DNA of 59,641 nucleotides from Acidobacteriota bacterium (GTDB taxonomy: Bacteria > Acidobacteriota > Thermoanaerobaculia > Thermoanaerobaculales > Sulfomarinibacteraceae): the NCBI GenBank assembly GCA_013152895.1, contig JAADFN010000104.1, forward strand, positions 1 through 59,641. The letters run 5' to 3'. The position numbers and the translations under genes are program-made. Below, piece after piece: positions 1 through 59,641 of this stretch. Position 1 is the first letter of the stretch, and each line of letters starts with the position of its first letter. The notes beneath the pieces are model-generated. The model was not told the origin of the DNA. It searched no databases and saw only the letters and a list, made by a program, of their open reading frames with translations.

Positions 1-14
1 GTACTTGAAAACAA

Positions 15-91
15 TGGTGCGCCCGGCGCGATTCGAACGCGCGGCCTTCAGATCCGGAGTCTGACGCTCTATCCAGCTGAGCTACGGGCGC
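15..91 (-). tRNA. tRNA-Arg (anticodon CCG)
   Basis: The reverse complement reads GCGCCCGTAGCTCAGCTGGATAGAGCGTCAGACTCCGGATCTGAAGG...GTTCGAATC...CGGGCGCACCA. It has a 7-bp acceptor stem, anticodon loop CTCCGGA and an encoded CCA. Confidence 0.95.
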
Positions 92-94
92 ACA

Positions 95-170
95 TGGGGT
101 GGGCGATGGGATTCGAACCCACGGCCACAGGAGCCACAATCCTGTGCTCTACCATCTGAGCTACGCCCAC
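95..170 (-). tRNA. tRNA-His (anticodon GTG)
   Basis: The reverse complement reads GTGGGCGTAGCTCAGATGGTAGAGCACAGGATTGTGGCTCCTG...GGGTTCGAATCCC...CCCACCCCA. It has anticodon loop TTGTGGC, the extra 5' G(-1) typical of tRNA-His and an encoded CCA. Confidence 0.95.
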
Positions 171-184
171 CGTACCTGTTGATC

Positions 185-261
185 TGGTCCGCCTGAGAGG
201 ACTCGAACCTCTGACCCACGGATTAGAAGTCCGTTGCTCTATCCTGCTGAGCTACAGGCGG
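185..261 (-). tRNA. tRNA-Arg (anticodon TCT)
   Basis: The reverse complement reads CCGCCTGTAGCTCAGCAGGATAGAGCAACGGACTTCTAATCCGT...GGTTCGAGTCC...CAGGCGGACCA. It has anticodon stem ACGGA/TCCGT and loop CTTCTAA. Confidence 0.93.
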
Positions 262-282
262 GTCGTGTGGCTCCGTTCGGGA

Positions 283-359
<77 letters not shown>

Positions 360-417
360 ATCTCAGGTTCCCTCATGTGCCTTTACCAAAGAACAACCGC
401 CCAAATAGCGGAGGCTG

Positions 418-447
418 AGTATACGGACCTGCCCGGGGAAGTGTCAA
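418..447 (-). promoter_or_regulatory. Sigma-70-type promoter for the tRNA Pro-Arg-His-Arg cluster
   Basis: The minus strand reads TTGACA (447..442), an 18-nt spacer, then TATACT (423..418), about 60 nt upstream of the tRNA-Pro 5' end. The -35 hexamer overlaps the rph stop codon. Confidence 0.5.
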
Positions 448-1190
448 GGAAGTGAAACACCAACGGCGGCGAGGCGTTCGGCGACGGCCGCGCGCTGTTT
501 GGCCATGACCGCCTGTGCCCCGACCGATCCGGCCGAGACCATCCCCATCAGCTGCTCGGGGCGAAACACCTCGCCCTCGGCCGTTCCCTGCACCTCGACC
601 AGCTCGCCGTTGCCGGTGAAAACGAGATTGAGATCGACGTCGCAGTCGAGATCCTCGCCGTAGTCGAGGTCCACCATGGCCCGGCCGTGCACCAGGCCGA
701 CGGAGACCGCCGCGATCTGCCGCACGAGCGGCCACTCCTGAAGCAGTCCCTGTTCGGCCATGCGCGCCAGCGCGAGTGTGACCGCCACCCAGGCCCCGGA
801 GACCGCCGCCGTTCGCGTCGAGCCGTCCGCCTGCAGGACGTCGCAGTCGACCTGCAAGGTTCGCTCCCCCAGCAGGTCCCTGCGAACCGCTGCGCGCAGA
901 GAACGGCCAATCAGGCGCTGGATTTCCTGGCTCCGCCCCGAGGGCCGCCCGCGGTTGACCTCCCGCTCGGTCCGTTCTTCGGTGGCGCGCGGGAGCATGG
1001 CGTACTCCGCCGTCAGCCAGCCCTCGCCCGTACCCCGCAGGAATCCGGCCGTCCGGTCCAGCAGGGACACGTTGCACAGCACGATGGTATCGCCCGCCCG
1101 GTAGAGCACGCTGCCCTCGGGGTACCGGATGAAACCGGTTTCGATGGTGACGGGACGGATCTCTCCCGCCCCCCTGCCGTCAGATCGCAT
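444..1190 (-). CDS. rph: Ribonuclease PH
   Basis: This is a 248-aa ORF with its ATG checked at 1190. It shows RNase PH-family sequence MRSDGRGAGEIRPV...GSVLYRAGDT...GRPSGRSQEIQRLIGRSLR. Confidence 0.93.
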   Translation of the reverse strand: MRSDGRGAGEIRPVTIETGFIRYPEGSVLYRAGDTIVLCNVSLLDRTAGFLRGTGEGWLTAEYAMLPRATEERTEREVNRGRPSGRSQEIQRLIGRSLRAAVRRDLLGERTLQVDCDVLQADGSTRTAAVSGAWVAVTLALARMAEQGLLQEWPLVRQIAAVSVGLVHGRAMVDLDYGEDLDCDVDLNLVFTGNGELVEVQGTAEGEVFRPEQLMGMVSAGSVGAQAVMAKQRAAVAERLAAVGVSLP

Positions 1191-1272
1191 CGTTCCTCCA
1201 ACCCGCAGCTCCCGTACGGACGCCGCAATGGACCGTCAGTATATCCTTGCCCGCCTCACGACCGGAGCTCCG

Positions 1273-2097
1273 TTAGTCAGATCCCCCGGGATCGAGATGG
1301 ACGACCTCGAGATGTTCCGGGGTGCCTCCAAGGATGTTCCGGGCGACCTTGAGGAAGTGTTCGGAGGCGTCGGTCAGGTGGATGAAGATCTCGCCGCGGC
1401 CGTGGCCGCCGGGCTCGAGCAGGGAGGGGTACGACTCCGCCACGGCATCGGCGACGCTGGACGCGGAATCAACAAGCTTCACACCCGGACCGGCGGTACG
1501 TTTCAACGAGGGGATGAGCAAGGGGTAGTGGGTACAGCCGAGGATCAGGGCCTGTGCGCCCCACTCCAGGAGCGGTGTCAGATAGGTCTGCGCGACCTGG
1601 TCGGTGATCGGATGATCGCCCCATCCCTCCTCGGCGAGAGGTACGAAGAGCGGGCAGGCGACGCCGCGCACGCTGACGGCGCCGTCAAGGCGGGCCAGCG
1701 CGCGCTGGTACGATCCCGAACGGATGGTTCCCTCCGTTCCGATCACGCCGATGCGGTGGACGCCGAGGGCAAGGGCGGCCCGCACGCCGGGCTCCACGAC
1801 GCCGGCCACGGGAACGGGTGACGCCTCGATGAGTTGGGCAAGGGCGAACGATGTCGCCGTGTTGCACGCGACCACGAGCAGCTTGACGCCGTGACGCAGC
1901 AGGTGGGTGGCAGCCTTGAGTGCGTACCTTTGCACGGTTCCCGCAGACTTTGTGCCGTACGGCAACCGCGCGGTGTCACCGAGATAGAGGAACGATTCGC
2001 CGGGCAGCCTGCGGTGCAGGGCGCTGAGAACTGTCAAGCCCCCGACGCCGGAATCGAAGATCCCGATGGGACGGCGGGCGGCGATTCGTTCCCTCAT
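1273..2097 (-). CDS. murI: Glutamate racemase
   Basis: Motifs are IGIFDSGVGGLTVL, VVACNTA and LGCTHYPL. The ORF-track start at 2214 is trimmed to the ATG at 2097, which forms an ATGA overlap with the stop of the upstream gene. Confidence 0.9.
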   Translation of the reverse strand: MRERIAARRPIGIFDSGVGGLTVLSALHRRLPGESFLYLGDTARLPYGTKSAGTVQRYALKAATHLLRHGVKLLVVACNTATSFALAQLIEASPVPVAGVVEPGVRAALALGVHRIGVIGTEGTIRSGSYQRALARLDGAVSVRGVACPLFVPLAEEGWGDHPITDQVAQTYLTPLLEWGAQALILGCTHYPLLIPSLKRTAGPGVKLVDSASSVADAVAESYPSLLEPGGHGRGEIFIHLTDASEHFLKVARNILGGTPEHLEVVHLDPGGSD

Positions 2098-2654
2098 TGC
2101 GCCGCGATGAACGACTTGTTGAGCGCGAGCGGCCGGGAGAGGTCGAGGTGGCCCGTCAGGGTCTGGACTTCGTGATCGTCGAAGAGCAGCTGCACGCCCT
2201 TGAGCTCCTGGCAATTCAGCAGCACGGAGTCGACGATGCTGTAGGCCAGCATGAGCTCGTTGAAGCTGCCGGTCAGCGGCTGTGGAGGGCTGCTCAGATC
2301 GACGTACGCGTTGCCCCTGCCATCGATGAAAACGTCGAGGAGCCGGGCCGGGTACCCGGCGACGGGAAGCAACCGTGCCGTCGGTCCGGCAAGAAGTTGC
2401 GAGACGATGACCCGGACGCGCTGGTTGAGCTCGGCCGGCAACGGAACGGTGCGCAGCTCGGGGTGAAGCGCCCCGTCCGTTCCCGGAAAGAGAAGCATGA
2501 CGCGCGTTTCCGGTGCGGGTGTCGGCGTCGGCGCGGGTACCGGCGTCAGCGATGCCGTGGTTTTCCTGGCGAAACCGCCCGGCCTGAGAGCCCAGAACGC
2601 GATGGCGGCCAGCGCGACCAGCACGGCGACGATGAGAAGGACGCGCCGGATCAT
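2094..2654 (-). CDS. GerMN domain-containing envelope protein
   Basis: It has an N-terminal hydrophobic anchor (MIRRVLLIVAVLVALAAIAF), a Pro/Thr linker and a GerMN-like domain (LHPELRTVPLP...VIVSQLLAGP...VFIDGRGNAYVDLS). It is ATGA-coupled to the amidase upstream and to murI downstream. Confidence 0.7.
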   Translation of the reverse strand: MIRRVLLIVAVLVALAAIAFWALRPGGFARKTTASLTPVPAPTPTPAPETRVMLLFPGTDGALHPELRTVPLPAELNQRVRVIVSQLLAGPTARLLPVAGYPARLLDVFIDGRGNAYVDLSSPPQPLTGSFNELMLAYSIVDSVLLNCQELKGVQLLFDDHEVQTLTGHLDLSRPLALNKSFIAAQ

Positions 2655-4087
2655 GAGCTCGACCGGAGGAACTCCTCGATCCCGCGGGCGAGCGCTTCCG
2701 CGAGGCGTTGCCGGTACGCAGGATCCGCGAGCTGGCCAGCCTCCGCCGGATTGGAGAGGAATCCCATTTCGACTAAGACCGCGGGCATCGTGGCGCCGGT
2801 CAGGACGACGAACGGCGCCTGCTTGACGCCGCGGTCAGGCAGGTCGAGGAAGCTGTTCAGCTGCCGCTGGATATCGAGCGCCAGCAGCGCGCTGCGGTTG
2901 AGCACCCGCGCCTGCGCCATGTCCCAGAGGATAAGGTCGAGCTGCGAGCCGCCGCGGCGTCCGGGGGCGCCGGCCGCGTTTTCCTTGCGCGCCGTCTCGG
3001 CAGCGTGCGCGTCCGTGGCGTCGTGCAGGCTCATGTAGTAGGTCTCGGCGCCCCGGACCGAGCTGACCGTCGAGGCGTTCGCGTGCAGCGAGATGAACGC
3101 GACGGCGTCGAGCCGGTTGGCCAGCGCGGTGCGGTCCGTCAACGCGCGCGTCTCGTCGCCCGCTCGCGTCAGGCGGACCACGTACCCATCCCGCTTGAGA
3201 AGCGTCGCAAGACGCGTGGCAACGGCCAGTGAAACGACCTTTTCCTCCAGACCGGAGGCCGAGACGGCGCCGGAATCGGCCCCCCCATGCCCCGGGTCGA
3301 TGACGATCGTTGGACGTTTCGGCTTTCGAGCCCGCGCGACCGGCGTCGGGACCGGCGTTGGCGGGCGACGTCCGACCTCCACGATGACGCGGTCAGGACC
3401 GGTCAGCTGGTGCGAGGCGAGCAGGCCCTGGCCGGGAGCCAGCTCGATCTTGAGCGTATTGGCCGCGGCTCGGATCGCCACGATGCGGCGGGACCTCATC
3501 GGGAGGGAGCCGTCAAGCTGGGGCCGGGCATCCGAGAAGTGAACGAGGAGCTCCCGGCCGGCGCCGGCCGTGACCGTGACCGCTACGTGCCGGCTCAGCG
3601 TCAGGACGAGCGTCGTCGTCGTCCCGAAATCCGCCGCCGCCGCACGAACGGTGACGACGGGCGCCACCATGGCGCCCGGGGCAATTCTGTAGCCAGCTCC
3701 CGAGCGTTCGAGGTGGTACGCAAAGGGGCTCAGAATGACCCGGTCGAGATAGCTCTCGGAAACGGCGATCCCGCCCGGCGAGACGACCGCCGCGTCGTTC
3801 GTCTTCTCCAGCTCACCATCGACGAGGGCGAATCTCACCTGCGGTGTGATCTGGATTTGATGGTTCCCAAGCTGGATGACGTAGGTCCCCGCCGCCTGGG
3901 AATACCCGGCCTGGGCGCCGATCAGCTGCAACACGGGCATCAGCTCGATGCGCGACCCGAAACGGGGCACCTGCGCCACGTTCCCGTCAAAGGAAAACGT
4001 GACGGTTCCCGCCGGCTGAGCCTGCGCCGGCAACGCGGCGAGAAACAGAACTACAAGAAGAGCCAGGATATGTGTGATGCTTCGCAT
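2651..4087 (-). CDS. N-acetylmuramoyl-L-alanine amidase (Amidase_3 family, AmiC-like)
   Basis: A signal peptide (MRSITHILALLVVLFLAALPAQA) starts at the ATG at 4087. The C-terminal catalytic domain carries IVIDPGHGGADSGA and FISLHANA. The longer ORF-track start at 4240 would read through ssrA. Confidence 0.88.
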   Translation of the reverse strand: MRSITHILALLVVLFLAALPAQAQPAGTVTFSFDGNVAQVPRFGSRIELMPVLQLIGAQAGYSQAAGTYVIQLGNHQIQITPQVRFALVDGELEKTNDAAVVSPGGIAVSESYLDRVILSPFAYHLERSGAGYRIAPGAMVAPVVTVRAAAADFGTTTTLVLTLSRHVAVTVTAGAGRELLVHFSDARPQLDGSLPMRSRRIVAIRAAANTLKIELAPGQGLLASHQLTGPDRVIVEVGRRPPTPVPTPVARARKPKRPTIVIDPGHGGADSGAVSASGLEEKVVSLAVATRLATLLKRDGYVVRLTRAGDETRALTDRTALANRLDAVAFISLHANASTVSSVRGAETYYMSLHDATDAHAAETARKENAAGAPGRRGGSQLDLILWDMAQARVLNRSALLALDIQRQLNSFLDLPDRGVKQAPFVVLTGATMPAVLVEMGFLSNPAEAGQLADPAYRQRLAEALARGIEEFLRSSS

Positions 4088-4096
4088 ATAAAAACA

Positions 4097-4446
4097 TGGT
4101 GGAGGCGGTGGGAGTCGAACCCACGTCCGAGGAACTCCGGCCATCGGTATCTCCGTGCGCAGCCCGTTGATTAAATCTCGTCCCTCCGGAGGGCAAAACG
4201 GGCACCCCACCGTCGGAACCAGCCCGTATATCTTAGCCATCGCTTCCGGGCGCCACGATAGCGCAGCCTGCCAAACGTCGCCAACCCCAGACCGGCAGGC
4301 GGAGCCTCGGGGCCGGCGTGGCTACCTAGGCAGCCAGTGCGTATTCAGCGTTGGCAGCTGTAAGCTTCCACCTGTTTTACGAGGCGATGGACCTCGGCAC
4401 GCTGCCAATGGCCGGACTTGTTCCCCGTCGAACCCGGTACGCCCCC
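4097..4446 (-). ncRNA. ssrA: tmRNA (transfer-messenger RNA)
   Basis: The reverse complement starts GGGGGCGTACCGGGTTCGACGGGG and ends GTGGGTTCGACTCCCACCGCCTCCACCA. An internal tag frame GCT GCC AAC GCT GAA TAC GCA CTG GCT GCC TAG, encoding A(A)NAEYALAA, lies at 4326..4358. Confidence 0.95.
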
Positions 4447-4528
4447 AAGTTCTACGGTCTCACGGATAGTATAGCATCATGCCCTTCATCCCGCTTCGCC
4501 CGCACGGGAGGACCACGGCCACTCCCCG

Positions 4529-6844
4529 TTACTCCGGCGCACGGTGCGGGGCTGCGAGGAAGGCGCCGACGTACCCCTCGCGGTGCCGGATTGAACGCAT
4601 CGGGATGCTCGCGCCATCACTCTCCCGGCGAAGCCCGTCGTAAATCTGCATGAGCTCGCGGCGGTTCCGGAAGAGCCAGGCTTCCAACGGTTCCGCCTTC
4701 CCCAAACCGGGGGGCTTGAGCGGCACTTCGATCGCATCGAGGAGCATGTCGTCCCCGTCCCGGTACCGGCCGAAGAGCCAATGTCTCCGGGCGTCCTGGT
4801 CGAAGTAGGTGACGACCACGAGATCGCGGGGCACGCCGGCCGCCGCTTCGCCGGTCTCCTCGGCCTTGGGCGTGGCGAGGCGCCGCAACAGATCGAGCAG
4901 CGCGCCGGCATGCTCCGGCGGTGCGTCGGCGGGGGGTGAGCCGCGCCAGGGCATCGCCTCGATGATCTCCAGCGGCCGCAGGCCCTTGAGGTGAGCGACG
5001 CCAACGAAGCGAAGTCCCACGAAGATGCCGAGAGGATCCTCATCGGGCAAACCGACGACCGCCCATCGCAGTCCGACGGCTTCGGCGGGCACGCTCCGGA
5101 CGGCCGGAATCTCGCGGGCAAGCTCCTCGACGAACGCCGGCGTCAGCACGATCCCCTCGTTGATCAGCTCGCCGTTACGGTCGATACGGACCGTGAAGCT
5201 CCGTGGATCACCGTCGGGAGCGCCAGAACGCGCCCGGAGCAGGGGCGCCAGGAAGTCGTCGACGAGCTTCGGGTTGTATCCCGAGTGAATCAGGTGCTCG
5301 GCGATCTCCTCGATCTCGCGCGTGCTCTTGCCGGTGGTCAGGCGGAGCAGCTCGACGATGCCGTGTCCGAAGAACTCGAACCGGCTGGCCTGGCCACGCT
5401 CATCGGTCATCATCGGGAGCAGCTGGTACGTTCCGAAGTTGACCGCAATCCGGATCCCCTTCGAGAACGGGAACCCGTTTTTCCGAAGCGTGTCATAAAG
5501 TTGCTGAATCTCGCACGCTGCGGCGAGCACCCGGGCCGCTCTCCTGGAGGAGTAGAACGCACCGTCTCCCAGAAACTTCTCAAACGTCAGCCGGCGGCGG
5601 CGCCGGATGTCGTTGAGACGCTCCTGGAAGATGTACATGAAACGCAGCGCCTGCTCTTCGGCCCGGTGGCCGTGCTTACGGATCTCTTCCAGGGTCTGGG
5701 TGAAGTTGGTCAGGTCGTAGACCAGGCCGAAGCGCTGCACCGCGGAGTCGATGACGCCGGGCCGAAAGAAATCCATCGGCCGCGTCGACGGGGAGATGGT
5801 GAAGGTGGGACGGCGCGAGACCACGGTCAACGTGCCATCGACAGCCGAGACGTCCACGACATGCCGTCTGACGGCCGCGATCACCTCGAACCGCTTGAGA
5901 CGCTTGCCAAGATCGGTGTACAGGTCGGCGAGCCGGGCCGGCACGTCGATGCGTTCCAACAGGTCCATGGCGCGAGCCACCGTCCACAGCCTTGGCTCGA
6001 GGAACGCTCTCTCTCCGGAAAGCTCAATGGCGCCGGTGGCGGCCAGGAACGCGCCGCGGAGCTCGGCCCGCTTCGCAAGCACGTCCGCCAGACGGAGCAG
6101 CGCCGACTCCCCACGCCCGAGCACGTCCTTGCCATTGATTCCGTACCGCACACCCACGTAGGACGCCAGCGTCAGCGGGTCCCTCGGCAGGTCGATCCTG
6201 GCCAGGGGCAACAGGTCCATCGTGATCACGGGAAGGAGATGCGATCGGCGCATCAGCCCCGTCTGGGCCAGGGAATGAAGACGCCTCGACGCCTCCTTGC
6301 CAGCTTCGTCGAGGAGGCTCGCGAACGACCTGGCGACGAGGAAGCGGATCTTCTCACCGTGTTTTCTGGCCATGGCGGCATTTTCCCTGGCCACGATCCG
6401 TGGAACCTTCGCGACGGCTTCAGCGACGTGCCAGCTGAGCGCGAGGACGAGGATTTCGAACAGACCTCGTCCGTAATCGCTGAGAAGAGCGTTCTCCATG
6501 ACGAGCGTCACCTGCTGGAGCAGATCGGCACGGATACTCGTGAGCTCCTCGTTCCTCTCCCGGTTACCCAGGACGAGCTGCACCTGGTGGGCCGCCTGGG
6601 CTGCCGCATGCTCCCCAAGCTTCCTGCGAAGCCGTGTGGAAGCTTCCGTCACGGCAACCGGATACCCGTATGCCAGGATCTGTTCCTCGTCCGCGGCAAA
6701 GATCGGGTACGGCGGGGGAATCGAGGCCGCCAGCTCGGGGAAGAGCTCCTTCCAACGCCCCCCCGCCTCCTCCGCCGTCAGGTAGAGCGGCAAGCGGAGA
6801 TCCCGTGCGAGGATCTCTTCCAGCGGCGAGCGGCGTAACGTCAC
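4529..6844 (-). CDS. Large uncharacterised protein with a central class III nucleotidyl-cyclase-homology-like domain
   Basis: This 771-aa ORF has a GTG start at 6844 that overlaps the comM stop as GTGA. Residues about 370-505 follow the cyclase-homology pattern (GLVYDLTNFT ... EKFLGDGAFY ... IRIAVNFGTYQLL ... FEFFGHGIVELLRL). The long N- and C-terminal regions carry no motif I recognise. Confidence 0.6.
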   Translation of the reverse strand: MTLRRSPLEEILARDLRLPLYLTAEEAGGRWKELFPELAASIPPPYPIFAADEEQILAYGYPVAVTEASTRLRRKLGEHAAAQAAHQVQLVLGNRERNEELTSIRADLLQQVTLVMENALLSDYGRGLFEILVLALSWHVAEAVAKVPRIVARENAAMARKHGEKIRFLVARSFASLLDEAGKEASRRLHSLAQTGLMRRSHLLPVITMDLLPLARIDLPRDPLTLASYVGVRYGINGKDVLGRGESALLRLADVLAKRAELRGAFLAATGAIELSGERAFLEPRLWTVARAMDLLERIDVPARLADLYTDLGKRLKRFEVIAAVRRHVVDVSAVDGTLTVVSRRPTFTISPSTRPMDFFRPGVIDSAVQRFGLVYDLTNFTQTLEEIRKHGHRAEEQALRFMYIFQERLNDIRRRRRLTFEKFLGDGAFYSSRRAARVLAAACEIQQLYDTLRKNGFPFSKGIRIAVNFGTYQLLPMMTDERGQASRFEFFGHGIVELLRLTTGKSTREIEEIAEHLIHSGYNPKLVDDFLAPLLRARSGAPDGDPRSFTVRIDRNGELINEGIVLTPAFVEELAREIPAVRSVPAEAVGLRWAVVGLPDEDPLGIFVGLRFVGVAHLKGLRPLEIIEAMPWRGSPPADAPPEHAGALLDLLRRLATPKAEETGEAAAGVPRDLVVVTYFDQDARRHWLFGRYRDGDDMLLDAIEVPLKPPGLGKAEPLEAWLFRNRRELMQIYDGLRRESDGASIPMRSIRHREGYVGAFLAAPHRAPE

Positions 6845-8418
6845 CTGATGATTGTAGCTGTCCTCGCCAGCTTTTCACTGGCGCCCGCTGGCTCTTGCCA
6901 GCGGTCCAGGGCCCGGTAGGAGATCGCCTCCGCGATGTGATGCGGCGCAACCCCATCTTCTCCAGCAAGATCGGCGATGGTCCGGGCCACGCGGAGCACC
7001 CTGTGAAACGCCCGCGCCGACAGGCCCAGGGAGGACGCCGCGCGCTCGAGAAGCACGCGGCCAGATGCGTCGGGCTCGGCCCAGCGCTTGATGTCGCGCG
7101 GACCCATCTCCGCGTTGCAACCCAGGCCCGTGGGCTCCATCCTTCGACGTTGCCTGGCGCGGGCATCGGTGACCCGCTGTGCAACGGCCGCGGATGGCTC
7201 GCCGCGCCTGCCCTCGGACAGGTCACGCCACGGAACTGCCGGAACCTGGACCTGGAGATCGATGCGGTCCGCCAGCGGTCCGGACAGGCGGCTGCGGTAC
7301 CGGTGGATCATCGCGGGCGTACAGGTGCAGGCGCGGCGATCATCCCCGAGGTGGCCACAGGGGCACGGATTCGTGGCAGCGATCAACTGGAAGCGGGAGG
7401 GGTACCGCGCCGCTCGCTGGGCGCGCGCCACGGTGACCTCGCCATCCTCGAGGGGCTGCCGCAACGATTCAAGGACATCGCGGCGAAACTCCGTCAGCTC
7501 GTCGAGGAACAGCACGCCGTTGTGGGCCAGGGAGACCTCGCCCGGCTGCGGGTTGCTGCCACCTCCGATCAACGCCGCTGCGGAGATCGTGTGGTGCGGA
7601 GAACGGAACGGACGCCTTACGAGCAGGCCCCTCGGCCGTGGAACCCTCGTGGAAACCGAGTACACGCACGTCGCCTCGAGCGCCTCGGGACCGGTCAAAG
7701 GGGGCAGGATTCCCGGCAGACGGCGGGCCAACATCGATTTCCCGCTTCCCGGGGGGCCGATGAACAACAGGTGATGCCCCCCGGCCGCCGCGATTTCGAG
7801 CGCCCGGCGGGCGTGTTCCTGCCCGATGACGTCCGCGAGATCGGGGCCGTGAAACGATGCCGGGCCGGGCTCGGATATCACCGCCTGGCGGCGTTCCAGG
7901 CGATCGCCGCCAGCGAGATGACGGACCACGGATCCCAGGGTTGGAGCGGGGTAGGCCTCGATACCCGTCACCACGGCGGCTTCCTCGGCGTTGCCCACCG
8001 GAACGATGACGGAACCGAGGCCACGATCGCGGGCGGCCAAGACCATCGGCAGGATACCGCGGGTTGGCAGGAGGTTCCCCTCCAGGGACAGCTCGCCAAG
8101 CAGGAGGCATCCTTCGGCAGCATCGGACGGGAGACCTGCCGCCGCGCCGAGCAGGGCGATCGCCATCGGAAGATCCAACGAGGCGCCCGCCTTGCGCTCA
8201 TCGGCCGGGGCGAGATTGATGACGATGTTGGCAGGCTCGGGCGGATGCCCCAAGTGACGGATGGCGGCGAAGATCCGCTCGCGGGCCTCACGGACCGCGG
8301 TATCGGCCATGCCGACGATCGTCACCGAGGGAAACTGGGACCGGATGCGGTCGACCTCGACGGTCACGAAGAGCGCACCGATCCCGCGGGGAATGGCGCC
8401 AAGGGCTCGGGAAAACAT
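6841..8418 (-). CDS. comM: YifB/ComM family Mg-chelatase-like AAA+ ATPase
   Basis: The N-terminus is MFSRALGAIPRGIGALFVTVEVD...TIVGMADTAVREARERI. The Walker A motif is FIGPPGSGKSM, followed by a C-terminal ChlI-like region. I chose the ATG at 8418 (alternatives at 8451 and 8460). The ORF-track start at 8898 would run through two tRNA-Ser genes and the SRP RNA. Confidence 0.9.
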   Translation of the reverse strand: MFSRALGAIPRGIGALFVTVEVDRIRSQFPSVTIVGMADTAVREARERIFAAIRHLGHPPEPANIVINLAPADERKAGASLDLPMAIALLGAAAGLPSDAAEGCLLLGELSLEGNLLPTRGILPMVLAARDRGLGSVIVPVGNAEEAAVVTGIEAYPAPTLGSVVRHLAGGDRLERRQAVISEPGPASFHGPDLADVIGQEHARRALEIAAAGGHHLLFIGPPGSGKSMLARRLPGILPPLTGPEALEATCVYSVSTRVPRPRGLLVRRPFRSPHHTISAAALIGGGSNPQPGEVSLAHNGVLFLDELTEFRRDVLESLRQPLEDGEVTVARAQRAARYPSRFQLIAATNPCPCGHLGDDRRACTCTPAMIHRYRSRLSGPLADRIDLQVQVPAVPWRDLSEGRRGEPSAAVAQRVTDARARQRRRMEPTGLGCNAEMGPRDIKRWAEPDASGRVLLERAASSLGLSARAFHRVLRVARTIADLAGEDGVAPHHIAEAISYRALDRWQEPAGASEKLARTATIIR

Positions 8419-8515
8419 CAGCAGCTCCTTTCGGAGCAGCGTGGTGGGCATCTCTAGCATGACACCGGTTCCCGCCGGCGTCAAGGACGCGTGACGTTGC
8501 GAAGAATCAAGGTTT

Positions 8516-8544
8516 GGGACATCGCTTTGAATATGGTGTAGAAT
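8516..8544 (+). promoter_or_regulatory. Candidate sigma-70 promoter for the tRNA-Ser/tRNA-Ser/SRP RNA cluster
   Basis: The sequence reads GGGACA (8516..8521), a 17-nt spacer, then TAGAAT (8539..8544), 15 nt upstream of the first tRNA-Ser. Confidence 0.35.
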
Positions 8545-8558
8545 ACCGCTCCCGTTGT

Positions 8559-8650
<92 letters not shown>

Positions 8651-8661
8651 CAAGTTGATCC

Positions 8662-8751
<90 letters not shown>

Positions 8752-8792
8752 CGGCCCGCATCGACCGCTGCATGTGGGTGAGAGCCGATGAC

Positions 8793-8919
8793 AGAGCCCA
8801 GCGTGGAGCCCGGGTCCTGCGCATCGCCGACCTCCGAACCGTGTCAGGCCCGGAAGGGAGCAGCACTTAGGGGGAACCCGGCGAGTGCCGCAGCTCACCT
8901 GGGCTCCACGCTGGGCTCT
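8793..8919 (+). ncRNA. ffs: Signal recognition particle RNA (small 4.5S-type)
   Basis: A 19-bp perfect terminal helix pairs AGAGCCCAGCGTGGAGCCC (8793..8811) with GGGCTCCACGCTGGGCTCT (8901..8919). It encloses the conserved domain IV sequence GTCAGGCCCGGAAGGGAGCAGC. The E. coli 4.5S equivalent is GGUCAGGUCCGGAAGGAAGCAGCC. Confidence 0.9.
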
Positions 8920-9113
8920 CCCGTTGCTTCCATCTTGCCGTGATCAGGTTGAGATGATCTCCCAGCACCGGGAACATGGTGTCGCGTCCTTCCGGGTTTT
9001 CCGAGACGCGACGTCCCTCCTTCATTCATCCGTACCGTACAAACGTGCGGCGAGCCCGCATGTCTCCCGCACTTTCGCTGCGGAATCGGGCCGTCTCGTA
9101 CTACCATGGTTCC

Positions 9114-10292
9114 ATGGATCGCACCGTGACGGGCCTCGAGGTGCTCGTGGATGATCCCACGCCGATCGGCGGGCGGACGTGGGCGTTGCTGACCAACCAT
9201 GCCGCCGTGAGCGCGGAACTGGCGCCGGGGCGTTCCGAGCTTGCCCGGGCCGCCGGTGCGCCCGCCCTCCTCTTCGCCCCCGAGCATGGCCTGGAGGGCG
9301 TTGCGCAAGACATGGAGGCCGTGGACGATGCGGCCGATCCACTGACCGGGGTACGGGTCCGTTCGCTGTACGGCGCCCACGCCGCGACGCTCGAGCCGGC
9401 GGCCGCCGATCTCGACGGCATCGATGTCGTTGTGATCGACCTTCCCGATATCGGCACGCGGTACTACACGTTCGCGGCGACGATGGACGCCGTGATGGCG
9501 GCCTGCGAACGGGCCGGAGTCGAGGTGATGGTGCTCGACCGTCCAAACCCCATCAACGGCATCGACCGGGAAGGGGGCTTGATCCGGCCCGGCTTCGAGT
9601 CGTTCGTCGGGCGGATCCCCACGCCGGTGCGTCACGGGCTGACGCTCGGCGAGGTGGCGCTGCTCCTCCAGCGCGAGCGATACCCCGGCCTCGAGCTCAC
9701 CGTCATCACGTGCCGGGGATGGCGGCGAAGGCAGTGGCTGGATGAGACGGGCCTGCCCTGGGTCGCTCCCAGCCCGAACATGCCGACTCTCGAGACGGCG
9801 GTCCTCTATCCCGGGCTGTGCCTCGTCGAGGCGACGAACCTCTCCGAGGGGCGCGGAACTACCCGGCCGTTCAAGCTTGTCGGCGCGCCGTGGCTCGATG
9901 GCCCCCGCCTGGCCGGCGAGCTCGACAAACGCCGGATTCCGGGCATCGCGGCGCGACCGGCGTGGTTCCGGCCTGCCTTCGGGAAGTACGCCGGCCGGGT
10001 GTGCAGCGGCGTCGAGCTGGCCGTGACCGATCGTCGCGCCTTCACGCCGGTGGCGTTCGGAGTGACGCTCCTGTGGATGATCCGCCGGCTGGCACCCGGG
10101 ACCTTCGCCTGGAGATCGGGCGCGTACGAGTTCGTCGACACCATCCCCGCCATCGATCTGTTGACCGGGGATGAGAGGGCTCGCACGTTGATCGAGGCGA
10201 GCGAGGATCCCTCGGCCTTGATCGCCTCGTGGCACGCCGGTATCCGGGACTTCGAGCAACGGCTCGAAGGGACGCTCCTCTACCCGGTGTGA
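9114..10292 (+). CDS. DUF1343 family protein (NamZ-like exo-beta-N-acetylmuramidase)
   Basis: The DUF1343 pattern is GLEVLVDD...LLTNHAAV...LFAPEHGL...VRSLYG...DLPDIGTRYYTF...VLDRPNPING. I chose the ATG at 9114; in-frame alternatives lie at 9060 and 8976. Confidence 0.8.
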   Translation: MDRTVTGLEVLVDDPTPIGGRTWALLTNHAAVSAELAPGRSELARAAGAPALLFAPEHGLEGVAQDMEAVDDAADPLTGVRVRSLYGAHAATLEPAAADLDGIDVVVIDLPDIGTRYYTFAATMDAVMAACERAGVEVMVLDRPNPINGIDREGGLIRPGFESFVGRIPTPVRHGLTLGEVALLLQRERYPGLELTVITCRGWRRRQWLDETGLPWVAPSPNMPTLETAVLYPGLCLVEATNLSEGRGTTRPFKLVGAPWLDGPRLAGELDKRRIPGIAARPAWFRPAFGKYAGRVCSGVELAVTDRRAFTPVAFGVTLLWMIRRLAPGTFAWRSGAYEFVDTIPAIDLLTGDERARTLIEASEDPSALIASWHAGIRDFEQRLEGTLLYPV

Positions 10293-10616
10293 GCCTGGCC
10301 CACATATCTCACATACCCTCCAGCCGCGGGCGTCTCGCCCGCCGTCGGCGGTGATCATCGTGTTATCTGCGAACCGTGAGGCCGTTGTCCTCCCCGTCCA
10401 ACCCGGCCGTCCCGCCTCGATGTGTTGGCACATGACAACACCCGTTCGATGCAGGATTCAACGGTCGTAACTCGCTGTATATCAGCACGTTCGTCCAAAT
10501 GCGCCGGCGGGAGGAAAGGAGCCCTGCTGAAATTGACATCGGCTACACGGGGCCACACGTGTTGTGTTTTTCGTAAAGTACTGCACGAGCGGTGTGTTAT
10601 GGACGCTTGTGAAAGC

Positions 10617-10632
10617 TGGCACACGCTATGCA
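10617..10632 (+). promoter_or_regulatory. Sigma-54 (RpoN) -24/-12 promoter candidate
   Basis: TGGCAC-ACGCT-ATGCA matches the consensus TGGCAC-N5-TTGCA, with GG and GC at the exact spacing. It lies about 140 nt upstream of the GcvH-like CDS. Confidence 0.5.
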
Positions 10633-10771
10633 ATTGCCGTGGGCGGAGGTTGAAGATGAACCGCAGGAACCACAACCGGAACAACAGCGACCCGGCGGAG
10701 GCGCGGTCCAGATCGACCTCGAAAACACGCATGACCAGGTTGGCCAGGGGCCTGACCTGGGGGAGGCAATC

Positions 10772-11446
10772 ATGGCAGCCGTTCTCGTAATCCTGACGAT
10801 CGTGGCGTTCGTGGCGGTGGACGCGATGCACCTGTGGTTGAAGCGCCGCAGTGCTGAAGCGGTAACCGGTGTGGCTCCGGTGAAGGCGTTTGCCGGGGTT
10901 CGCGTGCCACGGGGGCTTTTCCTTGATGACGCACACAGTTGGGCTCGTTTGACGGAGTCCGGTGAGCTGAACGTCGGTGTCGACGAGTTCTTGACACAGG
11001 CGCTTGGCGGGGCGGACCGGGTGGACCTGCCCGAGCCGGGTACAAGGGTCGAGAGGGGGCAGACGCTGGCGACGGTGTGGCGCCAGGGCCGCAAGCTCGA
11101 GGTTGCAGCACCCGTCAGCGGCCGGGTCGTGGCGACGAACGAGACCGTTGCGTACCACCCGGAGTCGGTGGAGGCGGATCCGTACGGGTCTGGATGGCTG
11201 GCGCGCCTCTGGCCCGTGGATCATGCCGAGGCTTTGAAGGGCCTGCGGGTGGGCGAACGTGCGGCGAAGTGGCTGGAGCGCGAGGTCCAGAGGTTTGCCG
11301 AGTTCCTGTCGCAGAAGACCTCTCCCGAGCTCGTTGGCGTCATGCTTCCCGATGGCGCTCACCCGGTCGTCGGCGCGGCGCTCAACCTCGATGACGCCGC
11401 CTGGCAAGAGTTCCAGGATCAGTTCGCCCGCAACTCCCAGAGTTGA
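10772..11446 (+). CDS. Membrane-anchored glycine-cleavage-H-like (GcvH family) domain protein
   Basis: The ATG at 10772 follows a GGGAGG ribosome-binding site. An N-terminal TM helix (MAAVLVILTIVAFVAVDAM) is followed by a GcvH-like fold (HSWARL...VGVDEF...VDLPEPGTRVERGQTLATV...APVSGRVVATN...DPYGSGWLARL) and a C-terminal extension of about 70 aa. Confidence 0.7.
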   Translation: MAAVLVILTIVAFVAVDAMHLWLKRRSAEAVTGVAPVKAFAGVRVPRGLFLDDAHSWARLTESGELNVGVDEFLTQALGGADRVDLPEPGTRVERGQTLATVWRQGRKLEVAAPVSGRVVATNETVAYHPESVEADPYGSGWLARLWPVDHAEALKGLRVGERAAKWLEREVQRFAEFLSQKTSPELVGVMLPDGAHPVVGAALNLDDAAWQEFQDQFARNSQS

Positions 11447-11473
11447 GACCTCGACCCCCCAGGAATGACCGAC

Positions 11474-11493
11474 GGGGCGCCGAAAGGCGCCCC
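11474..11493 (+). terminator. GC-rich hairpin between convergent genes (candidate intrinsic terminator)
   Basis: GGGGCGCC-GAAA-GGCGCCCC is followed by TTCTCGT. It lies between the GcvH-like stop (11446) and the ispA stop (11505). Confidence 0.45.
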
Positions 11494-11504
11494 TTCTCGT
11501 GAAG

Positions 11505-12407
11505 CTACGAACGGCGCTGGCAGATGAAATGCGCCAGCGCTCCGAGCGGCCCGCCAGGCGCTTCGAGCTGGCTCGCCAGGCTTTCGAGACGGCTCTCGAG
11601 ATCGTGAAGAATCGCGCGCGCGCGATCGAGCCCGTAGAGGGTGACGAAGGTCAGCTTGCCCGCGGCTTCGTCCTTGCCCGGGGACTTGCCGAGCTCCTCG
11701 GCCGTGGCGGTCGCATCGAGGATGTCGTCGGCCACCTGGAACGCCATGCCGAGCCGGGCGCCGAACTCGGCGAACAGGGCCTCGGTTTCGGGTGCTGCGC
11801 CGGCGAGGACCGCACCGAGCTGGACGGAGGCGCGCAGCAGGTCGCCGGTCTTGTGACGGTGGATCAACTCCAGCCGGGAAGCAGCAGCACCTCCATCCTC
11901 GTCGAGGTGACCCGTCGCGGCAAGATCTTCGACCTGGCCGCCCACCATGCCGCGCGAGCCAGCCGCAGCCGCAACGAGAGCGACCGCGCGCGCCCGGCGT
12001 GCCGCCCACGCCTCCGGCTCGGGACAGGTCGCCAGGACCTCGAGCCCGAGCGTCAGGAGCGCATCGCCCGTGAGAATCGCCGTCGCCTCGTCAAAGGCGA
12101 CATGGACCGTCGAACGTCCGCGCCTGAGGACGTCGTCGTCGAGCGCCGGGAGATCGTCGTGAATCAGCGAGTACGTATGGATCAGCTCAATGCCGCACGC
12201 GGCCGCCGTGATGTCGTCGGCATCGCCGCCGGCAGCGCGATGGGCGAGGCGGGCAAGGATCGGCCGGATGCGTTTGCCTCCGCCAAAGACGGCGTAGCGC
12301 ATCGCGGCGTGAAGCCGTGACGGCCACGCGCTCTCGTCGGGCAACAGCCGGTCGAGGGAGGTCTCCACCGCCGCACGTTCCTCCCGGAGCAGGTCCTGGA
12401 TCTTCAC
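11505..12407 (-). CDS. ispA: Polyprenyl (farnesyl/geranylgeranyl) diphosphate synthase
   Basis: The two Asp-rich motifs are LIHDDLPALDDD and FQVADDILD. The GTG start at 12407 overlaps the xseB stop. Confidence 0.9.
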   Translation of the reverse strand: MKIQDLLREERAAVETSLDRLLPDESAWPSRLHAAMRYAVFGGGKRIRPILARLAHRAAGGDADDITAAACGIELIHTYSLIHDDLPALDDDVLRRGRSTVHVAFDEATAILTGDALLTLGLEVLATCPEPEAWAARRARAVALVAAAAGSRGMVGGQVEDLAATGHLDEDGGAAASRLELIHRHKTGDLLRASVQLGAVLAGAAPETEALFAEFGARLGMAFQVADDILDATATAEELGKSPGKDEAAGKLTFVTLYGLDRARAILHDLESRLESLASQLEAPGGPLGALAHFICQRRS

Positions 12408-12652
12408 GGCGCCGTATCCGGATCGAGAGGCTCGGTCGCAGGCTCCCCTTCCCCGGCGTCTTCCAGCAGCTTCTCGACGCGCTGCTCGACGGCCTCGAGC
12501 CGCACCCGGCAGGCACGCGCCAGCTTCATCCCCTCCTCGAAGAGATCGAGCGCCTCTTCAAGGCCTACAGAGTCGTCCTCCAGGCGTGCAACGATCCCCT
12601 CGAGCTTCGCGAGCTGATCCTCGAACCGTTCAGATCTGTCGTCTTTCGTCAT
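12404..12652 (-). CDS. xseB: Exodeoxyribonuclease VII small subunit
   Basis: This is an 82-aa ORF with FEDQLAKLEGIVARLEDDSVGLEEALDLFEEGMKLARACRVRL. It is ATGA-coupled to xseA. Confidence 0.9.
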   Translation of the reverse strand: MTKDDRSERFEDQLAKLEGIVARLEDDSVGLEEALDLFEEGMKLARACRVRLEAVEQRVEKLLEDAGEGEPATEPLDPDTAP

Positions 12653-14043
12653 GTTCTCTCCTCATCGTCGAACAATCCTGGCTGATCCGTGACCGCCGGG
12701 GCCTGGCGCGCCCGGGTTCGGCCGCCTCGAATCGCAACGGACCGCAGCAGGCCCGCCGCAAGCGTCGTCACGAGATGCGTACCGTGGCGGACCCGAGCGG
12801 GGTCCTTCAGCGGCGTCGTCGACCCCTCGATGGCCGTGATCGAATAGCCCCGCTCCAGAATCGCCCGCGGATTGAGATGGCCGAGCGCACGCTCGGAATC
12901 CTTCAGGCGTGCATCGGCGCGTTCCATGCGGCGGCCGAGGGATGTCCGGAGCGCCCGGATCCGGCTGTCCAGGAGCTGGCGCTGCGTCCCGGCAGCGAGC
13001 CGGGCCGGCGTGCGCCTGATGGCCGCATCCGCGGCGTGAAGGCGCATGCGGGCCCTCTCCACCATGCGCGTTACCAGGCCCGGCAACCGGCGCGCAGCGC
13101 CGAGGCGCTCCTGCGCGAGACGGATTCTCTGGGGAACACGCGCGAGCCCGGACGATCCCTCCAGGCCCGCCAGCCGGGCGCGGGCCAGCGCAACGTGCCT
13201 GGCAAACGCGCGGCCCATCCGCCGCCCGGCATCATCGAGGCGGCCCGCCTGCTCCTCGATCTTGCTCGCGACGATCTCGGCGGCGTGGGTCGGCGTCGCA
13301 GCCCTGATATCGGCGACAAAATCCGCGATCGTGAAATCAACTTCGTGGCCGACGCCAGAGATCACCGGGACCGGGCAGGCAGCGATGGCTCGCGCGACGG
13401 CCTCCTCGTTGAACGCCCACAGGTCTTCGAGGCTCCCGCCTCCGCGGCCGACGATCACGACGTCCACGAGGCCGGAGGCGCCCAGCCGCTCGATACCCCG
13501 TGCGATCTGGTCGGCCGCGCCGTCGCCCTGCACCATGGCAGGCGCGAGAACGACGCGCACGTGGGGGAGCCGGCGAAGGATCATGAGCATGTCCCGCACG
13601 GCGGCGCCCGTGGCAGACGTGACGATACCAACCCGCTGTGGCAACGCTGGCAGGGGACGTTTTCGCTCGGGCGCAAAGAGACCCTCCGCGGCGAGCTTGG
13701 CCTTGAGCTGCTCGAAGGCGAGCTGGAGCGCGCCGACGCCCTGGGGCTCGAGCTGCTCGACGACGAGCTGGAAACGGCCCCGTTGCGGGTAGATCGTCAG
13801 CGAGCCGAAAGCCGTCAGCGCCAGGCCGTCCTCGACCTTGAACTTCAACGAGCGAGCCCGGGAGGCCCACATCACGCAGTCGAGCGCCGAGGAGGCATCC
13901 TTGAGCGTGAAGTAGAGATGCCCGCGGCCGGAGCTGACGGCGTTGGTGACCTCTCCCTCCACCCAGATTCCGGCGAATCCCTCGGAAAGAAGCTCGTTGA
14001 CCTCGCGGATGAGCTCGCCGACGCGCCAGATCTTCCGGCTCAT
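12649..14043 (-). CDS. xseA: Exodeoxyribonuclease VII large subunit
   Basis: The sequence MSRKIWRVGELIREVNELLSEGFAGIWVEGEVTN starts at the ATG at 14043, which overlaps the upstream stop as ATGA. The ORF-track extension to 14649 is Arg/Pro-rich noise. Confidence 0.9.
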   Translation of the reverse strand: MSRKIWRVGELIREVNELLSEGFAGIWVEGEVTNAVSSGRGHLYFTLKDASSALDCVMWASRARSLKFKVEDGLALTAFGSLTIYPQRGRFQLVVEQLEPQGVGALQLAFEQLKAKLAAEGLFAPERKRPLPALPQRVGIVTSATGAAVRDMLMILRRLPHVRVVLAPAMVQGDGAADQIARGIERLGASGLVDVVIVGRGGGSLEDLWAFNEEAVARAIAACPVPVISGVGHEVDFTIADFVADIRAATPTHAAEIVASKIEEQAGRLDDAGRRMGRAFARHVALARARLAGLEGSSGLARVPQRIRLAQERLGAARRLPGLVTRMVERARMRLHAADAAIRRTPARLAAGTQRQLLDSRIRALRTSLGRRMERADARLKDSERALGHLNPRAILERGYSITAIEGSTTPLKDPARVRHGTHLVTTLAAGLLRSVAIRGGRTRARQAPAVTDQPGLFDDEERT

Positions 14044-15260
14044 TTGAGCTCCGGTGCCAGCGCGAACGGCACGCTGAGACAGGCAAGCGTGACGATCCAC
14101 ACCTCCGCATCGCCCCAGTTGTACTCGAACAGCCCGGCGGCGGTGATCCCCGCCACAGCCAGGAAGCATCCCGCCAGGGCGGGGAACACGGCGCGGTCCG
14201 CGTGCCTGAGGGCGCGCCACGTGTGACGGAAGAAGACGAAGAGGATCGCGGCGTAGGCCCCCAGTCCGAACATGCCGGTTTCGGCGGTGATCTGGAGGAT
14301 GTTGTCGTGAAGATGCGGGATTTCCCACCGTGGCGCATCGTCGCGGCGGTACACGGGGTAGCGGCGTTGCACCATCCCGAGGCCCATGCCGAAAACGGGA
14401 TGGTCCTGGATCATCTCCTCGGCCGACTGGGCCATGCACAGCCGGTCGTAGTTCGAAGGCTGGTGGAGGTCGAATATCGACACGACCCGCTGGATCACCG
14501 GCCGCGGGAGAACGACGGCGAGGATGAGAGCGACAACCGGATAGAAGAAAAACGCCTTGGGTTTCCACACGGCGGCGACAAGCCCGAGGCCAACGCCAAG
14601 GCCAACCCATGCATTGCGCGTGTACGACAGGAACAGCGTGACCGTGCACAGCGTGAAAGCGGGGAAGGTCCAGAACAGCCTGCGGTGGTCACGCTGAAAG
14701 ACCATGTCGCCGAGTAACAGCAGGACCACGACGAGCGTCCATCCCGAAAAGGTCATGTAATGGGTCGTCAGTCCGCGCAACCGGTGGCTGAGGTTGGATG
14801 CGCCGTGGGCGTACTGCCAAAGCCCCACCAAGGAGGACGCAACCGCAACCGCGGTCAGCAGCCGCAGTTGCCACTCCCACCTTGCGGGGGTCATCATCGA
14901 AATGACCATCGGAACCATGACGAGGGTCAACAGGTCGTCGAGCTGGGTAACGCTGTACGCCGGGTCCAGGGAGAATGCAACCGCGGCCAGCGAGGCGATG
15001 ATGTACAGAATGATGGGAACGTAGAGGGGAGACCGGTGCCATGAAATATCATGTCTCCAGATGGCGAGCAACCACACCACGAACGCGATGCCGAGCAAAG
15101 CATTCGCCAGGGCGATCTTCACACTGCACGCGATTGCGCCGAGCAGAGCGCCAGCCGCGACAGAGCCGAGGCCGATCAGGGCTTCACCTCGTCCGGCCCA
15201 AGAGCTTCGTCGGAAAGCATGACCGGTATGTCCGAAACGACCGGGTACACCCTCCCGCAC
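14040..15260 (-). CDS. O-antigen ligase / Wzy_C family polytopic membrane protein
   Basis: It has about 10-12 hydrophobic helices and the family motif LSYTRNAWVGLGVGL. The start is uncertain. The GTG at 15260 would overlap the preceding gene by 85 nt. Confidence 0.7.
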   Translation of the reverse strand: MREGVPGRFGHTGHAFRRSSWAGRGEALIGLGSVAAGALLGAIACSVKIALANALLGIAFVVWLLAIWRHDISWHRSPLYVPIILYIIASLAAVAFSLDPAYSVTQLDDLLTLVMVPMVISMMTPARWEWQLRLLTAVAVASSLVGLWQYAHGASNLSHRLRGLTTHYMTFSGWTLVVVLLLLGDMVFQRDHRRLFWTFPAFTLCTVTLFLSYTRNAWVGLGVGLGLVAAVWKPKAFFFYPVVALILAVVLPRPVIQRVVSIFDLHQPSNYDRLCMAQSAEEMIQDHPVFGMGLGMVQRRYPVYRRDDAPRWEIPHLHDNILQITAETGMFGLGAYAAILFVFFRHTWRALRHADRAVFPALAGCFLAVAGITAAGLFEYNWGDAEVWIVTLACLSVPFALAPELK

Positions 15261-15427
15261 GCGGTACAGGCCAGCCCGATCTCCACGACGGGGTCCTCGT
15301 CCTTGAACTGCTCCCGGTACGTGGTCACCAGCCGTGCGCGGACCTCTCCGGGGAGCTCAACGACTTCAAGCTTGGAATGATCGACGGGGCACACAAGAAT
15401 GTCCAGTAACTGAGAATCGACAGCCAT
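15176..15427 (-). CDS. Trm112/YcaR (UPF0434) family small zinc-ribbon-like protein
   Basis: The ATG at 15427 follows a GGAGGA ribosome-binding site. Motifs are LLDILVCP...C..CGRVYPVVSDIPVML. The ORF-track start at 15640 is trimmed. Confidence 0.75.
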   Translation of the reverse strand: MAVDSQLLDILVCPVDHSKLEVVELPGEVRARLVTTYREQFKDEDPVVEIGLACTACGRVYPVVSDIPVMLSDEALGPDEVKP

Positions 15428-15533
15428 GGCAGTTCCTCCAGCCGCTAGTCTACAGCAGGAAACCCTCCCGGGTTGACGGAATCTCCGCCGCCCGCGAGGG
15501 CATGGCTTGTATCCTTCTCGCGCGGCGAGCTGG

Positions 15534-15956
15534 CTACTTTTGCGGAAATGCTCCCAGCTTGACGCCCCTGGGCAAGGCCTTGCGGGCGTGGCACGCCTCA
15601 CACGTCGTCGGACCGCCGTTTTCCTGATGACAGCCCACACAACGCGTGTGGTACGCCACTTTCAGGCTAGGAATGTTGGGGGAGTTGGAGTTGAACACCT
15701 TCTTGGAATGGCACGTGTCGCACGTTGTCGGCTCCCCGTCGGTGTGGTGATGACACGTCGTGCACTCGCCGGCCATGTCCGCATGTTCCGCGTGTGGAAA
15801 CGTCACCGGCCCGAACCAGTGGCTGAGACCGTCGATGGTGATCGTCTCAGGCACCACGGGCTTGGCCTTCGCGGTGGGCTTTCCCGCCGTCGAGACCGCG
15901 GCAAAACCAAGAACGATACACACGACAACAAGCACGATCTGGAAAAAACGTTTCAT
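15534..15956 (-). CDS. Periplasmic tetrahaem cytochrome c3 family protein
   Basis: The ATG at 15956 follows a GGAGGAG ribosome-binding site. The signal peptide is MKRFFQIVLVVVCIVLGFAAVSTA. There are four CXXCH motifs (CTTCH, CDTCH, CVGCH, CEACH) in about 115 mature residues. Confidence 0.88.
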   Translation of the reverse strand: MKRFFQIVLVVVCIVLGFAAVSTAGKPTAKAKPVVPETITIDGLSHWFGPVTFPHAEHADMAGECTTCHHHTDGEPTTCDTCHSKKVFNSNSPNIPSLKVAYHTRCVGCHQENGGPTTCEACHARKALPRGVKLGAFPQK

Positions 15957-16040
15957 GGGACTCTCCTCCGTCAGCAACCTTGATCGGGCCGCACGAGGCG
16001 TCGGCCTTTCGCCGCGGTGAAAGCGGACACGACATGGCGG

Positions 16041-16595
16041 TTACATTCGCTCGCCGTCTGCAGGAACCCCGATCGTGTCCGAGCAGGACTCGCAAAAGGC
16101 GGCATCCTTGAGATCCACCTGCTCCGGGAGCCGCGAAGCTCCCATTGCGCACCACGGAACCCGGCAATGCACGAGGCCCAACGTATGTCCGAGCTCGTGC
16201 AAGACCTCCTTGGTGAGACGTTCCCGCGTTCGCACGGGGTCTCGTGGATCCCCCTGGAACTCGGGCCGCAACCGGTGTAACGATGCAATGCCGACCGGGC
16301 CGCCGAGCTGGGCGGCGCCGAAAACGTGCGTGAACACGGGAAGGAACAGGTCGACCTGTGCGATACCGATCCGGTGCACGCCATCCTGGATCGGAATATC
16401 GAGAAGGTCCTGGAGCAACGCCGTCGCCAGGTATTGGCGCCGCCGGCCATCGAAAGCGATCGCAGGGTCGATCTCGCGCGGCGAGATCCAGACCGCATGC
16501 GCCAGGTACCGCGACAGGTCCGCCCGCAGGGCTCGCAGCACGGCGGGGAGCACCGCCCCCACACGTACGAGCTCTACTGACCATGATCCCGGCAC
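16041..16595 (-). CDS. Archaemetzincin-like zinc metallopeptidase (peptidase M54)
   Basis: The motif is HELGHTLGLVHC followed by PWCAM and FCESC cysteine pairs. The GTG start at 16595 is 10 nt downstream of the response-regulator stop. Confidence 0.78.
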   Translation of the reverse strand: MPGSWSVELVRVGAVLPAVLRALRADLSRYLAHAVWISPREIDPAIAFDGRRRQYLATALLQDLLDIPIQDGVHRIGIAQVDLFLPVFTHVFGAAQLGGPVGIASLHRLRPEFQGDPRDPVRTRERLTKEVLHELGHTLGLVHCRVPWCAMGASRLPEQVDLKDAAFCESCSDTIGVPADGERM

Positions 16596-16605
16596 CGATC
16601 ATCTC

Positions 16606-17955
16606 CTACCGTCTCTCGATTCCGTACTTGCGCATCTTGTTGTACAAGGTCACGCGGTCGATGCCGAGCTTCTTGGCCGCGTGGGTGATGTTGAAATCCT
16701 CGAGCTGCAGCACCTTGAGGATGTGCCGCTTCTCGATCGCTTGAAGCGACAGATCGTCAGGCTCAGGCTCGTTGCCAAAGGTCTGGGTATGAATCGGCAA
16801 GTACTCAGGTTTGATTTCCCCTTCATGGCAGACAACGAGCGCACGTTCAACGGCGTTGGCCAGCTCCCGGACGTTCCCCGGCCAGTCGTACGCGAGCATC
16901 ATCGCCTTGGCCTCGGCGGAGAATCCGGTCACCTTCCGGCCCATCGCCGCCGCGAACTTCCGGAGGTAATGTTCGGCGATCGGCAGAATATCCTCCCGTC
17001 TCTCCCTCAGGGGAGGGATATCGATCTGGAAAACGTTGATCCGGTAGTACAGGTCTTGCCGGAACGTCTCCTCGCGAACCGCCTCCTCGAGGTCGCGGTT
17101 CGTCGCGCAGACGACCCGGAAATCAACGGGTATCTCCTGGACGCCTCCAACCCGCGTGATCGTGTGCTCTTCCAGCGCCCGCAGCAGCTCGACCTGCACC
17201 TTGGGTGAGATCTCCCCGATCTCGTCCAGGAAAAGCGTGCCCCCGTCGGCGAGCTCCAGCTTCCCCTTCCGGCGGGACGTGGCGCCGGTGAACGATCCCT
17301 TCTCATGCCCGAACAGCTCGGATTCCAACACGCCTTCGGAAAGCGCCCCGCAGTTGACGGCAACCAGCGGCCCGAATGCGCGCGGGCTCTTGGCATGGAT
17401 CAACCGGGCGATCAGCTCCTTGCCGGTCCCGGATTCCCCGCGAATCAGCACCGTCGTATCCGTGGGCGCGACAGATTCGACCAGCTCGAGGACCCGGCGC
17501 ATCTCGCGGCTCGTGCCCTCGACGATCTGGGGGCTGATGCCGGCGATCCGCTGTTTGAGGGCGACGTTCTCTTCCTTGAGCCGGATCTTTTCGCATGCCT
17601 TCTCCACGACGTGGGAGAGCTCCTCGGGATCGAACGGCTTGACGAGGTAGTCGTACGCACCTTCCTTGAGCGCCTGCACGGCCGTTGCAACCGAGGCGTA
17701 GGCGGTGACAAGAATCACGGCGACGTCGGGATCGACCTGGCGGATACGCCTCAGCAGCTCGAGTCCGTCCATTCCGGGCATCTTGATATCCGTGATGACA
17801 ACATCGACGTGCCGGCGTCCCAGGACGGTCAGCGCCTCCTTGCCGCTCGATGCCGTGACGACTTCGTAGCCGTCCTCCGTGAACCAGCTTGCCAGTGATT
17901 CGCGAACGTGGAGCTCATCGTCGACGATCATCAGGCTTGGAGCTCTGCTGCTCAT
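16606..17955 (-). CDS. Sigma-54-dependent response regulator (NtrC family: REC + AAA+ + Fis-type HTH)
   Basis: The REC domain carries DVVITDIKMPGMDGLELL. The AAA+ domain has Walker A GESGTGKE and the sigma-54 contact loop GSFTGA. The C-terminus has an HTH (ITHAAKKLGIDRVTLYNKMRKYGI). It is ATGA-coupled to the kinase. Confidence 0.93.
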   Translation of the reverse strand: MSSRAPSLMIVDDELHVRESLASWFTEDGYEVVTASSGKEALTVLGRRHVDVVITDIKMPGMDGLELLRRIRQVDPDVAVILVTAYASVATAVQALKEGAYDYLVKPFDPEELSHVVEKACEKIRLKEENVALKQRIAGISPQIVEGTSREMRRVLELVESVAPTDTTVLIRGESGTGKELIARLIHAKSPRAFGPLVAVNCGALSEGVLESELFGHEKGSFTGATSRRKGKLELADGGTLFLDEIGEISPKVQVELLRALEEHTITRVGGVQEIPVDFRVVCATNRDLEEAVREETFRQDLYYRINVFQIDIPPLRERREDILPIAEHYLRKFAAAMGRKVTGFSAEAKAMMLAYDWPGNVRELANAVERALVVCHEGEIKPEYLPIHTQTFGNEPEPDDLSLQAIEKRHILKVLQLEDFNITHAAKKLGIDRVTLYNKMRKYGIERR

Positions 17956-19550
17956 GAGACTACCTCCCCGTCGATCTGCGGCGGTTTGGGCGGAAATGTC
18001 AGGATGAACCGGCAGCCCTGGCCAGGCGCCGTGTCGAGGTCAATATGCCCCCCGTGCCGTTGCACGATTCCGAAGACCACCGAGAGGCCGAGACCGACGC
18101 CCGAGCCCTCCTCCTTGGTCGTGAAGAATGGCTCGAAAGCGTGCGCCACCACCTCTGGCGGCATTCCCGGGCCGTTGTCGGCGACCTCGACAACAACGCC
18201 CCCGTCCTTGGACCGTCGCGTCGCCAGGCGAACGATACCACCCTCTTCGAGCGCCTGGGCGGCGTTGAGCAACAGCGCCATCAGCGCCTGCTGGATCTGA
18301 GCGGAGTCGGCGACAATCATCGGCAGACCATCCGCAAGCTCCGTCGTGGCTTCAACGTTGTTGAGCTCGAGCTTGTGGTGGACCAGGAAGAGGGCTTTTT
18401 CGACAACGCGGTTGATATCGGTGGGGCCAAACTCCCCGCCGCGCCGCCTGGAAAATGCGAGGAGCTGGGAGACGATCTCCCCGCAGCGCGTCGCCTCGGA
18501 GGCGATCGACTCGAGGTATTCCAGGTTCTGCTTGCACTCCTCGGTCAGCTCGTGGGTTCGGAAGCGGCGGACGAGGATCTTCGCGTAGGTGACGACGCTG
18601 GATAGCGGGTTGTTGATCTCGTGGGCGACGACGGCTGCGAGCTTGCCGAGAGAGGCCATCTTCTCCACCTGGAGAATCTGGTCCTGTGCATGTCTGAGCT
18701 CGGCCGTCTTTTGTTGCACCCGCTCCTCCAGGGTTTGCGCCCATTCGAGAAGCTCGCCACGGGCGGCTTCCAGGTCGCGGGCCATGCGGTTGAAGTTCCG
18801 GGCCAGCACCCCGATCTCGTCGTCGGTGACCTCGGGCGCACGTACGGAGAGATCGCCGGCGGCAATCTGCTGGACCTGTTGAATCAGGTTATGCACGGGT
18901 CGATGGACCATGCGTCGCACGGCGGCCACCGTGATGCCAACCACCAGGAGGATACCGAAGAGGCTCGCCAGCAGCAGCTCCGCAGCGCTGGCGCGGCGGG
19001 CACGGTCGTACGGGGCAAGCACCATGTTGACGTCGAGCACGCCGAGCAGCTTGTTCCCCGCGCTGTGAACATGGCAGGAGGCGTTTGCACAATCACTCTC
19101 GTTCCGGATCGTCTTCGTGATGCTCAGGATACGTCCCCGGTTCCGCGAAAGAATCCGGGCCTGGGCCTCCGCGGGCATCTTGTGCGAAGAGGCGCCAGGT
19201 TGATGGCACGAGAGGCACTGCTGCGAATGAAGATCGAGCGTCGTGCCGATCTCCGACTTCTTCGTCGAGTACGCGATCTTGCCACCCTTTTCGATAATCC
19301 GGATCCGTTCAATGCCCCGTTGGCTGGCGAGCGTATCGATCGTGGCCTGGATCTGCTCGCGGTCGTTGTGAAGCATCGCTTCGCGGGTCGCACGTGCGAC
19401 GAGGTCGGCGATCTGGGCGCCGTTCAACCGCAGGATCCGGGTCGTCGCCCGCTCCTGGATCTGGAGGTTGAGCCATGCCGCCGTCCCGAAAACAACGACC
19501 AGAGCGCATGTGATCAGCAACGTCAATTTGCCGGCTACGCTATGTTTCAT
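17952..19550 (-). CDS. Sensor histidine kinase (2 TM, periplasmic domain with c-type haem motifs, HAMP, HisKA, HATPase)
   Basis: The TM helices span about aa 9-27 and 190-212. The periplasmic domain contains CLSCH (aa 112-116) and CANASCH (CX4CH, aa 154-160). The H-box is VVAHEINNPL, and the ATP-binding domain carries the G-boxes DNGPGM and GSGVGLGLS. Confidence 0.9.
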   Translation of the reverse strand: MKHSVAGKLTLLITCALVVVFGTAAWLNLQIQERATTRILRLNGAQIADLVARATREAMLHNDREQIQATIDTLASQRGIERIRIIEKGGKIAYSTKKSEIGTTLDLHSQQCLSCHQPGASSHKMPAEAQARILSRNRGRILSITKTIRNESDCANASCHVHSAGNKLLGVLDVNMVLAPYDRARRASAAELLLASLFGILLVVGITVAAVRRMVHRPVHNLIQQVQQIAAGDLSVRAPEVTDDEIGVLARNFNRMARDLEAARGELLEWAQTLEERVQQKTAELRHAQDQILQVEKMASLGKLAAVVAHEINNPLSSVVTYAKILVRRFRTHELTEECKQNLEYLESIASEATRCGEIVSQLLAFSRRRGGEFGPTDINRVVEKALFLVHHKLELNNVEATTELADGLPMIVADSAQIQQALMALLLNAAQALEEGGIVRLATRRSKDGGVVVEVADNGPGMPPEVVAHAFEPFFTTKEEGSGVGLGLSVVFGIVQRHGGHIDLDTAPGQGCRFILTFPPKPPQIDGEVVS

Positions 19551-19579
19551 GGCTCTTCCCCTGTACCTCGGACCCTATC

Positions 19580-20746
19580 TTATTTCAGGAGCTCCACGTA
19601 TGGATCGGCAGGCTTCGGATGCTCTATCGGGCCCTCGGGGAAGACCGGCAGGTACCGGACGGCCAACCCGAAAAGACCCATGCCGATGGCGATGACGCCG
19701 ATCGAGATAACGAACTCTGACCAGAGCGGGTGGTAGCTGACGCCCGTTCCAAGCTGAAAGGCGGTCGTGGAAACGTTCATCCGGTCGAAGACCATCCCCA
19801 GAACGACCATGAACTGCGCGCCGGCAAGAACCAGCGGCTTGTGGCGCAACCGCTCGCTCATGAGGATGATCATGGGCACGATCATCAGGAGCCCGACCTC
19901 GACCCAGAAGAAGAGTGCGCCAAGATCGAACCTGAACGCGTACTTGAGCGAGTGCCGGACGACCAGGTCTTCAAACCGTATGACAAGGTAGAACAACAGC
20001 ACGAACGCCGTGGCCTTGCCGAGATCGACCAGGATCTCCGGCTCGAGTCTCTTGCCAAAGGCGCGGAAGGAGAGGAACGACTCGACGTTGACCATGGCCA
20101 GACCGAGGGCGATCGCAGAAATGAAGAAGAGATACGGAAGAATGGGTGAGTACCACAGCGGGTGCAGCTTCTCGGGGACGATGACGTAGAGCGTTCCAAG
20201 CGACGACTGGTGCATGGTGGACAGCAGCACGCCAAGAATGCAGAGAACGGGAGTGAGATACCGGTGCCACCAGTGGACCGTGTGTTTCTTCCCGAGCCGT
20301 TCCAAGACCAGGGGCAGAAACTCCAAGAAGAGCACCGTGGTGTACAGCATGACGCACCAGGCGAGCTCGAACATGGCCGAATGATCGTTCCACATGATCA
20401 GCGGGTGCCAGACGTTCCAGGGACGGCCAAGATCGACCAGCAGCGCCATGACGACCATCAGGTAGCCGAGGAACGCGGTCAACACGGTGGAACGGACGAT
20501 GGGCCTGAACTTTTCGAGGTGGAAGATATAGACGATGGCCGTGATCGTGAAACCACCCGCCGCCAGGGCGACTCCCGACATCACGTCGAACCCGATCCAG
20601 AGCCCCCACGGCATGAGGTCCTTCAAGTTGGAGACGGCTCCGAGCCCCCCTGTGAAACGTCTGATGAACACGAGGGCAAACAAGGCCAAGATGACGACGT
20701 ACACGGCTCTCCAGAACGTAAGCCGCGGAACCTTGAGACTACTCAT
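19580..20746 (-). CDS. NrfD/PsrC/HybB family polytopic quinone-interacting membrane subunit
   Basis: This 388-aa protein has about 10 TM helices. The N-terminus (FWRAVYVVILALFALVFIRRFTGGLGAVSNLKDLMPWGLWIGFDVMSGVALAAGGF) is typical of NrfD-family subunits. Its start overlaps the FeS gene stop by 8 nt. Confidence 0.85.
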   Translation of the reverse strand: MSSLKVPRLTFWRAVYVVILALFALVFIRRFTGGLGAVSNLKDLMPWGLWIGFDVMSGVALAAGGFTITAIVYIFHLEKFRPIVRSTVLTAFLGYLMVVMALLVDLGRPWNVWHPLIMWNDHSAMFELAWCVMLYTTVLFLEFLPLVLERLGKKHTVHWWHRYLTPVLCILGVLLSTMHQSSLGTLYVIVPEKLHPLWYSPILPYLFFISAIALGLAMVNVESFLSFRAFGKRLEPEILVDLGKATAFVLLFYLVIRFEDLVVRHSLKYAFRFDLGALFFWVEVGLLMIVPMIILMSERLRHKPLVLAGAQFMVVLGMVFDRMNVSTTAFQLGTGVSYHPLWSEFVISIGVIAIGMGLFGLAVRYLPVFPEGPIEHPKPADPYVELLK

Positions 20747-21524
20747 GATCGTCCTCCGTCGTGTGGTGCTCCGTCGTGTGGTCCTCCGTCGTGTGGTGCT
20801 CGACCTCGGCGACCTTATTCTTTCGCGCGGTGAGCCACATCATGCCGCCGAGGAAGGTTGCCCAGGGAACGATGATCTCTGGAAGCTTCCCGAGAACGTT
20901 CCACGTCAGCATGGGCATGTCGTGCTTGGGAAGGTTCGCCGGCAGGTGATCCTGGATGGGGGTCCTCGTGAGGAGCATCAAGACGCTGGTACCACCAACC
21001 TCTTTTTCTCCAAAGACCTCGGGGTAGTACCTGTGCGGATGTTCCTTGAGCCTGCGGTGCGCCTCGGCCAGCATGTCTTCCCGCCGTCCGAACGTCGTTG
21101 CGCCCGTCGGACAGACGCTGGCGCACGCCGTCGGGAGCCCCTTGGAGACCCGATGGATACACATGTCGCACTTGCGGATCCGCGGGTTCACCGAGTGCCA
21201 CTCGTATTTCGGAATCTCGAACGGGCACGCCATCATGCAGTAACGGCAGCCGATGCACCGGGTGTGATCCCACGTGACCGGTCCGAGCGCATGCTTCTGG
21301 AGCGCCCCAACCGGACACACGGACGCGCAGGTCGGATCTTCACAGTTCATGCAGAAATGCCGCATGTACGTGCCCTTGCCGAGATCCTGCACCCAGTTGA
21401 ACGAGTTGGCATCGAGCCGCGTCGGCTTGTGCGGCCTCTGGCCGTGCTCCGCCTGGCATGCCTGTTCGCAGGCGCCGCAGCCGATGCACTTGCTTTGATC
21501 GTAAAGAACTGCGAAGACCGACAT
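20739..21524 (-). CDS. 4x[4Fe-4S] ferredoxin-type subunit (NrfC/HybA/DmsB family) with a C-terminal TM anchor and His/Thr/Glu repeat tail
   Basis: There are four Cys clusters: CIGCGACEQAC, CMNCEDPTCASVCP, CIGCRYCMMACP and CDMC...CASVCP. The N-terminus (MSVFAVLYDQSKC) has no twin-arginine signal. The C-terminal helix is IIVPWATFLGGMMWL and the tail is HHTTEDHTTEHHTTEDDHE. Confidence 0.88.
   Translation of the reverse strand: MSVFAVLYDQSKCIGCGACEQACQAEHGQRPHKPTRLDANSFNWVQDLGKGTYMRHFCMNCEDPTCASVCPVGALQKHALGPVTWDHTRCIGCRYCMMACPFEIPKYEWHSVNPRIRKCDMCIHRVSKGLPTACASVCPTGATTFGRREDMLAEAHRRLKEHPHRYYPEVFGEKEVGGTSVLMLLTRTPIQDHLPANLPKHDMPMLTWNVLGKLPEIIVPWATFLGGMMWLTARKNKVAEVEHHTTEDHTTEHHTTEDDHE
20754..20798. 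repeat. 15-bp tandem repeat x3 inside the FeS gene 3' end
   Basis: CTCCGTCGTGTGGT(G/C) occurs three times in tandem. On the minus strand it encodes the HHTTE/DHTTE/HHTTE pentapeptide repeats. Confidence 0.85.
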
Positions 21525-21573
21525 GGACCCCCCTTTCTCTCCGGCGTGCTGACGCCACGCCCAGACCGCCTCC

Positions 21574-21589
21574 TGCAGATATTGTACCA
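21574..21589 (-). promoter_or_regulatory. Sigma-54 (RpoN) -24/-12 promoter candidate for the FeS/NrfD/kinase/regulator operon
   Basis: The minus strand reads TGGTAC-AATAT-CTGCA, with GG and GC at consensus spacing and two flanking mismatches to TGGCAC-N5-TTGCA. It lies 50-65 nt upstream of the FeS ATG at 21524. Confidence 0.45.
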
Positions 21590-21969
21590 GATTTCACAAG
21601 GATGAAAACCTCTTCTATCTCAACACCTTCAACGATGCCCCCTCACTCGGACGATGAATTTCGCCACAGTGCTTGTGCAGGACCGCCACATCGATTATCG
21701 CTAATATACTGAAATTACGATGTTTGTATGTGATGAAAATGTCAACTGTTGAAGGTGTCGAAATCTTACACTCCCGGAGCCGCACCGAGACCAACGAGGA
21801 AAGTCCACGGATGGGAACTTTCAGGTTAATCTTACGTACTGTGACAGGAGGGACCCAGCCGCAATCGCGGGGAACCGCGGCACGATGCGAGGTTGGGGCG
21901 CCGGAGTGGGTGGTGCCGATATAATCGGTGTATCGCAACGGCGCGAGCGATCGGACAGGAGGAGCCACG

Positions 21970-22884
21970 TTGGATGTCATTCTGAGCCTGGAAGGTTTGA
22001 CGAAACGGTACGGGGATCACGTCGCGGTGGAGGGGCTGTCATTCGACGTCCCGCGCGGCTCGATCTTCGGACTGCTCGGTCCCAACGGGGCCGGCAAGAC
22101 GACAACGATCCGCATGGTCATGCGGATCATCCTGCCCGACGCCGGCCAGGTCTTTCTCGACGGCGAGCCGGTGGACGACGACCGGAGACGGTTGATCGGG
22201 TACCTCCCGGAGGAACGCGGGCTCTACAGGAAGATGAAGGTCCTGGAGCATCTCGTGTTCCTGGGGACGACCCGGGGCCTGCCATCGAACGAGGCGCGAA
22301 AGCGCGCATCGGCGTGGCTGGAGCGGTTCGAGCTCGGCGAATGGGCGGATCACAAGGTCGAGGATCTTTCCAAGGGGATGCAGCAGAAGGTGCAGTTCAT
22401 CGGAACGATCCTTCACCGCCCGCGCCTCCTCATCCTCGACGAGCCGTTTTCCGGTCTCGACCCGATCAACGCGCGGCAGATCAAGGATCTCCTGATCGCG
22501 ATGCGGGAGGAAGGCGTCACGGTCGTGCTCTCGACCCACGTGCTGCCCCAGGTCGACGAGCTGTGCGACCACATCTGCCTGATCAACCGCGCGCGCCCGA
22601 TTCTCACCGGCGCCCTCGAGGACGTCCGCACGCGGTACGGCGGCAACACCTGGGAGGTGGCCGGGACGTTTGGAGCCGCCGATGTCGGACAGCTCGGCCC
22701 CGTTGCGGCCGTCCACCAGCTCGGGGAACGCATCCTCGCGGAGCTGGCGCCGGACGCCGCGCCGCGGGAGCTCCTCGCCGGCTTGCTGCAGCTCGGAGAC
22801 GTTGAAACGTTCGTCCGTTTCGTCCCTGATCTCGAGAACATCTTCATTCGCGCCGTGGAGGAGGATCGTCAACATGTGGCATAG
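21970..22884 (+). CDS. ABC transporter ATP-binding protein (ABC-2/NatA-like)
   Basis: Walker A is GPNGAGKTT, the signature motif is LSKGMQQK and Walker B is LLILDEP. I chose the TTG at 21970, 7 nt after AGGAGG. The ORF-track GTG at 21928 sits just after a TATAAT hexamer. Confidence 0.88.
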   Translation: MDVILSLEGLTKRYGDHVAVEGLSFDVPRGSIFGLLGPNGAGKTTTIRMVMRIILPDAGQVFLDGEPVDDDRRRLIGYLPEERGLYRKMKVLEHLVFLGTTRGLPSNEARKRASAWLERFELGEWADHKVEDLSKGMQQKVQFIGTILHRPRLLILDEPFSGLDPINARQIKDLLIAMREEGVTVVLSTHVLPQVDELCDHICLINRARPILTGALEDVRTRYGGNTWEVAGTFGAADVGQLGPVAAVHQLGERILAELAPDAAPRELLAGLLQLGDVETFVRFVPDLENIFIRAVEEDRQHVA

Positions 22885-24145
22885 GGTGTACGCCATCATC
22901 CGCCGCGAGTACCTGGAACGTATCCGTACCAAGGCGTTCTGGATCTCGACCATTCTCGTTCCGGTCTTTTTGGGCGCCATGATGATCATCCCGGCATGGC
23001 TGGCTGCCCGCGGGGGCGGCCAGTTCAAGGTGGGGATCGTCGACATGAGCCGCCGCTTCGCCGAACCGGTCAAGGAAGCCGCTGCCAAGCTGCTTGCGGA
23101 AGATCAGGAGAAGCTCCACATCACGTTCGTCGTCGAACCCGTTGGGACAGATCCGCAGGCGGCGCGCGAGGCCGTCAAGCGCCAGGTTCAGCATCACGAG
23201 CTCGATGGGATGCTCGTTCTACCCGCGACCTTGCCAGACGCGGGGAAGCCGGAGTACGTCGCCCCCAACGTCGCGGCGTTCAAGCTGCTATCCGTGCTCG
23301 AACGTGCGGTCAACAACGCGGTCGTCCAGGCCCGCCTGACCGCGGCGGGGCTCAACCCCAGCGTTGTCGGAAAGCTGACCAAACGCGTCGGGCTCAAGGC
23401 GATGAAGCTTGGCGCGGAGGGCAAGGAGACCCGCGACGAGGGCCAGGGCTTCCTGCTGTCGTACGGGTTCATGCTGATCATCTACATCAGCGTGCTGATG
23501 TACGGGATCTACGTCATGCGCGGCGTGCTCGAGGAAAAGACCAACCGGATCGTCGAGGTGATCATCGCCACGGTCAAACCGTTCGAGCTGATGCTCGGCA
23601 AGATTCTCGGCATCGGCGCCGTCGGGCTGACGCAGTTCGTCCTGTGGGGGGTCATGCTCCTCGCGCTGACCGCCCCGGGAGCGGCGGGAATACTGGGATT
23701 GTCCGGCCTCCAGCTTCCGGCCGTCCCGCCACTGTTGATGGTCTTCTTCGTCGTCTTCTTCGTGCTCGGCTTCCTTCTCTACGGCACCCTCTACGCGGGC
23801 ATCGGCGCCGCGTTCGACACCGAGCAGGAGGCCCAGAACTTCCAGGGCGTCATCACGATTTTCCTGATCATTCCACTCGTGCTGATGGTCCAGATCCTCA
23901 ACCAGCCCAACGGGACCCTCTCGGTCGTGCTCTCGCTTATTCCGTTCTTCGCGCCGATGCTGATGTTCCTGCGGATGACCCTCGTTTCCGTCCCCGCCCT
24001 CCAGGTCGCCGCCGCGGTCCTCCTGCTGCTCGCCTCGATCCTCGGCGCCGCCTGGGTCGTCGGCAAGATCTACCGCGTCGGCATCCTGATGCACGGCGCC
24101 AAGCCAAAGCTCCGGGACATCGCCCGTTGGCTGAAAGAAGCCTGA
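22874..24145 (+). CDS. ABC-2 type transporter permease (NatB-like)
   Basis: The ATG at 22874 overlaps the ATPase stop. It has an N-terminal TM helix, a large extracytoplasmic loop and 5-6 C-terminal TM helices (MWHRVYAIIRREYLERIRTKAFWISTILVPVF...). Confidence 0.82.
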   Translation: MWHRVYAIIRREYLERIRTKAFWISTILVPVFLGAMMIIPAWLAARGGGQFKVGIVDMSRRFAEPVKEAAAKLLAEDQEKLHITFVVEPVGTDPQAAREAVKRQVQHHELDGMLVLPATLPDAGKPEYVAPNVAAFKLLSVLERAVNNAVVQARLTAAGLNPSVVGKLTKRVGLKAMKLGAEGKETRDEGQGFLLSYGFMLIIYISVLMYGIYVMRGVLEEKTNRIVEVIIATVKPFELMLGKILGIGAVGLTQFVLWGVMLLALTAPGAAGILGLSGLQLPAVPPLLMVFFVVFFVLGFLLYGTLYAGIGAAFDTEQEAQNFQGVITIFLIIPLVLMVQILNQPNGTLSVVLSLIPFFAPMLMFLRMTLVSVPALQVAAAVLLLLASILGAAWVVGKIYRVGILMHGAKPKLRDIARWLKEA

Positions 24146-24429
24146 CCCGGGTGATTCACCACCGGACGCGTGCGCGTCGCTCGCGACGACCGTTGGTCAT
24201 CGTCCGGGCTCAAGCTGCCGCGCCGTGCACGCGGCCCACGCTGCCGCCGAAGAAGAAGCAACCACGGATTACCTTTTCTCCGCATGTTCGCGGCCCCGAC
24301 CCGGCGGGCGAGACGCCGAGCGCCACGAGAAGAGAGCTCCTCGAACCCGCGTGAGCCACCATCCCGGGCGCGGGGCGTGCCTCCCGGACGGCCGGATCAG
24401 CGCCGTACCAGCGTACAGGTGGGAGGAAG

Positions 24430-24457
24430 TTGACGTCGAGCGGGCCGTTGCTATAAT
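24430..24457 (+). promoter_or_regulatory. Sigma-70-type promoter for tRNA-Gln
   Basis: The sequence reads TTGACG (24430..24435), a 16-nt spacer, then TATAAT (24452..24457), 24 nt upstream of the tRNA 5' end. Confidence 0.5.
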
Positions 24458-24481
24458 GGCGCTCCCCATGCGGGGTCCTGC

Positions 24482-24555
24482 TGGGGAGTCGTCCAATGGC
24501 AGGACATGCGGCTCTGGACCGTAGTATCGGGGTTCGAATCCCTGCTCCCCAGCCA
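24482..24555 (+). tRNA. tRNA-Gln (anticodon CTG)
   Basis: The sequence reads TGGGGAGTCGTCCAATGGCAGGACATGCGGCTCTGGACCGTAG...GGGTTCGAATCCCTGCTCCCCAGCCA. The anticodon loop is CTCTGGA. Confidence 0.93.
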
Positions 24556-24583
24556 CTCGGGCGCCCCGCTCCCGTTTTCCCTC

Positions 24584-25213
24584 TCAGAAGAAGCGCGTGA
24601 CGACCACCGGACCGTGCTCCGCGAGGAGAACGACCGTCCCGCCCTCCGCGACGTTGGAGATCGACGGCCGTGCGGCAACCGACAGATCTGCCTCCCGCAC
24701 CGGCCAGCGGACGCCGTCGAGCGTCACGCGAACCCGTGGATCGAACGACCAGAACGACCACGTCTCTCCGCGGCTGGCCTCGAGCTCGTGCCGGCCCGTC
24801 ACGGCGAAGCTGACGAAACCGTCGCCCCGGAACACCAGCCGCAGCCCGAGGCAGAGCCGCGCGAGCAGCCCAAGATTGCCGGCAGCATGATCGTGCCGGC
24901 CCCCCAGGGCCGCCAGGACGGTCAACCTGTCGAGCTTGAGCCCGTCAAAAGCGAAGGTGAGCGCTTTTTCCAGATCCGTGCGGTCTTGGTCCGGCCGGTG
25001 GACCAGGCGCTCCTCGCCGACCCAGGCGCGTGTGCCGGGCATGATCGAATCGAAGTCGCCGATCACGGCCTGCGGCTTGAGCCCGAGCCGGGCCAGGTGG
25101 TTGGCGCCTCCATCTGCCGCGAGGAGGGGCTCGCCAGCCTCGGCGACGGCGGCAAGCGCACGAGTCCAGCGTAGCGGAGCGTTCGCGACCAGAACGGGAC
25201 CGGCGTCATTCAT
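24584..25213 (-). CDS. Thiamine diphosphokinase
   Basis: The motif GGANHLARLGLKPQAVIGDFDS is followed by a C-terminal thiamine-binding domain. I chose the ATG at 25213; the ORF track uses an upstream GTG at 25228. Confidence 0.8.
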   Translation of the reverse strand: MNDAGPVLVANAPLRWTRALAAVAEAGEPLLAADGGANHLARLGLKPQAVIGDFDSIMPGTRAWVGEERLVHRPDQDRTDLEKALTFAFDGLKLDRLTVLAALGGRHDHAAGNLGLLARLCLGLRLVFRGDGFVSFAVTGRHELEASRGETWSFWSFDPRVRVTLDGVRWPVREADLSVAARPSISNVAEGGTVVLLAEHGPVVVTRFF

Positions 25214-25238
25214 ATCCCGATGGTACACTTCTCATAGA

Positions 25239-27053
25239 ATGTCCGACTCGTATCGCGCCGAAGCCCTTGTGAGGCTCGTAGCCGTGCTGATCTCGTCAGC
25301 CGTGATCGTCCTGGGTCTGCCGCGCTTCGCGTCCGCACAGTTCGCCCCCACCTGGCAGCGGGAGTACCTCCGCGGCCTCCAGCTCGAACGGGATGGCCGC
25401 TACGATGCGGCCCTCAAGGCGTTCGGCTTCGCACGGGCCCTCCAGCCCCATCCCCGGAAAGACGTCCGCTTCCCGTCCGGCCAACGCCTCGGCTACGACC
25501 CGTACTATCACATGGCGTACTGCCTCGCCCGTTCCGGCGGCGCGCCTCTCGTGATCAAGAAGCTCGCGCAGCGGTCGGTGCAGGCCAGGGTCACGCCCAA
25601 ACGCAAGCTCGAGGAGCTGCGGGACTACGTCCTCGCCCACGACCTCGGCGCGCCGTGGGCACGTGGCCTGAAAACACCCGGAAAGCGTCCGCGCCGTCGG
25701 CGCCCGCCTCTCCCGCGGGCGCAGCCCAGCCCAACCCCGGCCCCGGCGAGGCTCGACCTGAGGGCGGTTCCCGCGCCCGTGACGGTCGACGTCGACGGAC
25801 ATCCCCGCGGCACCGGCCACACGGTTCTCACGCTACCCCCGGGACCGCACCGCGTCCGGCTTCTTCGCGGGGGAAAGTCCCTCTACGACCGGAGGCTCGA
25901 TCTCGCGCCGGGGGAAACGCTCGCCGTCGTCCTGCCGAAGATCACGGCGCCCCCCACGAGGACCCCGGCTCCCGTACCGACTGTCACGCCGGCCCCCCAG
26001 GTATCTCCGGGCCCCGCTTCCGTCCCGCCGGCGGCGTCCAGCCCCGGAACCGCGCCACGCCGCGGGTCGCTGCATCGCCGCACCCTCCTGGCGATCGCTC
26101 TGGCCGCGCTGGTCCTGGTGCTCGTGGTCATCCTCGGCCTGCTCACGTGGCGCAGGCGCCGCCGCGGGCCGAACCTGGAGGCGGCGCGAACGCGGCGCCT
26201 GGCCTCGCCACCGGGGGGGTTGACCGGGTACACGTTCGGCCAGTACGAGATCGTGGGAAAGCTGGGCAGCGGAGGCATGGCGACGACCTACCGGGCGCGG
26301 CGTTCAAGCGACGGCAAGGAAGTTGCGCTCAAGATCCCCCACGACACCTGCCTGGAGGACGAAACGTTCCGCAAGCGGTTTCTGCGCGAGGGGGCGCTCG
26401 GCGCCCAGCTCCATCATCCGAACCTGGTACGGATCATCGAGGCGGGCGAGGATCACGGAATACCGTTCATCGTCATGGAGCTCGTCCGTGGCGTCACCCT
26501 TCGCGACGTGCTGGCGATGACGGGGCAGCTCCCCCTGGACAGGGCGCTCGACCTCGCCCGCCAGACCGCCGAGGCGCTGGACTACGCCCATTCGAAGGGA
26601 GTCATCCACCGCGATCTCAAGCCGGAAAACCTGATGGTCCTTCCGGACAATCGCTTGATGGTGATGGACTTCGGCATCGCCCGCATCGAGGGCGGCGGCG
26701 GTTTGACCAGCACGTCCGTCGTGATGGGAACCCCGGCCTACACCGCGCCGGAGTCGCTGGCCCGGGAGCCGGTCGATCACCGGGCCGACCTCTACGCGCT
26801 CGGGATGATCCTCTTCGAGATGTTGGAGGGCGCGGGCCCGTTTCCCGGCGCAAGTCCGCTGGAACAGCTCCAGGCACACCTCGAGGGAAGATTCCCGGAC
26901 CGTTCGGAGCTCGTCCGGCCGCTGCCGGACGCCATCTGGAATCTCATTCTCCGGCTGGTCGCGCGCAACCCCGACGATCGTTTCCCCAGCGCGGAGGCGC
27001 TCCTCGTCGAGCTCGCCGCCATCATTCGCGATGTGGAGGAGGGACGCCTGTAA
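25239..27053 (+). CDS. Receptor-topology Ser/Thr protein kinase (signal peptide, extracytoplasmic domain with a PEGA-like module, TM, C-terminal kinase)
   Basis: The ATG at 25239 begins the signal-like helix MSDSYRAEALVRLVAVLISSAVIVLGLPRFASAQ. A PEGA-like segment (VTVDVDGHPRGTGHTVLTLPPGPHRVRL) and a Pro-rich linker follow. The TM helix is LLAIALAALVLVLVVILGLL. Kinase motifs are GSGGMATTY, VALK, HRDLKPEN, DFG and APE. Confidence 0.88.
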   Translation: MSDSYRAEALVRLVAVLISSAVIVLGLPRFASAQFAPTWQREYLRGLQLERDGRYDAALKAFGFARALQPHPRKDVRFPSGQRLGYDPYYHMAYCLARSGGAPLVIKKLAQRSVQARVTPKRKLEELRDYVLAHDLGAPWARGLKTPGKRPRRRRPPLPRAQPSPTPAPARLDLRAVPAPVTVDVDGHPRGTGHTVLTLPPGPHRVRLLRGGKSLYDRRLDLAPGETLAVVLPKITAPPTRTPAPVPTVTPAPQVSPGPASVPPAASSPGTAPRRGSLHRRTLLAIALAALVLVLVVILGLLTWRRRRRGPNLEAARTRRLASPPGGLTGYTFGQYEIVGKLGSGGMATTYRARRSSDGKEVALKIPHDTCLEDETFRKRFLREGALGAQLHHPNLVRIIEAGEDHGIPFIVMELVRGVTLRDVLAMTGQLPLDRALDLARQTAEALDYAHSKGVIHRDLKPENLMVLPDNRLMVMDFGIARIEGGGGLTSTSVVMGTPAYTAPESLAREPVDHRADLYALGMILFEMLEGAGPFPGASPLEQLQAHLEGRFPDRSELVRPLPDAIWNLILRLVARNPDDRFPSAEALLVELAAIIRDVEEGRL

Positions 27054-27077
27054 GCTGCGCGTCGAGCCGGCCTCCAG

Positions 27078-27254
27078 CCCGGCCGATGCATCAGCGATCG
27101 TGGCGAGCGGCGCGAGATGGCCGTCAGGGCTACCGGCTCAAGCGGTGAGCGGCCGGGGCGAACCCGACGGGACGTCGCAGGCCGGGAATCGTGAAGGGCA
27201 CGGCCCCGCCACCCGGGTCGCGCTGCGCGGTAGATCACTGATGCATCGGCCGGG
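27078..27254. repeat. 177-bp intergenic element bounded by 22-bp inverted repeats (MITE-like or long structured hairpin)
   Basis: CCCGGCCGATGCATCAGCGATC (27078..27099) matches the reverse complement of GATCACTGATGCATCGGCCGGG (27233..27254) at 21 of 22 positions. It fills the gap between the convergent kinase and bamA stops. Confidence 0.6.
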
Positions 27255-29999
27255 CTAGAAAGGAACGCCGAAAGCGAGGAACAGCTCGCCCGCGGACTCG
27301 CCGTTGCGGCGATGAACCTTGCGTCCGTAGTCCAGGCGCAGTGGACCTGCGGGCGTATCGATCCGAAGACCGATACCGACGCCCCATCGCATGTCGTTCC
27401 AGTTGACCCGGTTCGGCGACGCCCAGACGTTTCCCCCGTCGACGAAGAGCACGGCCGACAGGATCCCGTGTACCTTTCGGCGGTACTCCATGTTGATGAG
27501 GACGAGGGCGTTCCCGCCGATGGGGTTTCCCAGCGTGTCGAGCGTCTGGCCGGGAATCCCCAGGTCGTCCGTGGGAAAGGCACGGTTCGACGCGCTGCCG
27601 CCGGCGAAGAACCTCACCCCGATCGGTACCTGGAGGTTTTCCGGTTGAGCGGAGTGATTGGCGATCGGGTAGATGGCGCCCAAACGAACTCCCAGGGCGC
27701 CGATACCGCCGGGCAGACGGCCGTACAGGGAGAAGCTCGTCCGCACCTTGAAGAACCTGGCATCCGCGTTGAGGACCGGGAACGCGTACTGTGCGCTCGC
27801 CGATGCGAAGATCCCCTTCGTCGGCAGGAAAGGATCATCGCGCGTGTCCCACTCGAGGGTCGGTCTCAGGGAGGCGATCCGGGCCTTCTGGTTTTCACGC
27901 TCGAGATCGGACAGGATGTCGGGCGGGGCGTTCGGCTCGACGATCTGGTACTCGGCCCGCCACCACAGGCGGAACGGCCGTTTCCTGCGATCTCCAAGAT
28001 CAAGCCAGAAGCCGTGGCGCGTCTGCGAGAACGAGGTGAACTTCTCGTACGTCCTGTACACGCTGGCATACGCGGGAACGCCGAGCCCCGGAACGTTGGG
28101 CTCGCGAAGCGTGGCCCGGTACGTCTCCTCGCGTGAGGAGAACCTCATCTGTACCGACAGCGCATGGGCGCCACCGAAAAGGTTGAGGTCCGACCAGCCG
28201 AGGGTGATATGGGCCTTGTTCGTGGTATCCCAGCCAACGCCCATCAGGAACGAGCGTTGCAAGCCCTCCGTGCAGCGAACCACGAAACCGCGGCGGCGCC
28301 CCCGGTCCTGCCCAGGGATGGGAACGATATCCACCATCCGGAAGATCCCGAGCTCGTAGAGCTTCCGCTGCGCCGTCAGGATCGTCTCCAGGGAATACGG
28401 GATGCCGGCTCTCAGGCCCGCCCGGTTCAAGACGCCGCGGACCACCGAGTCCCGCGTGACGTACAGGCCGGAGATGACGACTTCCGAGATCGTCACCCAG
28501 TCCCCGGGAACGGCGACAAAGCGAACGATCACCGAGCCCGGTTGCGGAACGTTCTTCGTGACGCGGACGGCGGCATCGGGATATCCCCGGTTTTCCAAGG
28601 CGGTCTCCAGTGCACGCCGCTCGGGCTCGAGGAGACTGGGATCCCACGGGCGCCCTTCGCCGAGCGGGAGAGTTCCCGACTCGATGACCGGTGCGGCCTC
28701 GACCGGGAATCCATCGAAGAGGATCCTCTCGACATGCCAGCGCCGCCCCTCGGCGATGGGAAAACTGATCGCCACCAAAGCGCCGCCAAGCGCTTCGATC
28801 CTCGGCGTCGCGACCGAGACTTTCGCAAAACCGTTGTGCCGGTAGAGCGCTTCCAGGGCCGCCCTGTCGTCCTCCAGGGTTTGATCGTTGACGGTCTGGG
28901 CCAGCAGGCCGCTGGTCTTGCCGGGATGTACCTTGACGGCCTCGCGCAACTTTTTCACCCGCAGATGGTGGTTCCCCGGAAAGAGAACCTTGCGAATGAT
29001 GCAGCGGGGTCCGAGATCGATCTTCAACGCCAGGACGTACGGCGTGCGGCTGGTGTCCAGGCGGGCCTGCACCCGGGCGAGCAGGTAGCCCATCGACTGC
29101 ACGTTCGTCCGGATCTTCTCGGTCACGGCATTGATTTGGGCCGGATGAATCGGCTCTGAAGCGGGATCCGGAAGCGCCCGCTCGATGACCTTCTTCTGTT
29201 TCGGTGCGCCGGGCATGCTGACGTCGAAGGTGTAGGCAGGTCCGGGGTCAACCCTGACCACGACGCGAAAGCCGTGAGGCTCCCTGAGCTCGCGGGTGTC
29301 GAGGACCTCCGCCTCCCAGTAGCCCGCCCCGCGCAGGGCGGCTTCGATCCGATCCCGGACCTGGTCGAGCCGTACCTCCGTCAGTTTCTTCCCCCGCTTG
29401 AGACGGGCAGCCTTGGCGATACCGGCCGCTCCTTCCGGAGCTCCTTTCAGCGTAATGCCCGCAGCGCGCGCCGCAGAACCGAGGCTGATGTGGAAGATCA
29501 CATCGACGGTGTTGGTCTCCGGCCGATAGTTGACCTCTGGATCGACGGCGGCATCGATGTAGCTCCTGCGCGCAAGCTCGCGTTTCACGCGGTCCACCGT
29601 CGTCCGGACCGCTGCGGGCGAAAAGAAATCCCGCCGGTGGACGTGGACCCACGAGCGGATGCGAACCCGCCACACCACGCCCACCCCTTCGAGACGGACT
29701 GACGCCACCCGCGGCCTCAGACGTGCGGCGATCGTCACTAGCACGCCCCCGGGTGCCGGCTTCGCGGTCACGGCCAGCGATTCGAAGCTACCACCGGCGT
29801 ACAGGGCGCGAATCCCTTGACGCAGCCGTACCCGGTCGACCGGTTTGCCGGCCACGAGGCCGAGCACGTGAAGCATCTCGGCCCGGTCGATCTTCGTGTC
29901 GGCACGCACCTCGATGGCAGTGACAACGGGTTGCGCCGCCCGAAGCGCGGTCACCATACCGAGGGCCAGAACAGCGAAAACGAGGATCTTGCGCACCAC
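27255..29999 (-). CDS. bamA: BamA-family outer membrane protein assembly factor (POTRA repeats + Omp85 barrel)
   Basis: Multiple POTRA-like repeats are followed by a surface-antigen (D15) barrel ending in the beta-signal LFLAFGVPF. I chose the GTG at 29999, directly after the tamB stop; the ORF-track start is 30047. Confidence 0.88.
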   Translation of the reverse strand: MVRKILVFAVLALGMVTALRAAQPVVTAIEVRADTKIDRAEMLHVLGLVAGKPVDRVRLRQGIRALYAGGSFESLAVTAKPAPGGVLVTIAARLRPRVASVRLEGVGVVWRVRIRSWVHVHRRDFFSPAAVRTTVDRVKRELARRSYIDAAVDPEVNYRPETNTVDVIFHISLGSAARAAGITLKGAPEGAAGIAKAARLKRGKKLTEVRLDQVRDRIEAALRGAGYWEAEVLDTRELREPHGFRVVVRVDPGPAYTFDVSMPGAPKQKKVIERALPDPASEPIHPAQINAVTEKIRTNVQSMGYLLARVQARLDTSRTPYVLALKIDLGPRCIIRKVLFPGNHHLRVKKLREAVKVHPGKTSGLLAQTVNDQTLEDDRAALEALYRHNGFAKVSVATPRIEALGGALVAISFPIAEGRRWHVERILFDGFPVEAAPVIESGTLPLGEGRPWDPSLLEPERRALETALENRGYPDAAVRVTKNVPQPGSVIVRFVAVPGDWVTISEVVISGLYVTRDSVVRGVLNRAGLRAGIPYSLETILTAQRKLYELGIFRMVDIVPIPGQDRGRRRGFVVRCTEGLQRSFLMGVGWDTTNKAHITLGWSDLNLFGGAHALSVQMRFSSREETYRATLREPNVPGLGVPAYASVYRTYEKFTSFSQTRHGFWLDLGDRRKRPFRLWWRAEYQIVEPNAPPDILSDLERENQKARIASLRPTLEWDTRDDPFLPTKGIFASASAQYAFPVLNADARFFKVRTSFSLYGRLPGGIGALGVRLGAIYPIANHSAQPENLQVPIGVRFFAGGSASNRAFPTDDLGIPGQTLDTLGNPIGGNALVLINMEYRRKVHGILSAVLFVDGGNVWASPNRVNWNDMRWGVGIGLRIDTPAGPLRLDYGRKVHRRNGESAGELFLAFGVPF

Positions 30000-30000
30000 G

Positions 30001-33000
30001 TCAATACCGCTTGCGAACCTTGAGGTCCAGCGCCATGCTCCCGTCACGCTGCCGCGTGGCCTCCAGGAACACCTGCGGCGCCAGCGTCCACCGGCTGAAA
30101 ATGACGGCTTCCCGGTTCGCCGTCAGGTTCGATTCCACCGCCACCGTCCAGTGGGGCCCCAGCTGTTTGACCACGGTCACGCGGGCAGTGGCGTTCCCCG
30201 TGCTCGATTCGGCGAACGGATCGATACGGACCTGGTCGACGGCCAGGAGCGAGCGCGCCCTCCGGTCGAGAGCCTCGGTCAGCGATCTGGACAGCAACGC
30301 CCCCGCCATGCCGAGACCGGGGCCCCCGCCCTCCCGGCTGCTCCTGTGGCCGGTGGCCAGCAGGGCGATGACATCTTCCTGCGGCAGGGGCGGATCCGAG
30401 CTGAACGTCGGGATCAAGCGGTCAGCTGTTCCCCGCAGGTTAATCATGATGTCGTACATGTCGACCGATGCCTGTGCCTGGACGTCGAAGTGGGGAGCGA
30501 TGTGCGACGGATCGGCGAACGTGATGACGCACCGGTCGATGTCGTACTCGACGCCCTGGACGGTGAGCTGCCCGCCCTCGGCGATCTCCACCTTGCCCAC
30601 CATACCGGGCTCGGCCGGCGTCCCGGTGATGTGAAGCGAGGCCGATCCCACCATCCTCATGAAGGCATTCCTCGCCTCGATCGTGTGGTCGGCGGCAACC
30701 GTCAGATCGAGGCGAGGCACATCGGGCAACGTTCCGCCCCTCGCGCGGCCGAACCAGTCGGCGAGAATCTCCGGGAGCGTGTCGCTGCGCCTCAGTCTCG
30801 TATGCTCGACCTTGAGGTCTCCCCTCAGCAGGAGCGTGGCCGGGGGGCCTTGCAGTGACCAGCTCCCGCTCAGGCGCGGGCTCAATCCCGGGAAAAGCGG
30901 GAACTGCACGCGGGAAATCCGCCCCGCAAGATTCAGGTCGAGCCCCCCCTTCCCAAGCAGGAGGCTGCCACTGGCGGTCCCCCTCCCGCCGAGCATCCGA
31001 AACGTCATCCCATCCACGGTGGCCCGCCCCGGCGCCAGCAGCAGCGTGCCCTTGATCCCGGACACGATCATCTGTGAACCTGGGAAGCGGAATGACGCCT
31101 CGGAAACGTCGGCGATCCCGTCGAACCGGGGATGGCGAATCGATCCGGACATCTCGAGGACGCCACGCACGCGGCCCGCCGGCTCCCACGCGGGAAGGAA
31201 CAGCTGGAGCAGCCGGGCGTCCGAGCTCCCGGTCAGGTGGCCGGCAAGCGAACCATCGAGGCCGATGTGGGCCGTAAGAAAAAGCTCGTGCCCCTGCGTG
31301 CCTTTGACCCAGAGGTTTGTGAGCCAGAATCCACCCGTGTCCAAAGCGACCTTGGCCGGTTCGGCCAGGCCGCCGTGAACGTTCCCGAGCGCCAGATCGA
31401 GCCGGTCGAAGGTACCGCTGATCCGGGGAATCTCTCCTTGCTTCCAGCTGACCCTGAAGGACCCGTGGCCCCGGCCGTGCAGCACCGCACGGGACCCAGG
31501 CCCCCCGAAACGTTCGAGCAGAGCCGCGACGGATGAAACGTCGATCGTTGCCGGCCCGGTATAGAGGCCGTCCGGCCCCCGGACGAGGTGCACCCTGGCT
31601 CGTGCTGCCCCACTCAGCGTCGCGTCGACGTCGAGGCGGCCCGGACCAAGATCCGCAGCGGCCGTCCCTCCCGGCCCCCGGACCGTGATGCGCCCCATCA
31701 GATCGTGGCCGGGGCTCCAGTTGAACGCGGTCTCCAGGCTGAGCTTCGACCCCAACAACGCTTCCGCCACGGGGCCAAACGGCTTCGCCGCGATGTCAGC
31801 CGCATGCAACTCGCCGCGAATCGCCATCCGGGGTACGTTCCACGAGAACCGCCCGCCGATGCCGGCATCGCAGCTCAAACCGTGAAAGGAGAACACCCCG
31901 CCGCCCAGGTCGATCGTGGCGGTCCCGTTGCCCACCCGCTCCGGTCCAACGGTGAGCCCCTGGAATCCCAGCGCCCACGACCCGGTCGGAGCAGCGATCG
32001 GCCCACGCAGCCCGCCCGTAAAGGCGAGGTTTCCCGAAACCAGGTTCCCGGCGCCGAGCCATCCCGCGATGTCCGCCGCCGGAAGCCCGTGCCCGTTGAT
32101 CGTCAGGTCGAGCTGGCGTTCCCCGGCGGAGGGACGCCAGGCGATCCGGCCGGTGATCTCGCCACTCCCGGGGCCCAGGCGATAGGCGGCGTGGTTGACG
32201 GTCAACTCGCCGCCCGCGATGGACGCGTCGAAAACGACATGGTCGAGCCGGATCGGTGCGAACGTCATCGGCGCAGCCTCGATCCGGAAACCTACGCGGA
32301 GGGCATCCCACGGACCCGCCAGGCTGACCTGCGCGTCGCACGTTCCGCCGAGCCCGGGCGGGATCACCCGCGAGCGAACCCACCCGTTGACCATCCGTGC
32401 GAGCTGTGGAATCGGGGCCCGGCGGGCATGGATCGACCAGGCGGGCGCCCACGTGCCCAGCGCCAGCGGACCCTGCCAGTCAACATCCGCGGATCCGATC
32501 CGGAGACCGGAAGCCGTAAACTCGAGCACACCCTTCCCGTCGAGGCCGATTCCAAGGGTGCCACGGACGGGAAGCTCCCCGGCAAGGGGTGTGACCCGGA
32601 CGGTCGCACGCCCATGTCCCCCCTTGATCCAGCCGCCGTCCCACGCAAGATCGGCGCCGGTTTCCACCCGTCCGCGCAGCCCGGCGTCCGGCACCCCGAT
32701 GTGGGCGAGAAATGCCCGAAGATCGATGCCCGATCCGTCGAGATGAACACGATGGGGAAACGGCGCGCCGAGCCTGGCGAGCGTATACGTCCCGCGAATC
32801 GTACCGCCGAAGATCTCGCCGTGGTCAAGTTTTCCGACCAGGCCCCTTGAACTGATGCTCACACGTCCGGCCAGGTTCCGAACCTCGAAACCGGCTGCCA
32901 CCAGGCGGCGCGAACGGATCCGCGTGCGGATCAACGGCCGGCGCTGGCTGCTCAAGCTCCCGTCCAGCGTACAGACGCCGTGGAGGAGCCCCGCCTGGTC

Positions 33001-33759
33001 CGTGAACCGGTCGACGGCGGCCATGTCAACTCTCCCCCGCCACGTGAGCCGGATCGTATCCCCGGCGACCAGGCCGGTTCCATCGAGCGAGATCCCCGCG
33101 CTGGAGACGTGCCAGCGGGGCACGGTGAGCGTCTTCCCGATCGCGAACCGCGCCCTGGCGCTGAGCGTGAGAGGTTGCAACCCGGGGATCGTCAGCACGC
33201 CCCGCGGGACGATGGCGAACCCGCGCGAGAGGTGCCGGTTACCCACCCAGGCTGCGCGGACGTTGTCCGCCCGGACCCCCAGGCCACCCGGGAGATTCGT
33301 TCCGGCAACATCGATGTCATCGAGAGCGAGATGCCGGATGCGGACCGTAAACCATGGCCGCGAGCGTTTCGCCGGCAGCCTGACGCCCCGCAGCGTGATC
33401 GAGACGTGCCGGGCGGACACCGTTTCCAGCTCCAGGCTCCGGTGAGCCATGTAGAGCCCGCCCAGCGTGGCGCTGGCCTCGGCGGCGCGGCACGAGAAGC
33501 CCCGGCTCTCGATATCGAGCCCGCGCACGATCACACGAGGGGGGAACAGGCCCCATTGCAACTGCTCGACGTGGACCTTCGCACCGGTTGCAGCCTCGAT
33601 GCGTCCAGCGCCCCACCGCGCCACAGCGGCGCGCACCCGGGCGCTCGTCAAGAGCCGGGCCGCGCCGAGCGCAAGGAGGAGCAGGAAAGCTACGGTCGCC
33701 AGAACGGCGATCGTGGTCCGCCGCAGGTGGCGATATCTCACCCGCCCCGTTCTCCCCAC
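30001..33759 (-). CDS. tamB: Translocation and assembly module protein TamB (AsmA-like, DUF490 C-terminus)
   Basis: This 1252-aa protein has an N-terminal anchor (TIAVLATVAFLLLLALGAARLL), a long beta-rich body and a DUF490-like C-terminus (VTVVKQLGPHWTVAVESNL...FSRWTLAPQVFLEA). Confidence 0.85.
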   Translation of the reverse strand: MGRTGRVRYRHLRRTTIAVLATVAFLLLLALGAARLLTSARVRAAVARWGAGRIEAATGAKVHVEQLQWGLFPPRVIVRGLDIESRGFSCRAAEASATLGGLYMAHRSLELETVSARHVSITLRGVRLPAKRSRPWFTVRIRHLALDDIDVAGTNLPGGLGVRADNVRAAWVGNRHLSRGFAIVPRGVLTIPGLQPLTLSARARFAIGKTLTVPRWHVSSAGISLDGTGLVAGDTIRLTWRGRVDMAAVDRFTDQAGLLHGVCTLDGSLSSQRRPLIRTRIRSRRLVAAGFEVRNLAGRVSISSRGLVGKLDHGEIFGGTIRGTYTLARLGAPFPHRVHLDGSGIDLRAFLAHIGVPDAGLRGRVETGADLAWDGGWIKGGHGRATVRVTPLAGELPVRGTLGIGLDGKGVLEFTASGLRIGSADVDWQGPLALGTWAPAWSIHARRAPIPQLARMVNGWVRSRVIPPGLGGTCDAQVSLAGPWDALRVGFRIEAAPMTFAPIRLDHVVFDASIAGGELTVNHAAYRLGPGSGEITGRIAWRPSAGERQLDLTINGHGLPAADIAGWLGAGNLVSGNLAFTGGLRGPIAAPTGSWALGFQGLTVGPERVGNGTATIDLGGGVFSFHGLSCDAGIGGRFSWNVPRMAIRGELHAADIAAKPFGPVAEALLGSKLSLETAFNWSPGHDLMGRITVRGPGGTAAADLGPGRLDVDATLSGAARARVHLVRGPDGLYTGPATIDVSSVAALLERFGGPGSRAVLHGRGHGSFRVSWKQGEIPRISGTFDRLDLALGNVHGGLAEPAKVALDTGGFWLTNLWVKGTQGHELFLTAHIGLDGSLAGHLTGSSDARLLQLFLPAWEPAGRVRGVLEMSGSIRHPRFDGIADVSEASFRFPGSQMIVSGIKGTLLLAPGRATVDGMTFRMLGGRGTASGSLLLGKGGLDLNLAGRISRVQFPLFPGLSPRLSGSWSLQGPPATLLLRGDLKVEHTRLRRSDTLPEILADWFGRARGGTLPDVPRLDLTVAADHTIEARNAFMRMVGSASLHITGTPAEPGMVGKVEIAEGGQLTVQGVEYDIDRCVITFADPSHIAPHFDVQAQASVDMYDIMINLRGTADRLIPTFSSDPPLPQEDVIALLATGHRSSREGGGPGLGMAGALLSRSLTEALDRRARSLLAVDQVRIDPFAESSTGNATARVTVVKQLGPHWTVAVESNLTANREAVIFSRWTLAPQVFLEATRQRDGSMALDLKVRKRY

Positions 33760-34610
33760 TTCAACTTGCGATGGAGGATCTGGAAGAACGAGCCTTCATG
33801 GCTGGTGATCAGGCGCACCGGTTCGTCGCAACGCTTGATCCGGATCAGGTCCCGCGGTGTCAGCGGAAACCCCTCCTGGCCGTCCAGCGTCAGGAAGACC
33901 TCCTCGGCGAGGCTCTCGAGCCGAACCTCGACCACGGCGTCCAGCGGCAGTGTGATCGGCCGGTTGGTCAGGGTGTGGGGACAGATCGGCGTGATCACGA
34001 GGGCGTCGAGGGTCGGGTAGAGAATCGGGCCGCCGGCCGAGAGGTTGTACGCCGTCGATCCTGTTGGCGTCGCAACGATGAGACCGTCGGCTCGAAAACG
34101 GCTGACGAAGTTCCCGTTGACGTGAACCGACAGGTGGATCATCCGCGCCAGCGCCGACTTGTTGATCACGGCATCGTTGAGCACGAGACTGGTTACCGGT
34201 TCCCGGCCCGGCGTGATCGCCGCGACCTCCAGCCTTTCCCGCTCCTCGACCGGCGCCTTGCCCTCGAGCGCCGCGTGGAGCATCGGGAAGAGCGCCTCGG
34301 CCCGGTGCTCCGTCAGGAACCCGAGCGTGCCCAGGTTGATGCCGAGGATCGGCGTTTTCCCCACAGGCCCCCGCGTGACGGACAGGAGCGTCCCATCTCC
34401 CCCGAGCACGACGACGAGATCGACCAGCGAGGGCAGCTCCGTCCGCGTCGGGCCATCGCTCGCATCGATCACCGAGGCCGATTCGGAGTCGACCACCGTT
34501 TCCAGGCCCAGCCGCTCCAGCTCGACGACCAGCTGCCTGCCGAGATCGACAGCTTCCGCATTCGAGCCCTTCAACACCACGCCGACACGACGAACCGCCA
34601 TCGCCACCAT
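33738..34610 (-). CDS. nadK: NAD+ kinase
   Basis: Motifs are GGDGTLL, the NDAVI region and TPTGSTAYNLSAGGPI. The ATG is at 34610 (alternative 34601). The ORF-track start at 34727 is trimmed. Confidence 0.9.
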   Translation of the reverse strand: MVAMAVRRVGVVLKGSNAEAVDLGRQLVVELERLGLETVVDSESASVIDASDGPTRTELPSLVDLVVVLGGDGTLLSVTRGPVGKTPILGINLGTLGFLTEHRAEALFPMLHAALEGKAPVEERERLEVAAITPGREPVTSLVLNDAVINKSALARMIHLSVHVNGNFVSRFRADGLIVATPTGSTAYNLSAGGPILYPTLDALVITPICPHTLTNRPITLPLDAVVEVRLESLAEEVFLTLDGQEGFPLTPRDLIRIKRCDEPVRLITSHEGSFFQILHRKLKWGERGG

Positions 34611-34798
34611 GGGCTCATTGTACCCGTTCCCCGCATCGCCGGTCCCGTCTCCTGCACCGTCGACCGTGCCCCGTGATCCACCCGCGCCTCGACACACCCA
34701 CACGACGGGCCCCCTTCCGTCTTGCAAAAGGGAATCACGGGGACCTGAAACCTCCGGCGGGGAGTGATACGCTCAAGGGGCGAGAGAGGAGGTGCACC

Positions 34799-36025
34799 GT
34801 GTCGCTTGATAAGCTCAACGCCGCATTGACCGCCGAGATCGAGGGTCTCAAACGCGAGGGACGGGCCAAGGATCCCGAGCGCGTGATCACGGGGTACCTC
34901 GAGCCGGAGGGGGACCGCGGCCCCCGCTACCGGCTCCAGGGTGCGGATCAGCTCTTCATCCGCATGAATTCGAACAGCTACCTGTCGCTCTCCAACCATC
35001 CCGAGCTTCTCGAGGCCGCCGACCGCGCCACGCACGACTTCGGCGTTGGTCCGGGAGCGGTTCGCTTCATCGATGGGACCTTCACGCATCACGTCGAGCT
35101 CGAGCGCCGGATCGCCGCATTCCTCGGGCGCCCGGCCGCACGGATATTCAACTCGGCGTACACGGCGAACCTCGGGCTCGCGATGACCCTGGGGACCCCC
35201 GAGACGTACTGGATCGGTGATCAACTCAACCACAACAGCATCATCCGCGCCATGCGGATCGCCGGCGTTCCGAAGGAGAGCAAGGCGATCTTCGCGCACA
35301 ACGACATGGACGAGCTCTCGCGCTGCCTGGAAAACGTGCCTGCCGGCACGAGGCGCGTCGTCGTCATCTTCGACGGCATCTTTTCCATGCGCGGGGACAA
35401 CGCGCCGCTCGACGAGATCGTGCGCCGCTGCGAGCCCTACCGCGACCGCTTCCCTGACGGCCTGGTCACGGTCATCGACGACAGCCACGGGATCGGCGCG
35501 TACGGCGAGACAGGCCGTGGAACCGAGGAGTTCACCGGCGCCCGTGCCGATATCGTCGTCGGTACCTTCGGGAAGGCGTTCGGCGTCAACGGCGGCTTCG
35601 TCGCCTCGAGCGCCGAGGTCGTCGAGGCCGTTCGCCAGAAGGCCGACACGTACATCTACACGAACCCGCTGGGCGTCGCCGACTGTGCGGCGGCTCTCGT
35701 CGCGCTCGACATCGCCGACGGCTCCGAGGGCAGGCAACGGCTCGCCCACCTCAAGGCGCGGATCGCCCAGTTCAGGGCCGGCATCGAACGCCTCGGCTGG
35801 GAATCGATTCCGGGACCGCATCCGGTGGTCCCCCTGCTCGTCCGCGACACCGCCCGGACACGCACGCTCGTACGACACTTTTACGATCATGGCGTCCTCG
35901 TCGTCGGCCTGGCGTACCCGGTCGTCCCGCGCGGCGACGAGACGATCCGGTTCCAGATCAATGCAGCGCATACCGAGGCCGACGTCGCTCAGGCGCTCGC
36001 GGCACTCGAATCATTTAACGGCTGA
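34799..36025 (+). CDS. PLP-dependent alpha-oxoamine synthase family acyltransferase (Kbl/BioF-like)
   Basis: The GTG at 34799 follows GGAGG. Motifs are NSYLSLSNHPEL, DDSHGIGAYGETGRG and the PLP lysine in GTFGKAFG. Confidence 0.82.
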   Translation: MSLDKLNAALTAEIEGLKREGRAKDPERVITGYLEPEGDRGPRYRLQGADQLFIRMNSNSYLSLSNHPELLEAADRATHDFGVGPGAVRFIDGTFTHHVELERRIAAFLGRPAARIFNSAYTANLGLAMTLGTPETYWIGDQLNHNSIIRAMRIAGVPKESKAIFAHNDMDELSRCLENVPAGTRRVVVIFDGIFSMRGDNAPLDEIVRRCEPYRDRFPDGLVTVIDDSHGIGAYGETGRGTEEFTGARADIVVGTFGKAFGVNGGFVASSAEVVEAVRQKADTYIYTNPLGVADCAAALVALDIADGSEGRQRLAHLKARIAQFRAGIERLGWESIPGPHPVVPLLVRDTARTRTLVRHFYDHGVLVVGLAYPVVPRGDETIRFQINAAHTEADVAQALAALESFNG

Positions 36026-36037
36026 GAGGGGAGGCCC

Positions 36038-36208
36038 ATGGCGCGACGAGGCGTATACAAGATCGACAAGCGGCAGAGAGAGCTCGCCAAGCAGAAGAAA
36101 CGGCGCGAAAAGCTCGAGCGCAAGCATAACAAGAACGCCGGCGACGAGGACGGACCGCCGGACGCCGGCGGCGACCAGGCTCCGCCCGAGCCAGGCGAAC
36201 CCGGGTAA
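36038..36208 (+). CDS. Small (56 aa) basic/acidic hypothetical protein
   Basis: It is too short for the ORF track. The ATG lies 5-6 nt after GGGGAGG and 13 nt after the preceding stop. It encodes MARRGVYKIDKRQRELAKQKKRREKLERKHNKNAGDEDGPPDAGGDQAPPEPGEPG. Third codon positions are mostly G/C, as in neighbouring genes. Confidence 0.4.
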   Translation: MARRGVYKIDKRQRELAKQKKRREKLERKHNKNAGDEDGPPDAGGDQAPPEPGEPG

Positions 36209-36664
36209 CCTGAAGCTTCAACCGTTCCCAACAACCGCGGCGAGCCCATGTCTCACGGACCTTCGTCGCGAGACCGTCGAGACGTCCGTCAATGTGGCGT
36301 TTCGGCAAGGTAGCGCCAAGGCGTGCTCGAGGCACGTCGCCGCCGCCGCAACATCGCGCGGGCGTATCCACGCCGCAGCAGGAAGCGTATGAGATAGGCT
36401 CCTGGTTCCTGCCGAGCGCGCCCACCGGTGTGTGCAGCGAGCGCGACGTTCAGTCGGCCGTGGGGCTCCACCGGGCGTGTGGAGGCTCGTTGGGAACAGC
36501 CCTCCAGAGTAACGATCCGAATCCCTCCGGGCGCATCCCTCGTTCCTTGGAGAACGGCTGGAGGAGTCTGCGCGGGCGCCGGAGATCGCGGAACGGGACG
36601 CCGGGGAAGCGGATGGTACGCATTCTCATGGCCTTCGCCACCGCCATCGCCCCGTCCCGATCCG

Positions 36665-36692
36665 AAAAAGGACCCCCGCGAAGCGGGGGCCC
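36665..36692 (-). terminator. Rho-independent terminator of the multihaem cytochrome gene
   Basis: The minus strand reads GGGCCCCCGC-TTC-GCGGGGGTCC followed by TTTTT, 40 nt downstream of the TAA at 36731. Confidence 0.65.
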
Positions 36693-36730
36693 GGAAGCGC
36701 TTTCATGAGCCGCCCTGATCGGCGGCGTTC

Positions 36731-39481
36731 TTATTTCAGGGCATCGAGGATCTCCGTCGCATTGTTGTTGGCATCGTAGAGAAGGGACATGAGGTAGAGG
36801 TGGTTGTGGAAGCCGTTGCTCTCGTCGGATTCGGCGTACGTCAGGTTGTGCCGAGCCTCGTCGAGCTTGGCTTTCAGCGTATCGTTGTCGACCCCTTCAA
36901 GGGCCGTGGCGGCCGCTTCCACGTTCTTCTGTGCCTGCGCATCGAGTGCCTTGAAGTTGTCCCGCCAGAGGTCGATGATGAGATTGAGATCATCGATCGT
37001 ATCGAGCTCGGAGTGGCACTTGGTGCACGAAATCGTGTCGCTCCCGTCCGGTTCATGGACGGCGACGGCCCAGGAGTGGCCGTGGAGCATGTTCGAGGTG
37101 CTGCCGTCCACGGAGCTGGTGTACATGTGGCAGTCGACGCACGTGGCGCCCGGCATGGTGACCTGGTTTGGAACGCCGGTTCCGCCGGTGCCCTGCTCGA
37201 TGTTGTAACTCAGATGGTCGGTATCGGCGAAGCGCAGGTTGCCGTGGCACTGGCCGCACAGCTCGCTCGCGTCCATCGCCTCGTGCTCGCCGGTTGAAGA
37301 GTTGAAGTAGGAGGGCGTGGACGGATCGTGCTGATCGTGGCACGCCGTGCAGGAAACGTTGGGCCATTCCGACGTGTTGGCCGGCGCGGTGTCGGCGGTG
37401 AACTGTCCGTCGGTGGTTGTGAAGAAGTAGCTCAGCGCGTCGGCCTCGCTCATTCCGCCGTTCGCCAGCACGGCCGTCGGCGCGTGGCAGGCGATACAGT
37501 TTTCGGCATCCGAGCCGTTGATCACCTCGTCCGGCGTTTGCCCGACGCGTTCTTCGGAGAGCTCGTCCGCGACGTCCGCCTGCGTCTTGGCGTGCTTGCT
37601 CGTCTTCCACGCGTCATAGGTCAGGTGATCGGTGTCCGCGAAGCGCAGGCTGCCGTGGCACTGGCCGCACAGCTCGCTCGAGCTCGACATCGGCTCGTGC
37701 TTGCCGGTCGAGGAGTTGAAGTAGGCCGGATGGGCCGGATCGTGCTGGTCGTGGCAGGTGATGCACGAGACGTTCGGCCAGTCGGACGTGTGGGCGGGCG
37801 CGGTGCTGTCGGAGAAAGCGCCGTCCTCGGTCGTGAAGAAGTACCCGAGGGCCTTCGTCTCGGTCATGCCCCCGTTGGCGAGGATCGCGGTCGGAGCGTG
37901 ACACGCGATGCAATTCTCGGCATCATCGCCATGCAGCACGTCGTTCGGCGTCTGTCCGACGCGCTCTTCGGAAAGCTCGTCCGCCACGTCGGCCTGGGTG
38001 CTCGCGTGGGGACCGCCCGCCCAGGTGTTGTAGACGACGTGATCCGTGTCGGCAAAGCGCAGGTTGCCGTGACACTGGCCGCACAGCTCGCTCGAGCTGG
38101 ACATCGGCTCGTAGGCCTTCGTTGAAGAGTTGAAGTAGGCCGGTGTGCTGGCGCCGTGCTGGTTGTGACAGACGATGCACGACACGTTCGGCCACTGGGC
38201 GGTGTTGTCGGGCGCCGTATCCGCCGTGAACACGCCGCCCGTGGTGGTAAAGAAGTGGTCCAGCGCCTCGGTCTCGTTCATCCCGCCGTTTTTCAGCACG
38301 GCCGTCGGGGCGTGGCAGGCGATGCAGTCTTCGGCATCGGCGCCGTTGATGACGTCGTCCGGCGTCTGCCCGACGCGCTCGTCGGAGAGCTCGTCCGCGA
38401 CGTCCGCCTGGGTCTCGTGATGCACACCCGCGGGACACGCCTCTACGGCCGGATGATCCGGCGCGTTGATCTTGCTATCGCAGTGGCACTGGCTGCAAAG
38501 CTCATCGGACTTCTGTGTATCGAGATCGTTCGGGTTGATGATCTTGGCCGGATCGCCGCCTCCGAGGATGTGCTCCGATCCAGGCCCGTGGCACGACTCG
38601 CACTGCACGTTGACGACGTCGAGGATCCCGTCGTGGTTCACGTCGAAGTAGCTCGGATCGCCCGGTTCGACGAGCGTGGCGGGGTAGGGCTTGTAGGTCC
38701 ATTCGCCCGACGTGGTCTGGTGCAGGTCGCGAACCCCGGACGCGTGACAGGAGGCGCATTTTTCGGCGAACGAGCTCGAGTTTCCGGAAGCCAGGGTCGC
38801 CGAATCGGTGGTCAGATCGAATCTCGGCAGGTCCGTGCTCGGGTCGTACCACGCGTCCGGGTTGTACAGCGTGTACCGTCCGGTCCGCTCGTCAAACTCG
38901 ATCGGGGACACGTAGTTACCGGTCGAAAGGGAGTCGAAAGCATCGGTCACCGGAACGCGCACCACGAACATCTGGGCGGCCTTGCCGTTGCCGCCGATGG
39001 TGAAGACCACCGGCATCTTGTCCTGGCCGATCGTGATGAAGTACCGTCCGTTCTCGACCGACAGGATTGGTGCGTTCGGCTTGTAGGGGTCGAAGACCGA
39101 AGATATCTTGTTGAAGTCGAGCCCCTCGGCGAAGTCATCGACGCCGTCGCCGTCGTAATCGGCGATCACGCCCTCGCCGCGTTTCATCGAGTACTGGGTC
39201 AGCGCCTGCCGCAGCTCGTGAGCGTGGGTGTTCTCGCGCCAATCGGCCTCGTCCTGGTGGCACGCGATGCAGTATTCAGCGCCCACCTCGACGCCGGTCT
39301 GGAGTTGGTCCATCGTGTAGGTCAGCTGAAGCTTCTGGATGACATCGTTGACGTTGACGGTTCGCTTGACGTGACGAACGCCCCGGATGGCGTGGCTGCT
39401 CCGGAGCTGCGGTCCCGCAGCCGAAGCGATCGTTGCGATAGCCGCGACCACGAGAGTCCCTAAAACTGCCTTTCGTCTCAT
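36731..39481 (-). CDS. Secreted multihaem c-type cytochrome (15 CXXCH motifs)
   Basis: The ATG at 39481 follows GGAGG. The signal peptide is MRRKAVLGTLVVAAIATIASAAG. I counted 15 CXXCH motifs (CIACH x4, CGQCH x3, CASCH, CESCH, CSQCH, CIVCH, CITCH, CTACH, CVDCH, CTKCH). The ORF-track start at 39562 is trimmed. Confidence 0.9.
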   Translation of the reverse strand: MRRKAVLGTLVVAAIATIASAAGPQLRSSHAIRGVRHVKRTVNVNDVIQKLQLTYTMDQLQTGVEVGAEYCIACHQDEADWRENTHAHELRQALTQYSMKRGEGVIADYDGDGVDDFAEGLDFNKISSVFDPYKPNAPILSVENGRYFITIGQDKMPVVFTIGGNGKAAQMFVVRVPVTDAFDSLSTGNYVSPIEFDERTGRYTLYNPDAWYDPSTDLPRFDLTTDSATLASGNSSSFAEKCASCHASGVRDLHQTTSGEWTYKPYPATLVEPGDPSYFDVNHDGILDVVNVQCESCHGPGSEHILGGGDPAKIINPNDLDTQKSDELCSQCHCDSKINAPDHPAVEACPAGVHHETQADVADELSDERVGQTPDDVINGADAEDCIACHAPTAVLKNGGMNETEALDHFFTTTGGVFTADTAPDNTAQWPNVSCIVCHNQHGASTPAYFNSSTKAYEPMSSSSELCGQCHGNLRFADTDHVVYNTWAGGPHASTQADVADELSEERVGQTPNDVLHGDDAENCIACHAPTAILANGGMTETKALGYFFTTEDGAFSDSTAPAHTSDWPNVSCITCHDQHDPAHPAYFNSSTGKHEPMSSSSELCGQCHGSLRFADTDHLTYDAWKTSKHAKTQADVADELSEERVGQTPDEVINGSDAENCIACHAPTAVLANGGMSEADALSYFFTTTDGQFTADTAPANTSEWPNVSCTACHDQHDPSTPSYFNSSTGEHEAMDASELCGQCHGNLRFADTDHLSYNIEQGTGGTGVPNQVTMPGATCVDCHMYTSSVDGSTSNMLHGHSWAVAVHEPDGSDTISCTKCHSELDTIDDLNLIIDLWRDNFKALDAQAQKNVEAAATALEGVDNDTLKAKLDEARHNLTYAESDESNGFHNHLYLMSLLYDANNNATEILDALK
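37214..38413 (-). repeat. Three tandem ~414-nt (138-aa) coding repeats, each a tri-haem module
   Basis: Units start at ORF residues 384, 522 and 660 with TQADVADELS(D/E)ERVGQTP. Each contains CIACHAPTA, NVSC(I/T)xCH(N/D)QH and ELCGQCHGxLRFADTDH. Matching nucleotide landmarks recur every 411-414 nt. Confidence 0.9.
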
Positions 39482-39971
39482 TCCGACCTCCTTCTTGGGA
39501 TGGGGGAGGTACTCGAAAGGACCGCGCACGAGCGGAACGACAGGAATACCTCCCGGAAGCAATGGTGATACGTATCGGGATGCCTTGTCGAGATTTTGAA
39601 GGAATGTGCCGGTCCGGGCATCCGCGCCCGGGCGGACGGATGCGCAAAGGCCTCAAGCGATGGCGTGCTTTGAACCTGCATTATTCTCGCATTGTTCGCG
39701 GGAAGTGGCTGGTTTGCGAAATTGCACATATAATCACAAGCTGTTTCCCACTTGCCCTTCCTGGGATAACTCCCATATGTAATCTAGATCCGGCCTTGAA
39801 GGATGTCAAGATATTACTATGTAGTCATTTAGCGAATCATGGGCTTCTGGATGTCCGGCACACCTTGGCTCACGCACTCCGGGGATTATTCTGCGACAAG
39901 GCCGCGTTCTTGCTTCTATCAGTACTCTGGTCGGCCGGGGATGCGGGCTGGAAGTTGCGGAGGTGCGAGAG

Positions 39972-41228
39972 ATGAGCGAGTTGCTTGATACCAGGCGATC
40001 CCGGAGGGAGAAGCTGAAGGAGATGATCCGGAGGCTCCACGACGGGGCCGACCCCGAGGTGCTCAAGGAGGAGTTCCGGGAGATCCTGGCCGACGTCGGG
40101 ACCGCGGAGCTCTCCGCGATGGAGACGGAGTTGATGGAAGAAGGGCTTCCCCAGGAGGAGGTCCAGCGGATGTGCGACGTGCACGCCCTCCTCTTCCGGA
40201 GCAGCTTTGGCGGCGGCGGCGACGTGACCATGACTCCGGGCCACCCGGTCCACACCTTTCGCCTCGAGAATCAGGCCATCATCGAGATCGTCGGTCGGTA
40301 CCGCGAGGTGCTCCAGGGTCTCAGGACCGGCGACGGCGCGGCGAATGTCGATCTCCTGGAGGAATGGCGGCGCGTCCACGACAGCCTGGCACGTGTGGAC
40401 AACCACTACCAGCGCAAGGAACACCTCGTGTTCCCCTACCTCGAGAAAGCCGGGCTGACCGGGCCGCCGAAGGTCATGTGGGGCGTCGATGACGAGATCC
40501 GAAGCATGCTCAAGGCGGTCGGGGAGTTGCTGGAGTCGGCCGGAGAGCTGCACGCCCAGGAGCTGGACCTGGCCGTGGAGACGCTGATCGAACCCATGCT
40601 CCGCAAGATCGAGAGCATGGTCGAGAAGGAGGACCGGATCCTCTGGCCGATGGCGCTCGAACACCTGTCTCAGAACGACTGGCAGGAGGTCGTCGCCGGC
40701 TGGCGGGAGTTCGGGGAGCTGCTCGCCGAGCCGGCCGGCATCTGGCTACCCCTGGCCACAGGCGTTTCGCCCGCCCCAGGACCGGATCCTGCTCGAAATA
40801 GCGCCGGAGCGATCGCGCTGCCCTCGGGAGGGCTGAGCGTGGAACAGCTGACGGCCATGCTGAACACCCTTCCGGTCGACATCACGTTCGTCGACGCCGA
40901 GGACACCGTCGCCTACTTCTCCGAGGGCCCGGACCGCGTCTTCGCCCGGAGCCGCACGGTGCTGGGAAGAAAGGTGCAGAACTGCCATCCGCCCAAGAGC
41001 CTGCACATCGTCCAGCGAATCGTCGACGAGTTTCGCGAAGGCACGCGGGACGTCGCCGAGTTCTGGATCCAGCAGGGAGGACGTTTCGTGCACATCCGGT
41101 ACTTCCCGGTGCGGGCGGCCGACGGACGCTTCCTTGGCACCCTCGAGATGACCCAGGACGTCACGGCCATCCGCGCTCTCGAGGGCGAGCGGCGCCTCCT
41201 GGACGACGAAGCGGAGGAGAAACGATGA
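39972..41228 (+). CDS. DUF438 / hemerythrin-like / PAS domain protein
   Basis: The ATG at 39972 is 7 nt after GGAGG. The N-terminal DUF438-like region is MSELLDTRRSRREKLKEMIRRLHDGADPEVLKEEF...CDVHALLFR. An HHE-type hemerythrin-like helical region follows, then a C-terminal PAS-like domain (ITFVDAEDTVAYFSEG...RKVQNCHPPKS). Confidence 0.75.
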   Translation: MSELLDTRRSRREKLKEMIRRLHDGADPEVLKEEFREILADVGTAELSAMETELMEEGLPQEEVQRMCDVHALLFRSSFGGGGDVTMTPGHPVHTFRLENQAIIEIVGRYREVLQGLRTGDGAANVDLLEEWRRVHDSLARVDNHYQRKEHLVFPYLEKAGLTGPPKVMWGVDDEIRSMLKAVGELLESAGELHAQELDLAVETLIEPMLRKIESMVEKEDRILWPMALEHLSQNDWQEVVAGWREFGELLAEPAGIWLPLATGVSPAPGPDPARNSAGAIALPSGGLSVEQLTAMLNTLPVDITFVDAEDTVAYFSEGPDRVFARSRTVLGRKVQNCHPPKSLHIVQRIVDEFREGTRDVAEFWIQQGGRFVHIRYFPVRAADGRFLGTLEMTQDVTAIRALEGERRLLDDEAEEKR

Positions 41229-41746
41229 GGGAGGAGCTGGTGACGCCCGATACCCGCATCGGGAAGCTCCTCTCGGAGCATCCGGAAATCGAGGCGTTTC
41301 TCGTCAGGATCTCCCCGCGCTTCGCTGCGTTGAAGAACCCGATCATGCGGCGAACCGTCGGCCGCATGGCCACCGTGGCCCAGGCGGCCGCGATCGCCGG
41401 CATGCCGGCGCCCGAGCTCGTCATGGCCCTCCGCCGGGAGCTCGGGCAAGCGGGGGGCGAGGCGGCCGCCGTTTCCGAAGACGTATCGCCATCCCCCCGG
41501 CCCACGTGGGTCGAGGTCACCGAGCCTTCGGTGGTCCTCAACGGCGACGAGCTAATGGCCCAGGGGCACACGCCGGTCAATGCCGTTCGCCGCCGGCTCG
41601 GCGAGCTCGCCCCCGGCCAGGTGCTGCTGCTCGAGGTCTCGTTCAAGCCGGAGCCCCTGATACAGGCCTTGCAGCACCAGGGCTTCAACCTTCACGCGGA
41701 ACCGGCCGGCGGCGGCGCCTGGAAGGTCTGGTTCCGCAATGCATGA
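41225..41746 (+). CDS. DUF1858 + DUF2249 two-domain protein
   Basis: It is ATGA-coupled to the DUF438 gene. The N-terminal DUF1858-like region is VTPDTRIGKLLSEHPEIEAFLVRISPRFAALKNPIMRRTVGRMATV. The C-terminal DUF2249-like module is GELAPGQVLLLEVSFKPEPLIQALQHQGF. Confidence 0.65.
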   Translation: MREELVTPDTRIGKLLSEHPEIEAFLVRISPRFAALKNPIMRRTVGRMATVAQAAAIAGMPAPELVMALRRELGQAGGEAAAVSEDVSPSPRPTWVEVTEPSVVLNGDELMAQGHTPVNAVRRRLGELAPGQVLLLEVSFKPEPLIQALQHQGFNLHAEPAGGGAWKVWFRNA

Positions 41747-41802
41747 TGGGATACCATCCCCAACGCGAGCGTGATCTACCTCGGATAGAGCTGGAGCGGA
41801 GC

Positions 41803-42738
41803 ATGAAGACCACAGAATCGATCCTCGACCTCATCGGAGGCACCCCCCTCCTGCGGCTTGGAGACCTGGAGCCCGCCGGGAGCGGCGAGGTATGGGCCAA
41901 ACTGGAGGCCTTCAACCCCGGGTTTTCCGTCAAGGACCGCATCGGACTCGCCATGGTCCGCGCGGCCGAGGCCAACGGCAGGCTCAAACCCGGCGGAACA
42001 ATCGTGGAGGCCACCGCCGGCAACACCGGGATTGCCCTCGCCCTCGCCGGGCGCAGGTCCGGATACCGTGTCATTCTCGTCGTGCCGGAGAAGTTCTCGA
42101 CCGAAAAGCAGGTCATCATGCGCGCCCTGGGCGCCGAGCTGATCCTCTCTCCTGCCGAGGAGGGAATGGAGGGGGCGCAGCGCCGGGCGCGGAGCATCGC
42201 GGAGAAAACTCCCGGCGCGTTCTACGTGGATCAATTCGCCAACCCCGCCAATCCGGACGTTCACGCTTCCACGACCGGTCCGGAGATCTTCGAGCAGACG
42301 GCGGGGAAGCTCGACGCCATCGTCATCGGATGCGGCTCCGGGGGCACGTTCACCGGCACCGTTCGCTACCTGAAGCAGCGTGTTGCGGGCCTGCACGCCG
42401 TGGCCGTGGAGCCGGTCGGCTCCATCCTCGGCGGCGGCGAGCCCGGGCCCCACGAGATCGAGGGCATCGGGATGGACGTGATCCATCCGATCGTCGACCT
42501 CGACCTCATCGACGAGGTCATGGCGGTTTCCGACCCCGATGCTTTTGCCACCCTCCGCGCGCTCGCCGCCCGGTGCGGCGTCCTTGCCGGCTCATCCGGG
42601 GGCGCCAACGTTTGGGCCGCCATACAGGTCGCCGGACGGCTCGGGCCGGGCACGCGAACCGTGACCATGATCCCCGACTCGGCCGAACGCTACCTTTCCA
42701 AGTCCATCTTCGAGCTTTTCCCGGAGGCCGTACTGTGA
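41803..42738 (+). CDS. Cysteine synthase / cystathionine beta-synthase family PLP enzyme
   Basis: The ATG is at 41803. Motifs are IGGTPLLRL, the PLP lysine in NPGFSVKDRIG, GNTGIALA and GSGGTFTG. The ORF-track start at 41506 is trimmed. Confidence 0.88.
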   Translation: MKTTESILDLIGGTPLLRLGDLEPAGSGEVWAKLEAFNPGFSVKDRIGLAMVRAAEANGRLKPGGTIVEATAGNTGIALALAGRRSGYRVILVVPEKFSTEKQVIMRALGAELILSPAEEGMEGAQRRARSIAEKTPGAFYVDQFANPANPDVHASTTGPEIFEQTAGKLDAIVIGCGSGGTFTGTVRYLKQRVAGLHAVAVEPVGSILGGGEPGPHEIEGIGMDVIHPIVDLDLIDEVMAVSDPDAFATLRALAARCGVLAGSSGGANVWAAIQVAGRLGPGTRTVTMIPDSAERYLSKSIFELFPEAVL

Positions 42739-43883
42739 AGATCGAGACCAGATGCGTCAGGGCGGGCTACGAACCCGAGGAAGCCACCGGAGCGGTCAAC
42801 GTTCCCATATACGCGACCTCCACGTATGCGTACCGCCGCTTCGGCGAACACCGGGGCTGGGAGTATTCGCGCACGGCCAATCCGACCCGCAGCGCGCTCG
42901 AGCGCGCCGTCGCCGAGCTCGAAGGCGGCGCCGACGCCGTGGCGTTCGCGTCCGGCCTGGCCGCCATCGATGCGGTGACCAACCTCCTTCAGCCCGGCGA
43001 CCGGATCGTCGCGTCGGACAACCTGTACGGCGGCACCTACCGTCTCCTGGAGACGATCACCGCCCGCCACGGCATCGCGACCACCTTCGTCGATGCCTCC
43101 ACGAGCGACCTCCTGTCCGCCGCCGTCACCGGAACCACCCGCCTCATCCTCCTGGAGACGCCGACGAACCCCCTGATGCAGCTTGCTGACATCGCCGCGG
43201 CGGCCCGGATCGCCCACGAACGCGGGATCCTGCTGGTGGTCGACAACACCTTCTTGACGCCGGTCTTCCAGCGCCCGCTCGAGCTGGGCGCCGACCTCGT
43301 CGTACACTCGACGACCAAGTACCTCAACGGCCATTCCGACAGCGTGGGCGGTATCGTGGTCGCGGGGACGCACGAGCTGGGCGAACGACTGCACACGATT
43401 CAGAACAACGTGGGCGCCATCATGGGACCGTTCGACGCCTACCTCGTTCTTCGAGGTCTGCGAACCCTCGCCGTCCGCATGGCCGCCCACGAGGCCAACG
43501 GTCGGGCCCTCGCGAGCATGCTCGCCCATCGGCGGGACGTTGCGCGCGTCCTGTACCCGGGACTGCCGGGCCATCCCCAGCATGACCTGGCGAGCCGCCA
43601 ACAGGGTGGTTTCGGCGCGATGATCTCGTTCGACCTCGGAACCCTCGCCAGGGCGCGCGCGTTCTGTGACGCCACCGGAATTTTTCTCCTCGCCGAGTCC
43701 CTCGGCGGCGTCGAGTCCCTGGTCTGCCATCCCGCAACCATGACGCACGCAGCGGTACCACCGGCGGAACGGGAACGCCTGGGCATCGGCGACGGGCTGC
43801 TTCGCCTTTCCGTGGGGATCGAAGCTCTCGAAGACCTGGAAGCCGACCTGGTCCAAGCGCTCGACGCCGCTGGAAAGGCGTGA
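42735..43883 (+). CDS. Cystathionine gamma-synthase/lyase family (Cys/Met-metabolism PLP-dependent enzyme)
   Basis: The GTG at 42735 overlaps the preceding stop as GTGA. Motifs are VNVPIYATSTYAY and the PLP lysine in HSTTKYLNGHSD. Confidence 0.88.
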   Translation: MKIETRCVRAGYEPEEATGAVNVPIYATSTYAYRRFGEHRGWEYSRTANPTRSALERAVAELEGGADAVAFASGLAAIDAVTNLLQPGDRIVASDNLYGGTYRLLETITARHGIATTFVDASTSDLLSAAVTGTTRLILLETPTNPLMQLADIAAAARIAHERGILLVVDNTFLTPVFQRPLELGADLVVHSTTKYLNGHSDSVGGIVVAGTHELGERLHTIQNNVGAIMGPFDAYLVLRGLRTLAVRMAAHEANGRALASMLAHRRDVARVLYPGLPGHPQHDLASRQQGGFGAMISFDLGTLARARAFCDATGIFLLAESLGGVESLVCHPATMTHAAVPPAERERLGIGDGLLRLSVGIEALEDLEADLVQALDAAGKA

Positions 43884-43902
43884 ACCCCCGAGACGTCACC
43901 GC

Positions 43903-45186
43903 CTACAGCACGATTCCTCGATTCTTGAATGTCCTGAAAAGGTATTCAACAACGAGCGAACCGGCAAACGTCACGATACTGGCATAGAATGCGCTTCGTT
44001 GAGTTACCCATTGATATTTCATCAGGGCGATAAAGACGACAAGGAGAATCAATAGATTTACGATAAGGAGGATCCTGTTCCCTCCCATGCGCTTGTGTAA
44101 TCTCAAATGAGCGATGACAACAAACATGTAAATAACAGTGAAAACCGTACTTGTGATCGATGCAATCTCGCCCAGGTCAAAGAATAGCGCGAAGAAAAGA
44201 CCCAATCCAGCCGTGATATATAGACCCTCTGTTGAACCGAACCAGACCTTTCTTTCGAAGTTCTCCGGCAACTCTCCGTCCTTTGCCAACGAGTACGCGA
44301 TATTCGCGCCACCAAAGATCGTTGCATTCAAAGCGGATGAAATCGAGAACAGTGCACCAACTGATATAAGCACAAAACCAAAAGAGCCCAAAAACGGTTT
44401 TGCTGCTATTGCCAGCGCGTTCTCTTGTGCCTTGACAATGTCTGACAGGGGCAGGTTCCCTATTGTCACAAGTGAGATCAGAATATAGAAGCCCATCACA
44501 AACAGGATACTGATAAATATCGCCAACGGAACGTTCTTTTTCGGGTTTTCTATGTTCTCTGATGCGTTTGTGATAAGACCAAAGCCCATGTAGGACAGGA
44601 AGAAGATGATCGAAGCATTCAGCAATCCCGCCGTATGGCTACTGTCAAAGACAGGCCGGGTCATTCCCCATTTGATTGTCATAAACCCGCCAACAATAAA
44701 AATGAGCAGAATTGATAGCTTGGTGAGGACAATATAGAATTCGGCCTTGCCAACGGCCTTGCTTCCGAAAAAGTTCAATGCAGTAAAAAATGAAATCACG
44801 ATGATCTCAACAACGCCGATTGCAAGAGTGGTTGATGCAACGTGTATAAATGGAAGCAGGTAACCGGCAAAACCTTTCACAAAAAGAGAAATGGAGACGA
44901 CATACGTCAACCACATCAAGATGCTCAACGCGCCCGTGACGACATTGTCCCCGATACCCCTGAGTATGAAAGCGATGGGTCCTGCATTGGATATGATCTG
45001 GGATCCAAGTATCGCGTAGGAATACGCCACAACCAGTGCATAGATCCCGGAAAGTATGAATGCTTCCGGAAGGTCGTGTCCCGCGATTTCAGCTCCCAAG
45101 CCGAAAATGGAAAAAATGCTGGCACCGATCATCGTGCCTACCGCCATGGAAATCACTTCTACGAGACTCAGTTTCTTTGGCTTCAT
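43903..45186 (-). CDS. APC-superfamily amino acid transporter (ApcT-like), AT-rich gene
   Basis: This 427-aa protein has 12 predicted TM helices. The N-terminus is KKLSLVEVISMAVGTMIGASIFSIFGLGAEIAGHDLPEAFILSGIYALVVAYSY. The nucleotide composition is visibly AT-richer than the flanks. Confidence 0.88.
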   Translation of the reverse strand: MKPKKLSLVEVISMAVGTMIGASIFSIFGLGAEIAGHDLPEAFILSGIYALVVAYSYAILGSQIISNAGPIAFILRGIGDNVVTGALSILMWLTYVVSISLFVKGFAGYLLPFIHVASTTLAIGVVEIIVISFFTALNFFGSKAVGKAEFYIVLTKLSILLIFIVGGFMTIKWGMTRPVFDSSHTAGLLNASIIFFLSYMGFGLITNASENIENPKKNVPLAIFISILFVMGFYILISLVTIGNLPLSDIVKAQENALAIAAKPFLGSFGFVLISVGALFSISSALNATIFGGANIAYSLAKDGELPENFERKVWFGSTEGLYITAGLGLFFALFFDLGEIASITSTVFTVIYMFVVIAHLRLHKRMGGNRILLIVNLLILLVVFIALMKYQWVTQRSAFYASIVTFAGSLVVEYLFRTFKNRGIVL

Positions 45187-45247
45187 GTTGAGCTGCTCCT
45201 TGAGCTTTGAACGTGCGCCGGGCGAGAGAGCTTCCGTGGTCCCGCTA

Positions 45248-45826
45248 CTATAGGGCCTCGAGCTTCTCGATCAGTTCTGCAGCCGTGATACACCGGTACA
45301 TGCCTTCGACCTTCTGTTGCGCCTTGCTGTTCCGCGTGGCCGTGCAATCGGACACGAGGATACACTCGTAACCGTCCGACTGGAGGGTATCCATGGTTTT
45401 CGCCACACAGTGATCGGTCGTGAAGCCGGTGAAGTAGATCGTCTTGATTCCCCTCTCCTCGAGGATGGCCCGCAGATCGCTCCCCTTGGTGTTGTCGAAT
45501 CCGGTCCGACCGTGCACCTCCACGTCTGACTCGTCGAAGATGCCCTCGGTGTACTCGGCCCTCCACGTGCCGGCGGTGAACTGCCCGAACAGCTTCGGAA
45601 GGAACGGGATGGCCCTGTACGTGGCTTTCTCTTTCCTGTCCAGGATGAAGGGCGACTGGATCACCGTCAGGCCACGCTTCCTGGCAACGTCCAACAGCCG
45701 TCGCGTGTTCGGGTACACGTTACGGGATTCGTACTGCTTCCTGATGAGCCGGTGAAAGAAGCTCCGCTCGGTCCACGTCTTTTGGTATTCCACGACCAGA
45801 ATAGCCATCTGCGAAGAACTGGACAT
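45248..45826 (-). CDS. Isochorismatase-family cysteine hydrolase
   Basis: It has MAILVVEYQ near the N-terminus, a conserved Lys region and the catalytic Cys context GFTTDHCV. I chose the ATG at 45826; the alternative is 45808. Confidence 0.75.
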   Translation of the reverse strand: MSSSSQMAILVVEYQKTWTERSFFHRLIRKQYESRNVYPNTRRLLDVARKRGLTVIQSPFILDRKEKATYRAIPFLPKLFGQFTAGTWRAEYTEGIFDESDVEVHGRTGFDNTKGSDLRAILEERGIKTIYFTGFTTDHCVAKTMDTLQSDGYECILVSDCTATRNSKAQQKVEGMYRCITAAELIEKLEAL

Positions 45827-46021
45827 CGTCACCGCCCCCCTGCGCAGGACCACTCCTTGGAGAAGGTGCCAATCGCACCGGTGCTCCTGGAACGGGTCCC
45901 CTCGGCCGCCTCGACAAAGTTCTCACCCAGGATACCGCACACCGCCAAACACCTCCGGAGCTGTCGCCATCCCGGCTTGCGGCGGTGACGATCGGTGATA
46001 GGCTTTCCGGCGGGAGGAGCG

Positions 46022-46414
46022 ATGAGTCAGGAAGCCAAGCCAATCGTCCGTTCGATGGAAGACGTGCCATCCGACGCGGTCCCGGGAACCCGCGGCGTCA
46101 GCATCCAGGTTCTCTTGGGACCGGACGAAGGCGTGCCGAGTTTCATCACGCGCCGTTTCACGATCGAGCCGGGCGGGCGGATTCCCACGCACCGCCATGA
46201 CACGATCGAGCACGAGCAGGTCGTCCTGGAGGGCGAGATGGTTCTCGGCCTCGATGACGACGCCGTCACGGTCCGGGCCGGCGACTGCGTCCTGATCCCC
46301 CCGGGCACCGCCCACTGGTACGAAAACCGCGGCGATGTTCCGGTGCGCTTTCTCTGCATCGTGCCAGTGACCGCGGACTATCAGACCGAGTGGCTGGAGC
46401 CGGTGGTCGAGTAG
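46022..46414 (+). CDS. Cupin domain protein
   Basis: The ATG at 46022 follows GGGAGGAG. The cupin motifs are GGRIPTHRHDTIEHEQVVLEGE and GDCVLIPPGTAHWYEN. Confidence 0.8.
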   Translation: MSQEAKPIVRSMEDVPSDAVPGTRGVSIQVLLGPDEGVPSFITRRFTIEPGGRIPTHRHDTIEHEQVVLEGEMVLGLDDDAVTVRAGDCVLIPPGTAHWYENRGDVPVRFLCIVPVTADYQTEWLEPVVE

Positions 46415-46417
46415 ACC

Positions 46418-47083
46418 TCAGCCCCGAAGCGTCCTGCACCGGGCGAGGATCTCGGTCCACGAGCGATCGACCTCGGCGTCCAGCGCTCCACGGTCTCCGG
46501 AGTTGTCGATGACGATATCGGCCACGGCGCGCTTCTCGTCGAGCGGCGCCTGGGCGTCCAGCAGGGCGCGGGCGTGCGCCTCGGGCATGCCGCGCGCGAT
46601 CGCCCGTTCGAGCTGCTGCTCCGGCCGGCACCAGACGACCGCGAGCAGGTCGTAGCTCGAAAACCCGCCGGTTTCCACGAGCAGGGCAGCTTCGATGACG
46701 GCCACGACGGTCTCGTCATGGTGGCACGCCGACAGCCCGTCCAGCCAGGCGGCGACGCGCCGGCGGACGAGCGGATGGATGGCCGCGTTGAGCCGGCCCA
46801 GGCTGCCCGGATCGCCGAGAACGAACCGCGCCAGCGCCTCCCGGTCCACGGAGCCATCCACCGTGAGGGCCGCAGCGCCGAACAGGGTGCGAACGGCGGC
46901 GGCGCCGGGCTCGCCCGGCCGGTACAGCTCGTGGACGAGCGTATCGGCGTCGATGACGCGCGCGCCCCGCGCGGCCAGCAGACGCGCCACGGTGCTCTTG
47001 CCGCTGGCCAGGCCGCCGGTCAGCCCGACGGTGCAGATCTTCTTGCGCCCCGTCTCGTCGCCGACAGGCGCACGAGAGCTCAT
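46418..47083 (-). CDS. coaE: Dephospho-CoA kinase
   Basis: The P-loop is GLTGGLASGKST. The ATG at 47083 overlaps the folD stop as ATGA. The ORF-track start at 47593 is trimmed. Confidence 0.88.
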   Translation of the reverse strand: MSSRAPVGDETGRKKICTVGLTGGLASGKSTVARLLAARGARVIDADTLVHELYRPGEPGAAAVRTLFGAAALTVDGSVDREALARFVLGDPGSLGRLNAAIHPLVRRRVAAWLDGLSACHHDETVVAVIEAALLVETGGFSSYDLLAVVWCRPEQQLERAIARGMPEAHARALLDAQAPLDEKRAVADIVIDNSGDRGALDAEVDRSWTEILARCRTLRG

Positions 47084-48009
47084 CACGCCTCGATGCCGCG
47101 GCGCAGGCTCGCCGCGCGCACGGTGTTGGCCATCAGCATCGCGATCGTCAGCGGACCGACCCCTCCCGGCACCGGGGTGATGCGGGAGGCCAGCGGCGCA
47201 ACCCGGACGAAATCGACATCCCCGGCCAGCACGGAGCCTTTCGCCTCGAAACGCGCCATCCGGGCCTCGTCGCCGGGGAACAGCCGCTCGACCGTTTCCC
47301 TCTCCGTGATCCGGTGGATCCCGACGTCGATGACGACGGCGCCCGGCTTGACGTGCTCCGGGCCGATCAGCGCCAGCTTGCCGGCGGCGGCCACGAGGAT
47401 GTCGGCTTGCCCGGTGACGGCGGCCAGGTCCCGGGTCCGTGAGTGGCAGAGGGTCACGGTCGCATGGGCGTGGAGCAGGAGCATCGCCAGCGGCTTGCCG
47501 ACGATGTCGGACCGCCCGACGATGACGGCGCGCCGGCCCTCGACCGGGATCTTCTCCCGGCGCAGCAGCTCCATGATCCCGGCCGGCGTGCACGCAACCA
47601 GCGCGGGCCGTCCCTGCTGGAGGAGACCGACGTTGAGCGGGTGAAAGCCGTCGACATCCTTGGCCGGATCGATCCTGTCGAGCACCGCGTGCGTGTCGTA
47701 GCCGTCCGGGAGCGGCAGCTGGACGAGGATGCCGTCGACCCCGGGATCGGCGTTGAGATCGTCCACGAGCCGTTCGACCGCGGCCTGCCCGGCGCCCGCC
47801 TCGAGCCGGTGCGTCCCGGAGGCCATGCCGAGCTTTTCACACGCCCGCGCCTTGGCGCCGACGTAGACCCTGGACGCCGGGTCGTCTCCGACCAGGATGA
47901 CGTCGAGCCGTGGCACGATCCCCCGGGCCGCGAGGCCCGCGACCCGTTCGCCGACCTCGCCGCGAATCTCCGCGGCGAGCCGTTTCCCGTCAAGCAACTT
48001 TTCGTTCAT
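47083..48009 (-). CDS. folD: Bifunctional methylenetetrahydrofolate dehydrogenase / methenyltetrahydrofolate cyclohydrolase
   Basis: Motifs are LLDGKRLAAEIRGEV, ILVQLPLP, VIVGRSDIVGKPLAMLL and PVPGGVGPLTIAML. Confidence 0.93.
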   Translation of the reverse strand: MNEKLLDGKRLAAEIRGEVGERVAGLAARGIVPRLDVILVGDDPASRVYVGAKARACEKLGMASGTHRLEAGAGQAAVERLVDDLNADPGVDGILVQLPLPDGYDTHAVLDRIDPAKDVDGFHPLNVGLLQQGRPALVACTPAGIMELLRREKIPVEGRRAVIVGRSDIVGKPLAMLLLHAHATVTLCHSRTRDLAAVTGQADILVAAAGKLALIGPEHVKPGAVVIDVGIHRITERETVERLFPGDEARMARFEAKGSVLAGDVDFVRVAPLASRITPVPGGVGPLTIAMLMANTVRAASLRRGIEA

Positions 48010-48725
48010 CTCTCACCTCCGGTCCGATCAGCCTTGCGGCCCTCGTACAGCGTCGCGACGCCCCCCGTTTGCGCCGATGCCCGGACGTCCGTCAGCCCGA
48101 GCCTTGCAAGCAGGGCAGACATGGCGCCGGCGTCGGGGAAACTCTCCACGGAGGCCGGCAGGTAGGTGTACGCCTCCGGGTCCCCGGAGAGCCAGCGGCC
48201 CAGGCGGGGGGGGACCGTTCTCGTCCACCAGCCGAGCACCGGCGCAAGCGGCCCGTGCGGGTGGGAGAACTCGAGGATCACGAGCCATCCCCCCGGCCGG
48301 AGCACGCGGACCAGCTCGGCCAGGCCGTGCTCCAGGCTCTCGAAATTTCGCACCCCGAACGCCACCGTCACCATGTCGACAGCGTTCTCCGAAAGCGGCA
48401 GGCGCAGCGCATCGCCCGCGAACAGTGGCAGCCTCCGGCCCTTCTCCCGCGCCTTCCGGGAGGCCAGCGCCAGCATCGGCACGCAGAAGTCGCTGGCCAT
48501 CGCCGGGATCTCGCGCGGAAAGCCGAGCGCTACGTCCCCGGTGCCGGTGCAGACGTCGAGCACGAGCCCCGGGCGCGCCCGCCGCACCCGCCGCGCCATC
48601 ACACGCCGCCACAGCACGTCCTGGCCCAGCGAAAGCACCCGGTTGAGCAGGTCGTACCGGTGTGCAATCCGCCCGAACATCCCCCGGATCTCCGTCGAAC
48701 GCTTGGATTCGAGCTCCTCCCGCAC
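48006..48725 (-). CDS. ubiE: Demethylmenaquinone/ubiquinone C-methyltransferase (UbiE/MenG family)
   Basis: Motifs are MFGRIAHRYDLLNRVLSLG, the SAM motif LDVCTGTGDVA and FGVRNF. The start is uncertain (GTG at 48725 or ATG at 48680). The ORF-track start at 49115 would overlap rdgB. Confidence 0.82.
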   Translation of the reverse strand: MREELESKRSTEIRGMFGRIAHRYDLLNRVLSLGQDVLWRRVMARRVRRARPGLVLDVCTGTGDVALGFPREIPAMASDFCVPMLALASRKAREKGRRLPLFAGDALRLPLSENAVDMVTVAFGVRNFESLEHGLAELVRVLRPGGWLVILEFSHPHGPLAPVLGWWTRTVPPRLGRWLSGDPEAYTYLPASVESFPDAGAMSALLARLGLTDVRASAQTGGVATLYEGRKADRTGGER

Positions 48726-48805
48726 GGCCGTGAGACTACCACACGAGCACGTCCAGGCAATGCCTTGGACCGCGGTGCGAACGCTTCCTCCAGGGGACGC
48801 CCGGG

Positions 48806-49360
48806 TCAACTGGTGGCCAGGGCCTGTTTCAGCGCTTCGAGGGCACGGTGGCGGTGCGATATCGCATTCTTCTCCGCGGGCGTCATCTCCCCGTACGTCT
48901 TCCCGCCACCGCCTTCGGGGATGAAGATACTGTCCCATCCGAATCCCCGCCGCCCCCTCGGCGCCCCCGCGATCATGCCGCGAACGACGCCCAGACCGTA
49001 CACCTCCTCCTGCCCATCGAAGGCGCACGCCATGCACCTGACGATCGCGCGGGGATCGGCGAACGCGTGGGCAATCCGGGCGATTCCCGCCGGTCCAACG
49101 CTGACCAGCAGCCACCGCACGAGGGGACCCGGGAATCCTCCCATGCCGACGACCTCCAGGGACGTATCTTCGACGAGCACCGGCCGGCGGACACGCTCGT
49201 ACGCCCTGCGCGCCTTGTCACGGACGATCTCTCTGAGCTCGAGCGACTGGATTTCCACGAGATCCAGCGCCTGGTGTTCCAGCGTCACGCCCAGCACCTC
49301 CTCGGCCTCCCGGAGCTTGCCGAGATTCGACGTGACGAAGACGAGACTCGCGATCCTCAT
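48806..49360 (-). CDS. rdgB: Non-canonical purine NTP pyrophosphatase (RdgB/HAM1 family)
   Basis: Motifs are FVTSNLGKLREAE, EDTSLEV, GFGWDSIF and SHRHRAL. The ATG at 49360 overlaps the upstream stop as ATGA. Confidence 0.88.
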   Translation of the reverse strand: MRIASLVFVTSNLGKLREAEEVLGVTLEHQALDLVEIQSLELREIVRDKARRAYERVRRPVLVEDTSLEVVGMGGFPGPLVRWLLVSVGPAGIARIAHAFADPRAIVRCMACAFDGQEEVYGLGVVRGMIAGAPRGRRGFGWDSIFIPEGGGGKTYGEMTPAEKNAISHRHRALEALKQALATS

Positions 49361-50940
49361 CCCACGCTCCCCGACGGCCCGCTCATTTCCTCCACCTTCA
49401 ACCGGTAGGCCGCCGTCTCCCGGCTCAGCCCCTTGAGCCGGAAATTGCCCCGGTGCTCCGTGGGGAAGAGGTAGGCGACCGAGGCGTGCGTTCTCTCCCC
49501 GAGGATAATCTCGCCCGGCTGGGCGACGAGCTCTTCCAGCCTCGCCGCAACGTTGACCGCGTTGCCCAAGACCGTGTAATCGACCCGCGTCTGGGAGCCG
49601 ATCTCGCCGACGATGACCGGGCCGGTATTGAGGGCGAGCCGGACCTCGACCTGGTCGAGTCCTTCGAGCGCCCGGCGGCGGTTCCAGGCCACCAGCGCCT
49701 GGCGGAGCGCGATCGCCGCCCGCACCGCGCGCTCCGCATGGTCCGGTTGCGGCAGCGGCGCGCCGAAGAATGCCATCACCGCGTCGCCGATGAACTTGTC
49801 GAGCGTGCCGCCGAAGGCGAACACGGCGTCGACGGCCAGGGAAAAATACTCGTTGAGCAGCCCGGCGACCTCGGTCGGCGCCAGCCGTTCGCACCGCGGC
49901 GTGAAGCCGACGATATCGGCGAAGAGCACCGTGGCCTCGCAAAGCGTTGCCTCCGGCGCCACACCCGACGGTCCGGAAAGCACGGCGTCGATGACGGCGG
50001 GGGAGTGGTACCGCTCGAGCCGGCGGCGGACCTCCTGTTCCCGGCGTATCTTCTCGCGAAGGCGCGCCTGTTCGATGGCGACGGCGGCGGAGTTCGCGAG
50101 GGCCGTCAACAGGTCGAGATCCGACGCGGAGAACGATCCGACGTGGAGCGGGGAATCGACGTAGATCACGCCGATGACCCGGTCGCGGTGCCACAGCGGA
50201 ACGCACATCGCCGAGCGGATCTGGTGAATACGGATACTCTTCCTCGACTCGAACCGGACGTCGGCCTGGGCGTCGTGGGTCAGGACGGCCACCTTGTCCC
50301 GCATCACCGTGTCGAGGATCGTCCTGGACAGGGGTACCGGCGGCGGCTCACCCTCCACCGTCTGCCGCGAGCGGAACAGCTCCAGTTGGGGCGTTCCCGT
50401 CCCGTCGTCCAGCAATATGAAACCCCGGTCGACGGCGAGATGGCCGAAGATCAGGTCCATCACCTTCTCCAGGACCGGGGAAAGCTCCTCCACCTCGAGC
50501 AGCGTCTTGGAAACCTCGGCCAGCACCGCCAGGACCCGGGTTCCCTCGCCGCCCTGGGTGCGCTCCGTCTCTCGGTCGAGCTCCAGTCCGTACTCGCGTT
50601 TGAACTCGTCGAGCGGCCTGAGGAAGGTGGCCGATTCCTCGCTCCCAACGTCGCCCGTGCCTTCCACCACCGTCAACCGGAAACTACCAACGTCGAGCAC
50701 CGTTCCGGGCGCAAGGACAGCCTCGGTCACGAACTCACCGCCGATCTTGATCCCGTTCGTTGACTCCAGGTCGACGATGCGGAGGCTGCCGCCCTCGTCA
50801 CCTTCGACGCGCGCATGGTGCCGGGAAACGGAAAAGTCGGCAAGCAGAACCTCGTTGTCGGTCGCTCGCCCGATGGTCGTCCCATCGCGCAGCGGGACGC
50901 GCCGCGTCACCCCCTGGTCGTCGAATTCGAAGTAAAGCAT
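49357..50940 (-). CDS. FHA - GAF - class III adenylate/guanylate cyclase
   Basis: The FHA domain carries TIGRATDNEVLLADFSVSRHHARV...STNGIKIGG. A GAF-like middle domain follows. The canonical cyclase domain reads VLFADIVGFT...FIGDAVMAFFGAP...LNTGPVIVGEIG...YTVLGNAVNVAARLE. Confidence 0.9.
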   Translation of the reverse strand: MLYFEFDDQGVTRRVPLRDGTTIGRATDNEVLLADFSVSRHHARVEGDEGGSLRIVDLESTNGIKIGGEFVTEAVLAPGTVLDVGSFRLTVVEGTGDVGSEESATFLRPLDEFKREYGLELDRETERTQGGEGTRVLAVLAEVSKTLLEVEELSPVLEKVMDLIFGHLAVDRGFILLDDGTGTPQLELFRSRQTVEGEPPPVPLSRTILDTVMRDKVAVLTHDAQADVRFESRKSIRIHQIRSAMCVPLWHRDRVIGVIYVDSPLHVGSFSASDLDLLTALANSAAVAIEQARLREKIRREQEVRRRLERYHSPAVIDAVLSGPSGVAPEATLCEATVLFADIVGFTPRCERLAPTEVAGLLNEYFSLAVDAVFAFGGTLDKFIGDAVMAFFGAPLPQPDHAERAVRAAIALRQALVAWNRRRALEGLDQVEVRLALNTGPVIVGEIGSQTRVDYTVLGNAVNVAARLEELVAQPGEIILGERTHASVAYLFPTEHRGNFRLKGLSRETAAYRLKVEEMSGPSGSVG

Positions 50941-50971
50941 GCCCGCCCATTATATCGCGATCTTTGCGCGG

Positions 50972-52783
50972 TCACTCCTCGTGGTACCGGTCGGTCAGCT
51001 GGGTCTTGAGGTACATGCCTTCGATCAGGTCCCGGTAGCGTTCGGTCACCACGCGCCGCTTGACCTTCAAAGTCGGCGTGATCTCGCCTTCGGCGAGCGA
51101 GAGCTCCCGGTCCAAGAGGGCGAACTTCCTCACCTTTTCATGCTGCGACAGGCCCCGGTTGATCCCGGCGATCGCCTCGTTGATCAGCGCAAAGGTGTCC
51201 GGATGGCGGGCCATTTCCTCCGCCGAGAGGTTCGTGTCCCCCCGCTTGGAGAAGTGTGTGGCCAGGTTCTCGAAGTTCGGAACGATCAGGGCCGTCAAGT
51301 AGGGCAACCTGTCGCCGACGACCACGGCCTGGGTGATGTACGGCGTTGCCTGGAGCTTGCCCTCGATCGGCTGGGGCGCCACATTCTTCCCACCCGACGT
51401 GACGATAATGTCCTTTTTCCTGTCGGTGATGAACAGGAAACCGTCCGCATCCAGGTAGCCCACGTCGCCGGTGTGAAACCAGCCCTCGGGGTCGATGACT
51501 TCGCGCGTTTCGGCCTCGCGGTTGAGGTATCCCTTCATCACGTGATCGCCGCGGGTCAGGATCTCGCCGTCCTCGGCGATCGTGACCTCGACGCCGGCGA
51601 CCGGAAGCCCGACCGAGCCGATCCGGTGGTTTTGAGGCGTGTCCACCGAGATGACGGGCGACGTTTCGGTCAAGCCGTATCCCTTGTAAATGGGAAGCCC
51701 GATCGTCAAGAAGAACTCCTCGACCTCTCGGGACAGGGGGGCGCCCCCGCAGACGGCAAAACGCAACCTGCCTCCGAGCCGGTCGATGATCTTTGAAAAT
51801 ACCCGCCCCCTCGCAAGCCTGAACTGCGCCCTGACGAACGCGGAGGGTCGCTTGCCGGCAACCATCGCGTCGAGCCGCCTGCGCCCGGTCGCCAGGGCCC
51901 ATTCGACGAACCGGCGTTTCATCCCCTCCTGCTGGCGGATTCCCGACATGATCTTGATGTAGGAGCGTTCGAACACCCTCGGCACCGAGACAAGTATGGT
52001 CGGTTTGACCTCGACGAGGCGGCCCGGAACCCGCTCGATGGCCTCGACGTACACGATTTGCGTCCCCCGCGCGAAGAGCGCGTAGTCCACGAGCCGCTCG
52101 AACACGTGCGACAGCGGCAAGAACGACAACGAGACGTCATGTTCATTGATATCGAACGGCCCCAGCGCCTGGGTGAAATCGAACACGAAGTTCCAGTGCG
52201 TCAGCATGACACCCTTGGGATCGCCGGTCGTGCCGGACGTGTAGATCACGCTGACGACATCGTCGCGTTCGGGATGGTGGAACGGATCCATGCCCTTGTC
52301 GAGCCGTTTCAACCACTCCCGGCCGCGCGCCTCGAGGCTGGCGAGCGTCGTCAGCCCGCCGTCGCCATCCTCGGGAGGGTCGATGATGATGAGCTCGACG
52401 TCCCCCGCGAGCCCGGCGGCCCGTGCGGCCACCGGCAACATCTTTGGCGTCGAGACGACGAGGCGCCGCGCACCGGCATCTTCGAGGATGTAGGCGACCT
52501 GGTCCGCGATCAGGTTGGGATACAGCGGAACGGAAATCGCCCCGCTCAGGCTGCACGCGAAATCGAAGATATGCCATTCGGGCCGGTTCTCGGAGTACAG
52601 AGCGATACGGTCTCCGGGCCGGACTCCCGCGGCGATGAAGCCTGCGGCAAGCTCCCGGACTCGCCGCCCGAATTCCTCGGTTGAAATATCGTGCCACTTC
52701 CCTCCGCGCTTGGCCCGCAGGAGCTTCTTGCGGCCCGCCGAAATCGACAGCACATGTTCGAAGAGGTCTCGAAGCGTTTCCAT
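50972..52783 (-). CDS. Long-chain acyl-CoA synthetase (AMP-forming)
   Basis: The AMP-binding motif is YTSGTTGDPKGVMLTH. Other motifs are GYGLTETS and the late-region TGDVGYLDADGFLFITDRKKD. Confidence 0.9.
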   Translation of the reverse strand: METLRDLFEHVLSISAGRKKLLRAKRGGKWHDISTEEFGRRVRELAAGFIAAGVRPGDRIALYSENRPEWHIFDFACSLSGAISVPLYPNLIADQVAYILEDAGARRLVVSTPKMLPVAARAAGLAGDVELIIIDPPEDGDGGLTTLASLEARGREWLKRLDKGMDPFHHPERDDVVSVIYTSGTTGDPKGVMLTHWNFVFDFTQALGPFDINEHDVSLSFLPLSHVFERLVDYALFARGTQIVYVEAIERVPGRLVEVKPTILVSVPRVFERSYIKIMSGIRQQEGMKRRFVEWALATGRRRLDAMVAGKRPSAFVRAQFRLARGRVFSKIIDRLGGRLRFAVCGGAPLSREVEEFFLTIGLPIYKGYGLTETSPVISVDTPQNHRIGSVGLPVAGVEVTIAEDGEILTRGDHVMKGYLNREAETREVIDPEGWFHTGDVGYLDADGFLFITDRKKDIIVTSGGKNVAPQPIEGKLQATPYITQAVVVGDRLPYLTALIVPNFENLATHFSKRGDTNLSAEEMARHPDTFALINEAIAGINRGLSQHEKVRKFALLDRELSLAEGEITPTLKVKRRVVTERYRDLIEGMYLKTQLTDRYHEE

Positions 52784-52835
52784 AATCCCCCCGAAAGATC
52801 GCTATGACGATACTACCGTGGCAGAGCCCTCCAGC

Positions 52836-53894
52836 TCAACGAGCGCCGCGCCGGCGCCGGACGGCCCTGGGCGGGTGCACCCCGAACCATTTCAAGAGCC
52901 GACTCCGGCGGCGACGGGCGCGTTTCGACCCCGGGTGAAGCATCGAAAGAAACACCGGCGGCCCGCCACACCGGTAGAGCTGGCGGGATGCGAGCGGCCA
53001 CTGGAACGCCGGCCCCCTGCGCAGAACCTCGAGCCAGGCGGGGCACGCCTGCGGGCTCATCGGATCGACCCGCCGCATGCCGTACGGCGCCAAGTTGATC
53101 CGAAGCACCGCTTGGGGGCTGAAGTCGCACCGCCGGGCAAGCCAACCCTCGAGGCTCGTCATCGCAAAGTCGTAGATCGAGGGGCCCCAGCCCGCCCGCT
53201 GGCCCCTGGGCATCAAGATGATCTGCCGGCAGGTCATCGCCTGCATCAGGGGGAGCATGCTCAACCGTTCCGCACGCGACCCCAACCGGCAATATCCTCT
53301 GACGAGCTCCGGCAGATCTTCCGGCCTCAGCAACGCATCGAGCGCCCGCAGGGCCGCGGCATGCCGGTAGACTCCGCTTGCCGCGTCATCCGGCTGTCCG
53401 AGCCGGTCGAGCCAGAACCCGACCAGGTCGCGCGTCGCGAGCTGCTTCTCGACGGCGGCGAGCTCCCACTGGAACCGCATGGCCGCAGCCCTGTCAACCC
53501 CCCGCTCCACCCTGGGAAGCGGGGCAGCGACGAGATCCCGGAAGCCGTACGCCGCCGCCTCGCGGATCCTCTCGTCGGAGTCGCCGAGCGCAGCCCGGTA
53601 GACGGGGAGCAACACCGGGTCGTGGAAGGCCGCACCACCCAGCAGGAGCCCCACGCGCTCGGACTCGTCGAGGCGCCCGGAACGCCACAGCCCGATCAGA
53701 CGCGACGGCCCGGGCCAGCGTGATAATACGAACCGGGCCATGTTGACGCGGCCCTCCTGCCTGAAGAAATCTCCAGGGAAGTACGCAGCCGCGGCCGGCA
53801 CCGGGAGGCGGGCCGGTGGTGCTGCGGACGCCACCGCCGTCAGCAACCCGGCCAGGAACACAGCGGCCACAACTTGCTCACATCGTTGCATCAT
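52836..53894 (-). CDS. Secreted hypothetical protein (possible HEAT/ARM-like helical repeats)
   Basis: The ATG at 53894 begins the signal peptide MMQRCEQVVAAVFLAGLLTAVASAAPP. The amino-acid composition is ordinary, unlike the Arg/Pro-rich overlapping plus-strand ORF. I recognised no family motif beyond an ERIREAAAYGFRDL-type helix. Confidence 0.5.
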   Translation of the reverse strand: MMQRCEQVVAAVFLAGLLTAVASAAPPARLPVPAAAAYFPGDFFRQEGRVNMARFVLSRWPGPSRLIGLWRSGRLDESERVGLLLGGAAFHDPVLLPVYRAALGDSDERIREAAAYGFRDLVAAPLPRVERGVDRAAAMRFQWELAAVEKQLATRDLVGFWLDRLGQPDDAASGVYRHAAALRALDALLRPEDLPELVRGYCRLGSRAERLSMLPLMQAMTCRQIILMPRGQRAGWGPSIYDFAMTSLEGWLARRCDFSPQAVLRINLAPYGMRRVDPMSPQACPAWLEVLRRGPAFQWPLASRQLYRCGGPPVFLSMLHPGSKRARRRRSRLLKWFGVHPPRAVRRRRGAR

Positions 53895-53913
53895 CTGTGA
53901 GAGGATACAGGGG

Positions 53914-54693
53914 ATGGTGCGCCGAATAAAGCTGACGATCGCGTATCTCGGGACGCCGTACCACGGCTGGCAGCGGCAGCCAGCGCAAAGAACCATCCAG
54001 GGAGAGATCGAAGACGCCGTCGCGGCCGTGACCGGGGGTCTCGGCGTCGCCGTCACCGGGGCCGGACGGACCGACGCCGGCGTCCACGCGCGGGGCCAGG
54101 TGGCGCATCTCGACCTCCCCGACAGCTTCCCCCCTGAGGCGCTTCCAAGAGCGCTCAACGCCAGGCTTCCGGAGACGATCCGCATCATGGCCGCCGTCCC
54201 GGCCCCCCCCCGGTTCCACGCTCGTTTCAGCGCCCGCGGCAAGCGATACGCCTACCGGGTCGGGTGGGGCCCTGTCCCGCTTCCGTGGCGCGCGCTGCGC
54301 ACCGCCCGGATGCCGGAGCCGGCCGACCGCGACGCGCTGGAGCGCTGCCTCCAGGCCCTCGTCGGCCGCCACGACATGGCCTCGTTCTCCGTCCCCGATC
54401 CCGCCCAGGGGCCGACCGTCAAGACGATCTTTGCGGCCCGCGCCTCCTGGGGACGCACCACGTTGCAGGTGGACTTCTTTGGGAGCGGGTTCCTCCGGTA
54501 CCAGGTCCGGAGGATGGCCGGCGCCCTGCTCGAGGTCGGCGCCGGGGAACGGAGCGCCGCCGATTTCATGCGCCTGATCGAGATCCCGACGCCCGGCGCC
54601 CCGCTGCCCACCGCGCCGGCCCGGGGCCTGACGCTCGAGAGGGTCTTCTACCGCCTCCCGCCCCTCGCGGCGATGTCCCGGGCATCATCCTGA
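53914..54693 (+). CDS. truA: tRNA pseudouridine(38-40) synthase
   Basis: MVRRIKLTIAYLGTPYHGWQRQ is followed by the catalytic Asp in GAGRTDAGVHA. The ATG at 53914 follows GAGGA. Confidence 0.92.
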   Translation: MVRRIKLTIAYLGTPYHGWQRQPAQRTIQGEIEDAVAAVTGGLGVAVTGAGRTDAGVHARGQVAHLDLPDSFPPEALPRALNARLPETIRIMAAVPAPPRFHARFSARGKRYAYRVGWGPVPLPWRALRTARMPEPADRDALERCLQALVGRHDMASFSVPDPAQGPTVKTIFAARASWGRTTLQVDFFGSGFLRYQVRRMAGALLEVGAGERSAADFMRLIEIPTPGAPLPTAPARGLTLERVFYRLPPLAAMSRASS

Positions 54694-55986
54694 CTCCGCC
54701 CTGGGAAGCACCCGGAAGAGGAGGATCGCTCCGAAGATGCCGGAAAGGAGCGAGGCGACGAGGATCCCCAGCTTGGCGCCCGCCAGCAGCCCCGGCGCTT
54801 CGAAGGCCAGGTCGCTGACGAACAGCGACATGGTGAAGCCGATACCCGCCAGCGCGGCGACGCCCCAGACCTGGCCGAAGGTCACGCCCTCGGGCAGGTG
54901 GGCCCGCCCACTCTTGACGGCGATCCAGGTAAAACCGACCACGCCGAGCTGTTTGCCCAGGACGAGACCCACGATGACGCCGAGGGCCTCGGCGCTCATC
55001 AGGACCCGTACGGGATCGCCTCTCAGCACCACTCCGGCGTTGAAAAGGGCGAAGAGAGGCAGGACGAAGAATGCCTGCACCGGGTGGAGGTACTGCTCCA
55101 GGGCGAGCCCCGAGGGGTACATGCGAGCCCCCGCGTTCCACACCCTGTCGATGGCGCCAAGCTGGGATCTTTTCTCGATCATGCTCGCGCGGGTCAGATC
55201 GCCGTGCGCCGTGAGCTCGTCCAGGCTCGTCCGCAGCGCATCGATGAACGTGTCCGGCTCCATGCTCGCCTTGACCGGAACGAGGAGCGCCACCAGGATC
55301 CCGGCGATGGTCGCGTGGACCCCCGACACGAGGACCGCGGCCCAGAAGGCGACGATCACGGCCGCCAACGGGCCGACCCGGTTGACCCTGGCCTTGATCA
55401 TGCCGGCCAGCACAACCAGCAAGACAGCCGCGGCCATCAGGGCCGTCAGGTTGATCTTCTCCGTGTAGAACAGCGCGATGACGAGAACCGCGCCCAGGTC
55501 GTCCGCGATGGCCAAGGCCATCAGGAAAACCTTGAGCCCGATCGGAACCCGCTTGCCGAACACGGCGAGAAGTCCAATGGCAAAAGCGATGTCGGTGGCC
55601 ATCGGGATGCCCCAGCCTCCCGCCGCCGGCCCGCCGTGATTGATCCCGTAATACAGGAGCGCCGGAACGATCATGCCGCCGAGAGCGGCCGTGACGGGCA
55701 GAATGGCCCGGTCGAGGGAAGAGAGCCGCCCGACCAGCAGTTCCCGCTTGATCTCCAGGCCAACGACGAAGAAGAACACGACCATCAACCCGTCGTTGAC
55801 CCAGTGGTGCAAGCTCAGCGAGAAGCTCCAGCCGCCCCAGCTGATTCCCGCCTTGATGTGGAGCATGTGTTGGTAACTCCCGGCCCAGGGCGAGTTGGCC
55901 CATACCAGCGCCGTCACAGTACAGATCAGCAGAACGATGCTGCTGGTCACCTCGCTGTGCACGAAGCGTCTGAAGTAGTCACGCAT
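54685..55986 (-). CDS. nhaA: Na+/H+ antiporter NhaA
   Basis: Motifs are HWVNDGLMVVFFFVVGLEIKRE and LAIADDLGAV. There are about 12 TM helices. The ATG is at 55986. Its 3' end overlaps the truA 3' end by 9 nt (convergent genes). Confidence 0.92.
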   Translation of the reverse strand: MRDYFRRFVHSEVTSSIVLLICTVTALVWANSPWAGSYQHMLHIKAGISWGGWSFSLSLHHWVNDGLMVVFFFVVGLEIKRELLVGRLSSLDRAILPVTAALGGMIVPALLYYGINHGGPAAGGWGIPMATDIAFAIGLLAVFGKRVPIGLKVFLMALAIADDLGAVLVIALFYTEKINLTALMAAAVLLVVLAGMIKARVNRVGPLAAVIVAFWAAVLVSGVHATIAGILVALLVPVKASMEPDTFIDALRTSLDELTAHGDLTRASMIEKRSQLGAIDRVWNAGARMYPSGLALEQYLHPVQAFFVLPLFALFNAGVVLRGDPVRVLMSAEALGVIVGLVLGKQLGVVGFTWIAVKSGRAHLPEGVTFGQVWGVAALAGIGFTMSLFVSDLAFEAPGLLAGAKLGILVASLLSGIFGAILLFRVLPRAESG

Positions 55987-56279
55987 TCCGGGGGAGTCCG
56001 TGCCGGGTTTCCATATCAGACCCAGTGTACCGTGGTACGCCACGCCGGCCACGTGGTTCTTCGGCTTGCCTCCCGTGCATTCTCGCCGCCGCCTCGCATC
56101 CCGAGGCGCCCTTCACACCGATGCGGCTCCGTGCGCGAACCGGACCAGGCCACACGGCGGCGCTGCGCCAACGCCGGCGGAATCGAGAGGATCGGCAACC
56201 GTCGACGTGTTCGAGGCACGCGTCCAGCCCCCTTCCCGGCGGGGCCGCTTGATCTGTCAGGCGGAAAGTCTTATCGTAC

Positions 56280-56462
56280 GCGTAACGGAACGGCGAAGGG
56301 AAGCCGGTGGAAATCCGGCACGGCCCCCGCCACTGTGACCGGGGACGGACCGTTCATGAGCTCGGCTCGGCCACTGGCCGGCTCGATCCGCAAGGGTTGA
56401 CCGGCTGGGAAGGCGAACGGATCCGGTTGATCCGGAAGTCAGGAGACCTGCCGTTCCGACAC
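56280..56462 (+). promoter_or_regulatory. Cobalamin (B12) riboswitch
   Basis: The core GAAGGGAAGCCGGTGGAAATCCGGCACGGCCCCCGCCACTGTGA and the B12 box AGTCAGGAGACCTGCC are present. P1 pairs CGGAACGGC (56286..56294) with GCCGTTCCG (56450..56458). It ends 20 nt upstream of the TonB-dependent receptor ATG. Confidence 0.88.
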
Positions 56463-56479
56463 GAAACGGGAGGTTTCTC

Positions 56480-58339
56480 ATGTCACGTCTCAAGGTCATT
56501 GTCACAGTTTTTTCCATCGTGCTCGCCGGCGCTTTCAGCGCTTCGGCCGGGACCACAACCACTCCACAGACCAAGAAGAAAAAGAAGGTCTTTCAGGGCC
56601 GGGTGACGGTCACCGCGACCGGTGAAGCCACGCCGGCCGACGAGGTTCCCGCCGCCGTCACCGTCATCGGACGCAAGGAAATGGACGACTCCCAGGCCAG
56701 CACCGTGGCAAGCCTGCTCCGCCGGGTTCCCGGCCTGACGGTGATACGATCCGGCGATTTCGGCTCCGTGACGTCGGTCTTCACGCGGGGCACCAACTCG
56801 AACCAGACGCTCGTGCTCTTCGACGGGGTGCGGCTCAACTCGCCGTACTTCGGCGGCTACGACTTCAGTCAGCTCTCCACGGCCGGCCTCGCGAGGATCG
56901 AGGTGGCCCGAGGACCGTATTCCGCCCTGTGGGGCGCGGATGCGGTCGGTGGCGTGATCAACCTGATCCCCGAACGGGCGCACAGGGGCGTGTCGGGCTC
57001 GGTGCTGACCGAGGGCGGCGAAGACAGCTGGTCGCGTTTCGAGGGGCAGCTCGCCTACGCGGAGCACGGCATCGACCTCTTCGTCTCCGGATTCCACCGG
57101 GATGGCCGCGGTCAGCTCGCAAACAGCGGATTCGACCTCTCCCAGGGGCTGATGGATCTGGGCTGGAGCTGGGGCCGTGGAAGCCGCGTCGCGCTGGTCG
57201 TCCAGGGTGTGAAGGGGGACACGGAGATTCCGTTCTCCGGGGCGGCCCTCACGCCGAGGCGCCATCAATCTTCGAGCCAAACCCTTACGGCTGTTCCTCT
57301 GAGGTGGAATATCTCTCCGCGGTGGACCCTCACGGCCACCGTCTCCCACGTCGACCGCAGCTTCGCATTTCGCGACCCTGACGATGCGTTCGGGTTCACC
57401 AGGTCCGACACCAACCCGGATACCAACCAGGCGCGCGTTGTGAGCATCCACCGTCTCGGGCGCCACACGGTGAGCTGGGGCGGGGCGTGGCGGCAGGACA
57501 CTGTCGACGACAGCTCCTCGTTCGGGATCAACCTGCGTGGCCGCTCCGTCACGACGACGAGCGCCTTCGTCCAGGACATGTGGCTGGTGACGGACCGCGT
57601 CCGCCTCCTCGCCGGCGCACGGTGGGACGACGCCGATCGCTGGGGATCCCAGCTCTCCCCCCGTCTCGGCGCAGGCTGGACGTTCGCGGCGGGTTGGGAT
57701 GTGCACGCATCCTGGGGAGAGGCGTTCCGGCAGCCCTCGGTCGGCGAGCTCTACTTCCCCTACTCCGGGAACCCCGACCTGAACCCCGAGACCTCCATCT
57801 CGTGGGAGACCGGTATCGCACGGAGATTCGGACGGCGGCTGCGGATCGAGCTCAACGCTTTCAAAACGCACCTTGGGAGCCTGATCGACTTCGACTATGC
57901 CACCTACCGGTTCGACAACATCGCCAGCGCCAAGATCACCGGCGCCGAGCTCGGCGTCACCTGGACGCTTGCACCTGATCTCGCCCTCGATACCCAGGCC
58001 ACGTGGCTCGTCACCCGGGACCCCGCCGGCCACGCCCTCCTCCGCAGGCCGCGCTGGAGCGGCGCCGTGACACTGTCCGGGCGCGCGTCGTCACGCCTGC
58101 GGATCGACCTGTCGGCGATGTTCCTCGGCATCCGAGGCGACATCGATCCCGTGACGTTCGCCCGGCGCCCCTCGCCCGGGACCGTGACCGCGGATCTCGC
58201 CCTCGCCTGGCGCGTATGTCCCAATGCAGATCTGACCGTTCGCGTCATCAATCTCTTCGACCGGCGGTACCAGGAGGTCCTCGGCTACCCCGCCCCCCGG
58301 CAACGCATCCTCGGCGGCGTGCGGATCAGGCTTCCGTAG
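56480..58339 (+). CDS. btuB: TonB-dependent outer membrane receptor (BtuB-like vitamin B12 transporter)
   Basis: The signal peptide is MSRLKVIVTVFSIVLAGAFSASA. The plug domain reads VTVIGRKEMDDSQASTVASLLRRVPGLTV...FTRGTNSNQTLVLFDGVRLN. A 22-strand-type barrel follows, and a B12 riboswitch lies immediately upstream. Confidence 0.88.
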   Translation: MSRLKVIVTVFSIVLAGAFSASAGTTTTPQTKKKKKVFQGRVTVTATGEATPADEVPAAVTVIGRKEMDDSQASTVASLLRRVPGLTVIRSGDFGSVTSVFTRGTNSNQTLVLFDGVRLNSPYFGGYDFSQLSTAGLARIEVARGPYSALWGADAVGGVINLIPERAHRGVSGSVLTEGGEDSWSRFEGQLAYAEHGIDLFVSGFHRDGRGQLANSGFDLSQGLMDLGWSWGRGSRVALVVQGVKGDTEIPFSGAALTPRRHQSSSQTLTAVPLRWNISPRWTLTATVSHVDRSFAFRDPDDAFGFTRSDTNPDTNQARVVSIHRLGRHTVSWGGAWRQDTVDDSSSFGINLRGRSVTTTSAFVQDMWLVTDRVRLLAGARWDDADRWGSQLSPRLGAGWTFAAGWDVHASWGEAFRQPSVGELYFPYSGNPDLNPETSISWETGIARRFGRRLRIELNAFKTHLGSLIDFDYATYRFDNIASAKITGAELGVTWTLAPDLALDTQATWLVTRDPAGHALLRRPRWSGAVTLSGRASSRLRIDLSAMFLGIRGDIDPVTFARRPSPGTVTADLALAWRVCPNADLTVRVINLFDRRYQEVLGYPAPRQRILGGVRIRLP

Positions 58340-58404
58340 CCCGGATACCTCACACACTTCCCACTGCGAACCGGCGGATACGCCCGCGCGCCGTTTCGCA
58401 CACC

Positions 58405-58446
58405 GGTGGCGCCGAGGACGTGCCACGAACACGCCTCGGCGCCACC
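58405..58446 (+). terminator. 13-bp GC-rich hairpin downstream of btuB (terminator-like, no T-tract)
   Basis: GGTGGCGCCGAGG (58405..58417) pairs with CCTCGGCGCCACC (58434..58446) around a 16-nt loop. Confidence 0.3.
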
Positions 58447-58765
58447 TTGATCGAAACGCCACGCTGACGGGCGGGGCCTCCCACGCTCTCGCGACAAAAG
58501 TCCGCGACACACGCGGGCCGGGAAGCGATGTCGTTTTCATCCCGGGGGAGTGACGAGGCAACCATCTTTCCTGTCATCCTGAAGAGGCCGTCGCCTTCCC
58601 CCTGTCATTCTGAGCAGGCGGAGCCGACGAAGAATCTGGGCGGGGGAGCAGACGATATTCCCGGAGGAGTCCTCACCCAGGGGGAATACCACTTCTACCC
58701 CTCTCCCGATCCCCCCTCGTGATCGCGCGCATGAACAGCGCACCGCCCCCGTTGTGTTGGGCGAC

Positions 58766-58794
58766 TTGACACAGTGCCGATGTACTCTTATGAT
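58766..58794 (+). promoter_or_regulatory. Near-consensus sigma-70 promoter for fur
   Basis: The sequence reads TTGACA (58766..58771), a 17-nt spacer, then TATGAT (58789..58794). This places the transcription start near 58801, downstream of the ORF-track start codon at 58774. Confidence 0.55.
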
Positions 58795-58812
58795 CAACTT
58801 GAGACATTGAAA

Positions 58813-59295
58813 ATGAGACTGGATAAGGCCATGAGCAACATGCCAGAACGCGCAGAAAAACTCTTCATTCAGTACTTGAGAGAGAACAATCTCAAGGTGA
58901 CCCAGGAGCGGCTGGCCCTCCTGGCAGAGATTTTCTCCACCAAGGAGCACCTGGACGCCGATGATCTGTTGGCCCGGATGAGGGCCAACAAGAAAAAGGT
59001 CTCCCGGGCAACCGTGTACCGGACACTCGACCTTCTCGTCCAGTGCGGCCTCGTCCGCAAGAGCCGGCTGGGACAGGAGCACTACTTCTACGAGAAGGTC
59101 CAACCCGGCAAACGCCATGACCACATGGTATGCACGCACTGCGGAAGGGTCGTCGAATTCTGGGACCCCGAAATCGACGAACGCCAGCGCCAGATCTGTC
59201 AGGAGCACGGCTTCCGGCCGTCGTTCTACTCGATCCAGATCCAGGGGCTCTGTTCTGACTGTCAAAAGCTCGAGCAGGAATCGACTTTCCTGTAG
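58813..59295 (+). CDS. fur: Fur family transcriptional regulator
   Basis: The winged-helix region reads LKVTQERLALLAEIF...VSRATVYRTLDLLVQCGLV. The metal sites are HDHMVCTHCGRVVEF and CSDC. The start must lie downstream of the promoter: ATG at 58813, 58831 or 58840. Confidence 0.85.
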   Translation: MRLDKAMSNMPERAEKLFIQYLRENNLKVTQERLALLAEIFSTKEHLDADDLLARMRANKKKVSRATVYRTLDLLVQCGLVRKSRLGQEHYFYEKVQPGKRHDHMVCTHCGRVVEFWDPEIDERQRQICQEHGFRPSFYSIQIQGLCSDCQKLEQESTFL

Positions 59296-59641
59296 ACCGG
59301 TGGTAAATCGCCCGGTGGATACCGGCGTGTGAGGATTCCACAACGCGGCCCCTGCCCCCCTTCCACAGCCCATCACAGGCCCGGCGACGAAGAAAAACTC
59401 TCACGGAATCCCGGAACAGGCGATAGATGCCGTTCGGCAAACCGTTCCATCAAGAGCGAGCCGACGGCCCGGCCGCAGGCCGGGGCACGGCGCAGCCACC
59501 TTCATGCCCCAGGAGCAGCACCACGTCTGCGGACGAACAAAGGGAGGGGGTGCGGCCTCACCACGGTGTGCGATGACAGTGACAGACGCGAGATTCTCGA
59601 TTGACCGGCATTCGTGTTCGTCGAGAGACCGTGGCAGCGCC

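Follow-up and report, generated by a model that had tools for sequence, protein, structure and literature searches.

A conserved bacterial gene cassette that may join an Hmc/Nhc-type redox module to its own haem kinase and sigma-54 circuit

Six genes in a 59,641-nucleotide stretch of an Acidobacteriota genome (the window) encode an iron–sulfur (FeS) protein, an NrfD-type membrane subunit, a haem-c histidine kinase, an NtrC-type activator, an archaemetzincin and a tetrahaem cytochrome c3. At somewhat better than even odds (about 0.55), they represent a self-contained, self-regulated respiratory cassette, in which an Hmc/Nhc-type complex would be controlled by its own haem kinase and sigma-54 circuit. 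The analysis establishes which genes and domains are present, that the cassette is conserved, that promoter and dyad motifs occur and what topology is predicted; assembly into a complex, its activity, the signal that the kinase senses and the circuit are inferred. The features are as follows:

20739-21524, minus strand: FeS protein, 261 aa; four Cys motifs, sufficient for 4x[4Fe-4S]
19580-20746, minus strand: NrfD subunit, 388 aa; 8 nt overlap with the FeS gene
17952-19550, minus strand: histidine kinase, 532 aa; 29-nt gap from the NrfD gene
16606-17955, minus strand: response regulator, 449 aa; 4-nt ATGA overlap with the kinase gene
16041-16595, minus strand: archaemetzincin (M54), 184 aa; 10-nt gap from the regulator gene
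15534-15956, minus strand: tetrahaem c3, 140 aa; four CxxCH motifs and a signal-like N-terminus; 84-nt gap from the archaemetzincin gene
10628 to 11446, plus strand: GcvH-like protein, Pfam GCV_H 4.2e-21; start probably 10772 (MAAVLVILT...)
21574-21589, minus strand: -24/-12 element TGGTAC-N5-CTGCA, TGGTACAATATCTGCA, lying 65 nt ahead of the start codon of the FeS gene
21732-21746 and 21748-21762, no strand: two adjacent GTTGA-N5-TCAAC-like dyads, candidate upstream activator sites of the NtrC-type activator
20754 to 20801, minus strand: 15-nt tandem repeat, 3.2 copies, encoding (H)HTTE(D) repeats in the FeS C-terminal tail

The six genes, their gaps and overlaps and the promoter element had been mapped exactly in the initial annotation, and profile searches returned the domain identities proposed there for all six proteins. 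The genes are co-directional and closely packed: apart from the 84 nt ahead of c3, no internal gap exceeds 29 nt. The unit is preceded by a divergent intergenic region of 403 nt and contains no predicted terminator, which supports the prediction of a single operon. No rpoN gene is present in the window.

The order FeS–NrfD–kinase–activator–archaemetzincin is mostly kept in ~90 related loci, found in many environmental genomes that are mostly Acidobacteria-like. The FeS and NrfD genes are neighbours at every one of 66 loci. The kinase gene was found at 46 of 48 loci and the regulator gene at 33 of 37, M54 was tallied at 29 of 33 loci in one count and at 39 of 40 in a second, and gene order is collinear in 25 of 27; flanking genes vary from locus to locus. 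The cassette exists in two circularly permuted forms. Type A, the form in the window, has an FeS protein that lacks a Tat signal, while type B has the order kinase–activator–protease–c3–FeS–NrfD and an FeS protein bearing one (MDRREFL or MDRRKFL).

The FeS protein (Pfam Fer4_11) is HmcB/HybA/FdnH-like, scoring 218.7 bits against the NCBIfam HmcB model and 196 bits against HybA, and the NrfD subunit (Pfam NrfD) is HmcC/HybB-like, with 319.6 bits against HmcC and 313.7 bits against HybB, each score falling under its cut-off. The c3 protein (Pfam Cytochrom_CIII; N-terminal signal or anchor) is also under the HmcA cut-off; among solved structures it is closest to the C-terminal domain of 16-haem HmcA and to the nine-haem cytochrome c. 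FeS/NrfD had been described as an orphan module; this label is not retained, because c3 resembles the C-terminal domain of HmcA/NhcA, and FeS and NrfD resemble HmcB/HybA and HmcC/HybB. By sequence, the three proteins resemble a minimal version of the Hmc/Nhc-type complexes, connecting cytochromes of the periplasm with menaquinone, and it counts against this reading that all three score under the HmcB, HmcC and HmcA cut-offs. The haem partner varies among relatives: in L003, L004 and L091 c3 adjoins M54 or overlaps with it, in others the gene immediately preceding FeS encodes a 3- or 6-haem protein, and a c7 domain, preceded by an 11th transmembrane helix, is fused to some NrfD relatives. It also counts against the Hmc/Nhc-type reading that the majority of the more distant type-A loci have the kinase as their sole multihaem cytochrome.

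The top family and structure matches, HybA/HybB and FdnH (1kqf_B, the closest solved structure to the FeS protein), are also those expected of a membrane anchor for an enzyme encoded elsewhere, which would dock a Tat-exported catalytic subunit (hydrogenase, formate dehydrogenase or similar) that the FeS protein, lacking a signal itself, would accompany through the membrane as a hitchhiker. FdnH is likewise signal-less and is exported together with FdnG, and such an anchor would be the simplest account of the missing Tat signal. The explanation is nevertheless unlikely. As first noted for the window, the cassette has no hydrogenase, molybdoenzyme or other catalytic subunit as a neighbour, and this extends to the ~90 related loci, 10 of which have Pfam-annotated flanks of 9-10 kb; what recurs nearby are cytochromes, the two-component system and the GcvH-like protein, and the type-B FeS protein, despite its own Tat signal, is still without a catalytic neighbour. 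The possibility raised at the outset, that the pair always stands beside a known catalytic subunit in relatives, is thus not borne out by these loci. Public annotations of the NrfD orthologues read 'Ni/Fe-hydrogenase cytochrome b subunit', probably a misnomer for the family.

The FeS protein was correctly described as lacking a twin-arginine signal, and the absence of an N-terminal extension is family-wide among type-A FeS proteins. Its alignment to the HmcB/HybA profiles begins at profile position 37-40, the signal region being missing, and its start is the first start codon past an in-frame stop, 12 residues ahead of the first Cys motif, so a signal peptide is impossible. No Tat-signal protein is encoded in the type-A cassette, and an FeS domain folded in the cytoplasm with no such signal on any cassette protein weighs against a periplasmic complex. 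The missing signal is, however, no proof of a cytoplasmic FeS protein, as the predicted topology points to the periplasmic face. The protein ends in a transmembrane helix and a His-rich acidic tail (shorter in L001 than in the window), and RR/K residues follow the helix, favouring a periplasmic orientation. Ten transmembrane helices are predicted for NrfD, with both termini cytoplasmic, and across 37 orthologues the mean K+R count is 16.8 in even loops vs 5.8 in odd loops.

A cytoplasm-facing module, in which the tail-anchored FeS protein exchanges electrons with the membrane-anchored GcvH-like protein as an analogue of SoeABC, would fit the lack of a signal peptide. NrfD complexes facing the cytoplasm do exist, SoeABC being listed as one (PMC8076601), and no neighbour recurs more often than the GcvH-like gene, whose product has an N-terminal transmembrane anchor and is predicted to be cytoplasmic. 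This arrangement is very improbable, given that the NrfD charge bias has the same sign in type A as in type B, where the FeS protein is Tat-exported, that c7 fusions put haems in the periplasm behind the 11th helix, that positive residues follow the FeS anchor helix, and that the GcvH-like protein has no conserved lipoyl-lysine. The GcvH-like gene is displaced ~4 kb from the cassette in the window, on the opposite strand; most type-A loci have an orthologue immediately ahead of FeS, type B has one behind NrfD, and in L091 it follows c3. Judged on sequence comparison, its product is a seventh conserved cassette member, overlooked in the initial annotation.

The kinase comprises a transmembrane helix, a periplasmic PDC/PAS-like domain, a second transmembrane helix, HAMP, HisKA and HATPase_c, with the c-haem motifs CLSCH and CANASCH between the two helices; the CxxCH and Cx4CH pair is kept in 54 of 55 orthologues. 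Foldseek searches with an AlphaFold2 model of residues 1-218 (mean pLDDT 79.5) returned WalK, CitA, DctB and the haem-c PAS sensor domains of the Geobacter chemoreceptors GSU0935 and GSU0582 (3b42, E 1e-4; 3b47, E 2e-3; ~20% sequence identity). These chemoreceptors share a periplasmic PAS/PDC-like sensor with covalent c-type haem, but bear one haem motif rather than two, and their output is chemoreception rather than a histidine kinase. The regulator combines Response_reg (REC), Sigma54_activat (AAA+) and HTH_8 (Fis-type) domains, with GSFTGA and Walker A motifs.

The archaemetzincin (Peptidase_M54, cytoplasmic) has an intact HELGHTLGLVH catalytic motif and Cys4 zinc site, with AmzA (2x7m, E 3e-17) as its best solved relative. 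Its gene follows the regulator in 39 of the 40 loci with room for M54, and HExxHxxGxxH is retained in 38 of 40. To our knowledge, no physiological substrate is known for any member of the family; as a guess, the protease might process or turn over a signalling or assembly component. Both it and the GcvH-like protein would be cytoplasmic accessories. The enzyme shares its fold family and the motif HExxHxxGx3Cx4CxM...CxxC (PMC13325395) with AmzA of Methanopyrus and Archaeoglobus and with human AMZ1/2, but is bacterial and fixed in a conserved operon beside a two-component system.

In nearly all type-A loci the next gene after NrfD is that of the kinase, the two haem motifs of the kinase are near-invariant, most of the distant type-A loci have the kinase as the only haem-c protein of the cassette, and M54 stays with the kinase–regulator pair even where this is detached from FeS/NrfD (L016, L023, L045, L064). 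These features would suit a sensory relay, in which FeS/NrfD is not a respiratory enzyme but the input to the kinase, equilibrating its two periplasmic haems with the menaquinone pool and so reporting quinone-pool redox state to sigma-54 promoters, with the archaemetzincin as a signalling accessory. Such a role is doubtful: adjacency is a weak argument, as two-component systems commonly adjoin the operons they regulate, many loci have dedicated c3 or c7 partners, and type B has the classical enzyme-operon order c3-FeS-NrfD with the kinase at the far end. We know of no precedent for an FeS/NrfD pair relaying to a kinase.

Evidence for a sigma-54-type promoter at the operon head is comparative. 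The element in the window, with GG-N10-GC spacing, is the single match there to TGGYAYN5YTGCW (0.13 expected; at least one match in 13 of 100 shuffles); weak by itself, it becomes convincing only through conservation in relatives. A 28-nt block around it, CTTGTGAAATCTGGTACAATATCTGCA, is identical in L001, TGGCAC-N5-TTGCA-like motifs occur at the matching position in L002, L006, L010, L026, L056 and L072, type-B loci have a near-perfect TGGCACGAGCGTTGCA ahead of the kinase gene, and the promoter flank CTTGTGAAA is common to both types. At the operon heads of relatives, such motifs are roughly ten times as frequent as expected (14 hits vs 1.4 expected at 9/11 or more matches; 8 vs 0.21 at 10 or more), though they fall in the expected zones in only 13-30 of 66 loci at the thresholds used. 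The window dyads match GTTGA-N5-TCAAC with one and two mismatches ~145-175 nt upstream of the -24 element, and the block GTTGACATTTTCATCAC at this site is conserved in L001 despite diverged surrounding DNA. In the 240 nt upstream of sigma-54 motifs at 17 loci, 27 dyads were found vs 2.6 expected, recurring near -90, -160/-170 and -190.

An ordinary sigma-70 promoter, or several promoters, with the co-encoded activator acting elsewhere, would be consistent with the insignificance of the sigma-54 match in the window alone. A consensus scan gives TTTTCA-16-TACAAT with a TG extension at 21581-21608 (-35 TTTTCA, extended -10 TGGTACAAT), such that the sigma-54 motif doubles as an extended -10; L004, whose AT-rich upstream region contains no GG-N10-GC, has TACAAT at a comparable position. 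This alternative is improbable, as relatives keep the GG/GC dinucleotides and TGGCAC/TTGC rather than the -10 hexamer (for example TGGCACGACATTCGCA and the type-B element), sigma-54 motifs and upstream dyads are both enriched, and sigma-70-like hits (2 vs a shuffle mean of 1.3) show no excess; the close gene packing and lack of a predicted terminator argue against several promoters. Given the comparative support for both promoter and activator sites, control by the co-encoded activator, as had been proposed, is likely, the regulation itself being deduced from these motifs.

Literature searches found no description of an FeS/NrfD–haem kinase–sigma-54 activator–archaemetzincin arrangement, in line with the initial view that it matches no described system, but the redox part does resemble Hmc/Nhc. 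In Desulfovibrio, HmcABC(DEF) and NhcABCD likewise contain a c3-family multihaem cytochrome, a C-terminally anchored four-cluster FeS protein and a 10-helix NrfD; they are the top NCBIfam matches for all three cassette proteins, and type B shares their gene order of cytochrome, FeS, NrfD and then a small membrane protein. In contrast, the cassette cytochrome has four haems rather than 16 or 9, HmcDEF genes are absent, scores are all below equivalog cut-offs, the FeS protein of the window lacks a Tat signal, the host is Acidobacteria-like, and haem kinase, sigma-54 activator, archaemetzincin and GcvH-like protein are included. HybA/HybB of Escherichia coli hydrogenase 2 score nearly as well as HmcB/HmcC, but HybO/HybC and maturation genes are found near no cassette locus, and the FeS protein differs in its missing Tat signal. 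Cbc4 (CbcSTU) of Geobacter sulfurreducens, a putative, functionally unassigned quinol:cytochrome c oxidoreductase, combines a tetrahaem cytochrome with a four-[4Fe-4S] protein and an integral membrane subunit (bioRxiv 10.1101/2025.04.14.648717). It is likened here by description rather than by sequence; CbcS is a membrane-anchored NapC/NirT-type rather than c3-type cytochrome, and Cbc4 is not reported to have a kinase, activator or protease encoded with it. Geobacter cbcBA provides a regulatory parallel, as a redox-induced inner-membrane quinone:cytochrome module with a sigma-54 promoter and a dedicated REC-AAA+-HTH regulator, BccR (bioRxiv 10.1101/2021.04.15.440034). However, CbcBA consists of a dihaem b protein and a seven-haem c protein instead of FeS/NrfD, the gene for its regulator lies outside the operon and is transcribed divergently, and there is no haem kinase or protease.

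In the self-regulated respiratory cassette that is preferred here, c3, FeS protein and NrfD would assemble on the periplasmic face of the inner membrane, with the four-cluster FeS protein held by its C-terminal helix and the 10-helix, cofactor-less NrfD providing the quinone site. Through this complex, electrons would move between menaquinone/menaquinol and the periplasmic cytochrome pool; quinol oxidation toward periplasmic or extracellular acceptors is slightly favoured as the direction, because multihaem cytochromes are encoded nearby. Through its two covalent haems and PDC/PAS-like domain, the kinase would sense periplasmic redox state or a haem ligand and phosphorylate the NtrC-type regulator, which would bind the GTTGA-N5-TCAAC dyads 90-190 bp upstream and open the sigma-54 promoter TGGTAC-N5-CTGCA. 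Transcription of the six genes would then include the two-component system itself, and the cassette may thereby be under positive autoregulation.

The cassette consists of six genes read from the minus strand, and its anatomy agrees with that given in the initial annotation: the ORF list and the window sequence return the same genes, overlaps and gaps, and profile searches against Pfam and NCBIfam recover every domain that had been named.

Genes of the window operon, in order of reading
20739-21524, minus strand: FeS protein, 261 aa (ORF list and sequence)
19580-20746, minus strand: NrfD membrane subunit, 388 aa, overlapping the FeS gene by 8 nt
17952-19550, minus strand: histidine kinase, 532 aa, after a 29-nt gap
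16606-17955, minus strand: response regulator, 449 aa, joined to the kinase by an ATGA overlap
16041-16595, minus strand: archaemetzincin (M54), 184 aa, after a 10-nt gap
15534-15956, minus strand: tetrahaem cytochrome c3, 140 aa, after an 84-nt gap, with the ribosome-binding site GGAGGAG ahead of its ATG

Upstream, a divergent ABC transporter gene starts at 21928, which confines the operon promoter to the 403 nt separating the two (21525-21927). No intrinsic terminator is predicted within the operon or in the gap between the archaemetzincin and c3 genes, and Rfam and tRNA scans detect no RNA gene in the region of the cassette. A conserved 5'-UTR stem (GGCGTG...CACGCC) was also considered and discarded, folding no better than shuffled sequences (z = -0.07).

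Relatives of the NrfD protein number in the thousands, mainly in Acidobacteria-type metagenome-assembled genomes, and usually carry the database label 'Ni/Fe-hydrogenase cytochrome b subunit'. A scan of genome contigs with the single NrfD protein yielded one locus only, a contig from an 'Acidobacteria bacterium' assembly (L001; 93% identical) that also encodes all six genes. Metagenome contigs were searched with an alignment instead; a relative was encoded in 578 of 600 candidate stretches, from which 80 loci were kept. Counting only loci with enough flanking DNA, the FeS gene adjoins NrfD in all cases (66/66), the kinase is found in 46 of 48, the regulator in 33 of 37 and the archaemetzincin in 29 of 33 (39 of 40 by another count, of loci with room after the regulator), with collinear gene order in 25 of 27. 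The genes flanking the cassette vary by locus, the sole other recurrent neighbour family being a GcvH-like protein. The cassette is thus widespread and conserved, and no local accident.

Two forms of the cassette are distinguished: type A, with the gene order of the window and an FeS protein without a twin-arginine (Tat) signal, and type B, a permuted form with the kinase first and a Tat signal on the FeS protein. Type B occurs in three loci recovered as contexts of kinase orthologues 62-70% identical to the window kinase (L086, L087 and L089), in the order kinase, regulator, archaemetzincin, c3, FeS, NrfD, small membrane protein and GcvH-like protein. Compared with the window, FeS and NrfD of type B reach only 37% identity. 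As L086 and the window share the downstream genes Trm112, Wzy_C and xseA, the two forms are found at one and the same chromosomal site in related organisms. After the type-B NrfD gene comes a conserved single-helix protein of 66-88 aa (MEYYHYVNIFETKG...); neither the window nor type-A loci encode an equivalent. In L087, genes for TusA, a cysteine desulfurase-like aminotransferase and a SelD-like protein are found directly upstream of the cassette (1306-4422), and a DsrC-like gene lies upstream of it in another related locus, L004; neither shows a recurrent link.

Small single-helix protein and GcvH-like protein
L086, 14093-14344: small single-helix protein, after NrfD
L087, 10967-11167: small single-helix protein, after NrfD
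L089, 15257-15523: small single-helix protein, after NrfD
Window, 10628-11446, plus strand: clear orthologue of the GcvH-like protein, 4 kb from the cassette, beyond xseA, xseB and ispA

The GcvH-like gene is a seventh member of the cassette. It lies just 5' of the FeS gene in most type-A loci (L003, L088, L090 and approximately 40 metagenome loci), after c3 in one locus (L091) and downstream of NrfD in type B. Because basic residues follow its N-terminal transmembrane helix, the GcvH-like domain is predicted to be cytoplasmic. A role as lipoyl carrier was dropped, since the lipoyl-lysine does not appear to be conserved: in an alignment to the E. coli glycine-cleavage H protein, which serves as a lead only, the column of K65 is mostly Gly, with K or R often two positions off and not invariant.

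NrfD/FeS modules are the standard link between periplasmic redox chemistry and the quinone pool in anaerobes. The window FeS protein has four Cys motifs (residues 13, 58, 90 and 119) and a C-terminal hydrophobic helix followed by RKNK; its nearest NCBIfam families are HmcB and HybA and its nearest structure is FdnH. NrfD has ten hydrophobic segments and is closest to HmcC and HybB (NCBIfam), with no match to the PDB by phmmer. The c3 protein carries four CxxCH motifs and a signal-like N-terminus, and belongs to Pfam Cytochrom_CIII; among solved structures it is best matched by the tetrahaem domain at the C-terminal end of HmcA, a 16-haem protein, and by the nine-haem cytochrome. Scores against HmcA (50.6 bits, cut-off 400), HmcB (218.7, cut-off 420) and HmcC (319.6, cut-off 550) all fall below the equivalog cut-offs, marking the c3, FeS and NrfD genes, at the level of profiles, as relatives of HmcA, HmcB and HmcC and not as equivalogs. 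In other branches the cytochrome takes the form of a c7 domain fused to the C-terminus of NrfD, or of a 3-haem or 6-haem protein encoded immediately 5' of FeS. Given these nearest families and structures and the cytochrome partners across branches, the most fitting interpretation of c3, FeS and NrfD is a minimal Hmc/Nhc-type complex, which would join cytochrome c to the quinone pool. The module had been described as an orphan; the cytochrome is its probable partner.

The observation that no catalytic subunit is adjacent extends beyond the window. No hydrogenase, molybdoenzyme or other catalytic subunit lies beside the cassette in the flanks of related loci, the 80 metagenome loci show no recurrent large neighbour family except the GcvH-like gene, and a constant association of the FeS/NrfD pair with a catalytic subunit was not seen among relatives. 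In HybA/HybB systems a [NiFe] hydrogenase is co-encoded, whereas neither the window nor any of 10 related loci, over their annotated flanks, has [NiFe] hydrogenase subunits or maturation genes; the hydrogenase-derived label of these NrfD proteins looks misleading. With the Hmc/Nhc complexes of Desulfovibrio the module shares a c3-family cytochrome predicted to be exported, a four-[4Fe-4S] HmcB-like protein and an NrfD with ten predicted helices; the Tat signal expected there on the FeS protein is lacking in the window but present in type B. A probable functional analogue is Geobacter Cbc4, an uncharacterised combination of tetrahaem cytochrome, four-cluster protein and membrane subunit (bioRxiv 10.1101/2025.04.14.648717). 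Haem b in NrfD was rejected, conserved His pairs on both sides of the membrane being absent: the conserved residues are H122, H179 and H195, all on periplasmic loops, and H76, which sits at the cytoplasmic end of a helix.

The absence of a Tat signal from the window FeS protein, pointed out in the initial annotation, is a property of the whole of type A; the sister form with a Tat signal had been missed. N-terminal extension is impossible in the window and in approximately 66 type-A relatives, and in many loci a stop codon stands just 10-20 codons before the first Cys motif; these in-frame stops rule out a longer N-terminus or another start that would supply a signal peptide. Type-B FeS proteins (286-297 aa) start with MDRREFLGLAG... 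or MDRRKFLELAG..., classical twin-arginine signals. Across 37 NrfD orthologues, K+R residues average 16.8 in the N-terminus, even loops and C-terminus versus 5.8 in the odd loops, and type-B NrfD, whose FeS partner carries the Tat signal, has the same bias. The NrfD-c7 fusions contain an 11th helix ahead of the haem domain, and helix 10 must therefore end in the cytoplasm; the C-terminal helix of FeS is followed by RR/K-rich residues. On the basis of this charge bias, the additional helix of the fusions and the basic residues after the FeS anchor, the FeS docking site is placed, as a prediction only, on the periplasmic face. The predicted cytoplasmic tail of the window FeS protein is His-rich, (H)HTTE(D), and encoded by a 15-nt tandem repeat of 3.2 copies (20754-20801, minus strand), the copy number of which differs in L001.

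A cytoplasmic FeS protein does not follow from loss of the Tat signal. No protein of the window cassette bears a Tat signal. FdnH is exported by hitchhiking on FdnG, and by analogy the simplest idea is that FeS would hitchhike on an unlinked Tat substrate.

The sensor region of the kinase is strongly conserved. Among 55 orthologues CxxCH is present in all and Cx4CH in 54, between two transmembrane helices, together with invariant Met59 and Asn62 and a few other shared residues. An AlphaFold2 model of residues 1-218 (pLDDT 79.5) comprises a long N-terminal helix and then a five-stranded alpha/beta domain, which Foldseek matches to the PAS/PDC domains of WalK, CitA and DctB and to the haem-c PAS domains of Geobacter GSU0935 and GSU0582. 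The model is consistent with a PAS/PDC-like periplasmic domain with c-haem attachment motifs and putative haem binding. A word-index search with the sensor domain alone found two proteins only; exhaustive HMMER searching of a 50%-clustered library found 1,273 representatives (E <= 1e-3), most of them kinases of the same length.

In a different reading the cassette would be a new kind of redox-sensing device and not an enzyme operon: FeS and the cofactor-less NrfD would wire the menaquinone pool to the two haems of the kinase, and the archaemetzincin, a constant companion of kinase and regulator, would tune or reset signalling as a protease. This is kept alive by the finding that multihaem cytochromes other than the kinase are missing from over half of the distant type-A loci, and is considered unlikely; if true, a bacterial archaemetzincin would for the first time have an assigned role. 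Linked to this reading is the possibility that the signal-less FeS protein gets to the periplasmic side along an export path requiring neither a signal peptide of its own nor a Tat partner encoded in the cassette. The preferred reading is the Hmc/Nhc-type complex, with the kinase and regulator proposed to control its operon.

To our knowledge, archaemetzincins have solved structures and no known physiological substrate. The window protein has no signal peptide and scores 129.7 bits against NCBIfam archmetzin, slightly below the 145-bit cut-off; HExxHxxGxxH is retained in 38 of 40 orthologues. Its motif, HELGHTLGLVHCRVPWCAM...CESC, follows the family pattern HExxHxxGx3Cx4CxM...CxxC (PMC13325395), with a spacer of 16 residues versus 17, and by these sequence features it is a canonical member of the family. 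Its gene remains with those of kinase and regulator also in loci where these two are separated from FeS/NrfD or run in the opposite direction to it (for example L016, L023, L045 and L064), which ties the archaemetzincin more closely to the signalling than to the redox proteins.

The claim that a sigma-54 promoter heads the operon is supported by comparison with relatives. The regulator is clearly of the corresponding activator type (Sigma54_activat, 1.2e-70; GSFTGA as the GAFTGA loop; Walker A GESGTGKE; HTH_8); rpoN is absent from the window. At 21574-21589, TGGTACAATATCTGCA fits a sigma-54-type pattern (-24 GG, -12 GC, 10 nt between), and nothing else in the window does; 0.13 matches are expected by chance and at least one occurs in 13 of 100 shuffles, so that taken alone it is weak evidence. 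The surrounding block, CTTGTGAAATCTGGTACAATATCTGCA, is identical in L001, the remaining intergenic region having diverged. TGGCAC-N5-TTGC-like motifs lie 50-72 nt before the FeS start in six related loci (L002, L006, L010, L026, L056 and L072), and in operons headed by the GcvH-like gene the motif moves ahead of that gene (L003, L024, L030, L036 and L044). The promoter zones of 66 loci, some of them close relatives and not all independent, contain 14 motifs matching at least 9 of 11 positions versus 1.4 expected, and 8 matching at least 10 of 11 versus 0.21. Ahead of the type-B kinase stand TGGCACGAGCGTTGCA (L086) and TGGCACGAGCACTGCA (L089), each after the flank CTTGTGAAA as in the window, and the same promoter therefore heads both permutations. 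Approximately half of the 66 loci, however, are without a motif at the thresholds used, L004 shows no sigma-54 motif, and the window motif is also readable as an extended -10 sigma-70 element.

Upstream of the promoters, GTTGA-N5-TCAAC dyads occur 27 times versus 2.6 expected (4,080 nt, 17 loci), recurring near -90, -160/-170 and -190. The window has two adjacent dyads (21732-21762), one within a second block conserved with L001. The dyads are good candidates for regulator binding sites, and the combination of promoter, upstream dyads and operon-internal kinase and regulator supports putative positive autoregulation. The nearest precedent for such regulation is cbcBA of Geobacter and its regulator BccR (bioRxiv 10.1101/2021.04.15.440034).

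Elsewhere in the window, a 943-aa cytochrome with 15 CxxCH motifs and MtrC/MtrF-like domain II/IV is encoded at 36731-39562 (minus strand), approximately 15 kb from the cassette, and suggests that the same genome could support extracellular electron transfer. Its gene adjoins one for a DUF438-hemerythrin-PAS protein (39963-41228, plus strand), which may sense oxygen or iron. In some relatives the cassette itself adjoins ORFs for very large multihaem cytochromes (L059, 13007-17005; L054, 2151-5844); one has 42 CxxCH in 1332 aa and begins 303 nt past the archaemetzincin gene, and others, upstream, have 13 and 5 haems. A tmRNA (tag ANAEYALAA; 4097-4446, minus strand), an SRP RNA (8808-8907, plus strand) and a four-tRNA cluster (15-359, minus strand) show the window to be ordinary chromosome. 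A cobalamin riboswitch (56274-56469, plus strand) lies directly ahead of a TonB-dependent receptor gene (56480-58339, plus strand).

The view that the arrangement matches no described system agrees with the search of a literature library, which found no paper naming both archaemetzincin and NrfD, nothing relevant on GcvH or Thermoanaerobaculia with NrfD, and no description of the cassette; the NrfD complexes listed in a review of the family include none in such a context (PMC8076601). The initial interpretation is largely right, with corrections to the orphan status, the seventh gene and permuted form, and the inference drawn from Tat loss.

On the preferred reading the cassette represents an undescribed respiratory module, in which NrfD/FeS is fixed with a haem-based sensor, a sigma-54 activator, a protease and a GcvH-like protein. 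It corrects the label 'Ni/Fe-hydrogenase cytochrome b subunit', gives a genomic-context clue to archaemetzincin function, and offers a natural Tat-plus/Tat-less pair of the same anchored FeS protein for export studies and a defined promoter with a candidate activator site ready for reporter work. Acidobacteriota and their relatives, the lineage that carries it, are abundant in soils, peat and sediments, and their physiology is poorly understood. If the model holds, the module would be a regulated gate, for entry or for exit, linking menaquinone with periplasmic cytochromes, with relevance to iron or manganese reduction or other extracellular electron transfer.
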